Of a stretch of DNA of 64,000 nt, positions 1-64,000 are shown one piece after another. Source of the DNA: Candidatus Latescibacterota bacterium (GTDB lineage Bacteria > Latescibacterota > UBA2968 > UBA8231); contig OZ242214.1 of assembly GCA_965206595.1 (NCBI GenBank), positions 6,880,001-6,944,000 of the forward strand, given 5' to 3'. The notes beneath the pieces are model-generated. The model ran no database searches. It was not told the origin of the DNA and worked only from the letters and a program-made list of their open reading frames with translations. Numbering within the stretch: position 1 is the first letter of the stretch; each line of letters begins with the position of its first letter. Both the position numbers and the translations under genes were made by a program.

Positions 1-170
1 GCCAAGAGCGAAGAACCTGACGGACAAACCGAAGCCGATTCGGGCACCGGTCCGCCCCGATAGGGTAGCCGCCAATCCAGTTTGAACGACCCGGCTGTGA
101 CGCCTCCGATCCCCTTTCCCTCCGCCGCGGCCCTATCTACACTTTCCCCCGCTTCTCCGGGAGATACGAC

Positions 171-1004
171 ATGATCCGCCTGAACGAACAGCAGCTCAAC
201 TTCTTCGACACCTTCGGCTATCTGGCCCTGCCCGGGCTGATGGCCGACTGCATCGACGAGATCATCGACGCCTTCGAGGCGGTCTGGGCCGAGCGCGGCG
301 GGGGCCACGACGGCAGACCGCACGACGGCACACGGCGCTCCTGCATCGTGCCCTTCATCGATCAGCACGAGCGCCTCTGCGCCCTGCTCGACGACCCGCG
401 CATCGAGGGGCTGCTCGCCAGCCTGCTCGGCGACGATTTCAACTACAGCAGCTCCGACGGCAACTACTACGCCGGCGACACGCAGTGGCACTCCGACGGC
501 TACCAGAAGGAGGTGCGCCACGTCAAGATCGCCTTCTACCTCGACCGCCTGACCCGCGACACCGGCTGCCTGCGGGTGATCCCGGGCAGCCACCGGCTCG
601 GCGACCGCTACGCCGGGATGCTCGAGGCGAACGCGCGCAACTCGCAGGAGCAGTGGGGCATCACCGGAGATCAGGTGCCGGCAGTAGCCCTCGAAATCGT
701 GCCGGGAGACGTCGTCGTCTTCCAGCACAACCTCAAGCACAGCGCCTTCGGCGGCGGCGGCCGCCGCCGCATGTTCACCATCAACTGCATGGTGCACGTC
801 CCCGAAGAGCGCATCGACCTCGTCAAGAACGACATGGCCGGGCTCGCCCGCTTCTGGATCGAGAGCGCCTACGGCGAGAAGATGCTGGCCACCGCCAGCC
901 CCCGGCGCATGGTGCACCTCGAGCAGCGGAAGGCCAACGAAGGCCACCTCAAGGAACTGGCAGCGAAGGCGCGGGCCGAAATGGCCGAGCCCTCGCGGGG
1001 ATAG
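171..1004 (+). CDS. Phytanoyl-CoA dioxygenase (PhyH) family Fe(II)/2-OG oxygenase
   Basis: N-terminal 'FFDTFGYL', HxD motif (WHSD), 'GCLRVIPGSH', distal His in 'FQHNLKHSA'; GGAG RBS upstream. Confidence 0.9.
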   Translation: MIRLNEQQLNFFDTFGYLALPGLMADCIDEIIDAFEAVWAERGGGHDGRPHDGTRRSCIVPFIDQHERLCALLDDPRIEGLLASLLGDDFNYSSSDGNYYAGDTQWHSDGYQKEVRHVKIAFYLDRLTRDTGCLRVIPGSHRLGDRYAGMLEANARNSQEQWGITGDQVPAVALEIVPGDVVVFQHNLKHSAFGGGGRRRMFTINCMVHVPEERIDLVKNDMAGLARFWIESAYGEKMLATASPRRMVHLEQRKANEGHLKELAAKARAEMAEPSRG

Positions 1005-1009
1005 GGATC

Positions 1010-1936
1010 ATGAGCGACAGCTACGAATTCAAGATGGGGATGTACCTCGGCGAGCTGCAGCAGCCGTTCGAGGAATCGCTGGACACGGCGCGCGCCCTCG
1101 AGGCCGGCTACGTCTGGTGCGGCACCCACTCCGACAACCGCGCCATCTACGAGCTGCCCGACGCCGAGATCGACAAGGCGGCAGAGCAGGTCGCCGCGCG
1201 CGGTCTCGAGTTCTTCCTGCTCGACGGGGCCGGGCTGTTCAAGACCGTCCATCTCGCCGAGCTCGAGCCGGGCAAAATGCTGGAGCACGCCCAGTTCAGG
1301 GAGCACTTCGACAAGCTGCAGCGGTCGATGGAAGTCTCCGCCCGCCTGGGGATCGCCGCGGTCGGCTGCAGCAGCTTCGCCTGGCCGGCCGAGTACACCG
1401 GCGGCAAGCCGACCTGGCCGATGCGCTGGGCGACCCGCGGCGGCATCATCTCCGACGGGGACATGGCCAAGCTCGTCGAAGCCTTCTCGATGTTCGCCGA
1501 CCTCGCCGAGAAGCACGAGGTCGACGTCGCCTTCCTGATGATGCAGTGGAACTACGGCAACACCAGCCGCAACTTCCGCCGCATCGTCGAGGCGGTGGGC
1601 TCGAAGCGCATCAAGGTGCTCTGGTGCCCGGCCGACAACTTCAACTGCGGCGAGGTCGACAACGCCAGCGCCGGGTTCGAGAACCTGCGCCCCTACCTGC
1701 ACGGCGTGCACGCCAAGGACCTGCGCACCATCGACGGTTCGAAGCTCGAATTCGAGTACGCCCCGATCGGCGAAGGGGACGTCGACTACCCGACGATCCT
1801 GCGCAACCTGCGCGACAACCGCTGCGACGCCGTCCTGTCGATCGCCACCCACTTCCTGCCGGCAAGCGGCTCGCGGCTCGAGGCGATGCGGACGAACTAC
1901 GCCAACATCCGCAGGCTCATCGGCGAGCTGCCGTAG
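1010..1936 (+). CDS. Sugar phosphate isomerase/epimerase (xylose isomerase-like TIM barrel)
   Basis: ATG at 1010 just after the PhyH stop, in the frame of ORF 485..1936; 'HGVHAKD', 'PIGEGDVDY' motifs. Confidence 0.85.
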   Translation: MSDSYEFKMGMYLGELQQPFEESLDTARALEAGYVWCGTHSDNRAIYELPDAEIDKAAEQVAARGLEFFLLDGAGLFKTVHLAELEPGKMLEHAQFREHFDKLQRSMEVSARLGIAAVGCSSFAWPAEYTGGKPTWPMRWATRGGIISDGDMAKLVEAFSMFADLAEKHEVDVAFLMMQWNYGNTSRNFRRIVEAVGSKRIKVLWCPADNFNCGEVDNASAGFENLRPYLHGVHAKDLRTIDGSKLEFEYAPIGEGDVDYPTILRNLRDNRCDAVLSIATHFLPASGSRLEAMRTNYANIRRLIGELP

Positions 1937-1944
1937 CTTCCGCC

Positions 1945-2247
1945 TTACTCGGGATCATCATCCCTCATCGCGTGAAGCAGGGATGAGGTATCGTCCAGAT
2001 CGATACCGGGTCGCACGCCCCGCCCTTTGAAGGTCTTCAAGGGAACCCTGTCCAACATCGGCTCCGGTGCCGCTTCCCCGTTGGCGTGCATGTCTGCGAG
2101 GCACTCGCGCACAAGGCGCTGAATGCCGGGCAACGCTGCAGCGGGGGTAGGTGCCAGCCAGCTCAGCGATGGGAATTCAGCGCACAGTCCCACATGTGCG
2201 TTGTCTTCGGCCGACCATGTGGTGCGGTAGGTGTACCGGTCGCTCAT
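1945..2247 (-). CDS. HicB-like antitoxin N-terminus fused to a VapB/DUF2191-like antitoxin tail; no cognate toxin adjacent
   Basis: 'YTYRTTWSAEDNAHVGLCAEFPSLSWLA...PEP' is HicB-like; tail 'PLKTFKGRGVRPGIDLDDTSSLL' resembles DUF2191/VapB C-termini. Confidence 0.65.
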   Translation of the reverse strand: MSDRYTYRTTWSAEDNAHVGLCAEFPSLSWLAPTPAAALPGIQRLVRECLADMHANGEAAPEPMLDRVPLKTFKGRGVRPGIDLDDTSSLLHAMRDDDPE

Positions 2248-2359
2248 AGCATGCCTTCCCATTTTGTCGGTTTACCTTGAACAGTCAACTGCCCCGACCT
2301 CGCCGGACGACCTGATTTTGTGATCATATTTCTGCCGTTTGCAAGCGAAAGGAAACAGT

Positions 2360-2755
2360 ATGTCCATCGACCAGATAAACCATTACCAGCGCAAGCTCGC
2401 CTATGAAATGGATTCATGGGACCTCTACGAAGCTTTGGGCAAGAACGAACCCATCACCATCGTCGACGGACGTTCCGCGGAGGCTCATGCCCAGGAGCAT
2501 ATTCCTGGCGCGCTCAACCTGCCCCACAGGGAAATCTGTTTCAATTCCACCGGGTCGCTCGACAAATCCAAAGTCCATATCTGCTACTGCGACGGCATCG
2601 GGTGCAACGCCTCGACGAAGACGGCGCTGAAGCTGCTTACACTGGAGTTTCAGGTGCGCGAGCTGATCGGCGGGCTCGACTGGTGGAAGCGGGACGGCTA
2701 CGCCACCTCAGGCACCAAGGGACAACCCGGGACCGAGATCGAATGCGGATGCTGA
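2360..2755 (+). CDS. Rhodanese-like domain protein
   Basis: 'IVDGRS...EHIPGALNLP', 'CYCDGIGCNAS', 'ELIGGLDWW'. Confidence 0.9.
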   Translation: MSIDQINHYQRKLAYEMDSWDLYEALGKNEPITIVDGRSAEAHAQEHIPGALNLPHREICFNSTGSLDKSKVHICYCDGIGCNASTKTALKLLTLEFQVRELIGGLDWWKRDGYATSGTKGQPGTEIECGC

Positions 2756-2793
2756 ACCAGGGTCAACGGATCAATACGATTCGGTGGAGGCTG

Positions 2794-5688
2794 TCATCCG
2801 TTTACATTCCCCACACCATGACCACGTGCTGCTTCTGGTTTCGTCTCGGCGGAGCCTCGGTTGGCACCTATCCCAAGGATCCCAAGGTTAAAGTTCAGCT
2901 CGTCCGCGATGCTCCGGGGCAAGGGGATCGTCTCGGCAGAATCCGGAGTTATCAGACTGGCAACCTGGTCCTGTCCCATCACCACACGGAACCACTGCTC
3001 ACGTTCGGTCATTACTTTGTACTGGCGGTCATCGGCAGCACCCGCCAGGTACGGAAGATACACGGTGATGGGTTCTTGCCCCTCCGCCTTGCAGCCGAGG
3101 CGGTCGACGCGGCCGGTTCTCTGCTCGATGCTGCTAGGGTTCCACGCCAAGTCGTGGTGGATGACATGGCGGCAGTTGCGCTGAAGATCCACTCCTTCTC
3201 CCATCACCTGGCTGCAGACCAAGATGTCCGGGAAGAACGGCGTGTTGAAGGCACGCATGAGTCGTGAACGGGTGTCTCGGTTCGTTAACCCTGTGGCCAT
3301 CTGAACGTTCGCAGTGCCCCCCGTCCTGATAGCGGCCGTGGCGTCCAGATAGTCGTCTCGCTCCTTGGACGAACAGTAGCATGTCAGGAAGTCCACGAAT
3401 TTCTCGAACTTCCTCCGCCAAGTCAGGCTCGATGCGTCTTCTTTGTCGAGCATCCGCTCGACGACCATTTCCGGCTCCCGGGCTTCGTACTCCTCGATGG
3501 GGAAACAGCGGACCAATGTGGTCGGCACTCGAAGATATCGACGCATCACCCCGATTATCCGATCCAAAGTCTGCTGCCGAACACCGGAGACGAACAGATC
3601 ATCGCGACGGCGATCCACGATGGAACGGAGGGCTTTATCGAGTTCCCTGCGGCCCGGGGCCTCACGGTCGTCGAAATACCGGACCCTAATCCTGTTCAAG
3701 ACTTGGGTGACTTCGGTTTCTTCGATGGACTCTCCCGGCTTTGCGAGGCGGCGACGAGCAAGCGCTGCGGTCCGCTTCTCGATCTCTTTTCTGACGTGAA
3801 TGCGAAGGGCGGCACAGGTCTGGCGATAGAAGGCGAACACGAGGACCTTCTCCCCGGCCTCCCATAGATCGACCGTCTTTTGCACGGTAGCCCCGATTTT
3901 TGGGTGAATACACCCGGTGCATTGCTTTAGCGCCGTGTCGAACTCCCGAAGATACCAGCCCGAATGTGTGAGATCCGCGGAACCGGGTTCGTCGTCGGTA
4001 TCATCACGCTCGGGTGCACGCTGTTCCCTGGTGTTGCGAAAGGCTTCGTAGGAAGAGCAAAGGGCCTCCCCCAGCAGATCCTTCCCAGGATTGACTGCAC
4101 TGCGAGCCGCGAGAAAAAAGGGCAGCAGTTGGTCGCTTGGGACCGGAAGGCCCGTAGTGCCGTCTTGCCCGGCGACCGCTGAGCCTTCGATCCTGCGGCG
4201 GCGCTCGATCCCGGTCCCGCTCCAATAGGCGCCCTTGTTGTGGCGGACAATCCATGGACGAAGGGTTTCTTCGGCAGTATCTCGAAGAATGCGCGACGTC
4301 TTGAAGCCTTCGACGACCGCCCGTTGTCGGCTCGTGAGCTCGTCGAGCGGCGAGTTGCAGAGTCGCATCCACCACCTTTCTACCTCCTCCTCCTTGCAGT
4401 CTTCGGGCCGCAGTCGGCTCCAGCGGCGCTGCAGAGCGACTGCGGCCCGCTGGCTGTCGTCGAGGTGCTCGCTAAGTGTCTGGAGACGCTCGATGAACTT
4501 CCCCCGCTCGCCGAGCTGCGCTGGATCCCAGCGGACGTCCGAAAACCTTTCGAGGACGCGAACCAACTCGTGGTGACCAAGCTGAAACGGCGTTGCGGTC
4601 AGGAAGAGCATCCGATCGAAGGCGCCGGCCATGGCACCGTCGCCGGTGCGCAAGTCGCTCTTCGAATCCTGGGACTGAAGTTGCCGGGCGAGCGACGTGC
4701 CGGGATTCTTCAGATGGTGCGCCTCATCCACGACCAGAAGCGGTGAACGCCAGCGCGCCTGGGCCAGGAGATCTTTCCAGAGCATTTCCTCGACCGCCTT
4801 CAAGGCTTTCCGCACGTCGTCGAGGCGTTCCGAGACCCGTTCCGGGCCGCCGGTAGCCCGGAGCGGTATCTGTTTCAACGCCTCGGCGAGAGGCGACAGA
4901 TCGATCCGTTTAAGCTTGAGTGCGCGCGCGACCGACTTCGGCACAGGGTCGTCAGGCAGTTGTCGCCGCTCGTTTCGCACCTCGCTGTTGTAGATCCGTT
5001 TCCACTCGGACGGGTCGGTCTTGAGAAGACTCTTCCACAGTTCATCACCCCAGTCGTGGGCTCGCTCCTCGCCTATCGCCTTCAACAACTCGGCGAGGAA
5101 GCGGTGGATCTGCTGCTTCACCTTGATCAGCTGCCTAGCGCCACCCCGGCCGTGCCGCCTCAACGCCTCGGCGATCAATGCCAGCCGCACCCATTTGTCC
5201 GTCTGGCTACGAGACATGGCTCCTTGTGCCAGCAGGATGAGATGGCAGCGCCGGCGCGGCGGATCGTCGAGGAGACGCATCAGGTCGACGCTGTGCCGAG
5301 CGGTGCCATAGCGCACAGCTTCGGGGGCGGCCAGTTCCCGTGCAGTCGCGATATCGCAACGGACCGGGCGGCGATTCTCGAGGTAGAGTTCGCAGAACGT
5401 CGCCAGGTCCTGTTCCCACTTGTCGATGAGATTCGGGGGAACCATCACGACAACCGGGCCACGCCGATTCCGGACGGCGGTGCTGTACGCGACGGCGAGC
5501 GCGACGAAGGTTTTCCCCATTCCGACTTCGTCAGCGAGGATCACACCTGGTCGGCGGCGCAGCCTTGACAGGATCTCCTTGACCTCTTCACGCTGGCGCT
5601 TCTGGTCCGCCGCGGGGACGCGGTTGTTCATCCGTTTCCCGAGCACGAGCTCAGGTGGAACGGTGTACGAATTGTTCTTTATCGACAT
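2794..5688 (-). CDS. SNF2/SF2 helicase (third gene of an Azaca-like operon)
   Basis: Walker A 'LADEVGMGKT', 'VVDEAHH', motif III 'TATP', C-terminal 'GEGVDLQ...HHDLAWNPSSIEQRTGRVDR'. Confidence 0.9.
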   Translation of the reverse strand: MSIKNNSYTVPPELVLGKRMNNRVPAADQKRQREEVKEILSRLRRRPGVILADEVGMGKTFVALAVAYSTAVRNRRGPVVVMVPPNLIDKWEQDLATFCELYLENRRPVRCDIATARELAAPEAVRYGTARHSVDLMRLLDDPPRRRCHLILLAQGAMSRSQTDKWVRLALIAEALRRHGRGGARQLIKVKQQIHRFLAELLKAIGEERAHDWGDELWKSLLKTDPSEWKRIYNSEVRNERRQLPDDPVPKSVARALKLKRIDLSPLAEALKQIPLRATGGPERVSERLDDVRKALKAVEEMLWKDLLAQARWRSPLLVVDEAHHLKNPGTSLARQLQSQDSKSDLRTGDGAMAGAFDRMLFLTATPFQLGHHELVRVLERFSDVRWDPAQLGERGKFIERLQTLSEHLDDSQRAAVALQRRWSRLRPEDCKEEEVERWWMRLCNSPLDELTSRQRAVVEGFKTSRILRDTAEETLRPWIVRHNKGAYWSGTGIERRRRIEGSAVAGQDGTTGLPVPSDQLLPFFLAARSAVNPGKDLLGEALCSSYEAFRNTREQRAPERDDTDDEPGSADLTHSGWYLREFDTALKQCTGCIHPKIGATVQKTVDLWEAGEKVLVFAFYRQTCAALRIHVRKEIEKRTAALARRRLAKPGESIEETEVTQVLNRIRVRYFDDREAPGRRELDKALRSIVDRRRDDLFVSGVRQQTLDRIIGVMRRYLRVPTTLVRCFPIEEYEAREPEMVVERMLDKEDASSLTWRRKFEKFVDFLTCYCSSKERDDYLDATAAIRTGGTANVQMATGLTNRDTRSRLMRAFNTPFFPDILVCSQVMGEGVDLQRNCRHVIHHDLAWNPSSIEQRTGRVDRLGCKAEGQEPITVYLPYLAGAADDRQYKVMTEREQWFRVVMGQDQVASLITPDSAETIPLPRSIADELNFNLGILGIGANRGSAETKPEAARGHGVGNVNG

Positions 5689-7784
5689 TGCTCGAGGACC
5701 CGCTGCCAGAACCCCATCAGATCGGCGGACACGTTCGCATTCCGTGCAGCAAGCTGCCCCTGGAGCTTCTCGGCCAGCTCGCGAAGAAACGGTCGAAACA
5801 CTTCCTCGAACTCTGGTTTGGTCAAGGAGTCATCGCTCGGCTGGTAGTCGACTTCACGCAGCACAATCAGGAAGTCCGCGAGGGTCAGGAGCCCCTCATC
5901 CGCCGAACCGTCTGTGGAATCGAGCTCACGTACCAGGCGCTCAGCGAACGTCTCGATGCCGATCATGCCCCGCAACCGCCATTCGAGCGCCTGCCGGCCC
6001 CATACCGGACGCTGAAGATTCGAGCGAAGCTGCGCAAGCATGCGGGCCCGACGCCGGATACGGTGGAGGAAGGTGGACTGCAAATCGTGACGCCGGAGCG
6101 GGTCGAGGTCGGAAGGGGTAGCTGAATCGAGGTCGGTGTCGAACGTGTCCGAGGCTTGCTGGCCGCGAGCCCAGGCGCGAAACGCAGCGCTCGGATCCGG
6201 GGCCGCGAGGAGCCAGAGCATGTCGGCGGCGGACATCTGTTCCAGTTCGGCTGGAGGCGGTAACTGCTGCGGGTCTTCCACGTTGAGCGGCAGGAAAGCT
6301 TCCAGGCCGTCCCACGAAATCAGAAGCCGGTCGGGTGGCTGCAGTGGCGGCCAATTCAGGGACACGGCCTCTGGGGATCCCATGTCCGACCACGACCACT
6401 GGTTGAGGAGTTCCCTTTCGTCCCGGCCACAGGCGTAGATCCTCCATTCGGGAGGCAAGAGTTCGGGGACCAGGAACACCACGATCTGCCGCTCGTCGCC
6501 CGCTCGGTAGGTCGCCGACAAGATGCCTACGGGAACGAGTGCACCGGGCTCATTCTCTTCCTCGTCGTGATTCCGCTGAGGCCCCAGCCATTCAGCCTCG
6601 TCCAGATCGTCGACCGGCTCCATCTGAGGCCATATCGCTTCGAGGTTACCGGCCTCACGACCGAAAGCGACCCGCTCCGCAACGGTCACCAGATTCGCCT
6701 CCGCGTTGCGGTGAGAGGTCACCCCCATGCCCGCGCTGGTGAAATTGGACGATCCGACCAAGAGGGCCGAGTACGTGTCCCCTAGCAAAGCGAGCATCTT
6801 CGCGTGCCAGGGTCTACGGTTCTCGTCCTCGTCGAAATCCGGTAGGATCTCGACGGTGACACTCCCTCGATACTTGAGGGGTGTTGATGCGATAGCCTTT
6901 GGCGCAGCAAGACGGGGAACGGCCGGTTCTCCATCTTCGAGGACCGCCGGCACGCAGAAGCAGACCTCACGAGACCTGCCTCTCGCCATCAACCGGCAGA
7001 GCGCCGCAGCCACGCGAGACATGTCCTCGTCGGCATCGAAAAACGGGGAGGCAATCCAGGCCTCGTAAGGCGATCCGCCTCGACGACGGCAGATGGCCAG
7101 CGCCTCCTCGAGGCTACTGCGCCCCTCTTGACCCGATGGGGCGGCCGGAAGCGTGCATGCGAACTTCTGTCGCACCCGGCCCTTGCTCCTCGGGCGCGCC
7201 CAGGCCCCGGCCTGTCGTTCCACGTGCGCCAGGTAGGTATCCGCCCGCTGCACCTCGGGGGTGCTTTCCCGACCACGGGGAACGAACGTGAGGAGGTCGC
7301 GGAGAAAAGCCACCGCCTGGGCAAGCAGCTCCCTGTCGGCTTCCTTGGGGGAAAGGTCGATGGTGGCAGCGACCTCGTGGTTCGTCCGGTAGCCGGGCTC
7401 CGTGAGGTTGGCGGAGGCCACAATGATTCGGATGTGGTTGCTCCATGCGAGAACGCTGAGCTTTGCGTGCTGCCTCCCCCCAGGAATCCGTACCGGAAGG
7501 ATGTCCCAGCGCAGCGAGTGCTCCACGCCTGCCTGCGTGTGATCGACCATAACACCTGCGTATACGCTGCCCAGTCGGCCTTCGCGCTCCAGCAGGAACG
7601 CCAGATCCTCCCGGTTGGGGTCGGACTCGATCTCCAGGAAGCGGGCCAGGCACTGCTCGTCGAACAGGCCGGGCGTAAACGTATAGGTTGTCGCCAGACA
7701 GCCGATGGGGCCTCCGGCATCCGCAGGCGGCCGCCACAGCTCCAGCATGGCGCAGCTACTCTCGCTACTCTTCCCCCTGCTCAT
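5679..7784 (-). CDS. Phospholipase D-family nuclease-like protein (two HxK motifs)
   Basis: 'QHAKL...ASANLT' and 'WHAKM...GSSNFT'; overlaps both neighbours. Confidence 0.8.
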   Translation of the reverse strand: MSRGKSSESSCAMLELWRPPADAGGPIGCLATTYTFTPGLFDEQCLARFLEIESDPNREDLAFLLEREGRLGSVYAGVMVDHTQAGVEHSLRWDILPVRIPGGRQHAKLSVLAWSNHIRIIVASANLTEPGYRTNHEVAATIDLSPKEADRELLAQAVAFLRDLLTFVPRGRESTPEVQRADTYLAHVERQAGAWARPRSKGRVRQKFACTLPAAPSGQEGRSSLEEALAICRRRGGSPYEAWIASPFFDADEDMSRVAAALCRLMARGRSREVCFCVPAVLEDGEPAVPRLAAPKAIASTPLKYRGSVTVEILPDFDEDENRRPWHAKMLALLGDTYSALLVGSSNFTSAGMGVTSHRNAEANLVTVAERVAFGREAGNLEAIWPQMEPVDDLDEAEWLGPQRNHDEEENEPGALVPVGILSATYRAGDERQIVVFLVPELLPPEWRIYACGRDERELLNQWSWSDMGSPEAVSLNWPPLQPPDRLLISWDGLEAFLPLNVEDPQQLPPPAELEQMSAADMLWLLAAPDPSAAFRAWARGQQASDTFDTDLDSATPSDLDPLRRHDLQSTFLHRIRRRARMLAQLRSNLQRPVWGRQALEWRLRGMIGIETFAERLVRELDSTDGSADEGLLTLADFLIVLREVDYQPSDDSLTKPEFEEVFRPFLRELAEKLQGQLAARNANVSADLMGFWQRVLEQCR

Positions 7785-9079
7785 GCGAGATCGTCCCGGA
7801 AGCTGCGGATCGGCAAACCGCGATAGGGGTGCACGTACCGCGTGGGGGAAATTTCGGGGGGCTGGATACGATACGCTTGACGGATGTAGATGCGGTCGCC
7901 TCCGATGCGATCGAACCAGGGCCTCTTGCCGTCGGCGGATTTCCTCTGCTGAACCGTCTCGTGATGTTCGCAGAGCGTTAGAGCGCAGGTCTTGGCATCC
8001 ATCGGCTCCGCCAGCAGGCCGAAACGCTCGTCAAAAAGATTCTGGATGGAGAAGCCGCTTGTCGTGATCTCGCCGAGAGCGCGGTGCGCTGCTGCGAAGC
8101 GCTCGTCGAGCCGGTCGACGCTCTCCCGGAACGCCTGGTTGCCAGCAATGCCGGGCACAAAATACCCTCGGGCGTCAGGCCCGGCCGCTTCGGCACGCAG
8201 GACGTCGAAGGCGTCCTGAAGGCCACGGGCGAAGGCCTCGTAGGACCGGATCGCCTTCACGAGCGGTCTGTACTCTGGCGCCTTGCGCTCCAGGTCGACT
8301 TGAAGCGCCTCTTCCCGAAATGCGCCGTTCCCGTGGTTCACCAGAAGCTGCCAGAGCTGCGGAAGGGCGCCGAATTGCCGGTCGTCTTCGGCGAGAAGAA
8401 GCTCGCGCAGGAGCCTCTTCTCCTTCGCTTTGGCCGCCCCGGGAGCAAACGACTTGGCGAGCTCGGCCCATTCCGACGAACTCCAAGACGGCTTCGTACG
8501 CGGCGGAGACTGTTTCAGGCTGCGGCAAACCGCCACCCTCCAGCGGTCAAACTGCCCCTTCGCGCCCGCGATTCCTCCCAGTCCCCGATCTCGCGCCCAT
8601 GCGTCCGCAAGCCGCTCTGCCTGCGAGTCGGGGCCTAGATGGACGTCCAACAATCCGAGATGGACCGCCAGGCGTTTATAGACTCCATGGAAGCCGAAAA
8701 CCCGAGGCGTCTTCAGGTAGCTTCGGGCGTCGAGGTACCCGTGTCGGGAGAGAGCTGTCCGCGTAACGCGGGTCCCGGGCACGCCCCGGATTGACAGATC
8801 GCTTTCCGTATCCCGAATCAGCGCCTCGACAATCAGCCACTCCCACACGAGATATGGCGAAGCGTCGGGGCGTCGGGGATCGTCTTCCAAACTTTCCGTA
8901 ACGAGGGAACCCACCGCCATGGCGGTCAGGAAACGGATCCGCTGCATCCGTTCGCGGACCCCCGGTACGAGTTGGCTGGCCAGCTGATCAGCGATCTGGT
9001 AAAGACCGAGCGGATCGAGGTTTCCTTCGCTGGTACCGGGTGGATCGTAGCTTGTCAGAAACGGAAGGGAAGCCGCCAT
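7781..9079 (-). CDS. Conserved hypothetical protein, DUF6361-like (first gene of an Azaca-like operon)
   Basis: N-terminal 'LDPLGL..IADQLA..LVPG...R..RIRF' typical of proteins preceding PLD+SNF2 pairs; 4-bp overlap with the PLD gene. Confidence 0.6.
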   Translation of the reverse strand: MAASLPFLTSYDPPGTSEGNLDPLGLYQIADQLASQLVPGVRERMQRIRFLTAMAVGSLVTESLEDDPRRPDASPYLVWEWLIVEALIRDTESDLSIRGVPGTRVTRTALSRHGYLDARSYLKTPRVFGFHGVYKRLAVHLGLLDVHLGPDSQAERLADAWARDRGLGGIAGAKGQFDRWRVAVCRSLKQSPPRTKPSWSSSEWAELAKSFAPGAAKAKEKRLLRELLLAEDDRQFGALPQLWQLLVNHGNGAFREEALQVDLERKAPEYRPLVKAIRSYEAFARGLQDAFDVLRAEAAGPDARGYFVPGIAGNQAFRESVDRLDERFAAAHRALGEITTSGFSIQNLFDERFGLLAEPMDAKTCALTLCEHHETVQQRKSADGKRPWFDRIGGDRIYIRQAYRIQPPEISPTRYVHPYRGLPIRSFRDDLA

Positions 9080-9185
9080 TAGTTTTTCATCTCGCAGGGA
9101 TATGGATATCCGTCACGGGATGTCCAAAATCGTCCCTACACTCAGCCCTCACCTGTTCGGCGTGCGGCACCATGTCTGATCCCGA

Positions 9186-9475
9186 TCAGACTGCCGATGG
9201 GCCGGCAAGCTCGCGGTCGATGGCATCGCCCTTGGTGACTTCGACCTGCGATATGTCGTACTGGCTCTGGAGATTCATCCAGAAGGCCGCCCCGGTGCCG
9301 AAATAGCGCCCGAGGCGAACGGCCGTGTCGGCGGTGATCGACCGCTCCGCGCGAAGGATTGCCGTGATCCGGTTGGCGGGCACCCGGATGGCGAGCGCGA
9401 GTTGATTCGCGCTCATGTTGCGGGCGTCGAGTTCCGCACGGAGGAGCTGTCCGGGTGTGTCTTGATGCGTGTCAT
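9186..9475 (-). pseudogene. higA: HigA-family HTH antitoxin with a 1-nt frameshift near 9452; no higB toxin
   Basis: Adding one G restores MTRIKTHPGQLLRAELDARNMSANQLA...ITADTAVRLGRYFGT.AAFWMNLQ; may be a sequencing error. Confidence 0.8.
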
Positions 9476-9766
9476 TGGCAGTCTTCCGTTTTCAGTTTCC
9501 CCCGGAGCCGCCGGCTACGGCTTGGCCCCGTCGTATTTGTTGTGCTTTCCTCCGTCGTTTCTTGAAGGCCGCAACGTACAACGTACAACGAGAAACGCTG
9601 GCACCAGGGCCACAACATGAACAGCATGACCCCGCTGCAGGCATTCAAGAAAGGGCCCACAGCCAAGCCCCCGGGTCAAGTGAAGCAGTGGAGAAAAACG
9701 CGGCCTTATCAACAATCCCCAGCAGGGGTGAGTGTCAGGTAGGTAATTACCATCGCCGTATAGTTG

Positions 9767-10444
9767 TCACTTTAGCTTGTTATCAACTTCATCCAAAAAA
9801 ACTTTCGAAACTCTGAAAATCTCGTTCGTATCGGCGACCATATTCTTCTTGGTTCGGGAGCGCCTATTCCTATTGGTTGGAGAGAAATCTATGTCCATTT
9901 CGTGGACAATCTGATTACGTGCCGTGAATATCCGAGCTAGGCCGTCGGGGGCTTTTGTAATTGAATTGGACTGGATATCAAAAAACGAACCTACCCTCAG
10001 CAGTTGGTCTTTCGACTGCAAACTTTGTGAGGTAAGGTCCGAAACCAGAATCTCAATGAGCCGATCTCGTGGTCTTTTCTGAGTGAGAATATCAGCAAGA
10101 AACCTGTGGTCAATCTCCTCTCCTCTGCGGATTCGTCGTTCAATATCTGTACGAAACGTTCGCTCAGCGGCTTCATTGCAATTGATCACATCAGGTAAGG
10201 CATCCTTTATCAGTTGCTTTACTAGAGAGTCCAGACCAGCACAGGCGAATGTGAGCATGGCTCTGAAAAGGTCTTGTTCTTTGTCTGTGGACACTCCTTT
10301 AGCGTTGCGCCCCTTTCTCGTAGTATTGAACACTTCGAGGAAGGAACCCGATGTAGCATGAGCGTTGCGGAGGAGAGTAAAGGCATTTCTACACTGCTGA
10401 CAATTCGGCTCAGAGGGATAGTGCTCGAAGAGTGATGACATCAA
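9767..10444 (-). CDS. HEPN domain protein (putative RNase)
   Basis: Rx4H motif 'RNQIVH' near the C-terminus; helical 225-aa protein; lower GC than flanks. Confidence 0.75.
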   Translation of the reverse strand: MMSSLFEHYPSEPNCQQCRNAFTLLRNAHATSGSFLEVFNTTRKGRNAKGVSTDKEQDLFRAMLTFACAGLDSLVKQLIKDALPDVINCNEAAERTFRTDIERRIRRGEEIDHRFLADILTQKRPRDRLIEILVSDLTSQSLQSKDQLLRVGSFFDIQSNSITKAPDGLARIFTARNQIVHEMDIDFSPTNRNRRSRTKKNMVADTNEIFRVSKVFLDEVDNKLK

Positions 10445-10755
10445 ACAGTCGCCAGTTCTTCGATGTCTTCAGCAAATGGCGGTAATGGTGAATAACTTTT
10501 GTATCCCGGATAGCCCGGATAGCCCGGATAGCCCGGATAGCCCGGATAGCCCGGATAGCCTCTGTTGGGCCGATCACTGAATCGATACAGTCGATCATTT
10601 GGCGTTATTGTGCCAAGGTACTCGCCGTCAGGGTCGAAGATATCCCCGTCATTCCGGGGTATCCAGCCAATCCAGTTGCCTTCGGTGTCAAAGACATACT
10701 TGTCTCGCTTAAAGGCGATCCACTGGCCAGAAGAGCTAAATAGATACTTGGTCAT
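10441..10755 (-). CDS. Small beta-hairpin-repeat protein (4-fold beta-flower-like) with a (GYP)6 tract
   Basis: Repeated 'F-D/S-x-x-G-x-W/Y-I/L-G/A' units followed by GYPGYP...; 4-bp overlap with the HEPN gene. Confidence 0.6.
   Translation of the reverse strand: MTKYLFSSSGQWIAFKRDKYVFDTEGNWIGWIPRNDGDIFDPDGEYLGTITPNDRLYRFSDRPNRGYPGYPGYPGYPGYPGYPGYKSYSPLPPFAEDIEELATV
10505..10558. repeat. Perfect 9-bp tandem repeat (CCCGGATAG)x6
   Basis: Read directly; encodes Gly-Tyr-Pro repeats on the minus strand. Confidence 0.95.
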
Positions 10756-10878
10756 TTTACTAGCCGTCCTGAAGAAGGTGAGGAGTGAGTCAGGTTATTA
10801 AGAGAGAATACTGCGTTGCGACGCTCTTCGCCAGCCGAACATTCCCGGGCATGGGGGAGGGAATTGAGGCCCATCCCC

Positions 10879-13286
10879 TCACTCCGCCGGTATGACGAAA
10901 TAGGGCGTCCGGGTGCGCCAGTCCGGCCAGTGGGTTGCCCTCCCGTCCTCGAAGAACAGCTCGAAGAAAAGCATAAGGTCCCAGGCCGGATCGATGGCAT
11001 CCCCGGGAACCACTGCCCGATACCCCTCTCCTTCGCAACGCATATCGATTGAGTCGAAGTCCAGGGCCTGGTGGGTGATCCGGTAGTGGCAGCGGACTCC
11101 CAGCGGCCTGGGTGATTCGCACCGGATGCGAAGCACCAGGTCGTGCCCCGGAATGGCGCGGGCAGGAGGGACAAAGCCGACCTCCGGGGGCTCGGGATGG
11201 ACGTCTCCCCCGGGAAAGGGGGCGGGGCCGGCAGTCAGGATCTCCTGCCGTTCCGCGATGAGCGCGTCGACGGCGCCGAGGTCGCGCTCGATCACGGCGA
11301 GGTCATCCTTCCAGTGGCCCGCGTGGCCTTTCTCCCGGAACCCGAAGACGAGATCGCCGCTGTAGGCCCCATCGGTCGCTGAAGACAGGGCCGTCCAGTG
11401 GCCGCGTGCCTCTTCCAGGAGTTGCCGGACCGTTGGCAGCCTGCAGACCTCCCCGGCCTGAGGGTGAAAGGCGAGGTGGGCGGCTGCCAGTTGGCGGCAG
11501 GCATGGTACTCGGCCAGGTGGGTGAGCAGGGTGAAATCGAGGAGGGTGTGCCGCAGCTCCGCCTCCCCCTCCCGACCCAGGTCTGACAGCAGGCCGCGCA
11601 CCCGGTCCGCCAGCCGGCGCAGATGATGGGCTACCTGAGGCGGCGTCCATTTGCCGCTGAGCCGGTTGCCCAGGGCGTCTTCCACGTACTCGTCGATGCC
11701 GTAGAACCGGGTCGGGTCGCTGGGTTCGACCTGCGCGTCCTCCTCCAGGCTGCGGCCGGCGAAGCGCTCGGGCCAGAAGGTCCAGAGGCTGGCCGAATGC
11801 TGCAGCACGACGGTGAGCAGGGGCAGTATCTGACCGCCTGTGTGGTACAGCTCCTCCACGGAAGCTGCCGCGGCGCCGAAGCGATGGCGAAGCTCCCGCT
11901 GCCAGACCTCGGGTGAGGCATCCGGGTCGTAGCCGAGGCGGCCGAACAGCAGGTAGAACATCCAGTGGCGCCGGTGCTCCTCGGCGTGAGACCGAAAGGC
12001 GGGGTCGGCGCTGACCGGCCAGGGCGGCTGTTCGTCACGAACTCCCTTGTTGGTCAGAGGCGCCATCACCTCGAAGCCGTCGCCCCCGAAAGTGACGGAG
12101 CTGGCGAACCGCCGCACCCACTCGGGATCGGCCCACAGCAGCAGGCGCTGGCTTCCCGCGCTCCACAGGCGGTGGATCAGCGCAAAGGAGCGGGGCCTGC
12201 GCAGCAGATCCCAGGTTAGCGGCGGTAGTGTTTCCGGTCGAACTGCTGGATGGCCGGCATCGGATAGGGCATGCCCAGGTGCTCGCACCAGTGCTTGGTG
12301 GAGACCACCGTGTCCGGGACGATCTCCCGGGCGAGGCGGATGGTGTCGTCGGTGAGCCCCTTGGCGCGCAGGTCCAGGCGGATGGGCCGGCCGCAGTCTG
12401 CAACGGCGCGGAACTGCGGCTCGTAGTACCCGGCCTGGCGGTCCTCGGAAACGCCGGACTCGTAGTTCATGCGGAACTGGACCCCGTCGATCCGGGGGCA
12501 GCTTGCCAGCAGGCGCGCGAGCCCGGCGGCATTGTACGGCCCCAGGATCTCCGGGGTCAGGCCCTCCACCAGGGACTCCCCGTAGTCGTAGGCGTGCTGG
12601 GACCAGACGCCGAAGGTGAAGTGCAGTCCGCGCTCGCGGGTCCCCTCGGCGATGCGGATCAGCATCTCCAGGTGCCGGGTGCGCTGCTCCGGGGTGAAAC
12701 CGACCGGACGGACCTGGGGAAACCCGGGAACTTCGAGGAGGAAGGGATAGGGCGGGGACAGGTAGGCGATCTGGTGGCCGAAGGTGAGGCTCAGGTTGTT
12801 GTAGCGGCAGCGGGCCAGCCGGCCCAGGTACTCCTCCCAGAACTCGTCGTCGTAGAACCAGGTCTCCTCGAGCCGGCGGTTGCAGAGGAACAGCTGCATG
12901 CTGCGCCAGGCCAGGTGCGGGGACTCGACCGCGGGAGAGATGGGCGCGAAGGCGTCGGCTTCCGGCGGGGCCAGCTCGAGGGCGCGCGCCGCTTCGAGGA
13001 GGGCGTAGATCAGGCCGCGCTCGTCCCTGCCGCAAACGAGGAATCCCCCTGCTTTTAGAGGTTGAAGGACCAGGGATTCAGGTGCGCCGGGACACCGCAC
13101 CCCGGAGCGGGCAAGGGCATCCTCTACTGCGGGGGACCGGCCTGCCAGGCCGATGATGAACCCGGGATCCGGCTGGGCCGCCGCGGCGGTCTCGACGGAT
13201 TCTCCCCGCCTGCGGAGGGCGCGCCTCAGCTCGTCCAGGGCCCAGCGGGCCGCCGGGGGGAGCTCGGTATCGACAACGAGATTCAT
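10879..13286 (-). pseudogene. Large glycoside-hydrolase-like protein (GH67/GH115/GH20-like N-terminal domain), frameshifted at about 12218
   Basis: 'PESLVL...VCGRDERGLIYALLE' N-domain; ORF 12216..13286 ends at 'HYRR*' and coding continues as 'TWDLLRRPRSFALIHRLW...' in the 10879 frame. Confidence 0.6.
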
Positions 13287-13316
13287 GCCTTTCGGCTTCC
13301 GCCCGGCTCGCCCATC

Positions 13317-14468
13317 TCACCGCCACAGGGCGTTTTCGTCCAGCAGCGCACAGAAGCGGGCGAAAGGCACAACCTCAATGCCGTCGGCTGTCTGCATTGA
13401 CGGCCCGCCGGGATAGACGACCAGTCTCCGGCGCAAGCCCTTCAGGCCTGCGACCGCCCGCAAGCCCTTGCACCAGGTTTCCGCGAAAGTCCTTCCCGCC
13501 TTCACCTCAACGGCGACAAACTCTCCCTGGCGCTTGAGCAGGAAATCCACTTCGATTCCGCTCGGCCCGGCACTGGCCCAGTAGAAAAACTCCTCGCACA
13601 CCCCGCGATAATCCCTGTAAGCCCGGATGAGCTGGGCGACCAACCCTTCGAAGAGGTGGCCGCGCTCTTCCGGGGTGAGTGGACCGGCCGACCGCTTGAG
13701 GGTGCGCACGATCCCGGGGTCGCACCAGTACCACTTGGGCAAGGTGCGCTCGCGCACCCGCAGCCTGGCCTGGTAGGCCGGCAGCTGGAAGCAGAGGAGG
13801 GTTTCCTCCAGGATTTCCAGGTAGCCGGTCACCGTGGTGCGAGCCACCCCGGCCTCGCGGGCGATGTTGGTCGCATTGATCGACTGGCCGTGGAACAGGG
13901 CGGCAATGGGCAGAAAGCGCGCAAACCCGGACAGGTTGCGCACGAGACCTTCGGCCTGGATTTCTTCGCGGAGATACATCTGGGCGTAGGCGGCCAAGGT
14001 CTCGTCTCTGGCCTCGGAAGCCCAGACAATGGGCAGCAGGCCATAACGCATGGCCTGCTCGAGGTCGAAGGCGTCAGCCAGTTCCGACGGGACAAAGGGG
14101 TGCATGGCGCGATGCAGGGCGCGCCCCGCAAGCAGGTTGACGCCCGCCCGCTTGAGCTTGCGGGCACTCGACCCGCACAGAACGAAGCGCAGGCCTCGTT
14201 CCTCGATGAAGCGATGGACCTCGTTGAGCAGGCCGGGCAGCCGCTGTATTTCGTCCAACACTACCCAGCGGCCGCTGTCGACGGCTCTGAGTTCGGCGGC
14301 GAGGAGCCCGGGATGAGCCAGCAGGCGCTGGTAGGTCTCCTCGCTGAGCAGGTCGATCACGTGAGCGTCGGGAAAGGCCGAGCGCAGCCAGGTGCTCTTG
14401 CCGACACCGCGAGGCCCCAACAGGAAGAAGCTCTGCCGGGGTGCCTGAAGGATACGGGGAAGTATCAA
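13317..14468 (-). CDS. AAA_14 ATPase with C-terminal DUF4143 (PD-(D/E)xK-like) domain
   Basis: 'GPRGVGKST', 'LDEIQR', 'GSS', 'LAGRA', 'PKWYWCDPG', 'EVDF...VEVK'. Confidence 0.9.
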   Translation of the reverse strand: MILPRILQAPRQSFFLLGPRGVGKSTWLRSAFPDAHVIDLLSEETYQRLLAHPGLLAAELRAVDSGRWVVLDEIQRLPGLLNEVHRFIEERGLRFVLCGSSARKLKRAGVNLLAGRALHRAMHPFVPSELADAFDLEQAMRYGLLPIVWASEARDETLAAYAQMYLREEIQAEGLVRNLSGFARFLPIAALFHGQSINATNIAREAGVARTTVTGYLEILEETLLCFQLPAYQARLRVRERTLPKWYWCDPGIVRTLKRSAGPLTPEERGHLFEGLVAQLIRAYRDYRGVCEEFFYWASAGPSGIEVDFLLKRQGEFVAVEVKAGRTFAETWCKGLRAVAGLKGLRRRLVVYPGGPSMQTADGIEVVPFARFCALLDENALWR

Positions 14469-14477
14469 TTGTCTACC

Positions 14478-14510
14478 TTGTCGTCATTTTTCGCGATAAA
14501 CTGACGACAA
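14478..14510. promoter_or_regulatory. 33-bp imperfect palindrome upstream of the DUF4143 ATPase (candidate operator)
   Basis: TTGTCGTCA-tttt-TCGCGA-taaac-TGACGACAA, 9 bp before the TTG start, in the divergent region shared with res. Confidence 0.55.
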
Positions 14511-14754
14511 CATAGGCAATCGGGGCGAGCGGTCAAATTCCGGTCCAGTGCCTCACTTCGCCGTGGTCCCGGAGGTTCCCTGCTGCGCGCCCGGCGTCGG
14601 ATGGCCCTGGCCAGGTCCGGGACCGCCGGGTGGTCGTGGATTTCATGGTATATTCTGACTGTATCCGGAACCCAAATGGCGCAACCGATACCCCCGAGCC
14701 TCCCAATCCGCCAACCCCCTGGCCACCGTGGACCACCTGCAGGGACCTGCCACC

Positions 14755-17700
14755 TTGACTGACCCTTTCTTCGAGCGCCCCGTCCTCAACTCCCCCTACG
14801 AGCGCCCGGACAGGCACTGGGAGCTGGACGAGACCGGGCAGCCGACCCAGAAAACCATCGAAAACCGCCGCCAGGCGGAGTTCATCACGCCGATCCCGAA
14901 GCCCCGGAAGCGCAAGGGCTCGGCGCAACAGGCGGCGATGGTATTCGACGAAAGGGCGCAGAAGCTCGGGACCGATGGCCAGCAGTACGACCTGACCGCC
15001 ATCATCAACGGGGTCCGCCAGCAGGTCGACCGCTGGCGCGAGCTGCCGGACCCGGCCCAGTGGCAGGTGACCCCGGAGACGGCCCGCCTGCTCCGGCACT
15101 GGCGGCACCACCACTTCAGCGGCATCCGCCCCTTCTTCTGCCAGCTCGAAGCCGCGGAGACCGCCATCTGGCTCACCGAGGTGGCGCCCGGCACGCGAGC
15201 CGGCCGGGACTTCCTCAACCACTTGGCCAACGCCAACGACGACGCCAACCCGGAGCTGCCGCGGCTGGCTCTCAAGCTGGCGACCGGGGCCGGCAAGACC
15301 ACGGTCATGGCGATACTGATCGCCTGGCAGACCGTCAACGCGGTGCGCCGGCCCCAGAGCAGCCGCTTCACGCGCGGCTTCCTCGTCGTCACCCCCGGCA
15401 TCACCATCAAGGACCGCCTGCGCGTGCTGCAGCCGAACGACCCGGACAGCTACTACCAGAGCCGGGAGCTGGTTCCCAACGACATGCTGCCCGACCTGGA
15501 GAAGGCGAAGATCGTCATCACCAACTACCACGCCTTCAAGCTGCGCGAGCGCATGGAGCTTTCCAAGGGGGGCCGTTCCCTGCTCCAGGGACGGGGCGAG
15601 TCGCTGGCGACCCTCGAGACCGAGGGGCAGATGCTGCAGCGGGTCATGCCGGAGCTCATGGGCCTGAAGAACCTCCTCGTCCTCAACGACGAGGCCCACC
15701 ACTGCTACCGCGAAAAGCCGGGAGAGGTGGAAGAGGAGGCGCTGAAGGGGGACGACAGGAAGGAGGCCGAGAAGAACACGGAGGCCGCCCGCCTGTGGAT
15801 TTCGGGGCTGGAAACCGTCGGCAAAAAGCTCGGCATCAACCGGGTATTCGACCTCTCGGCGACCCCCTTCTTTCTGCGCGGGTCGGGATACGCCGAAGGC
15901 ACCCTGTTCCCGTGGACGATGTGCGACTTCTCGCTCATGGATGCCATCGAGTGCGGCATCGTCAAGCTGCCCCGCGTGCCGGTGGCCGACAACATCCCCG
16001 GCGGCGACATGCCGAAGTTCCGCAACCTGTGGGAGCATATCCGCGAGGACATGCCGAAGAAGGGGCGGGGCAAGGCCAGCCACCTCGATCCCCTGAGCCT
16101 GCCGGTCGAGCTGCAGACCGCGCTGGAGGCGTTGTACGGGCACTACCGGAAAACCTTCGAGATGATGCAGGAGGCGAGCATTTCCGTGCCCCCCTGCTTC
16201 ATCGTCGTCTGCAACAACACCTCGACCTCCAAGCTGGTCTACGACTACATCTCCGGCTTCCACCGCGAGAACGAGAACGGCTCGGCGACGCTTGAGAACG
16301 GGCGCCTCGAGCTGTTCCGCAACTTCGACGACGACGGCACCCGGTTCCCGCGGCCCCGCACCCTCCTGATCGACAGCGAACAGCTCGAGTCCGGGGAAGC
16401 GCTGGACAGGAACTTCCGCGACATGGCCGCCGGCGAGATCGAGCGCTTTCGCCGCGAGATCGTCGAGCGCACCGGCGACCGCCGCCAGGCCGAGAAGATC
16501 ACCGACCAGGACCTCCTGCGGGAGGTCATGAACACCGTCGGCAAGGAGGGCCGGCTCGGGGACTCGATCCGCTGCGTGGTGTCGGTGTCGATGCTGACCG
16601 AAGGGTGGGACGCCAACACCGTCAGCCACGTGCTCGGGGTCCGCGCCTTCGGAACCCAGCTGCTCTGCGAGCAGGTGGTCGGCCGCGCCCTGCGGCGGCA
16701 GTCCTACGACCTCAACGAGGAAGGCCTGTTCGACGTCGAGTACGCCGACGTCCTCGGGATACCGTTCGACTTTACCGCCAAACCGGTCGTGGCCCCGGCC
16801 AAGCCGCCGCGGGAGACCGTCCAGGTGCGGGCCGTGCGCCCGGAAAGGGACGCGCTGGAGATTCGCTTCCCGCGGGTGGCCGGGTACCGGGTGGAGCTGC
16901 CGGAAGAGCGGCTCGCGGCGGAGTTCAACGACGACTCCGTCCTCGACCTCACTCCCGACCTGGTCGGTCCCTCGATCACGAGAAACCAGGGGATCATCGG
17001 CGAGGGGGTCGACCTCGACCTCGTTCACACCAACGGCCTGCGCACCTCGACCCTCCTGTTTCACCTGACCCAGCGCCTGCTCTACACCAAATACCGCGAC
17101 CCGGGCGAGGAGCCGAAGCTCCATCTCTTCGGGCAGCTCAAGCGGATCACCAGGCAGTGGCTCGACGGCTACCTCGTCTGCAAGGGGAGAACCTATCCCG
17201 CCCAGCTCATGTACCAGGAGCTGGCCGACCTGGTTTGCGAGCGCATCGCCGCGGCCATCACCCGGGAGGGAATCGACAGCCGCCCGGTGAAGGCCGTGCT
17301 CGATCCGTACAATCCCGTCGGTTCGACCGCCCACGTAAATTTCAACACCACCAGGACCAACCGGTACGAGACCGATTCCCGCCGCTGCCACGTCAACTGG
17401 GTCGTCCTCGACAGCGACTGGGAAGCGGAGTTCTGCCGCGTCGCCGAGTCCCATCCGCAGGTCAGGGCCTACGTCAAGAACCACAACCTCGGCCTGGAGG
17501 TCCCCTACCGTTCCGGCTCGGAAACGCGGACGTACCTCCCGGACTTCATCGTTCTCGTCGACGATGGCCGCGGCGAGGAGGATCTCCTGCACCTCATCGT
17601 CGAGATCAAGGGGTACCGGGGGGAAGACGCCAAGGACAAGAAGACGGCCATGGACACCTACTGGGTTCCCGGGGTGAACAACCACGAGGACTACGGGCGC

Positions 17701-17823
17701 TGGGCCTTTGCCGAGTTCACCGATGTTTTCGAGGTGGAATCCGCGTTCAACGAGATGATCGAGCCGCAGGCCGTTGGAGACGCTTCGACGAATCCTGGCA
17801 GCAAGGGGTTTCACGAACCATGA
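14755..17823 (+). CDS. res: Type III-like restriction endonuclease Res subunit (BPTD_3080 family)
   Basis: 'PFFERPVLNSPY', 'KLATGAGKT', 'NDEAHH', 'SATP', 'MLTEGWD', nuclease 'YLPDFIV...VEIKG'; TTG start after AGGGA (ORF track starts 14728). Confidence 0.9.
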   Translation: MTDPFFERPVLNSPYERPDRHWELDETGQPTQKTIENRRQAEFITPIPKPRKRKGSAQQAAMVFDERAQKLGTDGQQYDLTAIINGVRQQVDRWRELPDPAQWQVTPETARLLRHWRHHHFSGIRPFFCQLEAAETAIWLTEVAPGTRAGRDFLNHLANANDDANPELPRLALKLATGAGKTTVMAILIAWQTVNAVRRPQSSRFTRGFLVVTPGITIKDRLRVLQPNDPDSYYQSRELVPNDMLPDLEKAKIVITNYHAFKLRERMELSKGGRSLLQGRGESLATLETEGQMLQRVMPELMGLKNLLVLNDEAHHCYREKPGEVEEEALKGDDRKEAEKNTEAARLWISGLETVGKKLGINRVFDLSATPFFLRGSGYAEGTLFPWTMCDFSLMDAIECGIVKLPRVPVADNIPGGDMPKFRNLWEHIREDMPKKGRGKASHLDPLSLPVELQTALEALYGHYRKTFEMMQEASISVPPCFIVVCNNTSTSKLVYDYISGFHRENENGSATLENGRLELFRNFDDDGTRFPRPRTLLIDSEQLESGEALDRNFRDMAAGEIERFRREIVERTGDRRQAEKITDQDLLREVMNTVGKEGRLGDSIRCVVSVSMLTEGWDANTVSHVLGVRAFGTQLLCEQVVGRALRRQSYDLNEEGLFDVEYADVLGIPFDFTAKPVVAPAKPPRETVQVRAVRPERDALEIRFPRVAGYRVELPEERLAAEFNDDSVLDLTPDLVGPSITRNQGIIGEGVDLDLVHTNGLRTSTLLFHLTQRLLYTKYRDPGEEPKLHLFGQLKRITRQWLDGYLVCKGRTYPAQLMYQELADLVCERIAAAITREGIDSRPVKAVLDPYNPVGSTAHVNFNTTRTNRYETDSRRCHVNWVVLDSDWEAEFCRVAESHPQVRAYVKNHNLGLEVPYRSGSETRTYLPDFIVLVDDGRGEEDLLHLIVEIKGYRGEDAKDKKTAMDTYWVPGVNNHEDYGRWAFAEFTDVFEVESAFNEMIEPQAVGDASTNPGSKGFHEP

Positions 17824-18986
17824 CCAGCCGACGATTGCAGATAACATTGCAACCAGACGTGTTGCGTTGGGCGCGGGAGCGGGCAGGCATTGACCCTTCG
17901 GAACTGGCGCGCAAGCTGAACGTAAGCGCGGAGCGAGTGGTGGAGTGGGAACGCGACGGCAGGATCAGTGTTGCCCAGGCAGACAGGCTTGCCCAACGCA
18001 CTCACACCGCCCTGGGGTTCCTGTATTTGACAGAGCCGCCGAGAGACCGCCTGCCAATACCGGACTTTCGTACCCGAGACCATCTACCGCCTCCCAGTTC
18101 CGATCTGCTGGACACCGTTTACCATATGCAGCGCCGCCAGGCATGGATGAGGGATGAGCTCATAGAAGCCGGCGTAGAACCGCTGAATTTTATCGGAGCC
18201 TACAGCACGGGGGCCGATCCTCGGACAGTTGGGCTTGCCATGCGCGATGTCCTGAACCTTACCGGAAATTGGGCAGAAGAGGTGGACAGCTGGAGCGAGG
18301 CCCTCCGACATCTGCGGAATCGGACAGACGCCGCCGGAGTGCTGGTATTTTTCAATGGGATAGTTGGCAACAACTCCCACCGAAGCCTGAATCCCGACGA
18401 GTTCCAGGGCTTCGCCATCGCCGATGAGTATGCCCCACTGGTTTTCGTGAATAGCACCGATTTTCTGGCGGCACAGATGTTTACCCTGGCTCACGAACTA
18501 GCTCACCTCTTCATAGCCGAAAGCGGTGTCTCCTGTTTCGAAGACCTGCAACCGCCCTCGGACAAAGTCGAGCGGTTCTGCAACAAGGCCGCCGCGGAGT
18601 TCCTGGTGCCGGAGGAAGAACTACTCGTTTTCTGGGAGAGTATCGGAAGAACAGGTGACCCTTTTCAGGCCACCGCCCGCAGGTTCAAGGTGAGTTCTCT
18701 CGTTGCCGCCCGCCGGGCACTCGATCTCGATTTGATCGACAGCAGAACCTTTTTCCGATTCTACCAAAACAGGATCGATGAATTGCGCCGCCAGCAGCAG
18801 CGTCAGGGTAGTGGGGGCAACTTCTGGAATACTCAGAAGTGGCGTATCGGCCCGCGCTTTGCCACCGCCATCTTTCGTGCAGTCAGGGAAGGCCGTTTGC
18901 TCTATCGCGAGGCATACAATCTCACTGGCCTGAAAGGAAAAGCCTTTGACAGCATGCCGGAAAAGATGGAAATGTCGCAGGGATGA
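17820..18986 (+). CDS. XRE HTH + ImmA/IrrE Zn metallopeptidase
   Basis: N-terminal HTH 'LRWARERAG...LARKL', HExxH 'AHELAH', 'ERFCNKAAAEFLVP'; ATG overlaps res stop. Confidence 0.9.
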   Translation: MTSRRLQITLQPDVLRWARERAGIDPSELARKLNVSAERVVEWERDGRISVAQADRLAQRTHTALGFLYLTEPPRDRLPIPDFRTRDHLPPPSSDLLDTVYHMQRRQAWMRDELIEAGVEPLNFIGAYSTGADPRTVGLAMRDVLNLTGNWAEEVDSWSEALRHLRNRTDAAGVLVFFNGIVGNNSHRSLNPDEFQGFAIADEYAPLVFVNSTDFLAAQMFTLAHELAHLFIAESGVSCFEDLQPPSDKVERFCNKAAAEFLVPEEELLVFWESIGRTGDPFQATARRFKVSSLVAARRALDLDLIDSRTFFRFYQNRIDELRRQQQRQGSGGNFWNTQKWRIGPRFATAIFRAVREGRLLYREAYNLTGLKGKAFDSMPEKMEMSQG

Positions 18987-19534
18987 ATCAGGACCATCCC
19001 TTCTTCGTGCTCGATGCGAATATTTCCATAGAGGCGCATCGCCGCTATTACGCGCAAGATCTTTGCCCGGGATTCTGGGATTGTCTGACTCATTTTTCCA
19101 TTGAACGACGAATTCTCAGCATCGATCGAGTGCGTGACGAACTGTTCGTCAGCCAGGATCGGCTGGTTGAGTGGGTGAAGGAGTCACAGGAGGATCTTTT
19201 CGAATCAACGGCAGATGAATCGGTAATAGATGCCTTTTCGGAAATGATGAACTGGGTTCAGGGAAACAATCAGTTCCGACCTGAAGCAAAAGAGCAATTC
19301 GCTGGAGCTGCCGATGGATGGGTCGCCGCTTACGCAAAAGTCCATGACGCAGTTGTTGTCACCCATGAAGCGTTTAACACGCAGGTGAGGAGAAAGGTGC
19401 CTTTGCCCAACGTCTGTGATCAGTTCGACGTTGACTACCGCGATACATTTGCGATGCTCCGCGAGCTCGAGGTGCGTTTTGAGTGGACCCCGCAGGTTTC
19501 ACCTGGACAGAATCTGGGGGAACCCGATCAATGA
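18983..19534 (+). CDS. DUF4411 family PIN-like protein
   Basis: 'LDANISIEAHRRYYA.D.CPGFW', 'ADGWVAAYA', 'VVTHE', 'KVPLPNVC'. Confidence 0.85.
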   Translation: MNQDHPFFVLDANISIEAHRRYYAQDLCPGFWDCLTHFSIERRILSIDRVRDELFVSQDRLVEWVKESQEDLFESTADESVIDAFSEMMNWVQGNNQFRPEAKEQFAGAADGWVAAYAKVHDAVVVTHEAFNTQVRRKVPLPNVCDQFDVDYRDTFAMLRELEVRFEWTPQVSPGQNLGEPDQ

Positions 19535-19821
19535 ACAGAGATGAAGTGCTGAAGGTTCTCAAAACGCACAAGGCGACCCTTGCGCAACGCTTCGGTGTAA
19601 CGGATCTCGCCCTGTTCGGGTCAATCGTCCGCGACCAGGCAACGGACGACAGCGACGTGGACATCCTGGTGAAGTTCGACTCGCCAGCAACATCAAAGCG
19701 GTATTTTGGTGTTCAGTTCTACATTGAAGACCTGCTGGGGCGCCCGGTTGGCCTGGTAACTGACAAAGCACTGCGGGCGGAGATGCGCCCATTTATCGAG
19801 CGCGAGATGGTCAATGTCTGA
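19531..19821 (+). CDS. mntA: MNT/MntA nucleotidyltransferase antitoxin (copy 1)
   Basis: 'LFGSIVRDQATDDSDVDILV' GS...DxD motif. Confidence 0.9.
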   Translation: MNRDEVLKVLKTHKATLAQRFGVTDLALFGSIVRDQATDDSDVDILVKFDSPATSKRYFGVQFYIEDLLGRPVGLVTDKALRAEMRPFIEREMVNV

Positions 19822-19922
19822 CCCCCCCCGAAGAAACGCGTACCTGGCGGCTTTATATCCAGGACATGAATTCAGCAAAATTGCGAAACCTGCTGAAAAC
19901 GACCAATGCAGCCTCCGAGTAA
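19814..19922 (+). pseudogene. hepT: HepT/DUF86 toxin remnant with a large internal deletion
   Basis: Retains 5' part ('ETRTWRLYIQDM') and 3' part ('KLRNLLKTTNAASE*') matching the ends of 22947..23318; catalytic middle absent. Confidence 0.8.
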
Positions 19923-19934
19923 AACGAGGAAGCC

Positions 19935-20096
19935 ATGCAACTGAAAGTCGTGATCCATCAAGCGGCGGAAGGCGGGTATTGGGCGGAAGTACCCTCTATC
20001 CCCGGATGTGCAACCCAAGGGGAGACCTTTGAAGAGTTACTGACCAACCTGTACGAAGCAATCGAAGGTTGCCTGTCCGTCTTCAGAGACACTTGA
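19935..20096 (+). CDS. hicB: HicB-family antitoxin (copy 1, 53 aa, possibly 3'-truncated)
   Basis: 'MQLKVVIHQAAEGGYWAEVPSIPGCATQGETFEELL.NLYEAIEGCL'; GAGG RBS; not in the ORF track. Confidence 0.85.
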   Translation: MQLKVVIHQAAEGGYWAEVPSIPGCATQGETFEELLTNLYEAIEGCLSVFRDT

Positions 20097-20169
20097 TGAA
20101 ATTGGCGAGTATCGATGAATCCGACCTGTAACCGAACCAGTTTGTGATACGGTAGAAAGACTGCAATCA

Positions 20170-20434
20170 ATGGCGAAACGAAAATCAACCAAGAGCGTCG
20201 AAAAGTCTCCGGCACCAGGACGCATCGCGGAAGAACATCCCCACGGCCGAGTATCAGGCGGTGATGGCGGAGGATGACCGCAATCCGATCGAGGTCGCGT
20301 ACGAGCGGCGCAACCCGGACCTCGACCCGCAGCTTGTCTGGCGCGGCAAGGACGAGCAGGACTGGTCGGACCTGGTGGTGGAGGCGCCGCCGCTGTTCAT
20401 CCAGGAGAAGGTCCAACCAAAGGTGCTGATCGAC
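20170..20434 (+). pseudogene. Duplicated 5' fragment of mod (about 88 codons, +1 A frameshift near 20200)
   Basis: Closely similar to 23319..23584 (MAKRKSTK...QPKVLID). Confidence 0.9.
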
Positions 20435-20435
20435 G

Positions 20436-20567
20436 AAGAAGCCAGAATCCGAGGCTGAGGAAACCAGTCGGTTCGAAACCCTTGAGGGTGCTCTGGCCTG
20501 CTTGATGGAAGATTTCCATTTGACCGGACTCGACGTCCAAAACGACTATCAAATGAGGATGCTGTGA
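20436..20567 (+). pseudogene. 3' remnant of the gene normally upstream of DUF1828
   Basis: Open frame 'KKPESEAEETSRFETLEGALACLMEDFHLTGL...ML*' ending in a TGATG overlap with the DUF1828 start; begins exactly where mod similarity stops. Confidence 0.55.
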
Positions 20568-21346
20568 TGATCGACCTCGACGCGCTCCGAAAACTGTTAT
20601 GCGAGCGTCTTTGCGAAGACGTAGGAGTAGACCAACGCCCTGATGGCGCACTGATGCTGCGCACGCGCTTCGAGTTTCCCGATGGAGACCGCTACCCGAT
20701 TCACCTTGCCGAAGTGGGATCGGGCGGGTTCCGGCTGTCGGACCGCGGACACACACTCATGCACCTCAGCTACGAGCACGACGTGGACGCATTCCTGGAC
20801 GGGACGCGGGGGATGCTCCTTGAACGCATCATGGGTGAGACCGGGCTTCAATGGGACGGGGGCGCCTTCTGCCTCGAATCGTCCCCCGAACGGCTGCCGG
20901 AAGCCATCTTCTCCTTTGGGCAGGCGCTGACCAGGGTCTACGACCTGACGTTGCTGTCCCGCTCGAACGTCGGTTCCACGTTCTACGACGATTTGACCGA
21001 TCTCCTTTTCAGCCTGGTGGACGAAGCCAAAATCGAACAGGACTACCAACCGCAAGTGCCTAACGCCGAAGTCTACCCCGTGGATTACCGCATCGAAGGC
21101 AAGGGGGAGGTTCCTTTGTTCCTTTACGGGGTACCGAACCGTGACAAGGCACGCCTGACCACGATCATGCTGTCGCACTTCCACCGGCACGACCTCCGTT
21201 TCGAATCCATTCTCGTGTTCGAGGGTCAGGCAGAAATTCCGAGGCAGGATCTGGCGAGACTATCCGACGTCGGCGGGGACATGATATCATCTCTGGCCTC
21301 GCGAGAAGATTTCAACCGAAAGGTCTTACAGCGTGTCGCGGCGTGA
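20567..21346 (+). CDS. DUF1828 domain protein
   Basis: 'TRFEFPDGD..PIHL', 'FRLSDRGHTL', C-terminal 'YPVDYRI' nuclease-like segment. Confidence 0.75.
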   Translation: MIDLDALRKLLCERLCEDVGVDQRPDGALMLRTRFEFPDGDRYPIHLAEVGSGGFRLSDRGHTLMHLSYEHDVDAFLDGTRGMLLERIMGETGLQWDGGAFCLESSPERLPEAIFSFGQALTRVYDLTLLSRSNVGSTFYDDLTDLLFSLVDEAKIEQDYQPQVPNAEVYPVDYRIEGKGEVPLFLYGVPNRDKARLTTIMLSHFHRHDLRFESILVFEGQAEIPRQDLARLSDVGGDMISSLASREDFNRKVLQRVAA

Positions 21347-21426
21347 ACTGCTGAAGCACTGCGGGCCACGGGGGTGGCGGTTTGATCGAGGTGATCGGCG
21401 ACCGCTAATTCCCCGATGAGGTAAGG

Positions 21427-21645
21427 ATGAAATTGAAAGTTGTGATCCATCAAGCGGAAGAGGGCGGATACTGGGCGGAAGTACCCTCTATCCCCGGATG
21501 TGCGACTCAAGGGGAGTCCTTTGAAGAGTTGCTGACCAACCTCTACGAGGCCGTGGAAGGTTGCCTGTCCGCCGAGGTTGGGGACGGCTCTAACACGGAA
21601 AAAGCCAAGGTCATCGAAATTGCGATGAATGAAGATCAAAAATGA
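21427..21645 (+). CDS. hicB: HicB-family antitoxin (copy 2); no hicA
   Basis: Near-identical to 19935..20096 over the first 48 codons. Confidence 0.88.
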   Translation: MKLKVVIHQAEEGGYWAEVPSIPGCATQGESFEELLTNLYEAVEGCLSAEVGDGSNTEKAKVIEIAMNEDQK

Positions 21646-22481
21646 GTCCAAACTTAAAACAAGCTGCCCTGATTTATGACTTCGACGGCACGCTTGCTCC
21701 CGGGAACATGCAGGAACACAGCTTCATTCCTTCTGTAGACATGACAAAGAATGACTTCTGGGACGAAGTCAAAGCATGTTCAAAGCAGGAAGACGCAGAT
21801 GAAATACTCGTTTACATGCGTCTGATGATTGAAAAAGCTAAACAGAAATGCCTTGAGATCACGAAAGAGGATCTCCGCAAACATGGTGGGGAGATTCCAC
21901 TATTCGAGGGACTCGAAGACAAGAGTTGATTCGATAGGATCAGCTGTCATGCCGCAACTAACGGTTTAGGACTTGAGCACTACATTATTTCTTCCGGACT
22001 TGAGGAAATGATCCGTGGCTGTTCCATTTTCCAGGTATTCCGTCATGTGTTTGCTTCCAAGTTCATCTATGAAGGCGACATTGCAAGATGGCCGGGAGCG
22101 GCGATCAACTACACGTCCAAAACCCAATATCTTTTCCGCATCAATAAGGGCATCGATAACCAATGGGATAACGACACTATAAACAAGTACATGGCGGAGC
22201 ACGAGCGTCCAATACCCTTCCAGCGAATGATTTTTGTAGGCGACGGCTTCACGGACATACCAGCAATGAAGATGATGACTCACCAAGGAGGGAACGCAAT
22301 AGCGGTATATGATCCCGAATGTAAGGACCAGGACCTTGGCAAGATTCATCAGCTGATCGCAGACAATCGCGTTGACTTCGTGGCACCAGCAGATTATTCC
22401 GAGAATTCGCAGATGGAAATAATCGTCAAAGGGATCCTGAGCCGGATCGGGCGTTCGATAGAGATTGGCGGGCCGCAATAG
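21642..22481 (+). pseudogene. HAD-like hydrolase interrupted by an in-frame TGA at 21927-21929
   Basis: 'IYDFDGTL' motif I; frame continues after TGA as 'FDRIS...EHYIISSG' into ORF 22008..22481 with 'FVGDGFTD' motif IV; TGA sits where Trp is expected. Confidence 0.85.
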
Positions 22482-22663
22482 CGCTCAACGCAGATATGGG
22501 GTGGGTCAGGACAAGGGACCCGAAAAATCCGAAGACCTCACATCAGGCCGTCATGGTAGGGGACGACGGAGCCCGATTGAGGCCGCAGAGATGCGCAGCA
22601 ACCTCGACCGTGAACTCCGGCTCGTCTGTTGTGACAAGGACGACCGGTACGGAAAGAAGATCA

Positions 22664-22954
22664 ATGAACAGAGATGAAGTCCTGAACGTGCTCCGAACGC
22701 ACAAAGCAGCTCTTGCGCAACGTTTTGGCGTCACTGGACTCGCCCTATTCGGTTCCTTCGCCCGCGACCGAGCTACGGACGACAGCGACGTTGACATCTT
22801 AGTTCGCTTTGACAAGCCGGCAACTTCATACGCCTACTTCGGCACCCAGTTCTACTTGGAGGACCTGCTGGGGCATCCAGTCGATCTGGTAACTGACAAA
22901 GCACTGCGGGCGGAGATACGGCCCTACGTGGAGCGGGAAATCGTCAATGTCTGA
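22664..22954 (+). CDS. mntA: MNT/MntA nucleotidyltransferase antitoxin (copy 2)
   Basis: 'LFGSFARDRATDDSDVDILV'; paralog of 19531..19821. Confidence 0.9.
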   Translation: MNRDEVLNVLRTHKAALAQRFGVTGLALFGSFARDRATDDSDVDILVRFDKPATSYAYFGTQFYLEDLLGHPVDLVTDKALRAEIRPYVEREIVNV

Positions 22955-23318
22955 CGCCAACCAAGAATCGCGTAGCTGGCAGCTCTATATTCAGGACATG
23001 ATCGAATTCAGCGGCAAGGTTCTGTCTTATACGGAGGGACTGGACCAAAAGCGGTTCATCGCGGGGACGCTCGTCTACGATGCCACTTTGCGCAATCTGG
23101 AACTGATCGGCGAGGCGGCGACCCACGTCCCGGGTGAGGTGCGTGAGGCTCATCCGGAAATTCAATGGCGCCGCATTATAGCAACGCGGAATCGCCTGGC
23201 TCACAGTTACCTGGGTATGGACGACGACGTTATCTGGGACATCATCCAGACTGATGTCCCGAACCTGCTACCGGCATTGCGCAACGTGTTGAACACGATA
23301 AACGAGGAATCCGCATAA
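22947..23318 (+). CDS. hepT: HepT/DUF86 HEPN RNase toxin
   Basis: 'RNLELIGEA', Rx4H 'RNRLAHSY'; overlaps mntA and abuts mod. Confidence 0.9.
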   Translation: MSDANQESRSWQLYIQDMIEFSGKVLSYTEGLDQKRFIAGTLVYDATLRNLELIGEAATHVPGEVREAHPEIQWRRIIATRNRLAHSYLGMDDDVIWDIIQTDVPNLLPALRNVLNTINEESA

Positions 23319-26267
23319 ATGGCGAAACGGAAATCGACCAAGACCGTTGAAAGTCTCCGGCACCAGGAGGCATCGCGGAAGAACATCCCCACGGCCGAGT
23401 ACCAGGCGGTGATGGCGGAGGACGACCGCAACCCGATCAGCGTCGCGTACGAGCGCCGCAACCCGGATCTCGACCCGCAGCTCGTCTGGCGCGGCAAGGA
23501 CGAGCAGAGCAGGTCGGACCTGGTGGTGCAGGCGCCGCCGCTGTTCATCCAGGAGAAGGTGCAACCGAAGGTGCTGATCGACGATCTGCGGCAGCGGAGC
23601 AAGGAGACGGAGGCGGAAAAGGGCAACGGCGACGGCACCCAGACCGACCTGTTCGCCGACTTCAACGGGCTGCCGGCGGGGGACGCGCAGACGGAGTTCT
23701 ACCAGCACGACGCCAACTGGTCGAACCGGATGATTCTCGGGGACAGCCTGCAGGTGATGGCCTCCCTGGCGGAGCGGGAGGGGCTGCGCGGCAAGGTGCA
23801 GTGCATCTACATCGACCCGCCCTACGGCATCAAGTTCAACTCCAACTTTCAGTGGTCAACGACAAGCCGCGACGTCAAGGACGGGAACGCCGGCCACATT
23901 ACGCGCGAGCCCGAGCAGGTGAAGGCGTTCCGAGATACGTGGCGGGATGGGATTCACTCGTATCTGACGTATCTGCGGGATCGGCTGACGGTGGCGCGGG
24001 ATCTGTTGACGGAGAGCGGGTCGATTTTCGTGCAGATTGGGGACGAGAATGTGCATCGGGTGCGGGCGTTGATGGACGAGATTTTCAGTGAAGAGAATTT
24101 TCACGCGCAAATTGCAGTACGAAAGGCATCACCACTTGGCGGGGCTGGATTGGTTGGAGTGAATGATTATCTCCTTTGGTACAACAAAAACAAAGCAGTA
24201 GCAAAGTTTCGTCGAACCTTCAAGCTATTAGATGCTCAGGGAGATCGGTATTATAACATCGTCGAAACCAACGACGGCCAGCGGCGTTCCATAAGCTCAG
24301 AAGAATTCGCAAATTTAGGGTTGCTGCCCAGCACGGCGCGTCTTATTACGTCATCTGCTCTCGTTTCTTCCGGTCTTACTCCGTCGTGCGTTTTTGACGT
24401 TGATTTTCAGAGCAAGAGGTACAAGCCATCAACTGGCAGGAGTTGGCGAACCAATCCTACTGGTATGGAAAGACTAAAGTTAGCGGGTAGACTCATTTCG
24501 ACAGGTAATACTCTTCGCTATGTAGCGTACTTTGACGACTTTCCCTACGCCACAATTGACAACTCATGGGGGGACACTGGCGGCGGAGCTATCGTTGGAC
24601 AAAAAATATATATTGTCCAAACGCCGAACAAAATACTGGGAAGATGTATCCTAATGACCACCGACCCCGGCGACATCGTCCTCGACCCCACCTGCGGCTC
24701 CGGCACCACCGCGTACGTCGCCGAGCAGTGGGGCCGCCGCTGGATCACCATCGACACCTCCCGCGTCGCCCTCGCGCTTGCCCGCGCCCGCGTCATGGGT
24801 GCGCGCTATCCCTACTACCTGCTCGCCGACAGCCGCGACGGCCGGGTCAAGGAAGCCGAGATTTCCCGCAAGGCACCCTCGGAAGCGCCCACGTACAACG
24901 ACATCCGCCAAGGCTTCGTTTACGAGCGCGTCCCCCACATCACCCTCAAATCCATCGCCAACAACGCCGAGATCGATGTGATCTGGGAGAAGTTCCAGGA
25001 AACCCTGGAGCCGCTGCGGGCGGAGCTGAACGCCGCGCTCAACCGCTCCTATGAAGAATGGGAGATTCCCCGCGAACCGGGCGACCCCTGGTCCGCCAAG
25101 GCCACCGAGGCGTGGGACAAGCTCCAGGCCGCTCGCACGGACACCGAGAAATCCGCAGCGCTGCGCGTGTTGAACAAGGAGCTGGGCCGGAAGTACGCGC
25201 TGGAGGACGTGCCCTGCAGGCCCCGCGATCCGTGGGAACCCGGCGCGACTGATCTGCACCGCCGCTGGTGGGAACAGCGCATCGCCCGGCAGAAGGAGAT
25301 CGACGCCTCCATCGCCGCCAAGGCGGACTACGAATACCTCTACGACAAGCCCTATGAGGACAACAAGAAAGTCCGCGTCGCCGGCCCCTTCACCGTGGAG
25401 AGCCTGTCGCCGCACCGCCTGCTCGGTGTCAATGAGAACGACGAGCTCATCGACAACATCGCCGAAGCCAGCCTCGGGTACGGCGAAAAGCAGGACTTCG
25501 CCGGGATGATCCTCGACAACCTGAAAACCTCCGGCGTCCAGCAGGCGCACAAGGAGGACCGCATCGCCTTCTCAGGGATCAGACCCTGGCCAGGCGACCT
25601 CGTCTGCGCCGAGGGAACCTACGTCGAGGGCAACGGCGACTCCGCCCCCCAGAGACGCGCCGGCATCTTCATCGGCCCGGAGTTCGGCACCGTCTCGCGC
25701 CCCGACCTCGTGTCGGCGGTGCGCGAGGCGGCCGACGCCGACTTCGACGTGCTGGTCGCCTGCGCCTTCAACTACGACGCCCACGCCTCGGAGTTCAGCA
25801 AGCTCGGCCGCGTCCCGGTCCTCAAGGCGCGCATGAACGCCGACCTCCACATGGCCGACGACCTCAAGAACACCGGCAAGGGCAACCTCTTCGTCATCTT
25901 CGGCGAGCCGGACATCGACCTCCTCGACGCCGGGAACGGACAGATCCAGGTCAAGGTCAACGGCGTCGACGTGTTCCATCCCAACACCGGCGAAATCCGC
26001 AGCGACAACGCCGACGGCATCGCCTGCTGGTTCGTCGACAGCGACTACAACGAGGAAAGCTTCTTCGTCCGCCACGCCTACTTCCTCGGCGCCAACGATC
26101 CCTACAAGGCGCTGCGGACGACGCTGAAGGCCGAGATCAACCAGGAAGCCTGGGAGACCCTGCACAGCGACACCTCCCGTCCTTTCGCCAGGCCGGCGTC
26201 GGGCCGGATTGCGGTGAAGGTGATCAACCACCTCGGGGACGAGGTGATGAAGGTGTTCCGGGTGTGA
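23319..26267 (+). CDS. mod: Type III-like Mod subunit, N6-adenine/N4-cytosine DNA methyltransferase (beta class)
   Basis: Motif IV 'IDPPYG', then TRD, then motif I 'VLDPTCGSGTT'; C-terminal 'IAVKVINHLGDEVMKVF'. Confidence 0.93.
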   Translation: MAKRKSTKTVESLRHQEASRKNIPTAEYQAVMAEDDRNPISVAYERRNPDLDPQLVWRGKDEQSRSDLVVQAPPLFIQEKVQPKVLIDDLRQRSKETEAEKGNGDGTQTDLFADFNGLPAGDAQTEFYQHDANWSNRMILGDSLQVMASLAEREGLRGKVQCIYIDPPYGIKFNSNFQWSTTSRDVKDGNAGHITREPEQVKAFRDTWRDGIHSYLTYLRDRLTVARDLLTESGSIFVQIGDENVHRVRALMDEIFSEENFHAQIAVRKASPLGGAGLVGVNDYLLWYNKNKAVAKFRRTFKLLDAQGDRYYNIVETNDGQRRSISSEEFANLGLLPSTARLITSSALVSSGLTPSCVFDVDFQSKRYKPSTGRSWRTNPTGMERLKLAGRLISTGNTLRYVAYFDDFPYATIDNSWGDTGGGAIVGQKIYIVQTPNKILGRCILMTTDPGDIVLDPTCGSGTTAYVAEQWGRRWITIDTSRVALALARARVMGARYPYYLLADSRDGRVKEAEISRKAPSEAPTYNDIRQGFVYERVPHITLKSIANNAEIDVIWEKFQETLEPLRAELNAALNRSYEEWEIPREPGDPWSAKATEAWDKLQAARTDTEKSAALRVLNKELGRKYALEDVPCRPRDPWEPGATDLHRRWWEQRIARQKEIDASIAAKADYEYLYDKPYEDNKKVRVAGPFTVESLSPHRLLGVNENDELIDNIAEASLGYGEKQDFAGMILDNLKTSGVQQAHKEDRIAFSGIRPWPGDLVCAEGTYVEGNGDSAPQRRAGIFIGPEFGTVSRPDLVSAVREAADADFDVLVACAFNYDAHASEFSKLGRVPVLKARMNADLHMADDLKNTGKGNLFVIFGEPDIDLLDAGNGQIQVKVNGVDVFHPNTGEIRSDNADGIACWFVDSDYNEESFFVRHAYFLGANDPYKALRTTLKAEINQEAWETLHSDTSRPFARPASGRIAVKVINHLGDEVMKVFRV
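24085..24655 (+). other. Low-GC target recognition domain (TRD) segment within mod
   Basis: Abrupt switch to AT-rich codons between the conserved methyltransferase blocks. Confidence 0.8.
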
Positions 26268-26332
26268 GGGCTTAAGTTTTCAAATTGTTCGAATAACCTG
26301 ATGGCAAGTGATACTTGTTCGGAGATTACGCA

Positions 26333-29110
26333 ATGACATTCAACCGAAGTGCGGCTGAACGCTGGCACTTGGAGGTGCCGGGGGCGCGGTGGTTCAAGGC
26401 CGATTTGCATATCCACACGATTGACGACTTACCGGGCGACAGGGCAAAGGTCCCGGACGGCGTCGACGGTCGCCGACCAGTCTCGGACGAGGCGCTCATT
26501 TCTTATGCTCGGAAATTCCTGCAAAGTGCGGCCGCTATGGGCGTCCACGTGATCGGTGTCACACCTCATTCCCCGCGCCTCGAAACTGACGACGAGACGA
26601 GCGCGGTCTGGCGGATAGTGGAAGAGTGGAACACCGGCGTTGACGATGACGGCAAGCTGTTTCGGGACAAGATATATGCGGTGTTTCCCGGCTTTGAGCC
26701 TGCGCTCAAACAGGGCAAACGAGGGCTGCATTTGCTGTTCCTTTTTGATCCTGAGATCGGGCGCGACAGCTATTTGAAGGCGTTCAATCTCGCCATGGGT
26801 GGCGTGTCTCCATGGCGCAACAAGGAGCTTCAAATTTCCAGCAAAAGCGCCGACGAGGTTTTTCGCGAACTCCGTGAGTTCCATGGGCAAGAGTGTCCCT
26901 TAGACCGGGATGGGAAGCCTCAATGGAGCTACATTGCGCTCGCACCCCATATAGATACCGATAAAGGCCTCCTCGGAGAACTCAATGCGCAGGTACTGAA
27001 AAACTTCCCGCACAGCGAAGTGACGGGCCTTGAGCTAGGCGACGAGAAACTTCCCGAGGACACCATAAAAAACCGGGATTGGCTGGCAGATGGGATGGCC
27101 GCAAACAATCTGGCGTTCTTCCACGGCAGCGACGCCTACTCAGTTGAGGAGATCGGAAGGCGTCACACATGGCTCAAACTGGCTAGTCCTAGAATCGAAG
27201 CGTTACGTCAAGCGTTCATCGCCAGCGATTCACGGATACGCATCGGATACGAACGGGACGCAGACGGTACTCTCACTGAGATTGGGCATCCGCCCGACGT
27301 AACGGTGAATGAGCGCCCCTGGCTCAAATCCGTCACTGTTGCTGGAGGGGCTTCTTTCTTTAACACGACGAACAAAGATGTAGATGGGACACGCTTCGAC
27401 TTGAATCCAGACCTTACCTGCATCATAGGCGGAAGCATGACGGGCAAGAGCACACTACTGGACGGTCTGCGTTTGTACATCGATGCTCCATTGCCACAGG
27501 ACGACGGAATCAAGAAGCAGGTCGAAGCTCGTGGCCGACAACGTTTTCTCGGGGGTTCAGCCGCAGTCAATCTCGACTGCCCGGGACAAGATCCAACTGC
27601 ATCGCACCACCAGCAGTGGCCCGCGGTCTTCTACGCGCAGAACGAGTTGCAGCGGCTTGCCCAGGAACCAGAAGCAGTTGAAGAGCTTCTCGCCCGACTC
27701 GTGCCGTCGGAGATGCACGGCATTCAGGCGCGTCAACCACAGTTGAGCGCGGCCGACAGGGAACTCGACCGTGCGACGAAGCGCCTCGCGAAACTGGATG
27801 AAGACCTCACGGATGCCGAGCAGGCTTTCGAACGGACGGAAAAAGCCGCTAAGGAACTTGCAGCATTCTCGCAGGCCGGTGTAGAGAAGCTGCACCAAGC
27901 CTCACGCGACCTTCGCCGGTGGCAGGAATCCGCTGAAGTTTCCTGTGCACCGGAAGCCGATCTGGATCGCCTGCTGAATGGGGTGGACGCCTTCGAGTTA
28001 CCGGAAATCGACGACCGTCTAGCCGAGTTATTGAAAGATGCCGACGCTGACGCGGCGCGCTACGAGGACTTGCAGGCTCGTTGGAACCGCATCCTCGAGC
28101 ACGTTCGATCGGCGAATCGGGAGCTGGCATCGTGGAAAGTAGAAACACAGTCGATCGTCGATGCGTTGGAAGTACAAGAGCAACGGGTTCGCACGGAAGT
28201 CGATCGCGCGCTCGCCGCTCACGGACTCGACGGGGCGCGGATCGAGGAATTCAAGGCACTGAACCGGCAGGCATCGCTCTTGGAGAGCTATAAGGCGAAT
28301 CTCGATCAGGTGCGCAACAAGCTTATTACCGGAGAGCGCTCTTTCGAGGGACACCTCACGGAACGGCAAAGCCTCGTGGAAGAGCAACGGGCCGCCTTCG
28401 ACCGTGTGATCAAGACCATCCTCGCCGAATTCGAGGGCCGGATTTCGCCCCGTCGAGTCGACGACGGAAGTCGCGGGCCTCTCGACCGCTTTCTTAAACA
28501 TCTCGGCCAGAGAGGGATCACCCGATGGTGGAACGAACTGGACGACCAACACAGACCCTCACCGAGGGAATTGCTCGATCACTTGCACGAGGACACGTTG
28601 AAAGAGGTCGGTATGAGTGATGCCGTGCAAACGACGTTTCGGGAACAATTAACTCGAACCAGACAACGGGACCTGGCCGCAATTCGCTGCTCCGACCGCT
28701 ATCTCCTGGAGCTCAGGATGGACGACGGAAGCCACCGGCAGTTGGACGACCTTTCCGGCGGACAACGGGTGAGTCTTCTTCTTTCGCTGCTGCTAGAGAC
28801 AAGCGACGAACGTCCCTTAGTCATCGACCAACCGGAGGACGAGTTGGACAACCGGTTTCTCTTCGACACGGTCCTCCCCGCGCTCAAGCGGCTCAAGGGA
28901 CGCCGGCAGATCATCGTTGCGACGCACAACGCGAACATCGTCGTCAACGGCGACGCGGATCAGGTGATTCAGCTCGAGGCGACGGCGAACCGGGGCCGTG
29001 TGGCGTGTGCGGGGGCCATCGAGGAGCCAGCCGTCCGAGACGCCATCGTTGGGACCGTTGACGGCGGTGACGAAGCGTTTCGCCTCCGCCGGCTGAAGTA
29101 CGGGTTCTGA
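26333..29110 (+). CDS. PHP phosphoesterase + SMC/ABC-type ATPase (TrlF family; Ppl-like defence protein)
   Basis: 'KADLHIHT', 'HGSDAY', Walker A 'GGSMTGKST', coiled coil, 'LSGGQ', 'VIDQPEDELDN', 'ATHN'. Confidence 0.85.
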   Translation: MTFNRSAAERWHLEVPGARWFKADLHIHTIDDLPGDRAKVPDGVDGRRPVSDEALISYARKFLQSAAAMGVHVIGVTPHSPRLETDDETSAVWRIVEEWNTGVDDDGKLFRDKIYAVFPGFEPALKQGKRGLHLLFLFDPEIGRDSYLKAFNLAMGGVSPWRNKELQISSKSADEVFRELREFHGQECPLDRDGKPQWSYIALAPHIDTDKGLLGELNAQVLKNFPHSEVTGLELGDEKLPEDTIKNRDWLADGMAANNLAFFHGSDAYSVEEIGRRHTWLKLASPRIEALRQAFIASDSRIRIGYERDADGTLTEIGHPPDVTVNERPWLKSVTVAGGASFFNTTNKDVDGTRFDLNPDLTCIIGGSMTGKSTLLDGLRLYIDAPLPQDDGIKKQVEARGRQRFLGGSAAVNLDCPGQDPTASHHQQWPAVFYAQNELQRLAQEPEAVEELLARLVPSEMHGIQARQPQLSAADRELDRATKRLAKLDEDLTDAEQAFERTEKAAKELAAFSQAGVEKLHQASRDLRRWQESAEVSCAPEADLDRLLNGVDAFELPEIDDRLAELLKDADADAARYEDLQARWNRILEHVRSANRELASWKVETQSIVDALEVQEQRVRTEVDRALAAHGLDGARIEEFKALNRQASLLESYKANLDQVRNKLITGERSFEGHLTERQSLVEEQRAAFDRVIKTILAEFEGRISPRRVDDGSRGPLDRFLKHLGQRGITRWWNELDDQHRPSPRELLDHLHEDTLKEVGMSDAVQTTFREQLTRTRQRDLAAIRCSDRYLLELRMDDGSHRQLDDLSGGQRVSLLLSLLLETSDERPLVIDQPEDELDNRFLFDTVLPALKRLKGRRQIIVATHNANIVVNGDADQVIQLEATANRGRVACAGAIEEPAVRDAIVGTVDGGDEAFRLRRLKYGF

Positions 29111-29121
29111 GGGCTTTCGAG

Positions 29122-30315
29122 ATGGAGTGGTTGGATATTCTCAAGCATGTCGAGGCGGGCGAAAGCAGGAAAACCGAGTTCAAACGGGGGCTTGGCGACT
29201 TGTCGGCAATCGGCAGGGCCATTTGTGCCTTCGCAAACACCGGGGGCGGCGTCATCATCCTGGGCGTGGACAACTCCCAGGAAATCGTAGGCGTCAGAGA
29301 AGAGTCCGAAAAGGTACAGGAGCGTCTGACGGCGTTCCTTCAGACCGGTTGCAGCGCGCCCGTTTCCGCGCAAAGCGGACGTCATGAAGACCCCAACGGC
29401 TGGGTACACTGGGTTGAAGTTCCCCGCCAGCGAGGATTCGAACCGCTTCGCTACGATGGCCGGGTGTGGGTTCGCCGGGAACGCAGCAGCGTTGAACCAT
29501 CGCCCAGCGAACTGCTGGAACTCTACAACGCCTTCGGTTACATCATGACGGAAGAACGCCCGATCCAGGCTGCCACGCCGGGACACATCGATCTCCAAAG
29601 CTTTCGCGAGTATCTCCGAGAGCTCGGACTCGATACCGAGGATCAACCGCAGCCCGATGCCGAGGACGATCTCCGCAACCGCGGGGTGATAGCCGAGCTC
29701 GGGGGAGCACTGCACCCGACGGTTTATGGTGTGCTGGCGTTCGGAAAAGAGCCGCAGCGCTATCCGCAGACGCGCAGTTTCCGGATAGAATGCGTCGCAT
29801 ATGAAGGTGACGACCGGGCTTCGAATACACTGCAACTGGCTGATGTCACAGGTCGTTTGGACGAGCAGGTACGACGAGCGGTCGGGTGGTTCCAAGGCCT
29901 CGGGAGATTCGAGTCGTATCGAGGTCTGATCAGGGAAGACCGTTGGCTCCTGCCGGAAGCAGCGCTCAGGGAAGCCTTGGTAAACGCGGTCGTGCACAGG
30001 GACTATGCCATCATCGGCTCGAATGTGTTGCTTGAGGTCTACGACCGTCACGTCGACGTCACAAGCCCGGGAACACTGCCCAACCACATGACAGTCGAGA
30101 GCGTTCGCGCCGGCGCTCATCCGCGATCCCGGAACGAGTCAATGGCGAACTACATGCTTGAAAAAGGATTCATGGAAAAGCGGGGCAGAGGCTGGCCCCT
30201 GATGCGCAAGGCAATGCTGGAGTTCAATGAGACCGAGCCCGAAATATTGCAGGACGACGGAGGCGGGTTCGTCAGAGTGAGGTTCCATCTCGACTCGCCC
30301 GAAGAACAAACATGA
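29122..30315 (+). CDS. Schlafen/AlbA_2 DNA-binding domain + HATPase_c_4 protein
   Basis: 'GESRKTEFK', 'ICAFANTGGG.IILGV', 'LREALVNAVVHRDY', 'SPG', 'RN...GFMEKRGRG'. Confidence 0.9.
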   Translation: MEWLDILKHVEAGESRKTEFKRGLGDLSAIGRAICAFANTGGGVIILGVDNSQEIVGVREESEKVQERLTAFLQTGCSAPVSAQSGRHEDPNGWVHWVEVPRQRGFEPLRYDGRVWVRRERSSVEPSPSELLELYNAFGYIMTEERPIQAATPGHIDLQSFREYLRELGLDTEDQPQPDAEDDLRNRGVIAELGGALHPTVYGVLAFGKEPQRYPQTRSFRIECVAYEGDDRASNTLQLADVTGRLDEQVRRAVGWFQGLGRFESYRGLIREDRWLLPEAALREALVNAVVHRDYAIIGSNVLLEVYDRHVDVTSPGTLPNHMTVESVRAGAHPRSRNESMANYMLEKGFMEKRGRGWPLMRKAMLEFNETEPEILQDDGGGFVRVRFHLDSPEEQT

Positions 30316-30355
30316 ACTCCAACACCGCTAACAGCACGTTCCGCCAGTTGATGGG

Positions 30356-31348
30356 CAGCGCATCGCCCGCCAGAAGGAGATCGACGCCTCCATCGCCGCC
30401 AAGGCCGACTACGAATACCTCTACGACAAGCCCTACGAAGACAACAAGAAGGTCCGCGTCGCCGGCCCCTTCACCGTGGAAAGCCTGTCGCCGCACCGCC
30501 TGCTCGGTGTCAATGAGAACGACGAGCTCATCGACAACATCGCCGAAGCCAGCCTCGGGTACGGGCAAAAGCAGGACTTCGCCGGGATGATCCTCGACAA
30601 CCTGAAAACCTCCGGCGTCCAGCAGGCGCACAAGGAGGACCGCATCGCCTTCTCAGGGATCAGACCCTGGCCAGGCGACCTCGTCTGCGCCGAGGGAACC
30701 TACGTCGAGGGCAACGGCGACTCCGCCCCCCAGAGACGCGCCGGCATCTTCATCGGCCCGGAGTTCGGCACCGTCTCGCGCCCCGACCTCGTGTCGGCGG
30801 TGCGCGAGGCGGCCGACGCCGACTTCGACGTGCTGGTCGCCTGCGCCTTCAACTACGACGCCCACGCCTCGGAGTTCAGCAAGCTCGGCCGCGTCCCGGT
30901 CCTCAAGGCGCGCATGAACGCCGACCTCCACATGGCCGACGACCTCAAGAACACCGGCAAGGGCAACCTCTTCGTCATCTTCGGCGAGCCGGACATCGAC
31001 CTCCTCGACGCCGGGAACGGACAGATCCAGGTCAAGGTCAACGGCGTCGACGTGTTCCACCCCAACACCGGCGAAATCCGCAGCGACAACGCCGACGGCA
31101 TCGCCTGCTGGTTCGTCGACAGCGACTACAACGAGGAAAGCTTCTTCGTCCGCCACGCCTACTTCCTCGGCGCCAACGATCCCTACAAGGCGCTGCGGAC
31201 GACGCTGAAGGCCGAGATCAACCAGGAAGCCTGGGAGACCCTGCACAGCGACACCTCCCGGCGGTTCGCCAAGCCGGCGTCCGGCCGGATTGCCGTGAAG
31301 GTGATCAACCACCTCGGGGACGAGGTGATGAAGGTGTTCCGGGTGTGA
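30356..31348 (+). pseudogene. 993-bp direct repeat of the mod 3' third (25275..26267); lacks methyltransferase motifs
   Basis: Aligned by eye: about 15 substitutions, mostly synonymous and clustered at both ends; no indels seen. Confidence 0.95.
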
Positions 31349-31401
31349 GAATCGGATACGGGCGATTCCCATTCACCCCTGAACACTGAGAAGAGTTTTC
31401 C

Positions 31402-32748
31402 ATGGAAAACCAAATCATACCGACAGCAGGTAAACACTACATCTTCCCACCGGAGCGCTTCCATGGATATATCCAGGTAGGTGGGCAGCGCATAGAGATC
31501 AGTCTATCAGCGAGTGTGGATCGATCCGGGCGTCTGTCACTGTTGGATGTGGATCCTATCAAGGATGTGGCCGGCGGACTCAAACTCATGGAGTCGCTTA
31601 ACGGCTCGGGAAACACTGTCGAGGAATTTCAGCTGGAATGTGAAGGTTCTGACGGCAAAAAATTAACAAGTGATCGAGCGTATCTCGCCTCCGGTCGCCA
31701 AAAATTAACTCCCATCGACTGTAGCCACAAGGAAAGCGATCGAAGATATCTTGTCGAATTCAACATTCAGCTACGGACTGTGGAAGCATGCCTGACAATG
31801 AAAGCGAGCGAAACAAGCGATCTTCCGCAAATCACCCTTAGCTTACTCGGTTTTGAATCCTTTAGCCCTCTGTGTGCTACTACTAGATTCGGAACGGTCA
31901 AGGCTTGGGAGGTTCGCGCTGACCTAGGGAACGAAATTACAGGCAAGCTTGCAATTCAAGGCCAAAAAGGTCTGTCCTCAAACTGGCATACAGACGCGAA
32001 GCGGCTTTTGGACGACATACGACTCGTGCTTGGTTTCGCCCGTGGGGCACCTCTTCGCGTCCCAATCATGAAGTTTTTTAGCGGAGATTGTGGGGAATGT
32101 ACATTCTACGATGTGGAGGGATGTCCGCCATATATGCCTCCGTTCCACCATCTCAATCTCGATCCGATATTCTCGACGGCAATCAAACACACTGACATAA
32201 TCGCGGAGCATCGGGACGTCCTGGAGACGACGATTGGTTGGTTGCTGGTGAAGACGGACTATGAAGAGATCCGCTTCATGTCAGGAATGACGGCACTGGA
32301 AACTGCAGTCTCGAAATGCCTCGATGACAAAGAAATGTTCGTACTGAAGAAAAGCAAATTCAGAAAACTAAAATCAAGAATCAGCGAATTCGTCAAGCAG
32401 CAAAACGACCTCGATCTCAACGAAAACGACTACGTGGCACTTGATAAAAAACTGCCCGAACTAAATAGGAACACCTTCAAACACAACCTTATACTATTGC
32501 TTACCCGGTGGGGTATCTCACGCTCTGATATTGACGACCATGCGCTGTCCCGTCTTCTGAAACTAAGGAACGAAATCGTTCATCAGGGTGCCACTCCGAA
32601 AGTTGAATGCCTCAGGGAGAACGATGAGATCCTTCGCGAGATTCTTGTTAGGCTCGTGCTCGCCATAATTCGCTTCGACGGTACCTACGAAAGCTACGTT
32701 GGAGGACCTCATTCCAGGAAATTTCCCGTCTGCGAGCCCTCTGCGTGA
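31402..32748 (+). CDS. ApeA-like protein with C-terminal HEPN domain
   Basis: 'RFMSGMTALE', Rx4H 'LRNEIVHQG'; low GC; 448 aa. Confidence 0.7.
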   Translation: MENQIIPTAGKHYIFPPERFHGYIQVGGQRIEISLSASVDRSGRLSLLDVDPIKDVAGGLKLMESLNGSGNTVEEFQLECEGSDGKKLTSDRAYLASGRQKLTPIDCSHKESDRRYLVEFNIQLRTVEACLTMKASETSDLPQITLSLLGFESFSPLCATTRFGTVKAWEVRADLGNEITGKLAIQGQKGLSSNWHTDAKRLLDDIRLVLGFARGAPLRVPIMKFFSGDCGECTFYDVEGCPPYMPPFHHLNLDPIFSTAIKHTDIIAEHRDVLETTIGWLLVKTDYEEIRFMSGMTALETAVSKCLDDKEMFVLKKSKFRKLKSRISEFVKQQNDLDLNENDYVALDKKLPELNRNTFKHNLILLLTRWGISRSDIDDHALSRLLKLRNEIVHQGATPKVECLRENDEILREILVRLVLAIIRFDGTYESYVGGPHSRKFPVCEPSA

Positions 32749-32923
32749 TAGCGGTAGGAAGAAAAAAGTGGGTTTTACAACTCTGGCAGTCTCGGAGGTG
32801 CTCCGGATCCTCGCGATGAAAAAAATCCGCGCCACCCGATTCGAGTCTGTCTTTCGTCAAGCTGGTGCCGAGTCTCCCGAAAATCTGGACCTTTGAAGAC
32901 CTGCCTGAAGACATCGACGATGA

Positions 32924-32975
32924 GTGATAAAGGTGTTCCGGGTGTGGGGAGCGGATATCGGCGATCGCCATCACT
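32924..32975 (+). repeat. Third, short remnant of the mod 3' end plus its downstream flank
   Basis: GTGAT(A/G)AAGGTGTTCCGGGTGTG matches the mod end at 22/23 nt; following 'gcggatatcggcgatcgccatcac' resembles 31351-31377 'atcggatacgggcgattcccattcac'. Confidence 0.8.
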
Positions 32976-33000
32976 CACTGATTACCGGGAAGAGGTTCCC

Positions 33001-33231
33001 ATGAAAAAACAAATCATCCAATACACATCGCCCATTGACGCACTGATTGCAGTGACCAAGCGGTTGAGTACCTACGAAAATCAGCAACAGATGGATTCGG
33101 AAGAGTTCTTTGACCATTACAGTCGGGGACAACTTTCCGACGACGCAGTATTCGTCGACTGGGCCAATGACTACCGCCACTATTTGCAACTCCGTCAAAA
33201 ACTAGCGGAGATAGTGCCCGATGTTGCATGA
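33001..33231 (+). CDS. TumA-like antitoxin
   Basis: 'MKKQIIQYTSPIDALIAV.KRLS.YE....MDSEEFF..YS.G.L.DD..FVDWANDYRHYL'; GAGG RBS. Confidence 0.7.
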   Translation: MKKQIIQYTSPIDALIAVTKRLSTYENQQQMDSEEFFDHYSRGQLSDDAVFVDWANDYRHYLQLRQKLAEIVPDVA

Positions 33232-33310
33232 GGTTCTGGCCGCCTACCTGGATAAGGTGGAGCAGACCATTCTCCTGCGAACCCGGAAGACGCCTCATGG
33301 CCAGCGCTGA
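33221..33310 (+). pseudogene. 5' remnant of a TumE/DUF6516-like toxin
   Basis: 'MLHEVLAAYLDKVEQTIL' overlapping the antitoxin stop, then truncated. Confidence 0.55.
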
Positions 33311-34667
33311 CCAACTCAAGGCATTGCTGAAGTCGCACTTGGAAGGGGACGACGATCGCTTCTTTTCCGTCGCCATGCAGGTCGCCGCCCACGAAGCGAA
33401 ACTGGGGCACGGGAAGCTCGCCGAAGAACTGCGAACCCTGATCGACGAGGCCAAGGGACGGCGCGGCGTGGATTCGGTGGTGCCGATTGCCCGCCCGCGC
33501 GGCGAGTTGGCAAACCTTCTGGAAGCGTCCTACCCGAAGGCTCGGCTGGGAGAGATGGTTCTGAGTGATGCTCTCGCGGATCAGATTCAGCGGGTCCTTC
33601 GTGAGCAACGCTATGCCGGACGGATCGTGGAGCATGGCCTGGCGCCCAGGCGCAAGCTGCTTCTGACGGGTCCTCCTGGTACGGGCAAGACGCTGACTGG
33701 GTTCGTTCTGGCCGGGGAGCTCGGTCTTCCTCTCCTTCAGGTCCGACTCGACGGCCTTATCACCAAGTTCATGGGCGAAACCGCAGCCCAGCTGCGGCAG
33801 ATATTCGACGCCACCAGCAAAACTCGGGGTATCTACTTTTTTGACGAGTTTGACGCCATTGGTTCGCAACGCGGACTAACAAACGATGTGGGCGAAATCC
33901 GGAGAATATTGAACAGCTTTCTTCAAATCATGGCGTTCGTTGCCCGGCTCTCGGACGTCGCGCCGGACGGAACCAGCGCGCAGGTGACGATGGGCGTGCT
34001 GAACGGGACGCGGCGCAACTCGCACACGGACCCGGAGCCCATTGAGCCGGGAGAGATCTACGAGCTGCACGTGGACCTGGACGCCACGGCGTGGAGATTC
34101 GAGCGCGGGCACAGGATCCGGCTCTCCATTAGCAGCGCGGACTTTCCCAACCTGTGGCCGACCCCGTACCGCGGAACGAACCGCGTATACCGGGACAGCG
34201 GACGCGAGTCATACCTGGAACTGCCGGTCGTGCCGACCCGGGAAGCCCCCGCTGGAGAACTGCCGCCGGACGAAATGGAGTACGAGCCTTCCGCGGCGCC
34301 GCGACGGTACCCGGAGGCTTCGCCCCGCGTGGTTCCCTGGGAGATTGCTCAGGACGTCATGAGGGACCGGACCGGTCTCAGGTTGCACCTCGTCAACGAA
34401 AGCAGGGCCAGCGCCGGCATGACCGTAAAGATGGAGTCCAGGCTGGAGGTGTGGACAAACAACCGCGACCCCGCGGACACTACGGCAACAGGCCGGCACT
34501 TCAGGACCATCACCCGCACGGACGGCGTGATCAACGTGGACACCTCCGCGAACGTCCGCAGCACTCGGGACGCTTTTCACGTCTCCATCGAGCTGGACGT
34601 TCGCATCGATGGCCTGACGCATCACCGGCGCAGTTGGGTCGATTCGTTCAACAGGGAACTGCTTTGA
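33297..34667 (+). pseudogene. In-frame chimera: truncated IetA-like AAA ATPase (to about 33929) fused to a CocE/NonD (PepX_C) hydrolase C-terminus
   Basis: 'MASADQLKALLKSH...GPPGTGKT...FFDEFD...ILNSFLQ' then abruptly 'FVARLSDVAPDG...GHRIRLSISSADFPNLWPTP'. Confidence 0.8.
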
Positions 34668-35035
34668 TCGGCGAAAGCTCTTCCGGGCAGCTGCAGGAGG
34701 GAGACAGGCTGCCCTACGAGATTCCGTTTCCGCTCGGGATGGACCATCTTGCGAGGATGTCCGGCGAGCCCGGCCACGAAGCGATAATGGGCGTGATATA
34801 CCCCCGGATGCCCGACTTCGACTCGCAGCCGGGGAACTACAGGATGCAGCTCATACAGAGGGTGAAGGACTACCTGAGGGCCAGGGAATATTCGGCCGAG
34901 ACGTTTGAGAAGTTCGCCCTGCGCGGAACCCCGTCTACCATACTGGTCGACCGCAAGGGAGTTCTCCGGGACGTCTCTTTCGGCCAGACGGGCCACTTGG
35001 ACGGGATGATCCAGAGGATCCTCGCCGAGGACTGA
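34668..35035 (+). pseudogene. C-terminal remnant of a TlpA/redoxin-like protein
   Basis: 'IPFPLGMD...TFEKFALRGTPSTILVDRKG.LR...FG'; no start codon or CxxC region. Confidence 0.6.
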
Positions 35036-35157
35036 ATCAGCAGGCCGGGACGAGCGCAAGGTGCCAGATACCCGGCACTGGTCATCGGTCGGATTTCATC
35101 CCGGTCTGGCTCCCTGGTGGAACTACGGTCGACAACTGATGGGAGGTCGGAATCGCC

Positions 35158-35630
35158 ATGAACAACACTGAAAAATTCCTCTTCGACCTGCAGGGCTTCA
35201 TCGTCGTCCGCGAGTTCCTCTCGCAGCGTGAAGTCAAAGCCCTCAACGACGCTTTCGACGCCAACTGGGACAAGCGCCGCGAACCCGAACCGCGACCCCA
35301 GCGGCAACATGGCCGGGCACGACTTGGGTAGAGCACCAGGAGGTCGTTCACCAAGTGCCTCTGAAGGCCGGCGACATGGTCATCTTCAGCGAGAACACCT
35401 TGCACGGCACTCTGCCGTGGCAGGCAGACCACGACCGCCGCGCCCTGCTCTACCGGTACACGCCGAAGTACCTGCACTACGACGGCGGCACGTACGAGGT
35501 GACCCAGCCGGAATGGGTGGCGGAATTGACCGAGGCACAGCAGGCGGTGCTCGAGTCCCCCTACATCTACCATCACCCACTTATCGAACTGGATGGCGAA
35601 ACAGTGGTCCGCCCACGCCGCGAGGATTAG
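35158..35630 (+). pseudogene. PhyH-family dioxygenase with internal deletion
   Basis: 5' 'MNNTEKFLFDLQGFIVV' and 3' 'LKAGDMVIFSENTLHGTLPW...RRALLYRY'; HxD region missing. Confidence 0.8.
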
Positions 35631-35710
35631 CTCGGGTCAGTCACAAAATTCCGTACTTGAACCATTCATGGATGCCGTCTAAACCTTTCCGCTATAGGAG
35701 GATTTATAAT

Positions 35711-37161
35711 TCAAAGCACTTCCCCGGACACCACCTCTTCAATGCGGGCCACCACGGCAGGAACGTCGAAAACATTATCAAGTCGACCGGCCATCCGGCC
35801 GTCCGGACCCACCAGGAAATAGGAGGGTATGCTCCGGACCAGGTACAACTGAGCCACCTCCGCCTGCCAGCCGCCCGGGGCGTGGACGTGGACGCCGGTG
35901 ACGCCGTGCTCATCGACCGCCTGGTGCCACTCGTCGGCGGGGTCCAGAGAGATGTTCAGAAAGGCCACCTTCTGGTCCCGGGTCCGCTGTTTGATCTCTT
36001 CCATATGGGGACCGCCTCGATGCAAGGGCCGCACCAACTCGCCCAGAAGTCCAGGAAAACCGTTTGGCCTCTGAAATCGCTCAGGGAGACGCTTTTGCCC
36101 TGGAGATCCTCGAGGGTGAAGTCGGGCGCCGGCTCCCCGGGTTTGAGCCTGGCTGTTTCCCGCGCGACTTCCTCTACGGCCTCGGTGTACTCGGAATAGG
36201 GGTTGTCCAAGCGAAATTCAGCCAGGCGTTGTTCGCCCTGGTCAAAACGGCCCTCCTGCAAATCCTCGATGATTTCCCCGGCGAGAAAAAAGTACAGGAC
36301 TTTGCCGTGCAAGAGCCGCTTGGCCAAGTGGTAGCTGATGTTGTGGGGTTGAATCAAGTCTCCTCGGCGTTGGTTTTCCTCCAACCGTACAATGAAGTCC
36401 GGCAGATACGTGATGGTGTGGGGTTGGATAAAGGCTCGGCGTTGCTCCTCGGAAATTTGCTCCCGGAAGGCCCGTGTCTCGGCTTCCTCTTCCATGCGCC
36501 AGAAATTGCGCTCCAGATAGATGCGATAATGGGTTGTTCCGATGGCCGCTTCGTCAACCAGTTCAACTGGATCGAGGATGTCGTAATAGTCCGCGGGGAG
36601 GCCCTCGTTCCTGTTTCCATTGGCGAACATGTAATCAGTGGGATAGGAGACCACGAAATTGGCCCACTCATAGGTTATCTCAGCGCGGTAGTAGGCGATA
36701 AACCCCGGCGTTAGTCGGTACTGGCTGCAACCCTCGTCCAGGAAGCGCTCCAATTCCGAGCGCCGCTGGTCGACTATTCGGCGAAAGGCGTCGGCTTCCA
36801 GGTCCTTGTAGTCGATGCGCAGGTTATCGGGGAAGCGAGCCCTCAGGGCGGCGAGGAACCGGTTGTTGCCGGCCCCCTTGCCGGAGAAGCGGAGGGACCG
36901 GGGCAGGTCGAGCACGTCCGCCTCGATATGCAACTGGTCGCCCGGTTCCAGGAAGAGCTTGACCTCATCCTCGGGGCCGACCGAGACCATTCGCGCTTCG
37001 GCAAGCGGCAGCTCCACCGCGACACAACCCTCTTCGTCGAAGGGGACTTCGACCCTGACGGGCTTGTGGTAGACAGGGGTTTGCTGGTAGCTGGCGAAAA
37101 TTCCGCGGCCCTCCGGAGCATTGGCCAGAGTGGCGGTGACGCGAGTCAGGGGCAGGGGCAT
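35711..37161 (-). CDS. TlpA/ResA-like thiol-disulfide oxidoreductase with long N-terminal extension; 1-nt frameshift at the G4 run 36007-36010
   Basis: 'APDFTL...[20 protein letters not shown]'; one extra C joins it to 'HMEEIK...ISLD...[11 protein letters not shown]'. Confidence 0.85.
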
Positions 37162-37304
37162 GGAAGTCTCCTGTCGTTTGTCGCCATTCATCGGCGTATG
37201 GTGCCGCGGTCCCCGGAGTTTGACCGAGGATGGATATACTTTCCTATTGTGCAGGACTCCGGACCTGAGACTCGAACCCCAAACCACACATGGGAGATGA
37301 TCTG

Positions 37305-38117
37305 ATGCAGACGAGATTTTCCGGATTTTTTATGGCATTGCTCCTCAGTCTTGGTCTGACGGCCTGCGGAGAAAGCGAGCTGGAGAAGCAGAGACAGGAA
37401 TACAATCGGAAGATGGAGGAGAGCGCTGCCCGCATCGACTCGCTCCAATTAGAGGTGGGCGGTTCCCAGACCCAGCTCGTCACCCTGCAGGCCAAACTCG
37501 ACAGCCTCGACAAGTTCGAGATGCTCCTGCAGGAGAAGAACCAGCAACTCCAGAAGGAAGTGAAGAAATACCGCTCCATGGCCGAGAAACGCCGCCGCAT
37601 GAACGTGGAGTTGCAGGATGCGATCAGCATGCTGCAGGAGGAGAAAGAGGCCGACGCAACGCAAATCGACCGGCTCATCGTCGCGTCGGACAGCCTCACC
37701 GCGGCCCTGCGCGAGCAGAGAGATCTCACTTGGAAACTGTCAGAGGAGCTGGAGGATGCCAACAGAAAAATCGAAAAAACGGAGGAAGAGCTGGACCAGG
37801 CGAAAAACACGGTGCGCGTGGTGGTGGGCACCGAGGATCGCCTGAAGGAGGAGGGGTTTCTGGAGACGGGACGCCGCTTCTTCCGCAAGGGGTACAAGCT
37901 GGTCCAGAAACCTGGAGATGAAAACCAGGTCAAATTCCTGGCTATCGGCGAGCGGCTGACCCTGAATCCCGATCAGAAGCTGAAGGACCTGATCGGCCGT
38001 TCAGGCAAGCTGAAGAAAGAGAAGGACTACATGGTGGAGGTGAGCGACGGCGTCACCCAGGTCACCATCGTCAACGACATCCTGAAAGGAGAGGCGGTGC
38101 TGGTGGTGGTCGAGTGA
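37305..38117 (+). CDS. Coiled-coil lipoprotein of unknown function
   Basis: Lipobox 'LTAC' after a hydrophobic signal; long E/K/Q/L-rich heptad region. Confidence 0.7.
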
Positions 38118-38176
38118 CGCCGGGCCTCGCGACAGCGAGGCTGGGCAGGGCGGAGCAACGCCCCTGAATTCAGGAA

Positions 38177-39460
38177 ATGGATCAGGAAATGGATCAGGAA
38201 TACAGGTTCCGCAGAACGCGGGCCCGAGGCCTTGTTGAGTCAGGTCTGCTCTTCGGCCTCGGACTTCTCGCGCTGGCAGCGGTCGGGTGCGGCGGCGATC
38301 CGGCGGGACCGGAGCCGGGGCACGAACCGATCACGCTGGCCGCGGCCCTGGCCGAGACCGGGAGGCATGCCGGGGCGGGCAACGATCTGGCGTGGGGCTA
38401 CCGGCTGGCGGTCGACCTGCTGAACGAGAAGGGCGGCATTGCCGGCCGTCCGGTGCAACTGGTGATTCGCGACGACGGCAGCGACCCGGAAACGAGCGCC
38501 CGCCTGTACTCCGGGTTCGTCGCCTCCGATACGATCCACGCCCTGCTCGGCCCCTACAGCAGCGGGATCACGGAGACCGTACTCCCCGTCGCCGAAGAGG
38601 CGGGCCTTCCCCTCGTCGCGCCGATGGCGGCGGCTCCCGAGCTCTGGGCGGGACAGCAGCGGCAATGGAGCGTCCAGATCCTGAACCCGGGCCCCACCTA
38701 TGTCCAGGGCTCGGTGGAGCTGGCGGCGCAGGGCGGAGCCGAAACCGTCGCCCTGATCTACGAGGACACGGCGTTTCCCCGTTCCCTGGCGGGAGGGGTG
38801 CGCGCCGCGGCCGAGGCGCACGGGCTCGACCTGGTGCTGGACCAGGCCTACCCGGTCGGAGAAGCGGACCACCAAGCTCTGGCCGCCGCCGCCAGGGATG
38901 CCGATGGGGATCTCCTGGCAATCGGGGGCTACGGTCAGGATCTGGTCGACCTGCGAATAGCCGTCGACCAGGTCGGCTACGTGCCGCGGATGTTGAGCCT
39001 GAACGGTCCCGCGGCCCCCTTGTTTGTCTCCGGAGTGGGGGAGTTGGCCCGATGCGTGGCCGGGGGCGCTCCCTGGGTTCCAGCGCTTCGCACGTCCGGT
39101 TTCATCGGAGATAGCGAGACCCTCGTCATGAGGTTTGAAGCCGCCGAGGGCTCGAGCCCCGACCACCGCCCCGCCGGCGGGTTCGGAGCGGTGGAGGTCA
39201 TGGCCGAGGCTATCGAAGCGGCACTGGCCGCGACCGGGAAGCCGGATCCGGCCGCAATCCGCGACCAGCTCTTCGCCCTCGAGACGGAGACCGTGCTGGG
39301 CCCGTTCAGCGTGTACCCTCTCGGCGATTCCCAGGCCGGCGCCCAGCGCGCGCTCAAGGGGGTCCAGATCCAGTGGCAGGACGACGGGGAGGGCGGGCTC
39401 GTCCTGCGCATCATCCACCCGCAAGCGGCCGCCGAGGCGCCCCCCTGCTTTCTGCGCTGA
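38177..39460 (+). CDS. Branched-chain amino acid ABC-type substrate-binding lipoprotein
   Basis: 'LNEKGGIAGRPVQLVIRDDGSDP', 'LLGPYSSG'; signal with Cys; no permease nearby. Confidence 0.88.
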   Translation: MDQEMDQEYRFRRTRARGLVESGLLFGLGLLALAAVGCGGDPAGPEPGHEPITLAAALAETGRHAGAGNDLAWGYRLAVDLLNEKGGIAGRPVQLVIRDDGSDPETSARLYSGFVASDTIHALLGPYSSGITETVLPVAEEAGLPLVAPMAAAPELWAGQQRQWSVQILNPGPTYVQGSVELAAQGGAETVALIYEDTAFPRSLAGGVRAAAEAHGLDLVLDQAYPVGEADHQALAAAARDADGDLLAIGGYGQDLVDLRIAVDQVGYVPRMLSLNGPAAPLFVSGVGELARCVAGGAPWVPALRTSGFIGDSETLVMRFEAAEGSSPDHRPAGGFGAVEVMAEAIEAALAATGKPDPAAIRDQLFALETETVLGPFSVYPLGDSQAGAQRALKGVQIQWQDDGEGGLVLRIIHPQAAAEAPPCFLR

Positions 39461-39704
39461 CCAGGCCGGGCGGAGCCGGACGGTTCAAGGTGCGAACCGA
39501 TAGACCACCGGACCTGTGCGCCGTCCGGGATGCCCGGGGTCCGCGTCGTAGTAGATGGTTCACGCATCCCAGGTCTCACGGGAGCGCGGCTGCACGGACG
39601 AAGATCCGTCAATCCAGGACCGTCGCGTCCAGGGCAGCATGCGGCTCTACCTCTTGCTCGATTCGGCGACGTATCCGGAAAACGCTTTCCCAGGAGAGAC
39701 TGAC

Positions 39705-40511
39705 ATGGCCATGACCGAAGAAGAACGCTTCCGCTTCGACCTCACCGGATTCCTGGTGCGCCCCGCCATCCTCACTCCGGCGGAAGTCGCCGCCATTGTC
39801 GATCAGATCGACCGCATCAAGCACGACCCCGGGTCGCTGCCGCCCGAGCACCGCGACGTCCCCGGCGGTCCGGCCAGCGTACTGATCGACCATCCCCAGG
39901 TGGTCGACGTCATCCGCGAGGTGATCGGCCCCGACATCCGGCTGGAGGGTTGCGGCTGCGTCTGGCGCAGGAAAGGGGAGGAGCACGGCCAGCTGCACGG
40001 CGGCGGCCCCGGCCAGGCCGATCCCATCTTCGGCTACCGCGTGAAGAACGGGCGCATCCACGCCGGCATGGTGCGGGTCATTTTCGAACTGACCGACATC
40101 GCCATGGAAGACCAGAGCACCCATTTCCTCATCGGCAGCCACAAGTCGGAATTCCCCATACACGAAGACCACCTGTCGCTGGAAGAGGGCAAGCGCAGCC
40201 GCTTCCTGACCACGTACGCCTGTCCGGCCGGCAGCGCCGTCTTCTTCACCGAGAACCTGTGCCACGCCGGACCGGTGTGGCGCCGCGATACCCCGCGCGT
40301 CACCATCCTTCACGCCTATTCACATCTGGCCACCCACTGGCACCGGCTGAAGGTTCCCCCGGCGGTGCTGCACGGACTTTCCCGCGAAAAGCAGGCTTAT
40401 TTCCGCCAGCCCTGGATCGCCGATTTCCGCACCAACCCGGCGACCCACAATACCGAGGAGCGCTTCCTGTCCAACGAGGAAGCTCCCATCGACACGGACC
40501 ACAAGCCCTGA
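39705..40511 (+). CDS. PhyH-family dioxygenase
   Basis: 'ERFRFDLTGFLV', 'LHGGG', 'GSHKS', 'AGSAVFFTENLCHAG'; AGGAG RBS. Confidence 0.85.
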   Translation: MAMTEEERFRFDLTGFLVRPAILTPAEVAAIVDQIDRIKHDPGSLPPEHRDVPGGPASVLIDHPQVVDVIREVIGPDIRLEGCGCVWRRKGEEHGQLHGGGPGQADPIFGYRVKNGRIHAGMVRVIFELTDIAMEDQSTHFLIGSHKSEFPIHEDHLSLEEGKRSRFLTTYACPAGSAVFFTENLCHAGPVWRRDTPRVTILHAYSHLATHWHRLKVPPAVLHGLSREKQAYFRQPWIADFRTNPATHNTEERFLSNEEAPIDTDHKP

Positions 40512-40539
40512 GGCGGTAACGGCAAGTAGCCGCGCGCGG

Positions 40540-42465
40540 CTACATGAAGGTCAGGATCTTCGCCTGCTCTTCCAGCAGCCAGAACAGGAACCCCCAGCCG
40601 CCGTTGACGCAGCACTCCCCGACGATCATTCCCAGGAAGAAGGGTTTGAGGCGCTGGAACATCGAGGGGCCCCAGTAGTGGAGGATGGTCAGCTTCAGCC
40701 CCCACGAGACCATCGCCGAAAACCAGATGTGGCCGGTGAGCCAGCCGACCCCGATGGCAAACCCGAGGGGGTGCAGCGGCCACCAGAACCAGCGCTGCTG
40801 GGCCCAGACCAGCAGCGCTTCGACGAACGCCCCGATCCCCTTGAACACCCAGCCCCTGAGGTCGGCCCCGGGCAGCTCGTTGATCGTGCGCGCCATGTTG
40901 GGCCAGCCGTGCGCTCCGGCCCAGTCGATGTGGTAGAGGTTGATGGCGCCGTAGGTGTAGCACATGCGCAGCACCATGAAGGCGGAGGCGCAGAAACTGC
41001 AGGCCAGGGCGATGATCAGCCCCCAGAACAGCAGCCTCTTCGATCCCTTCACCATCTCGGCGAGCTTGAGACTGTGGGCGCAGGCGACCATCGGGGAAGT
41101 GCGCGACTCCCCCTGCCAGATGAAGGTGAAGTTGAGGGCGACGAGCCCCTTGGCCCCCAGCAGCGGCGCGCCCAGCGCCGAGACGATGAAGTAGGCGGGA
41201 ACGATGGGACTGCGCACGGTGGCGACGCCGGCGGTGGCCGCGGCGCGGGCGACGAGGATCCAGAAGACGAGACTGATTCCCACCAGGACCGGCACGACCG
41301 GAAGCGGCACCCCCGAGCGCCACAGCCAGGCGCAGACGACGAGGAGGCTGCCGGCGAAGCCGAGCACCGCGGCGCGGTACCCGAGCAGCTCCTCGCTGTC
41401 GTCGATGCCTGCGTCCGGGCGCAGCACCTTGAGGGCGACCTGCCGCAGGTGGGAGCGCGCCGTCCACAGGGCGAAGAGCACGAGCACGACGACGGCCCCC
41501 GTCGACTGATGGGTGAGATCCGCGGGCTGGCTGAACTCGTAGGAGCTGAGCTTCTCGGTGCTGGCGATGCCGAGAATCTTGAAGATCCCCTCCTCGAGCT
41601 TGCAGAACAGGTAGAAGAACCAGACGCTGAAGGTGATTTCGAGATTGGCGAGGTAGAAGAAGCCGACCCAAGCGAAGCTGAAGGCGAACACCAGGGAGAC
41701 GGTATTGCGGAACCAGCGGAACCCCTCGTGGAAGAAGGGGAAGTCGGGAACCGCCGGAAAAAAATGATTGAGGCCGGCGCTGCTGAAGAAGATCACCGGC
41801 AGGGCGAAGCCGAGCCACATCGCCGGGTCCTTGAAGAAGGGGGCGACCCGCTGCACGGGATCCTCCCCTTTCTCGATCATGCTCTGCGGCAGCTGCATCA
41901 TCGGATAGGTGAGGCGCTCGTGCACCGACCACTGGCGGTGGAGGATGCTGCTGAGGCAGATCAGCATGAATCCGATCGCCATTATCAGGAGGAACCACCA
42001 GGCCAGCGGCTCGAGCCAGGGCCCCCACGGGATCGGGGCGCCCTTGGGGAGACCTTCGTAGTACAGGGAGATGGCGCGGGCGTCCTGGGGCACCATCCAG
42101 GAGGGGATGAGATCGTGGAAGAGCTCGGCGTAGCGGTTTTCGGTGGTGGCGTAGTAGTAGGGGAAGACCATGGTGCCGATCAGGAAGAACATCAGCCCCC
42201 AGGTCGGCAGGGTCACCGCCATCAGCAGCATGCAGTAGACGAGCACGAGGTCGGCGCGCGACAGCTCGAAGCGGCGCCCGATCAGGCTGACGAGCCCGTT
42301 GACGGCGAAGACGAGGATGAAGAAGAGGAAGATGGCCCCCTGCGAAGAGGGGTTGAACCCCATGCGCCAGTAGCGCAGCATGAGCCCGTACGGGGCCAGC
42401 AGCCCGACGGCCAGGCTCAACCCGGTGCCGAGGGCGAGTCCGGTGAGACTGAACGGAGACTTCAC
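40540..42465 (-). CDS. DUF6785/DUF6784 polytopic membrane protein (OPT-like transporter)
   Basis: Many TM segments; 'RQW..HERLTYPM..LP', 'WWPLHPLGF', 'KPFFLGMIVGE'. Confidence 0.8.
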   Translation of the reverse strand: MKSPFSLTGLALGTGLSLAVGLLAPYGLMLRYWRMGFNPSSQGAIFLFFILVFAVNGLVSLIGRRFELSRADLVLVYCMLLMAVTLPTWGLMFFLIGTMVFPYYYATTENRYAELFHDLIPSWMVPQDARAISLYYEGLPKGAPIPWGPWLEPLAWWFLLIMAIGFMLICLSSILHRQWSVHERLTYPMMQLPQSMIEKGEDPVQRVAPFFKDPAMWLGFALPVIFFSSAGLNHFFPAVPDFPFFHEGFRWFRNTVSLVFAFSFAWVGFFYLANLEITFSVWFFYLFCKLEEGIFKILGIASTEKLSSYEFSQPADLTHQSTGAVVVLVLFALWTARSHLRQVALKVLRPDAGIDDSEELLGYRAAVLGFAGSLLVVCAWLWRSGVPLPVVPVLVGISLVFWILVARAAATAGVATVRSPIVPAYFIVSALGAPLLGAKGLVALNFTFIWQGESRTSPMVACAHSLKLAEMVKGSKRLLFWGLIIALACSFCASAFMVLRMCYTYGAINLYHIDWAGAHGWPNMARTINELPGADLRGWVFKGIGAFVEALLVWAQQRWFWWPLHPLGFAIGVGWLTGHIWFSAMVSWGLKLTILHYWGPSMFQRLKPFFLGMIVGECCVNGGWGFLFWLLEEQAKILTFM

Positions 42466-42604
42466 CTCGGCCTTGCTCTTCCTTCACGGGCAGGACGCGG
42501 TTGCCCGGCACGTCTTCGAGAACCCGGCGGTGCCCGCCGGGCAGACGATTTCATTGTGTGTTTCCAGTCTGTTCGTATTGGGAGTTGGGTCCCGAACGGC
42601 TCGG

Positions 42605-43060
42605 TTACTCGGGCTCGCCGGCGCTCATCAGCACCCCGGCGCGCTCGACCAGTTCCATCAGCACCTCCATCTCGACGTCGGCGAGGCGGCGGAAGCCGAT
42701 GCTGCTCTTGCCGACCTTGACCCTGCCGAGCCGGCCGGCGTACGCCTCGGTGAGGTAGCGGCGGCCGTCGGCGGCGTTGACGTAGACGCTGTAGTAGTTC
42801 TTCTGCCGCGCCAGCCCGACGATGAACCACTCCACCGGCTTTTTGTCGGAGCGCACGTAGGAGTAGTCGCCGTAGCCGATGATGGACTGGGCGCTGCCCC
42901 CCCAGAACACCCCTTCCCACAGGCTGCGCCGGTGACCGGGCAGCGCCGCGGCGATGCGCCGATCCAGCGTCGTCATGTCGCCGCGGATCTCCTCCGGCAG
43001 GGACGCCAGGTATTCGTCGGGTGATGTGGATACGCGTTTCATGCTCGAAAACTCCGGCAC
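42605..43060 (-). CDS. DUF1801 domain protein
   Basis: 'IIGYGDYSY...EWFIVGLA.QKNYYSVY', 'GKSSI.FRRLAD'; start may be ATG 43042. Confidence 0.8.
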   Translation of the reverse strand: MPEFSSMKRVSTSPDEYLASLPEEIRGDMTTLDRRIAAALPGHRRSLWEGVFWGGSAQSIIGYGDYSYVRSDKKPVEWFIVGLARQKNYYSVYVNAADGRRYLTEAYAGRLGRVKVGKSSIGFRRLADVEMEVLMELVERAGVLMSAGEPE

Positions 43061-43104
43061 CGAACTCGGCGCCTCAGGCCGTTGAAAGTTTCTGGTCTCG
43101 TCGT

Positions 43105-44334
43105 CTACTCGGATGTATCCAGGATGGCCAATGCCGCCTCGATATGAGCTACCGCCTTCCGATCCCCATCGAGGGCTTCAGCGATGAGCGCGCGTGCCCT
43201 GGCGCGGGCGTCCTCCGGAAAGTTGTCTTCATGCTTCGCTGTATGGCATATCTCGTAAAGCGGCTCCAGCGCATCCAGTTCCCGTTCATACTGGGCAGCC
43301 GCGGCGTTCAGCTCACCACCCGCTTCCGGGAACATGGCGACGAGCTCCCGAAGATATCCCGCGGCACCTTGCCGGCTGGCCCGGATGATCCGGGCGTGAA
43401 AATGGGAATGGAAGGGAGAACCATCCTCCGACTCGAGGGCCTCACTCCAGAGCTCGTAGGCGGCAAATCCGCGAGCGTCGACATCGAACACGGCCTCTGA
43501 CGGGTCATAGCGCGTTCCGTTCGCGAAAGCGACGGCATTCCGGAGCGCGGTGCGGTGGGTTGTCCTTTCGTCAATTTCCGACGGACCGTCGTAAACCATC
43601 ACGTTGAACAACTCGACCGGGTCGGTATGGCCGATGGCATCATAGCGAACGGAAAAATCGGACCCTTCCCGAGTTCGCCATTTGTGCTGGACGGTGTACG
43701 TCTCGTCCATGTCGTCGTAGCCGACGAGCATACCCCAATTTCCCGCCCCGATACCGCTCGCCTTCTGCTCAGGGCTCATCGCTTGCCAGGCCAGGGCGGG
43801 GATTCCCTTTTGCAGGCTCGCCCGAACGGCATCCCTCGCTTCCGCCTTGAGGGCGGGAAGGTCGACGTCGAGGTCCGCCTTTGTAGCGTGGAAAACACGG
43901 AACCGTGCTATCTGCGGGTAGAGATCGTACCAGAGCCACCAATCGAGGTTGGCGTCGTGCCAGACTTCCCCGCCGCCCTTTCGCATCTCGAAGGCGAAGG
44001 CGTGTCCGGTGACGCCGCGCAGACGATCGGTGGACCACTCCCTTCGTCCGGCGCTCTGCAACATGGGATGGAGGACGGAGATGAGAGTCGAAAGGTTCGG
44101 TTGCGAGGGGTGGGCGTCCACGAGGAGAGGCATCGTCCGATCTCCTTCCGGGGCGGGATCGGTCAGATCTGCGCCCGTTGAGGATGTGGCGGTTACAGCC
44201 GGGGCAAGAATACCGGACACGTCGTCGGCGCCGGAGAGTGTCGCCGTCAGCCAAAGGGCAGACAGCACCAGTACGCCCTGCATACCTGGTCCGTCGCGAC
44301 CTCCCGGTGGGCGGGGATACCTGATAGTCCTCAT
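43105..44334 (-). CDS. Hypothetical protein, possibly secreted
   Basis: 409-aa ORF with a hydrophobic N-terminal stretch; start uncertain. Confidence 0.55.
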   Translation of the reverse strand: MRTIRYPRPPGGRDGPGMQGVLVLSALWLTATLSGADDVSGILAPAVTATSSTGADLTDPAPEGDRTMPLLVDAHPSQPNLSTLISVLHPMLQSAGRREWSTDRLRGVTGHAFAFEMRKGGGEVWHDANLDWWLWYDLYPQIARFRVFHATKADLDVDLPALKAEARDAVRASLQKGIPALAWQAMSPEQKASGIGAGNWGMLVGYDDMDETYTVQHKWRTREGSDFSVRYDAIGHTDPVELFNVMVYDGPSEIDERTTHRTALRNAVAFANGTRYDPSEAVFDVDARGFAAYELWSEALESEDGSPFHSHFHARIIRASRQGAAGYLRELVAMFPEAGGELNAAAAQYERELDALEPLYEICHTAKHEDNFPEDARARARALIAEALDGDRKAVAHIEAALAILDTSE

Positions 44335-44550
44335 GATGGCAGTGGGGGAGCTGAAAGCGATGGAGGTCGATAGCCCGAGCTCCCCCCGAGCAGTCTCCTG
44401 TATTTGGATATTGGTGCCCGATTCCGGGTCGGCTCACGCCGAGTCTGCGACCGACCCCGGCTTGCCGGTCCGACCGGGCTGCACCTGGGCTCCTGGTGCC
44501 TGCGCGCGTAAGTAAGCGGCCGAATTCTCGCGGAAGTGCGCGCGCAGGAA

Positions 44551-45687
44551 CTAGTGCAGAAGGCGGTATCTCACGTCCCGGAAAGCCGTGCTGCTCTCCC
44601 ACACCATAAAGCCGAAAGCCCCCGCGCGGAAGGTCTCGTCGGCAACCTGGTTGACCAGCTTCCCATCGACGTACGAGGTCAGAGAGGCACCCCGGGCTGC
44701 GATCTGGACCTCGTATTCCTGGCCGGCGTGAAGGGCGTGGTTCACTACGCTCAGCTTGGTTACACCGCGGCCGACGACCCTGCTGAAGGCAACCGCCTGC
44801 CATCCCAGGAGGAAATCAAGCATATAGAAGTTCCTCCCGTCCTCTGACAGGCGGAAGGCCGCCTGAGCGTTCCCTCCGGAGATCGGGGTCACCAGAAAGG
44901 AGAGCTCGTAGTCGGACCAGGTCGGCTCCCCGGCGATGAGCAGGGGGGACTCCTCCCCGAGTTCCCTGCTGTCACCGACGATGGCGTTGCCTTCGACTCT
45001 CCAGGTCTTCTCGAAAGCGACTCGCTCCGCGACCGGATGCGGCCTCCAGGAGGACAGTCCCTCATCGGCTGGAACCACCTGCCAATTGATGAGCCCCCTC
45101 ATTCCCCCGATGACGTCGCGGGGGGAGGTCTCCGGAGAGGCGGTGGGCTCGTGTGATTTCCTTGCCATGTCCCGGATCCTTTCTCGCATCAGTCTGCGCG
45201 ATCTGTGGAGTCGGCTCTTTGCAGTACCGACGGGTATGCCGAGCTGTTCGGCGATTCGATTGAGCTCCATACCGGCAAGATAGAAAAGGGTGACGGCGGC
45301 CCTGTCCGGCGGCGCGAGGCTGTTGACCAGGACCTTGAGCTCTCTGTAGTCGAGGGAGGCCTGCAAGTCCGATGCGAGCAAATCGTTCCTCAACTCGTAC
45401 TCCGGAAGGCGTTCCCGCTCGAGCCGCTTTTGCCGCAGCATCTTTCGGGCGACGTTGCGGGCGATGGTGTGGAGCCATGCCGGGAATTTGCCGGGGTCTT
45501 TCAGATCATCGAGGCGCCGGCAGGCCAGGATGAACGCTTCCTGCGCGGCATCCTCGACATCGTCCGGATCGCCGAGAAGGGATGAAACCGTTCGAACGAC
45601 GCTTGCCCAATGCCTGTCCACAAGCAGGCGAAAGGCATCCTGACTGCCCTGGTTGCACCTGGCAACGAGTTCCTGGTCCGAGAACAC
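44551..45687 (-). CDS. ECF sigma-70 factor with C-terminal DUF1080-like beta-sandwich domain
   Basis: 'DVEDAAQEAF', 'FPAWLHTIARN', 'GIPVGTAKSRLHR'; C-terminal 'WRVEGNAIVG...WSDYEL...YVDGKLV...FRDVR'. Confidence 0.85.
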   Translation of the reverse strand: MFSDQELVARCNQGSQDAFRLLVDRHWASVVRTVSSLLGDPDDVEDAAQEAFILACRRLDDLKDPGKFPAWLHTIARNVARKMLRQKRLERERLPEYELRNDLLASDLQASLDYRELKVLVNSLAPPDRAAVTLFYLAGMELNRIAEQLGIPVGTAKSRLHRSRRLMRERIRDMARKSHEPTASPETSPRDVIGGMRGLINWQVVPADEGLSSWRPHPVAERVAFEKTWRVEGNAIVGDSRELGEESPLLIAGEPTWSDYELSFLVTPISGGNAQAAFRLSEDGRNFYMLDFLLGWQAVAFSRVVGRGVTKLSVVNHALHAGQEYEVQIAARGASLTSYVDGKLVNQVADETFRAGAFGFMVWESSTAFRDVRYRLLH

Positions 45688-45864
45688 GCTTCTCCCTCAA
45701 TCCCGTGCCGGTCGGATCGGATTGCACATTAATGATCCGGGAATTCACCCCGGGTTCACGAAAAATCGAGGAGTAATTGCGCAGCCTGCACAACCGTGGC
45801 CGGTGCCATTATATTGACGACCGAGGGGAGAACGGATGAATGAACTGCTAGTATTTTTGCGAGC

Positions 45865-46257
45865 GTGTTTTTCCGCGAGGTATTCCAGCCCGTCCTCGAG
45901 TCGGAGTTTCCCGGGGTTCTGACCAAGCTGAGCGCCGGCGTCGTGGGAGGTGGGTCGGACAGTCTGGGAACGGACGACGAACTGTCCCGCGATCACGACT
46001 GGGGGGTAGGCCGGTGCCGGTTGTGCCTGCCCGAGGATGAGGCAGCGGACAAGGGTCGCGCCATCTCGGAGGCACTGTCCGCGGCAGTACCTGAAGGATA
46101 TCTGGGACTGCCGAGGAATGTGCATTCTGAGGGACTGCTGCCGGACGCGAAACCACGCCATGCGATGGGGGCGTTCGATCTGATCGGGAGCATCGAGTCG
46201 GAAGAAATTAAGGATATCGGGCGTGAGCTGGACCCGAATCTGGGACCAGATCTGTAG
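45865..46257 (+). pseudogene. Fragment of a DUF4037-like nucleotidyltransferase-fold protein
   Basis: 'AGVVGGGSDSLGTDDELSRDHDWG'; much shorter than expected for the family. Confidence 0.55.
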
Positions 46258-46354
46258 GGAGAGAGACTATATTCACTTCCGGTCCCCTCTTAAAGACCGG
46301 AGCGCGGGGAAGCCCCATGCCGGATACATCTGGGTTCAAACAGAAGGTGAGTTT

Positions 46355-48295
46355 TTGAAAAAGAGACTGTTGTTCAACTGTACCCTGTTGTTCGTGTGTG
46401 TCCTGTTCGTCCCGAACAGCTTTGCCCAGGACTATACCCGCTGGAGGTTGCCCGAAGGGGCCAAAGCGCGATTCGGCAAGGGAGGATGGCTAATTGATTT
46501 TGATTTTTCACCCGGTGGCACTCGGCTGGCGGTGGCCAGTAGCATCGGCATCTGGATTTATGATGCGCACACCGGTGAGGAAGTCGCCCTTCTCACCGGA
46601 CATGAGCATTTCGTTTACTCGGTAGCGTTTTCTCCCGATGGCCGCACCCTGGCCAGTGGGAGTGTGGACAACACGGTCCGGTTATGGGATGCAGTCACCG
46701 GCCAACCGCTAGCGACTCTGGAGGGGCATGAGGCTTCGGTTTTTTCCCTGGCATTTTCTCCGGATGGCGGCATCCTGGCCAGTGGGAGCGCCGACGGGAC
46801 GATTCGGTTGTGGGATGAAGTCACCGGCCAACCGCTGGGGAATCTGGAGGTGCATAGGGATGGGGTAAGTTCCGTAACGTTCTCATCGGATGGGCGCACG
46901 CTGGCCAGTGCAAATTGGGACCGCACGATCGAGTTGTGGGATGTGGAAACCGGCCAACTCGAGACGACTCTGGAGGGGCATACCGAATTTACCTTGTCCC
47001 TGGCATTCTCCCCCGATGGCGGTACGCTTGCCAGCGCAAGTTTGGACGGACCGGTTCGGTTGTGGAATGTGGGCAGCGCCCAACAACAGGCCGCCCTGGA
47101 GGGGCATACGGGGATTGTCGTTTCCCTTGCGTTTTCCCCTGATGGCCAAACCTTGGCTAGTGGAGGTTACAGAGAGATTCGGTTGCGGGATGCGGGAACC
47201 GGCCAACCCCTGGCCACCCTGGTGGGGGATGAAGAACTGGTCGTGTCCGTGGGGTTTTCACCGGAGGGCCGCATCCTGGCCAGTGGGGGTCTGGACAAAA
47301 AGGTCCGGTTGTGGGATGTGGGCACTGGTAAGATCAAGGCGACCCTTGATGGACATTCAGATGCGGTTACTTCGGTATCGTTCTCACCGAATGGGCGAAC
47401 GCTGGCCAGTGCGGGTTGGGACGGCACGATCCGGTTGTGGGGTGTGGACACCGGCCAGATTCTGGCCACCCTGGATGGGCATTCGGATGGGATCGGTGAA
47501 GTGGCATTCTCACCTGATGGGGGCACGCTGGCCAGTGGCAGTGGGGACCATACGGTTCGGTTGTGGGATGCGGAAACCGGCCAACTTCTGGCGATCCTTG
47601 AAGGGCATTCGGATGGGGTTAACTCCGTGGCATTCTCTCCTGATGGGGGCACGCTGGCCAGTGGCAGCGGGGACCACACGGTTCGGTTGTGGGATGTGGC
47701 CAGCGGCCAACCTCTGGCGATCTTCGATGGGCATACGCATTGGATCCACTCCGTTGCATTCTCCCCGGATGGGACCACCCTGGCCAGTGGCAGCGGGGAC
47801 CACACGGTTCGGTTGTGGGATGTGGCCAGCGGCCAACCTCTGGCGATCCTCGATGGGCATACGCATTGGATCCACTCCGTTGCATTCTCCCCGGATGGGA
47901 CCACCCTGGCCAGTGGGGGTCAGGACGGAGCGATTCTTTTGTGGGACATGTCGCCGTATCTCGCCCCGGCTGATGTCACCACGGAAGTGAGGGACGCCGC
48001 GGCGCAAGGTGTGCCCGCCACCAGCGGCCTGGAGCCCAATGTCCCCAATCCCTTCAACGCCAGCACCCGGATTGCCTACCGCCTGGCCACCACCGGTCCG
48101 GTGCGGCTGGAGATCTACAATATGCTGGGCCAGCCGGTGCGCACGCTGGTGGACGAGTCCCAGACCGCCGGCTTCTACACGGCCCACTGGAACGCCCGCG
48201 ACCAGTGGGGCTCGGTTGTGGCCGTGGGGGTGTATTTCACGCACCTGCATTTCCCCGGCGGAGTAGAGACCCGGCGCCTGCTCTACCTCAAGTAG
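46355..48295 (+). CDS. Secreted WD40-repeat protein with C-terminal FlgD-Ig/T9SS type A-like domain
   Basis: Signal peptide, 'LPEGAKARFGKG', about 11 'GH..V.SVAFSPDG..LASGS.D.TVRLWD' repeats, 'PNPFNAST.I.Y.L...IYN..GQ.VRTL'. Confidence 0.92.
   Translation: MKKRLLFNCTLLFVCVLFVPNSFAQDYTRWRLPEGAKARFGKGGWLIDFDFSPGGTRLAVASSIGIWIYDAHTGEEVALLTGHEHFVYSVAFSPDGRTLASGSVDNTVRLWDAVTGQPLATLEGHEASVFSLAFSPDGGILASGSADGTIRLWDEVTGQPLGNLEVHRDGVSSVTFSSDGRTLASANWDRTIELWDVETGQLETTLEGHTEFTLSLAFSPDGGTLASASLDGPVRLWNVGSAQQQAALEGHTGIVVSLAFSPDGQTLASGGYREIRLRDAGTGQPLATLVGDEELVVSVGFSPEGRILASGGLDKKVRLWDVGTGKIKATLDGHSDAVTSVSFSPNGRTLASAGWDGTIRLWGVDTGQILATLDGHSDGIGEVAFSPDGGTLASGSGDHTVRLWDAETGQLLAILEGHSDGVNSVAFSPDGGTLASGSGDHTVRLWDVASGQPLAIFDGHTHWIHSVAFSPDGTTLASGSGDHTVRLWDVASGQPLAILDGHTHWIHSVAFSPDGTTLASGGQDGAILLWDMSPYLAPADVTTEVRDAAAQGVPATSGLEPNVPNPFNASTRIAYRLATTGPVRLEIYNMLGQPVRTLVDESQTAGFYTAHWNARDQWGSVVAVGVYFTHLHFPGGVETRRLLYLK
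47654..47916 (+). repeat. Near-perfect 126-bp tandem duplication of one WD40 unit
   Basis: 47654-47779 vs 47780-47905 differ at one position by eye (TTC/CTC). Confidence 0.9.
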
Positions 48296-48515
48296 CCCGG
48301 ACGCCGCAGCCCCATTATCGGATACATCATCGTTCTTTCGATCGGGCTGCATCTCAGGAGGGTCGGCCTCATCGTCTATGGGGACGGACGCGGTCAGGAC
48401 GGTTGGGGCTTCAACCTCCACATCATATGGTTGAGATCACCGGCGCCGGACCCGACGGCGAAACTCCGGACCCGCACCCGGCGATCAGACCGACCACAAC
48501 CCGCCCCGGCTCCGG

Positions 48516-51500
48516 TCAACCGCCTGGAACCGGGACCCCTCCCCCCGCCGTCTCCGCCCCCCCGCCCGCCGCGGAGAAGTGACGGCCGAAAAACCGCCCC
48601 ATGTCGTCGGTCAGCGAGTACATCACCGGCACGAGGACCAGGGTCAGGAAGGTGGCGAAGAGGATGCCGACGATCACGGCGATCGCCATCGGGCCCCACC
48701 ACGCGGCCTGCTCGCCCCCCCAGTACAGGTCCGGATCGAGACTCCCGTAGAGGCCGAAGAAGTCGAAGTTGAGCCCGATGGCCAGCGGCACCAGGCCGAG
48801 GGCGGTGGTGACCGCGGTCAGGATCACCGGCCGCAGGCGCGTGCGCCCTGCCCGGATGAGGGCGGCCTGGCGCTCGAGACCGTCGCGCCGGCGCAGCAGG
48901 TCGATGTAGTGGACGAGGACGATGGCGTTGTTGACCACGATCCCGGCCAGGGAGATGACGCCGACGCCGGTCATGATGATCCCGAAGGGCATGCGGAACA
49001 CCATGAGCCCGAACAGGACCCCGGCGGTGGACATGATCACCGAGGTGAGGATGATGAGGGGCTTGATCACCGAGTTGAACTGGGTCACGAGGATGAAGGC
49101 GATCAGGCCCAGGGCCGCCAGGAAGGCGGTGGTCAGGAACTGCATGGCCTCGGCCTGGTCCTCCTGCTGGCCGGTGTAGCGCACCGTGTAGCCGGGCGGC
49201 AGCTCGTTCTCGACGAAAGGTTCCAGGCTCTGCTGCACCTCGGCGAGCACGGCGTTCTTGTTCAGGCCGGCGCGCACGTCGGAGCTGATCGTCGCCATGC
49301 GGTCCATGTCCTTGCGGCGGATCGAGCCGAGCCCCTCCCCCACCGTCCAGCGGGCCACGGACACCAGCGGGATGGGCTCGCCCGGACCGTTCTGGACGAC
49401 CAGGTCGCGCAGCGACTCGAGGTCCTTCCGCCAGGGCTCGGCGAGGCGGACGACGATGTCGTACTCGTCGTTGCCGGTGCGGTACTGGCTCGCCTCCGTG
49501 CCCTGCACGGCGGTGCGCACCACGCCGGCCACGTCCGCCGTCGACAGCCCGAACAGGGCGGCCCGCTCGCGGTCTACGTGCACGGCCAGCTCCGGGCGGG
49601 CTTCGTCGAGGTCGCTCTCCAGGCCGCTGAGCCGTTCCCCGACGGGGGCGTTCCTCAGGATCTGCAGCATGCGGTCGGACAGGTCCTTGAGCACCGCGGG
49701 ATCCTTGCCGGCGATCTCGATGTTCACGGGCGCTCCCGAGGGCGGCCCGTCCACCGGCTTGTCCACCGAGATCTCGGCGCCGGCGATCTCGCGTCCCACC
49801 CTTTCCTGCATGTGCGCCAGGGTCAGGAAGCTGTCGAACCGGCGCTCCTGGAAGTCGATGAAGTTCACCATCAGGCGCGCGTCGTTGGCTCCCTGGGTGC
49901 CGCCCATCAGCGGGTTGCCGCCGGCACCGACGGTGGTCACCGCGGATTCGGCGTCTTCGTAGCCCTCGACGCCGCGCACCTGCAGCTCCAGCTCGCCGGC
50001 GATGCTGTCGAGGAACTCGACGCGCGTGCCTACCGGCGCCTCGACGTCGACCCAGACCTGCCGCGGCGGAATGTCCTCCGGGAAGAACACGATGCCGCTG
50101 TTGAACAGGGAGAAGGCGATTGCCATGGCCGCCAGCACGGAGAAGGATGCGGCCACGACGGTGAGACGATGGCCGAGGGCCCAGCCGAGGACGCCCTCGT
50201 AGCGGTCGACCAGCCAGGGAAGGCCCGTGCTCTGAAAGCGGCGAGCCAGGGGACCGAGGATCCACCGGTGGGACAGCGTGGCCGCCAGGGCGGTGGCGGC
50301 CAGCAGGACCAGGGTCAGGGCGTTGACCGCGGCCAGCCCTGCGGCCCCCAGAAGGGCCAGGGCGATCAGCACCAGGCGACCCGACCGCGGCAGCCGGGGC
50401 CGGCGTTCGCCCTCCAGGCGCAGCCACCGGCTGCACAGCACCGGGACGATCACGAGGGCGACGAACAGGGAGCTGGACAGGGTCACGATCAGGGTCGTGG
50501 GCAGGTATTTCATGAACTCCCCGACCGTGCCCGACCAGAACAGGAGCGGACCGAAGGCGGCCAGGGTCGTCAGCGTCGAGGCGATGACGGGCAGGGCCAC
50601 CTCCCCGGTGGCCTTGCGCGCGGCCGCGGCCCGCTCCCAGCCCTCCTCGACGTAGCGGTAGGTGTTCTCGACGATGACGATGGCGTTGTCCACCAGCATG
50701 CCGAGGGAGAGGATCAGCGAGAACAGGACCACCATGTTCATGGTCACGCCGAGCAGCCCGAGGAGGAGAAAGGAGAGCAGCATCGACGTCGGGATGGCGA
50801 CGCCGACGAAGGACGAAGTGCGCACGCCGAGGAAGAACAGGAGCACACCGACGATCAGCAGCAGGCCGGAGAGGATGTTGTTCTCCAGGCTGTTGACCAT
50901 CATGCGGATGTCGCGGGACATGTCCGAGGTCGTCTTCACCACCGTGGCGGGCGGGAAGTCCGCCTCCATCCGGGCGATCTCCGCGTGCACGGCGTCGGCC
51001 GTCTCGATGATGTTCTTACCCGTTCGCTTGATCACGTCGAGGGTCACCACCGGCCGGCCGTCGAGACGGGCGTAGCTCTGGCGCTCGGCGAACCCGAAAT
51101 CCACCTCGGCGACGTCGCGTACGTACACCGGGCGGCCCCCGGGTGCGTCCACGACGAGGTCGCCGATCGACACGGGGTCGTCGATCTCGCCGTCGACGCG
51201 GACCAGGAACTTCCGCTCCCCCACGTCGATCGAGCCGCCGGGGATGTTGACGTTCTCGTCGCGCACCGTCTCGACCACGTCCTTCAGGGTCAGGCCGTAG
51301 TAGAGCAGCCGCGGCAGGGAGACGTCGACCTGCACCTCGCGCTCGCGGCCTCCGCGCAGGTCGACGCGCAGCACCGACGGGATCTGCTCGAGGCGGTCCT
51401 GCAGCTCCTCGCCCACCTGCTTGAGGCGGACCAGCCCGTACTCACCGGACAGGTTCACCTGCAGGATCGGCAACTCCTGAAAGTCGAACTCGAAGATGCG

Positions 51501-51917
51501 GGGCTCCTCGGCGTCGGCGGGGAGCTCGGCTTTGGCCAGATCGACCTTCTCGCGCACCTGCCGCAGGGCCTCGGGCAGATCGACCTCGGTGCTGAACTCG
51601 GCCACCACGCTGGAGTAGCCCTCGACGGAGGTCGAGGTCAGCTCCTTCAGGTCGGGGATGGTCTTCAGGTCCTGCTCCATCACCCGCGTCACCAGCGATT
51701 CCATGTCCTTCGGCGACACCCCCGGGTAGAAGGTGTTGACGGCGATCACCGGGATCTCGATCTCGGGGAAGGCCTCCTTGGGGACGCCGCGGTAGGCCAG
51801 AGTGCCGGCCAGGGCGATGATGGCGAACAGCATGAGCACGCTGGTGCCGTGACTCACCGCCCACGAGGTGACGGGCAGTTCGTTGAAGGCGTCGCCGCCG
51901 CCGGGACGATCGGTCAT
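48516..51917 (-). CDS. RND efflux permease (AcrB/AcrD/AcrF family)
   Basis: 'EAFPEIEIP', 'LGMLVDNAIVIVEN', 'GIVVNNAIVL', 'RLRPVILT'; ATG at 51917. Confidence 0.95.
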   Translation of the reverse strand: MTDRPGGGDAFNELPVTSWAVSHGTSVLMLFAIIALAGTLAYRGVPKEAFPEIEIPVIAVNTFYPGVSPKDMESLVTRVMEQDLKTIPDLKELTSTSVEGYSSVVAEFSTEVDLPEALRQVREKVDLAKAELPADAEEPRIFEFDFQELPILQVNLSGEYGLVRLKQVGEELQDRLEQIPSVLRVDLRGGREREVQVDVSLPRLLYYGLTLKDVVETVRDENVNIPGGSIDVGERKFLVRVDGEIDDPVSIGDLVVDAPGGRPVYVRDVAEVDFGFAERQSYARLDGRPVVTLDVIKRTGKNIIETADAVHAEIARMEADFPPATVVKTTSDMSRDIRMMVNSLENNILSGLLLIVGVLLFFLGVRTSSFVGVAIPTSMLLSFLLLGLLGVTMNMVVLFSLILSLGMLVDNAIVIVENTYRYVEEGWERAAAARKATGEVALPVIASTLTTLAAFGPLLFWSGTVGEFMKYLPTTLIVTLSSSLFVALVIVPVLCSRWLRLEGERRPRLPRSGRLVLIALALLGAAGLAAVNALTLVLLAATALAATLSHRWILGPLARRFQSTGLPWLVDRYEGVLGWALGHRLTVVAASFSVLAAMAIAFSLFNSGIVFFPEDIPPRQVWVDVEAPVGTRVEFLDSIAGELELQVRGVEGYEDAESAVTTVGAGGNPLMGGTQGANDARLMVNFIDFQERRFDSFLTLAHMQERVGREIAGAEISVDKPVDGPPSGAPVNIEIAGKDPAVLKDLSDRMLQILRNAPVGERLSGLESDLDEARPELAVHVDRERAALFGLSTADVAGVVRTAVQGTEASQYRTGNDEYDIVVRLAEPWRKDLESLRDLVVQNGPGEPIPLVSVARWTVGEGLGSIRRKDMDRMATISSDVRAGLNKNAVLAEVQQSLEPFVENELPPGYTVRYTGQQEDQAEAMQFLTTAFLAALGLIAFILVTQFNSVIKPLIILTSVIMSTAGVLFGLMVFRMPFGIIMTGVGVISLAGIVVNNAIVLVHYIDLLRRRDGLERQAALIRAGRTRLRPVILTAVTTALGLVPLAIGLNFDFFGLYGSLDPDLYWGGEQAAWWGPMAIAVIVGILFATFLTLVLVPVMYSLTDDMGRFFGRHFSAAGGGAETAGGGVPVPGG

Positions 51918-51928
51918 TCCCGGTCCGC

Positions 51929-53041
51929 TCACAGGCCGCGGCGGGGTACGATGCGCAGGCGGTCGCCGTCCGCCACCTGCTCCTGGCCGACGACGATCAG
52001 GCGCTCCGCGGGCGACAGGCCGGAGGTGGCCACCACCTCGTCGCCGCCGGAGGCGCCGAGGGTGACGGGCCGCGCCCGGGCGACGGGGCCGTCCACCCCG
52101 TCGGCGGCGACGAAGGCGGTGAAGCCCTCCTCGGTGCGCACCAGGGCCTGGTTCGGCACCACGATGGCCCCCGGGTGGACTTCGAGCTCGAGCGTCACTT
52201 CGGCGACCATGGCCGGTTTGGCCCCGGCCACCGGACGCTCGAGGTCGAGCTCGACGGGGAAGGTGCGCTGGCGGCCGTCGACCGCGGCCCCCACATAGGT
52301 CACGGTGGCCTTGCAGGTGTCTTCGAGGGCGGCGAAGGCGACGGTTGCCCGGTCGCCGGGGGCAACCTTCGCCGCGTAGCGCTCGGGAACGCCGGCGGTC
52401 ACCTTCAGCGGCTCCAGGTCGAGGATGCGGGCCACCGTCTGGCCCGGTGAGACGACCGAGCCGACCTCCACGGGGCGGCGGTCGAGCAGGCCGTCGAAAG
52501 GGGCGCGCACGACGGTGCGGCGCAGCCGCGCTTCGATCAGGCCGAGCCGGGCGCGGGACTGGTCGGCTGTGTACCGGGCTTCGACGTACTCCTCTTCGGT
52601 GCCGATGCCGTCCACTTCGTAGAGCCGCTTCCTGCGCCCCCACAGGTCCTCGTCCAGCGCCGCCTGGGCCTCGGCCTCGTCGCGCTGGGCCCTCAGCAGC
52701 TCGTCGTCCAACCGCACCAGGGCCTGTCCGCGGCGCACCTTCTCCCCCTTGTCGGCCAGCACCGCCGCCACCGTGCCGCCCTCCTCGGCGGCCACCATCA
52801 CCTCGCGGTCGGCGCGCACCGTGCCGGTCAGGCGGATCGCGTCGGTGAAGGGCCGCGGGGCCAGGGTCTCGACTTCGACGTTGACGACGCGGCGGTTGGC
52901 GTTCGCGGTCGCCTCCAAGGCAGCGGACTCGTCGGCGGCCCCGGGCGCTTCTCCGCAGCCGCCGAGGGCGAGCAGGGCCGCGCTGGCGGCCGGCAGCAGG
53001 GCGCCAAGGACGCGGCGCCCCGATGGCAGTTGATTCCTCAC
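51929..53041 (-). CDS. RND periplasmic adaptor (membrane fusion protein)
   Basis: Lipoprotein signal 'LGGC', 'GEKVRRGQALVRLD', 'VRAPFDG'. Confidence 0.93.
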   Translation of the reverse strand: MRNQLPSGRRVLGALLPAASAALLALGGCGEAPGAADESAALEATANANRRVVNVEVETLAPRPFTDAIRLTGTVRADREVMVAAEEGGTVAAVLADKGEKVRRGQALVRLDDELLRAQRDEAEAQAALDEDLWGRRKRLYEVDGIGTEEEYVEARYTADQSRARLGLIEARLRRTVVRAPFDGLLDRRPVEVGSVVSPGQTVARILDLEPLKVTAGVPERYAAKVAPGDRATVAFAALEDTCKATVTYVGAAVDGRQRTFPVELDLERPVAGAKPAMVAEVTLELEVHPGAIVVPNQALVRTEEGFTAFVAADGVDGPVARARPVTLGASGGDEVVATSGLSPAERLIVVGQEQVADGDRLRIVPRRGL

Positions 53042-54524
53042 TCCGTCTCCTTCCGATCGGTTGCGGCCTCGCCGTCCACCGGGGGCACCCGCCCGATGGC
53101 AAGGTCGAGCCGGGCCCGGCCGGCGAGCCGGTCGTGGGCGGCCCGGGCCATGTTGAACTCGCTCTGGCGCAGGGCGACCTCGGCGTCGGTCACCTCGAGC
53201 TGGCTGCCGAGACCCTCGCGGTAGCGGGCGCTGGCGATCTCGAACCCCCGCTGAGCCTGCGATACAGCGAGACGCTGGCCCTTCTCGCGCTGGGCGGCTT
53301 CGGCAAGCGCCGCCTCCAGGTCCTGGACCTGGACCGCGGCCTCGTCCCGGGCCATCTGCGCCCGGACCTGCGCCTGGCGCAGGGCGGCCTGCTTTTGATC
53401 GACGCGCGCGTCCCGCTGCAAGCCGGCAAACAGGGGCAGCTCCACGGACAGGCCGGCGATCTTGCTAATGGCGCGATTGTCGGCGCTGCCGAAGAAATCG
53501 AGCCTTCCGTTCTGCTGCGCCTGCACGTCCCACGTGGCGAACAGGGAGACCGTGGGCAGGTACTCCACCTGCTCGAGCCGCACCTGTTCCCGGCTCAGCT
53601 CGGCGGTCTGTTCGAACTGGCGCACGTCGGAGCGGTGAGCCAGCGCCGTCTGCACGAGATCCCCTGCCGGAAGCCCCGGGCCGGACTCCGCGGCGGTGAG
53701 GGTCGCGCTTTCGGACAACCGCAGCCGGCCGGGGTCGTCGAGGGCCAGCTCCAGGCCCAGCCGTCGTCGCGCCGAGGCCTTGGCGTTGCGGGTGAGCAGC
53801 AGCTGCGGCTCGAGGTTGGCCAGCTCGACCTCAAGGCGCAGCACGTCGTAATCGGAGGCAAGACCCGCCCGGGCGCGGCCGCGCGTCTCCTCGAGGGCCT
53901 GCCGCAGGCGCTCCAGGGACCGCTCGATGAGGCGCACCTCCTCGCCGCGCAGCAGCAGCTCGTAGCAGAGGAGGCGCACCCGCGTCGCCACCTGCTGGGA
54001 GCGGCCGCGGACCATCTCCTGCCGCAGCCGCCGGAAGTTGCCGGCGGCGCCGAGGCCGACGAGGCCTCTCGGGTCGAACAGGGCTGCCGCAGGGTGAGGG
54101 CGCTCTGCCAGCTGTTGTCGGCGCCGAACTCCAGGGACAGGAACTCCCCCGGCCGGGCCGCGGGATTGAAGATCCTCGCCGGCATGAAGAAGACGGGCGG
54201 CGAGATGTTGCGGACGTAGCTGGCGGAGAAGTCGAGGCGCGGAAAGATCTCCCCCCGGGCCTCGGAAACCTGCTCCTCGGCCTCGGTCAGGAGCAGCCGC
54301 GCCTCGGCCAGCTCGAGGCTGCGGTCCAGGGCGAGGTCCACCACCTCGTCGATGCTCAGGAGCAGCTCAGTGCCGGGCAGTGCGGTTTCCGCGGCCGCGG
54401 TCGCCCCGCCCCAGGCCAGCAGGATCCAGGCCAGCCCCGTCGCCGCACCAGTGCGCAGGCGACCCCTGCCACCGGATGCGGCGGCCGCCTCTGCCCTGGA
54501 GAGATCCTCGATGGCGCGGTCCAT
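53038..54524 (-). CDS. TolC-family outer membrane factor, 1-nt frameshift near 54082; in frame with upstream TetR with no stop
   Basis: 'LSIDEVVDLALDRS', 'FPRLDFSASY'; one extra C restores 'QPLFDPRG', joining ORF 53038..54015 ('RYREGLGSQLEVTDAE'). Confidence 0.85.
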
Positions 54525-55112
54525 CTCCGTCTCGTAGGCAGGGGTGGCCATGCCGGTGATCGCCCGCCGGCTCGAGGCTCCGTAGTGGCGGCGGAACTCC
54601 TCGGGGTCCATGTGCAGGCAGCCGCGCAGGTAGATGGAGATCAGGCCGTGGGCGTGGGCCCACAGGGTGACGGACACGTCGTCGGGATCGAGGGGCTGGA
54701 AGAGGCCGGCGTCGATGCACTCGCGCACGCGGTCGTTGAAGAAGCGCCCGACGCTGGCGACCTGCTCCGTCACCTGCTCGGGGAACTCCTCCGCCCCGAG
54801 GGTGTGGGCGGGCGTGTAGAGCATCTCGTAGTACTTCGGCTGATCGAGGGCGAAGTCGAGGTAGGCCTGCCCCGCCAGGTACAGCCGCTCGGCGGGGGTA
54901 CGGCCGGAGAGGGCTCCGTAGAGCCGCTCGCTCAGCCGCCGGTAGGCTTCGGCGACGACATCGAGGAGCATCTCCTCGCGGCTGTTGTAGTGGCGGTAGA
55001 GGGCCGGCGCCGTAACCCCCAGATCGCGGGCAAGCCGGCGCATGGACACGGCTTCGGCGCCGCCCTCGAGGTAGAGCTCGCAGGCTCTCGTGAGAATATC
55101 GGTGCGGTCCAT
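54500..55112 (-). CDS. TetR/AcrR family regulator (WHG-like C-terminus), no stop before tolC
   Basis: HTH 'VSMRRLARDLGVTAPALYRHY', 'LWAHAHGL'. Confidence 0.9.
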
Positions 55113-55114
55113 GA

Positions 55115-55149
55115 GTTAACGATGTTAACCGATGTTCCCGGTTTGTCAA
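55115..55149 (-). promoter_or_regulatory. Sigma-70 promoter TTGACA-N16-TAACAT overlapped by palindrome GTTAAC-gat-GTTAAC (candidate TetR operator)
   Basis: -35 at 55144-55149, -10 at 55122-55127 on the minus strand; palindrome 55115-55129; ATG 9 nt after -10 with no RBS. Confidence 0.7.
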
Positions 55150-55267
55150 CAGGGACGGGGGAACATCCGGTGAACCCTGTTAGGGGGACGGCCGGAAGGG
55201 GGGCTCCGCTTCAGGAGCAATCGGCGGTGGGAAACTGAACTCCAGGTTGCGGGGCGGGCGCTCTGAA

Positions 55268-55585
55268 CTACGGGGGCTGAATTGAACTATGCCCGAATTG
55301 CCTGGCTCCGTGCGGTTTGGAGCCTCGTGCTCGTCTAGTCGCGGGCGCCGCCTCCGGACCGTGTTCCAACGCACGATAGGCGCGATACCAGGCCGACTGC
55401 CTCCGGGTGGCCCGGGTTGGGCCAACCAGCTTGTCCGCGCAACAGCGGGCGAGGGGGTGAAATAGAACGTAATAGGCAGTGCTGACGGCGCGACGCAGTT
55501 CGGCTTGCTTTGGTCGCCCTCGTCGCCCAGCCACCTTGCCGGCGGCCAAACTCCGGGCGATCCCAATCAAGTCGTCAGGCTTCAC
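55268..55585 (-). pseudogene. HEPN-like protein, probably C-terminally truncated
   Basis: 'LRRAVSTAYYVLFH', 'YRALEHG'; no Rx4-6H catalytic segment follows. Confidence 0.6.
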
Positions 55586-55892
55586 GATACTTGCCGGCGA
55601 ACAGTTCTTCCCATTCGGATTTTTCCACGTACGAGATTCCGGGGACGCCGGGTACTCCCATCTCTGCCACCTCCTGCCAGACGCGAGCGGATAGGCCAAG
55701 AGTCCAACCGGGATCCAGGTTTTTCTGGTCGCCGTCGAATACGACGTAAATCTTCAGGTATTCGTCACCGTCGTGGTCGATTTCGGGTTCAACGATGATC
55801 GGATCGAACACGAACTCGTCCTGAAATCGCTCGGTCAGCAAGTTCTTGACGATGCCGGCAACTTTATCGGGAATGTCGGGGTTGATTGTCAT
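55575..55892 (-). CDS. Small nucleotidyltransferase-like (MNT-like) partner of the HEPN gene
   Basis: 105 aa, acidic 'DHDGDEYL.IYVVFD'; overlaps the HEPN-like start; GAGGAG RBS. Confidence 0.5.
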   Translation of the reverse strand: MTINPDIPDKVAGIVKNLLTERFQDEFVFDPIIVEPEIDHDGDEYLKIYVVFDGDQKNLDPGWTLGLSARVWQEVAEMGVPGVPGISYVEKSEWEELFAGKYREA

Positions 55893-56169
55893 CGTACCGT
55901 CTCCTCACTCGCCCATTAGGGCAACCACAGGTTGGTCAGGCTCGGGGGCATGGGATTGACGGGTCGGGCCAAGCCCGTGGCCCAAATACCCTGTTGATGC
56001 AACTAACTATTCGGAGAATACTCCCGCAAGTGGCGCGACAGCTGTTTGAATGGGCGTTCATCTCCAGGTAATTACCTCGCCCGGCATGGCTTCGTTCACT
56101 GCCCGAGGCGATCAGACGGTCCGCCAGCCCGGTAAACCAGCCCCGCGCAACAATCAGGCGGGCTCCAAC

Positions 56170-56526
56170 TCAGGAATAGCCGCCGGCCATGATCCGGTCG
56201 AGATAGGCGTGCACCTGATCGGCCCTGCCTTCGCGCAGCAGCTGATCCGGGGTGGCGCCCCCAAAGCCGGGCAGCGGCTCGGAGCGGAACCAGGCGTAGG
56301 CGGCCAGCGGCGATCCGGCCGCGGTTTCAATGCGGTTCAGGATCTCCAGCATCTGGCGCAGACGGATCTGCGTTTTGCGGGCCCGGACCCGTGATGTGCG
56401 CGTCAATGCATCCTTTCCGAGCCCCAAGGTGCCGGCGATCTCCAACTTGGTGGTTCGCAGGGCTTCGGCGACGAGGGTCGGGGAAAACACCTGATCCTCG
56501 ACGAATTCATGGAATCGCATAGTCAT
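56170..56526 (-). CDS. Xre/MbcA/ParS antitoxin (DUF2384); RES toxin absent
   Basis: 'AYAWFRSEPLPGFGGATPDQLL.EGR...V..YLDRI..GGY'. Confidence 0.85.
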   Translation of the reverse strand: MTMRFHEFVEDQVFSPTLVAEALRTTKLEIAGTLGLGKDALTRTSRVRARKTQIRLRQMLEILNRIETAAGSPLAAYAWFRSEPLPGFGGATPDQLLREGRADQVHAYLDRIMAGGYS

Positions 56527-56695
56527 ACCTCATCTATGGCGTAATACGGGGGATGAGTATGTCATACTGGAACGACAATTGACGCCTGCAGTGTTCTATG
56601 AGATATTTTCACATTATAGGTAAAAAAAGCGACAAAATGCCGTAACTGTACCCTGTTTACCACGACCAAACCACTTATTTACGTGAGCCGATGAT

Positions 56696-58021
56696 ATGAT
56701 AGTCAGTTTCTCGATTGAAAACTGGATGTCCTTTCGCAACCGGGTCACTTTGTCGATGGTGGCGAGCCGCGAGCGCCAGCATGGAGAGCGTGTGGCCCGG
56801 CTTGGGAAGTACCAGATGAGGCTCCTGCCGGCCGCCGTGGTGTATGGGGGAAACGCCTCGGGCAAGACCAATCTTTTCAAGGCGTTGGCCTTTGCCAGGA
56901 CCCAGGTTGTCAGGGGCACTCCCCCGGACACCCGGATCCCGGTCCGCCCCTTTTTATTGGATAAAGGGTTTACGAAGAAGCCATCCCGCTTTGAGTTCGA
57001 ACTTCTGATCGACGAGGTCATCTATGCTTTCAGCTTTGCGATGACCCGGGAAAAGGTGCTTGAAGAACGCCTGGTGCGGATTTCCAGCACCGGCGAACGG
57101 ACGCTATATGACCGGCGAAACGGGCAGATAACATTCGATAAATCCCTGGAAGAAGACCCCCATTTGGGATTCGCCTTTCAGGGAACTCGCGACAATCAGC
57201 TCTTCCTGACCAACTCCGTTTCGCAGAAGCTCAAGCAGTTCAGACCCATCCACGACTGGTTCAAAAACACGCTTCAGATGGTGGCCCCTGACGCACGATT
57301 CGGGGGTGGAGTGCTGTTTTTCGATGAAGATCATCCTCTCACCATGACCTTGAACGAGATGTTGGGTAATCTCGACACAGGCATTTCCCATCTTGGCAGC
57401 GAGCAGGTCCCGTCGGAGAACATTCAGGTCCCCGAGGCGCTGGAAGGCGAAATCCAGGAACAGTTAGGTGAGGGGCGCGCCGTACTTGCGGAAGACGAAG
57501 CCAATAACCAGTTCCTGATGACTCGCAAGGACGGTGAATTGGTAGTCAAGAAACGGGTCACCGTACATCGCATGACTGATGGTACGGAAGCGCGTTTCGA
57601 AGTATCCGAGGAGTCGGATGGTTCACAGCGTCTCATCGATCTCCTTCCCGCGTTTCTCGATCTCTCTTCCGACAATTCCAAGCGTGTCTACGTCATCGAC
57701 GAAGTTGACCGCAGCTTGCATACCCTGCTGACCCGGCGACTGCTCGAGGACTACCTGACCACCCGTAGCGGAGACACCAGAACGCAACTGCTCCTGACGA
57801 CGCATGACGTGCTGCTGATGGATCAACGATGGTTGCGCCGCGACGAAATGTGGGTCACGGAACGGGACGCGTCCGGTGCGTCGAGCCTGTTCTCGTTCAG
57901 CGAATACGGGGATGTCCGCTACGACAAGGATATTCGCAAGAGCTATCTGCAGGGACGATTGGGTGGTGTCCCTCGGATCGTATCGTCGGGATCAGGGTAT
58001 AGTGGCCCAAAAAAGGCGTAG
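56696..58021 (+). CDS. AAA_21 ATPase (RloA/AbiLi-like)
   Basis: 'FSIENWMSF', '[10 protein letters not shown]', 'ESDGSQR', 'IDEVDRSLH', 'TTHD', '[10 protein letters not shown]'. Confidence 0.9.
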
Positions 58022-58595
58022 CTTTCGAAGACCCTACGGGCAGCGGCGGTATCGGAGGCTATTCGTAATCGCCGCGGAAGGAGAGAAGACAGAGCCCCGC
58101 TACTTCGCACTCTTCAACGATGCTTCGGTTATACATGTGCACTGCCTGAGATGGCGCGGAGACAATTCACCCGACCAGGTGTTGAGGCGCATGGAGCAAT
58201 ACCTCGAAGATGAGGAGATCAAAAAATCCGATGAAGCGTGGCTTGTGGTCGACAGGGATCAGTGGAGTGAACAACAGTTGGCTCGCCTCCACCGGTGGTC
58301 GCAAGGAGCCGACAACTACGGATTCGCCCTGAGCAATCCAAAGTTCGAGTATTGGCTTCTCCTTCATTTCGAAGATGGGAGAGGTGTTCGCACGTCAAGA
58401 GAGTGTTCCCACCGGCTCAGACGTCATCTTCCGGGCTACGACAAGGACGTTCATGGCCGAAAGTTTACAAAAGCGAATATTGAGCTTGCCGTACGCCGAG
58501 CACAGGAACGGGACAATCCACCATGTGTCGATTGGCCGCGTGAGCCGGGACGGACAACCGTTTACCGGCTTGTCAGGAAACTACTCGCGCAGTGA
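58002..58595 (+). CDS. rloB: RloB family (TOPRIM-like, AbiLii-like) protein
   Basis: '[11 protein letters not shown]', 'WLVVDRD', '[13 protein letters not shown]'. Confidence 0.9.
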
Positions 58596-58705
58596 GTGGA
58601 GTTACCCTTACTGCCTTGAGAGATGGCGGCTCCGGTCCCGTCGCCGAGGCCGAGGAGCGACGCCGCGCGAAAGCCGGGGGACTGCGTGACGGTCGGAGCA
58701 GGAAC

Positions 58706-59710
58706 GTGAAGACGGTTGCATTCTTCAACAACAAGGGAGGAGTAGGCAAGACCTCTCTCGTCTACCATCTGGCGTGGATGCTCGCCGAGCAGGGCCGCAG
58801 GGTCATTGCGGCCGACCTGGATCCTCAGGCCAATCTGAGCGGAATGTTCCTGACAGAAGAGACGTTGGAGGAGATGTCGAACGATCCGGCCAGGAAGACG
58901 ATCAACGACGACATCGCGCCGCTCTTCGACGGGACCGGAGACATCGCCTCGGCTCCCCACGTCGAAGAGATCAGCGAAAGAATCGGGCTGCTCACCGGCG
59001 ATCTCAGCCTGTCCAGACAGGAGGACGATCTTTCGAGTCAATGGCCCCTCTGCCTGGACGGAAATCCACGAGCCTTCCGCGTAACCACGGCGTTCGCCCG
59101 GCTCATTTGCCGCGCCGGAACAGGGTTCGACGCCGACCTCGCCCTTGTGGACGTGGGACCCAATCTGGGCGCCCTGAACCGGGCCTCTCTGGTGGCGTGC
59201 GACCACGTGATCGTTCCACTTGCGCCCGATCTGTTCTCCCTGCAGGGACTGCGCAACGTCGGGCCGACCCTGAGGATATGGCGGGAAGCCTGGTCCGAGC
59301 GGCGTGCAAAGAAGCCGGAAGACCTGGAGCTGGATCTGCCGCCAGGAGCGCGATGCAGCCGGCCGGCTACGTCATCGTGCGGCACTCGGTCAGGAACTAC
59401 CGGCCGGTCAAGACCTTCGCGCGGATTGAAGAGATCCCAGTATCGGCAATCCGTCGTGCCGGCGGGTGACTGCAGCGCTGACACCGCCTCCGTCGACCCC
59501 CACCTCCTCGCCCACCTGAAAGACTACCGCTCCCTGATGCCACTGGCTCAGGAGGCGAGCAAACCCATGTTCATGCTGAAACCGGCCGACGGAGCCATCG
59601 GCGGACAGCAGGCGGCAGTCCAGGATTGCTACCGCGAGTTCAGGGACCTGGCACTGAAGATCGAAGACCGCATCGGTGTGGCCGAGGACAGCGGACAGCC
59701 GAAATCGTAG
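58706..59710 (+). CDS. ParA-family ATPase with compensating frameshifts at about 59350 and 59435
   Basis: 'FFNNKGGVGKTS', 'DLDPQANL', 'DVGPNLG'; segment 'MQPAGYVIVRH' lies in another frame. Confidence 0.8.
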   Translation: MKTVAFFNNKGGVGKTSLVYHLAWMLAEQGRRVIAADLDPQANLSGMFLTEETLEEMSNDPARKTINDDIAPLFDGTGDIASAPHVEEISERIGLLTGDLSLSRQEDDLSSQWPLCLDGNPRAFRVTTAFARLICRAGTGFDADLALVDVGPNLGALNRASLVACDHVIVPLAPDLFSLQGLRNVGPTLRIWREAWSERRAKKPEDLELDLPPGARCSRPATSSCGTRSGTTGRSRPSRGLKRSQYRQSVVPAGDCSADTASVDPHLLAHLKDYRSLMPLAQEASKPMFMLKPADGAIGGQQAAVQDCYREFRDLALKIEDRIGVAEDSGQPKS

Positions 59711-59827
59711 GGCACGGCTCGGCAGCCGGCGCACCATCCAAGGCTCGCCTCCCGGCCCCCGGAAGTTCCACACATAGTGAGAAGAGGAGATAGCACGTGG
59801 AGGCCAACAAACGAAAATATGCGGAGC

Positions 59828-60998
59828 TAGTGTTCTGTCGTGTAATTAACTGTACAAACAATTGAAGGTGCCGTAGGTTTCTCTTATCCCCTTTCTGAAA
59901 GGAGAGACCTATGGTGACGGGGCGTCCATTACCGCCGTTAGAGCTGAGTCCGTCGGACCGGGAACGATTGGAATCGATGGCCAAATCCCGGAGCCTTTCC
60001 CACGGGTTGGTGCGGCGAGCCGAGATTAGTCTGCTGGGCGCAGAAGGCTGGCCCAATGAAGCCGTCGCCGCCGCCGTGGGTGTGACGCGTGCTACGGTCG
60101 GCAAGTGGCGCCGGCGCTTTCTCGAAAACGGGCTCCAGGGCTTGCATGATGAGCTGCGCTCAGGGGCGCCACGATCGAGTACGGATGAACAGGTAGCCGA
60201 GGTGGTATACAAGACCCTGAAGACCAAGCCCAAAGACGAAACACAGTGGTCGGTGCGCTCCATGGGCGAAGAAACCGGCTTGACCAAGGACGCGGTTCAT
60301 CGCATTTGGCGCACGTATGGTTTGCAGCCCCATCGACACAAGCACTTCACGCTTTCCACCGATCCTTTCTTTGTCGACAAAGTACGGGATATCGTCGGCT
60401 TGTACCTGAATCCACCCGAGCACGCCCTGGTGCTGTGCGTCGACGAGAAGAGCCCGATCCAGGCGTTGGAACGAAGTCAGCCCATGCTGCCCCTGGGACT
60501 GGGATACGTGGAAGGGGTACCGCACGACTACAAGCGCCATGGCACCACCACCCTGTTCGCCGCACTGGACGTAGCCACCGGGGAAGTGATGACCCAGTGC
60601 AAGCCCCGTCATCGTCACCAGGAGTTCCTTCAGTTCCTGCGCCACATCGAGGCCCACGTCCCCGCTGACCTCGATATTCATCTCGTCGTCGACAACTACG
60701 CCACGCATAAGCAGGCCAAGGTCAAGCGATGGCTGGCACGGCGTCCCCGATTTCACGTTCACTACACCCCCACCTATGCTTCGTGGCTCAATCAGGTGGA
60801 GATCTGGTTCAATATCCTTACCCGCCAGGCGGTTCGGCGCGATTCGTTCCGCAAGGTGTCGGAGCTCATCGAGCGCATCGAACGCTACACGGCAAATGGA
60901 ACGCCAACGCACACCCTTTCGTGTGGACGGCTACGGCCGATTCCATCCTCGCGAAAATCAAGAGACTTTGCGAACGAATCTCTGCGACACAACATTGA
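59828..60998 (+). mobile_element. IS630-family element; transposase 59911..60998 with frameshift near 60893
   Basis: HTH plus DDE ('VDEK', 'DYKRHGT', 'VDNYATH', 'SWLNQVE'); left end TA-GTGTTCTGTCG, right end CGACACAACAT; '[12 protein letters not shown]' in the shifted frame. Confidence 0.9.
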
Positions 60999-62766
60999 CT
61001 CCCTCGTAGAAACCCGGTTTCCGCGGGTAAGAATTGGCACCCAAAGCTAAAGTTTTCAACTATGAAACGAATCCGGAATGCGCTGCCATGAAGCTGCCTT
61101 CGGGCGCTATCGGCGCAGGGGCCCGATCCAAGACTTCAAGGGCCTTTTTCGGCGCCGAAAGGGACCTCCGTTCCCTTTTTCAGCCCATCGCCGGAACTAT
61201 GGCTTCGGGTTTGGGCGTAAGCGCCCGCACCATTCTCTTGATATTGCAGGCCAGCGCTTTGAGGTAGACGGCCAACTCCACGCGCCAACGCCCGCGCACG
61301 CGCAGGGCGCCCAGCCCGTGTCTTCGTTTCAGTTCCGAGACCGTGGCCTCGATGCCGGCGCGAATGCGATAGCGCTCCCGGAAGGCGCCGCTGGCGATGG
61401 CGCGACGGCGACGTTCGAGGTTGACGGCTTTCAGGTCCACGGTCACGGCGTAGCCGTCCCGGGTCCTGTTCCGTTTCACCGGACAGACGAAAAGCAGGGC
61501 GCAGGTCTCACAGCCCTCGCGCTCGAAGGTCAGGGCCACATGATGGGACTTCTTCTCACACGGCGTTTGCTCTCTAGCCAAGTGTCCGGCCGGGCAGATG
61601 GCCGGATCCCGGAGACGGGCCTCGACGAGGAAGTCGGCCTCGGTCACCGTATCGGGCCGCTCCTCGACGTCGACCTGGGGGCCTTTGACCGGGTTGACCA
61701 ACTCGGTGCCGAGGCGTTCGGCGTGGATGGCATGGTCGCCGGAGCCGAAGGCGGTGTCGGCGACCAGCTCGTCGGGTCGCTGCCCGCGCTCTTCGAGAGC
61801 CTCCAGCACCGGCATCGTCGCGTGCTCGTCACTGGCGCAGGCAGCGGTCACCGCTACGTGGGTGATCCTGTTCACGGTGTCGGTCTGGTCGTTGTCGGTC
61901 TTGCCGTCGTCGGTCTTGTCGTCGGCCTTGTCGTCGTCGGCCTCGACGCAGGTCTCGGCGATCTGCACCTCATACCCTTTGCCCTTGCGGCCGTGGTAGG
62001 TGGCCTCGGCATCATGAGGGCTTTGCAGCGAGTCGCTGCCGACGTGCTCAGGCGCCTTCAGCGCCACCGGCACGCCGCCTTCGCCGGCGTCGTCGTCCTC
62101 GGTCGAGGGGCGCTGCTTGTCCGCGACCACGTCGCACTGCTCCCACAGCAGGCGCTGCAACAGCGCCCAGGACTCCAAGCCCTCGGCCGCCGTGCCCGCA
62201 CACAGCTGATGGAGACGATACAAATCGCGGGCGCACACCGGCAACCGCCTCTTGCCCGTGCCGGAGGGCGCGTCCTGGTAGGCCGTGGCGCTGCCGTCCT
62301 CCTTCAGGTAGCGCTCGCGCAGGCGCTTCGACACCCGCCCGTACAGGCGCGGATGCTCCGCGGCCAGGGTCTTCAGAAAGTGACGGAGGGTCTCACAGAA
62401 CAGCCCCAGACGCGACAACACCGCGATGTTGCTGAGCACATGGGTGGAGTCCAGACGTTGCCGGGTGACCTTCGTACCCAGCGCTTGGAGAATGCCATCC
62501 GTAGTCGCCTCGAAGGCCTGCCGGCCGCGGTCATGGGCCAGCAAGCCAGCGCGGAAGTTGTGCAGCGTCAGGACGTTGTTAGTCCTCGTCTTCTGCGCCA
62601 GGTGGGCCTCGTCCGGGGTCAGCTCCAGGGCGTGCTGCCACAACAGGCTGAACTCCAGCTGCTCCAGCGCCTCGACGTCGGTCAGCGCAAACATCTCCTT
62701 GAGCAGAAGCACGCCCAAGACCGTCGCCACCGGCTGGTTGGGACGACCGTTGTCGTCGCAATACAA
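60995..62766 (-). mobile_element. IS1182/IS5-like element; transposase 61180..62766 interrupted at its 5' end
   Basis: 'NGRPN', 'QRLDSTH', 'QSPHDAEATY..RKGKGY', 'ADTAFGS', 'YRIRAGIEATVSELKR'; probable terminus TTGACTCCCTCGTAGAAA at 60995-61012. Confidence 0.8.
62566..62590. other. 17-bp inverted-repeat-bounded insert with 4-bp direct repeat (transposon footprint)
   Basis: CGTC-AGGAC-gttgtta-GTCCT-CGTC; adds 7 in-frame codons to the transposase. Confidence 0.65.
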
Positions 62767-64000
62767 GGGGTGTCTTAGCTGATTGTTACGGTTTCGGTGG
62801 TTGTTTTCAGGTTTTCTCGGTACTGCTGAAAGACCCGGTCAAGCGTTCCATTGTACAAGGCGCAGCGCAGGGCCAGAATGGCGTTGCTGTTTTCCTTATA
62901 CCACCAAGCGCCCGACCGTTTCAGACGAACATGGCCGATGAAGCGATGCGCCGATTCGATCGCCCCCGACCCGATCGGGTATCCCCCCTTGCGATGGCTG
63001 CCGAAATCGACTTGGTGCAGTCGCTTTTGCAGGTAGGTCAAGGCCGTGCCGATGGCCTCTCCGGCCTCTTCCGAGAGCGGCTGCATGCGCTGCAGCCCCC
63101 AGACCACGCCGGTGCCCTCGCCGCAGAACAGGCAAAGCCAAGGTCGCTTCCAGCCAATGGGCAGCACGCGCCGCATCGGCGCCGTATTGGGCCTCGGCCA
63201 CCGCGTGCAGGTAGCGGCTGCAATGGGAGTAGTCGAGGATCTGACGGGCGCCGGGGAACAGCTCTTCCACCCCCTTCCAGATCCACGGAGCGCCATCTCC
63301 GATGGCACACAAGCGCACCTGATCCTCCGGGATCAGCCCCGCCTCCTTGACCTGGCGCAAGGCCGCGCCGAAGGCCTGTTCGTTGCCCATCTGGTGCCAG
63401 GAGATCAGCTGCTCGATGCGCTCATCGTCTATCAGGTAGAAGCGAAAGCCCTTGGCTTCGTGGTATTCCCCCTGCCAACGCCTTCGCCGAGACCGGCTCT
63501 TCTTGCGTCCGGGACGGGTGCCTTTGGCGGTCTGGGGACGACGGGGCACGTCGGCCTTAGTCGATGGCCAACACCACGATGGGCCGCCACTTGCGACCGG
63601 CGGCGGCGTGCGCAATGCGATCCTGGATGTCGGCCGCGTCCGGACACACCTGCAGCACGTCCAACGACCCGGTCTGTTGCAGCACCTCGTGAATCACACA
63701 ATCGCTCATCGACGCGTCGGTGAGCTCGTCCAACAGTTCGGCGGCGCGCCGGTGGGGCATCTCCAGCCCCAGCTTGACCCCGGCCTGCTGCACGTCCCAC
63801 TGCTTGCGCTGCGCCGACAGACCGAGAGCTTCGTCCAGCGGATAGAACCCGTACTGACAGCCAACGCAGTAGAAATAGGGACGCTCCAAGGTCACCGGCC
63901 CGAGCAGCGTCTCCTGCGTGCGCGAGCGAGACGGGCGCGCTCGCAGCAGGCCTTTGCACTTGGGGCAGGCCGCCTCTTCCTGGGCCAGGAAATGGCCGTG
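62767..64000 (-). mobile_element. ISKra4-like element (partial, runs off the window); transposase disrupted at about 63135 and 63558
   Basis: 'RPYFYC..C..GFYPLDE.LGL', 'VLAID', 'IGDGAPWIW', 'ILDYSH', 'IGSGAIES', 'RLKRSGAWW'; end GGGGTGTCTT next to the IS1182-like CDS. Confidence 0.85.

Follow-up and report, generated by a model that had tools for sequence, protein, structure and literature searches.

Integrons grow as one-way arrays of co-directional cassettes beside a fixed element, the older cassettes being pushed back, and classical genomic islands integrate into the 3′ end of a gene and supply a replacement copy of that end. The assembly of defence islands with neither an integrase nor a transposon is still largely unexplained. 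Several described systems come close. At the T6SS orphan immunity genes of Vibrio cholerae, new modules enter beside a conserved anchor and no integrase is involved (Kirchberger et al., 2017; PMC5361080). That paper proposes homology-facilitated illegitimate recombination, its authors draw a parallel with integrons, and it cites the orphan 3′ fragments behind rhs/cdiA as parallel displacement arrays. Insertion with long target duplication was described with restriction-modification (R-M) genes as the insert and host DNA as the target, the inserted DNA being shorter than 20 kb, devoid of mobility genes and set between long direct repeats that range from tens to hundreds of bp (Furuta, Abe and Kobayashi, 2010; PMC2853133). 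The enterobacterial immigration control region is an integrase-free defence hotspot between conserved genes, and prrC, located inside the EcoprrI Type IC locus, is an accessory defence gene in an R-M locus (EcoSal Plus review, PMC12707154).

Here, we describe an array in a 64,000-nt stretch of a Candidatus Latescibacterota genome (contig OZ242214.1; hereafter the window). The window and its relatives offer a readable scar record: R-M genes would act as the anchor, new systems would be added next to it, and older ones would move outward, retaining a piece of the anchor.

The R-M locus and its cargo

By its profile matches, the locus belongs to the BPTD_3080-type Type III-like R-M systems, with predicted methylation and ATP-dependent restriction activity. 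The res product reaches 1376 bits against NF046055 (cut-off 800) over model positions 1-969 of 970. The mod product is matched along its length by PADLOC MTase_III (PDLC03632, 1393 bits) and has a Pfam N6_N4_Mtase match (114.7 bits); among PDB entries EcoP15I Mod and the Mod subunits 6k0w and 4zcf align only with residues 120-293/294. The alignment shows a C-terminal module of very high conservation (residues 653-982), which corresponds to the first copy of a long repeat (25275-26267) and retains 77-96% protein identity in records whose labels cover well over ten phyla. Strand and order of res and mod are as in relatives, and 5.5 kb of cargo separates the pair. The array that follows mod is real, and its layers are listed in Table 1.

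Table 1. Features of the R-M locus and the array (positions within the window)
Feature	Position	Strand	Remarks
res	14728-17823	+	BPTD_3080-family restriction endonuclease (helicase + endonuclease domains); NF046055, Pfam ResIII + RE_endonuc
HTH/Peptidase_M78 protein	17901-18986, start uncertain	+	res-mod slot; Pfam, NCBIfam weak
DUF4411 protein	18983-19534	+	res-mod slot; Pfam, NCBIfam weak
MntA-like nucleotidyltransferase	19483-19821	+	older copy of 22496-22954; Pfam
Truncated HicB-like ORF	19935-20096	+	older copy of 21427-21645; Pfam
mod 5′ stub, codons 1 to ~90	20170-20436	+	1-nt insertion, frameshift
DUF1828 protein	20564-21346	+	res-mod slot; Pfam/NCBIfam
HicB-like	21427-21645	+	res-mod slot; Pfam/NCBIfam
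Two unnamed ORFs	within 20564-23318	+	res-mod slot
MntA	22496-22954	+	res-mod slot; Pfam/NCBIfam
HepT	22947-23318	+	res-mod slot; Pfam/NCBIfam
Intact mod, 982 aa	23319-26267	+	Type III-like N6/N4 methyltransferase
Cassette 1: TrlF-family AAA-like ATPase	26315-29110	+	NF045780, 384 bits (cut-off 350)
Cassette 1: AlbA_2 + HATPase_c_4 protein	29122-30315	+	
Joint, post-AlbA spacer to mod codon ~648-653	30316-30355	+	in-frame stop at 30329
Copy 2, mod 3′ stub, codons 653-982	30356-31348	+	open, no start codon of its own
Cassette 2: 53-nt mod-TumA-type spacer, then 448-aa HEPN-like gene (31402-32748)	31349-32748	+	
Relic layer	32910-33000	+	14 nt of small-ORF start region, last 8 mod codons (32924-32947), spacer
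Cassette 3: TumA antitoxin-like gene	33001-33231	+	NF045776, 134 bits (cut-off 100)
Cassette 3: IetA-like AAA ATPase	33228 to ~33930	+	cut at ~residue 235; PADLOC IetA, PDC-M44A
Right border: CocE/NonD-type hydrolase C-terminal fragment	33928-34667	+	Pfam PepX_C, TIGR00976

Between res and mod, self-comparison gave 78% and 88% identity of the older copies in 19483-20096 to the MntA and HicB-like genes further on, and the DUF1828 protein is 93-94% identical in two relatives, G087 and G090. The mod 5′ stub in this slot, absent from the first-pass annotation, is 92% identical to 23315-23584; its homology begins ~5 nt before the ATG, and its protein matches mod residues 8-90.

The labels first given to the downstream cargo were partly right. 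The profiles gave a TrlF-family ATPase, an AlbA_2/HATPase_c_4 protein and TumA. The HEPN-like gene, called ApeA-like, has only a sub-threshold HEPN_RiboL-PSP match and gave no PADLOC match; its first ~6 codons resemble the start of TumA. The gene after TumA had been read as TumE (= DUF6516), a label we reject in favour of a cut IetA-like ATPase, to which the CocE/NonD-type fragment is fused in frame. From this right border on, the DNA matches G001, a genome of the same genus, at 95-97%, yet 375 kb from the mod of G001.

Six-frame searches of the genome with PF00589, PF00239, PF00665 and PF01609 found no match in window positions 1-61,000, in agreement with the first reading that the array stretch holds neither an integrase nor a transposase. 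The sole match to these four families in the window is DDE_Tnp_1 at 61240-61878, and of the 13 genome-wide matches to PF00589 none falls in the window, the nearest lying 65 kb before its start. No inverted repeat pair of at least 30 nt occurs in 20000-37000, and Rfam gave no match at E ≤ 0.1 over 13000-38000. An integron is rejected, IntI being absent and the general inverted-repeat and Rfam searches having yielded no attC. A site-specific island in the 3′ end of a gene does not describe the array either, given that there is no integrase and that the repeats extend from 24 nt to 993 nt.

A mosaic repeat and relics

Self-BLAST and base-by-base comparison align 25275-26267 with 30356-31348 over 993 bp with 15 mismatches and no indel; with two gaps, the match extends weakly leftward to 25259/30341. 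The left edge falls at codon 653 of mod and the right edge 1 nt beyond its stop codon. As the first-pass annotation had noted, the differences are mostly synonymous and gather near the edges: 11 are synonymous third-position changes, the four further nucleotides alter three codons (E723Q, P955R, R958K), and by place eight lie in 25289-25485, one at 25979 and six in 26180-26213. In simulation, a difference-free gap of the length observed has P = 5e-4. At the edges the copies are 96.3% and 93.3% identical to each other, set against 94-95% and 88-94% for either copy and the alleles of other genomes, so that between-copy identity there was rated equal to or below that to foreign alleles. The central ~690 nt are 99.9% identical between copies and at most 96.9% to any other genome. 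This mosaic, with edges diverged like foreign alleles and a homogenised centre, is consistent with gene conversion.

Over their full length the two copies are each other's closest match (98.5%, against at most 96.0% to any other genome), as would be expected if the second had arisen by duplication in place, through unequal crossing-over or replication slippage, with the cargo between and behind exchanged later. We nevertheless hold such a duplication to be very unlikely: the divergence is uneven, the edges differing like alleles of other genera around the near-identical centre; the spacer to the left of the joint is the post-AlbA one, which in two other genomes also stands before a mod stub; and relatives often carry short stubs beside other cargo.

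Copy 2 is probably a relic. An in-frame stop lies 27 nt upstream (30329), the first in-frame start is an internal GTG at 30476, and P955R is unique to this copy, proline being present in 82 of 87 homologues. At 0.07, the dN/dS between the copies is judged not to fall below the values for orthologues from different genomes (0.10-0.12), and the ratio thus records divergence before the copies were joined. The first suggestion, that both are functional alleles, is not supported.

That the mod 3′ end occurs three times proved correct for the two 993-bp copies, and a third copy does exist, but little of it is mod. The stretch 32924-33017 is 78-80% identical to 31325-31418 over 94 nt, of which only the first ~24 nt are mod (the last 8 codons, with the stop TGA changed to TGG); the remainder consists of the 53-nt mod-TumA spacer and the first 17 nt of the following gene. 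The small ORF whose start region heads this layer is intact in L036 and G012, and by sequence comparison the 8-codon relic before TumA is one shared event in the window and these two relatives.

Four public runs were examined through short contigs at ≥90% likeness. Summed depth was 1400-5200 on mod and 5-50 on cargo, which indicates many other mod alleles in the same samples. Contigs bridge mod to TrlF over 26243-26770 (with 0 differences in run X12) and cover 31320-33012 in all four runs. If the assembler had switched genomes inside the repeat, the array would not lie on one molecule; a depth on mod ~100 times that on cargo in all four runs marks a community-wide repeat, and contigs were unable to link both sides of the 993-bp copies. 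Such an artefact seems to us most improbable. The unique left joint, from AlbA spacer to mod codon ~650, is not producible by a switch within shared sequence, both outer flanks match G001 at 95-98%, and the same architecture is found in G087 and G090. The depths of TrlF, the HEPN gene and upstream unique genes also covary over the runs (~18-27, 6-8, 3-6 and 9-18), a weak argument from per-contig figures.

Recurrence in relatives and a candidate mechanism

Where both genes lie on one contig, relatives share the layout of res, 0-4 kb, mod and then variable genes. The res-mod gap could be measured in 69 loci, those in which the end of res and the start of mod were both located: 29 have ≤150 nt, 7 have 150-600 nt and 33 have >600 nt. 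The first co-directional ORF behind mod, which usually begins 2-100 nt past the stop codon, falls into 57 clusters among 81 loci; this slot is hypervariable. The cargo is of defence type and includes IetA with S8 protease, AAA_15/21 ATPases, UvrD helicases, SIR2, reverse transcriptases, a SMODS cyclase and patatin pair, a HipA-like kinase and HTH-M78 proteins. When 39 cargo ORFs in 11 relatives, out of 109 listed ORFs, were tested for integrase/resolvase families, none matched; two of the 39 are DDE transposase pieces.

The first-pass expectation of mod fragments in related genomes was borne out. A 22-aa motif of the mod tail recurs a second or third time, co-directionally, behind mod in 8 of the 79 distinct loci with at least 3 kb of downstream DNA. 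In a phylum sample of 168 genomes, 61 have a match, and 10 of these 61 (including G000) carry the full C-terminal module and, 1.7-19 kb behind it, one or more partial copies, which number at least four in G087. Relatives with a single mod 3′ end exist, none of them with the downstream context of the window. Stubs abut truncated neighbours, and G012 shows an in-frame fusion of a GmrSD_N fragment to mod. Stubs of the mod N-terminus and of the res 5′ end occur in L035, L041, L050 and L097, and a res 3′ stub follows a DUF1828 cassette in G087.

Lengths of the 3′ stubs vary widely, with left edges 8, 19, 19, 26, 26, 30, ~40, ~52, ~77, 110, 167 and 330 codons from the end. Such spread speaks against a fixed att site and favours recombination anchored in homology, with the far joint made illegitimately. 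If a site-specific recombinase from another locus used the mod 3′ end as its attachment site and left stubs as the att repeats of tandem islands, the classical island pattern of 3′-end integration with a replacement copy would result, and several stubs do begin near residue 293-303 of the 330-residue module. Even so, we consider such a recombinase highly improbable: no tyrosine recombinase, resolvase or rve match was found in the window or in the 39 cargo ORFs tested, similar stub lengths go with shared flanks and hence common descent, and 5′ stubs and res stubs are incompatible with one att site.

The TrlF-AlbA pair also lies behind mod in G087 (73% and 81% amino acid identity), G090 has AlbA with a TrlF relic, and in both genomes a mod stub follows. 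The first ~25 nt of the joint in the window resemble their post-AlbA spacer. From the sequences, the AlbA-to-stub joint is one shared event in G087 and G090, at mod codon ~906, as against ~650 in the window. Some stubs are thus inherited, and the independent events are fewer than the stubs.

Such bracketing raises the question of whether cassettes enclosed by mod tails are themselves mobile. The C-terminal module of mod would then be a shared docking sequence through which repeat-bracketed defence cassettes move between unrelated bacteria by host homologous recombination, looping out as circles by repeat-repeat recombination and re-entering wherever a mod is resident, through one RecA-dependent crossover. 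If so, a selfish R-M system and its plasmids would carry an integron counterpart that works without a recombinase. The idea corresponds to the integron-like accordion of the first-pass annotation, in which the 5.08-kb unit between the long repeats could excise or amplify, and overlaps with the scar-record explanation, except that the repeat-flanked cassette is the unit of transfer. In the window, G087 and G090 alike, mod 3′ sequence stands on both sides of TrlF-AlbA, and a second AlbA copy in G087 also has mod fragments on either side; the HEPN gene is bracketed by 94-nt mod-tail repeats and a 64-aa ORF in L036 by ~24-nt ones; and the homogenisation in the middle of the 993-bp copies is compatible with recombination between the two. 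Insertion, amplification and release have been discussed for repeat-flanked R-M units (Furuta et al., 2010; PMC2853133). On the other side, the joint in G087 and G090 is shared by descent while that in the window lies at another codon, which does not speak for independent insertions of a single defined cassette, and a non-replicating circle requires a route between cells. Docking of mobile cassettes appears unlikely to us, both as a general property of the module and as the history of this array.

The explanation that we favour, with somewhat better than even confidence, is that defence genes were added again and again, with no recombinase, to a BPTD_3080-type Type III-like R-M locus, and that the array is the record of the scars. 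What is observed is the anatomy, its recurrence among relatives, the variable joints, the lack of recombinases and the mosaic divergence; how the DNA recombined, in what order and by which route it entered, we infer as follows. Incoming DNA bearing the same R-M family, from another strain, species or plasmid, would find homology in the conserved res or mod. One end of the exchange would be homologous, inside res or mod, and the other, having no partner, would be joined illegitimately, often within the resident mod. The product would be an intact mod with new cargo directly behind its stop, followed by the truncated old mod with the old cargo. This process is named homology-facilitated illegitimate recombination, or sequential displacement, and the same outcome would be reached if a circular DNA with a mod segment entered by a single crossover. 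Recurrent events would stack the layers mod / TrlF-AlbA / 330-codon stub / HEPN gene / 8-codon stub / TumA and cut IetA, and mirror-image events would leave 5′ stubs upstream. Short stubs would decay, and gene conversion would keep the long one close in sequence to the live gene.

Capture by homologous recombination with the mod C-terminus as landing pad, the original proposal, thus survives in part. Arrays of this kind recur in the R-M family and lack an integrase, the cargo is hypervariable, 3′ stubs are present and TrlF-AlbA is bracketed. The landing pad is not the C-terminus alone, for mod 5′, res 5′ and res 3′ stubs occur as well, and the left joints of the stubs, which differ in position, are not creatable by pure homologous recombination and are illegitimate. 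Vehicles exist: 38 plasmid records carry the family, and 12 of these are typed as conjugative. Transfer of a whole mod together with its cassette is unsupported, the N-terminal 593 residues of mod being only 66-69% identical between the window and G087/G090, compared with 73-81% for TrlF-AlbA. Against the scar-record explanation stands the start of the cargo within a few nt of the mod stop in nearly all loci; joints made illegitimately at random would be expected to look less tidy, and the explanation has to call on selection for compact operons or on a more specific process.

Taken together, the scars in the window and in other bacteria suggest that ordinary recombination can enlarge a defence island with no integrase involved. 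If general, this would explain the clustering of defence genes around R-M systems and offer a way to order acquisitions in time, and truncated copies of a conserved defence gene would become a search handle for adjoining unknown defence genes. A widely shared R-M gene could then promote gene flow between distant bacteria, besides blocking it.

Comparison with known systems

Like integrons, the array is one-way and co-directional and grows beside a fixed element; unlike them, it has no IntI, no attC-like inverted repeats were found, the cassettes are often multi-gene, and the repeats are pieces of a protein gene.

As with prrC in EcoprrI, non-R-M defence genes lie co-directionally inside or directly behind an R-M operon, although the cargo here is highly diverse rather than one dedicated partner, and any functional coupling to the R-M genes would be putative. 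The immigration control region likewise has variable defence content between anchors, mutual replacement and no mobilising activity in the locus. Its anchors are housekeeping genes of one bacterial family, whereas here R-M anchors travel between phyla with the island and truncated anchor copies mark the layers.

Long target duplication shares with the locus an R-M setting, repeats that match one target sequence, and the amplification and release proposed for it (PMC2853133). A 4,088-bp insert between 993-bp repeats and a 1,505-bp insert between 94-bp repeats agree with its dimensions (an insert <20 kb, repeats >30 bp), and neither insert holds a mobility gene. The inserts are TrlF-AlbA and the HEPN-like gene instead of R and M genes. 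Thus the roles are exchanged, the R-M gene being the target and other defence genes the insert, and at their edges the repeats have the divergence of separate alleles, unlike a fresh duplication.

With the T6SS and Rhs arrays the locus has in common a conserved homology anchor, an old 3′ end pushed downstream with its partner genes, and no integrase. Both the window and its relatives have an intact conserved gene followed by truncated 3′ copies with different downstream genes. Far-side joints are variable and illegitimate, with truncated neighbours (GmrSD_N-mod in G012, IetA-CocE in the window), and neither the window nor the relatives' cargo tested contains a dedicated recombinase. By analogy, the array may have formed by homology-facilitated illegitimate recombination. 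It differs in that the anchor is an R-M methylase (and res) instead of a toxin gene, and in that the displaced genes are unrelated defence systems and not cognate immunity genes, so that the reason for their retention differs from that in T6SS. Moreover, the stubs of this locus occur in both polarities and in two slots, and its family spans many phyla.

Gene content of the locus

The locus is built around res and mod, the endonuclease and methyltransferase genes of a BPTD_3080-type, Type III-like restriction-modification (R-M) system, with defence genes (the cargo) between or behind them. Solved Type III Mod subunits match only the N-terminal methylase part of mod. Elsewhere in the genome (G000:C1:3309532-3311892) lies the gene for another methylase with this architecture, a distant one with 44% identity in the N-terminal part and 29% in the C-terminal module.

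Features of the res-mod locus and its cassette array, in window coordinates
Feature	Position	Content	Remarks
res	14728-17823	BPTD_3080-family restriction endonuclease	NF046055, 1376 bits (cut-off 800)
res-mod slot		HTH/M78, DUF4411, MntA, HicB-like, DUF1828, second HicB-like, MntA-HepT	5.5 kb; small defence or toxin-antitoxin-type genes
mod 5' stub	20170-20436	truncated mod copy in the res-mod slot	92% identity with the 5' end of the live mod; 1-nt insertion
mod	23319-26267	Type III methyltransferase model matched along full length	
Copy 1	25275-26267	3' end of intact mod	
Directly behind mod		TrlF-family ATPase, then AlbA_2/HATPase_c_4 protein, then 993-bp stub	
Copy 2	30356-31348	993-bp stub of the mod 3' end	
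Behind copy 2		448-aa protein, then 8-codon mod relic	weak HEPN match only
Array end		TumA and IetA-like AAA ATPase (cut at about residue 235) fused to a CocE/NonD hydrolase C-terminal fragment	fused gene 33228-34667, fusion in frame

The cargo labels proposed in the first-pass annotation stood for the TrlF-family ATPase, the AlbA_2/HATPase_c_4 protein and TumA, while the HEPN label came down to a weak match. The TumE label had to be dropped: TumE proper is DUF6516 according to the available text of PMC10584680, this domain is absent from the array, and the gene after TumA encodes an IetA-like AAA ATPase. From 33928 onwards the flank matches a genome of the same genus (G001) at 95-97%, but lies 375 kb from mod there. 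The right border is therefore another illegitimate joint, with a large rearrangement or deletion ending the island.

Upstream of res, on the minus strand at 2794-9079, lie genes for an SNF2-type helicase (weak DrmD/DpdE-like matches), a PLD-family protein and a 432-aa protein, which are 96-98% identical in G001; this set may be a further defence system. On the other side, a tandem array with a period of ~126 bp (46598-47946, copies 68-77% identical) falls within a 690-aa open reading frame (ORF; 46223-48295).

The absence of an integrase or transposase from the array was borne out by six-frame searches of the whole genome, in which tyrosine recombinase, resolvase, rve and DDE_Tnp_1 gave 13, 0, 21 and 88 matches, respectively, and none of these fell in the array. 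Within the window, the four families have a single match, to DDE_Tnp_1, at 61240-61878. Neither inverted repeats of at least 30 nt nor an Rfam match were found in the array region, and a scan for promoters and terminators gave no excess over shuffles.

The mod 3' repeats and the state of copy 2

Self-comparison of the window confirmed the repetition of the mod 3' end, with 25259-26268 matching 30341-31349 at 98.0%. Compared base by base, copies 1 and 2 differ at 15 of 993 positions and have no indels; the repeat begins at mod codon 653 of 982 and ends one base beyond the stop codon. As had been claimed, the differences are mostly synonymous and near the edges. Eleven of the 15 are synonymous third-position changes, the remaining four nucleotides alter three codons (E723Q, P955R and R958K), and the sites cluster with eight in 25289-25485, one at 25979 and six in 26180-26213. 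A 494-nt gap among 15 randomly placed sites arose in 0.05% of simulations. A third copy is also present, but little of it is mod. Over 94 nt, 32924-33017 and 31325-31418 are ~80% identical; the stretch comprises the last eight mod codons (with TGG in place of the stop), followed by a spacer of 53 nt and by 17 nt from the start of the next gene. The octamer GCTGGTGG, the Chi sequence of E. coli, lies at 25264-25271, 4 nt left of the left edge of copy 1. It occurs seven times in the window against ~3 expected, a number reached by 3 of 100 shuffles, and we treat its position as a coincidence, probably due to chance.

It had been proposed that the two long copies are both functional alleles. For copy 2 the evidence does not support this. 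An in-frame stop codon at 30329 lies 27 nt upstream, the first start codon within the copy is an internal GTG at 30476, and the ORF translationally coupled to AlbA (ATG at 30312) enters it in a different frame. In addition, P955R replaces a proline found at that position in 82 of 87 homologues. The dN/dS between the copies (0.07) is uninformative as a functional test, as it is like that between orthologues of different genomes (0.10-0.12). Because of this resemblance, the synonymous excess is the signature of alleles that diverged while both worked, and it is no evidence of a present function of copy 2.

Between copies 1 and 2, identity is 96.3% and 93.3% at the two edges, no higher than that of either copy to alleles from other genera, whereas the central ~690 nt are 99.9% identical to each other and at most 96.9% identical to those of other genomes. 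On these identities, the simplest reading would be two alleles of separate origin whose centre was later homogenised by gene conversion. This would mean that the copies have recombined with each other, though it would not imply excision itself, the step on which an integron-like accordion was hypothesised in which the repeat-flanked 5.08-kb unit would excise or amplify.

The assembly was checked against contigs of four (X12 and X15-X17) of the six public runs with good matches, all six of which are available as short contigs that cannot bridge the 993-bp repeat. Runs with small shares (5-10% of words), labelled sponge, coral, marine or plain metagenome, give no indication of habitat. The summed contig depth at a likeness of at least 90% is 1400-5200 on mod versus 5-50 on the cargo in these runs, figures taken per contig and summed over organisms, which therefore give only a weak hint that many mod alleles coexist in the same samples. 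The high-depth stretches (23272-26475 and 30214-31815) are covered by thousands of contigs at 90-99% likeness. Such coexistence is an assembly risk and at the same time a condition that a model of exchange through mod needs. That this risk produced the array as an artefact is nevertheless highly improbable, since the left joint of the partial copy is unique and cannot result from a genome switch inside shared sequence, and both outer flanks of the array belong to the genus of the window. Contigs bridge mod and TrlF (26243-26770, with no differences in X12) and each of the four runs has contigs over 31320-33012. The AlbA-to-copy-2 joint is absent among the contig pieces listed for X12.

Variable slots and recurrent stubs in relatives

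Conservation is unusually high in the C-terminal 330 residues of mod; a scan of one genome per species gave 591 stretches coding for relatives. The best 80 of these show 77-96% protein identity, and the titles of their records refer to Latescibacterota, Acidobacteriota, Binatia, Firmicutes-type, Proteobacteria, Chloroflexi, Nitrospirota, Armatimonadota, Planctomycetes-type and other lineages. In six genomes (G029, G032, G090, G138, G140 and G145) the module has an in-frame insertion near residue 870, the length of which differs by genome from ~60 to ~145 residues. The res-mod family is also found on plasmids (38 records, 12 typed as conjugative). On one conjugative Pseudomonas plasmid (L124, NZ_CP091148.1) the pair is directly followed by a 3'-5' exonuclease gene, with IS elements flanking.

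In relatives the order of res, mod and then other genes is constant. The gap between res and mod is at most 150 nt in 29 of 69 loci, 150-600 nt in 7 and over 600 nt in 33. The first co-directional ORF behind mod, usually starting less than 100 nt from its stop codon, belongs to 57 sequence clusters in 81 loci. Thus, with stubs recurring as well, relatives have neither a fixed gene content downstream of mod nor a lack of mod fragments. Among 79 distinct loci with 3 kb or more of DNA downstream, a search with the 22-residue tail found further co-directional mod tails after the intact gene in eight (G012, with two, G020, G027, G032, L035, L065, L071 and L105). In a sample of the phylum, 61 of 168 genomes matched the C-terminal module, and 10 of these, that of the window included, have a complete module with partial copies 1.7-19 kb behind it. 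One genome of another family (G087) holds at least four partial copies, and a few genomes have relics only.

Typical defence genes occupy the space between the stubs and behind them. They encode IetA with an S8 protease, SIR2 proteins, reverse transcriptases, a SMODS cyclase with a patatin effector, AAA_15/21 ATPases, UvrD helicases, a HipA-like kinase and HTH-M78 proteins. Of 109 ORFs listed in 11 arrays, 39 were tested, with no match to an integrase or resolvase family and DDE transposase pieces in two.

The left edges of the stubs lie 8, 19, 19, 26, 26, 30, ~40, ~52, ~77, 110, 167 and 330 codons before the stop. Truncated genes often adjoin them, as with a GmrSD_N fragment fused in frame to mod in G012, and older stubs have stops, frameshifts and internal deletions. 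Stubs of the opposite polarity are represented by the mod 5' stub of the window and by 5' fragments of modN or res in L035, L041, L050 and L097; in G087 a res 3' stub (residues 910-1011) directly follows the DUF1828 cassette. Scattered left edges and both polarities are what one-sided homology predicts and are contrary to a site-specific system. In such a process, exchange would begin in the conserved R-M gene and the far end would be joined wherever possible, often within the resident copy.

The same stub edge with the same flanks in several genomes indicates common descent, as for the SIR2-to-stub joint of G020 and G012 and the AlbA-to-stub joint of G087 and G090. For the 8-codon relic that precedes TumA, independent origins were likewise rejected in favour of one event common to the window, L036 and G012; the small ORF before TumA that is intact in the latter two was lost from the window by a ~190-nt deletion. 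With joints inherited by descent, independent events are fewer than stubs.

In G087, mod is followed by TrlF (73% identical), AlbA (81%) and a decayed mod stub, and a second AlbA copy lies between mod fragments. In G090, TrlF is reduced to a relic and is followed by AlbA (77%) and the same decayed stub. The cassette bracketed by mod 3' sequence is thus a stable, inherited form, which may also be a mobile one. The first ~25 nt of the post-AlbA spacer are alike in all three, with the joint at mod codon ~650 in the window versus ~906 in the other two; the likeness of the spacers casts doubt on an interpretation of 30312-30355 as a truncated gene's 5' end (the 'Z gene stub'). Contigs of three of the four runs (X15-X17) carry 39 extra letters at the AlbA end, crossing 30307-30311, with which the AlbA C-terminus ends in a short mod-tail-like motif. 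These would be a fourth mod relic, lost in the strain of the window. Co-transfer of the whole of mod with TrlF-AlbA is not supported, as the N-terminal part of mod is only 66-69% identical. The DUF1828 protein (20564-21346) is 93-94% identical in G087 and G090 (L122 and L123), both of another family, against 83% for the neighbouring res and the same 66-69% for the N-terminal part of mod, which points to recent transfer of this cassette alone.

Comparison with known processes

The comparative evidence supports, in substance, the main idea of an integrase-free accretion of defence genes with mod as its anchor. The array of mod stubs bears on the open question of how defence islands grow. No paper naming the BPTD_3080 R-M family was found, nor one on methylase stubs as marks of layers in defence islands, in searches of openly accessible main texts. 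From the parts of PMC12707154 available, defence hotspots that lie between conserved genes and lack an integrase are known, as are accessory genes within R-M loci.

The array is a variant of an already known kind of process. In the accessible portions of the sources, the closest process described is the sequential displacement of T6SS effector genes, in which a conserved upstream region anchors the incoming DNA and the far end is joined illegitimately, together with the related strings of orphan rhs/cdi 3' ends (PMC5361080). Within R-M biology, the closest is 'insertion with long target duplication', in which long direct repeats of variable length flank units that lack mobility genes. As far as the available text of that source goes, however, the R-M genes are the insert (PMC2853133), whereas in the window the R-M gene is the target.
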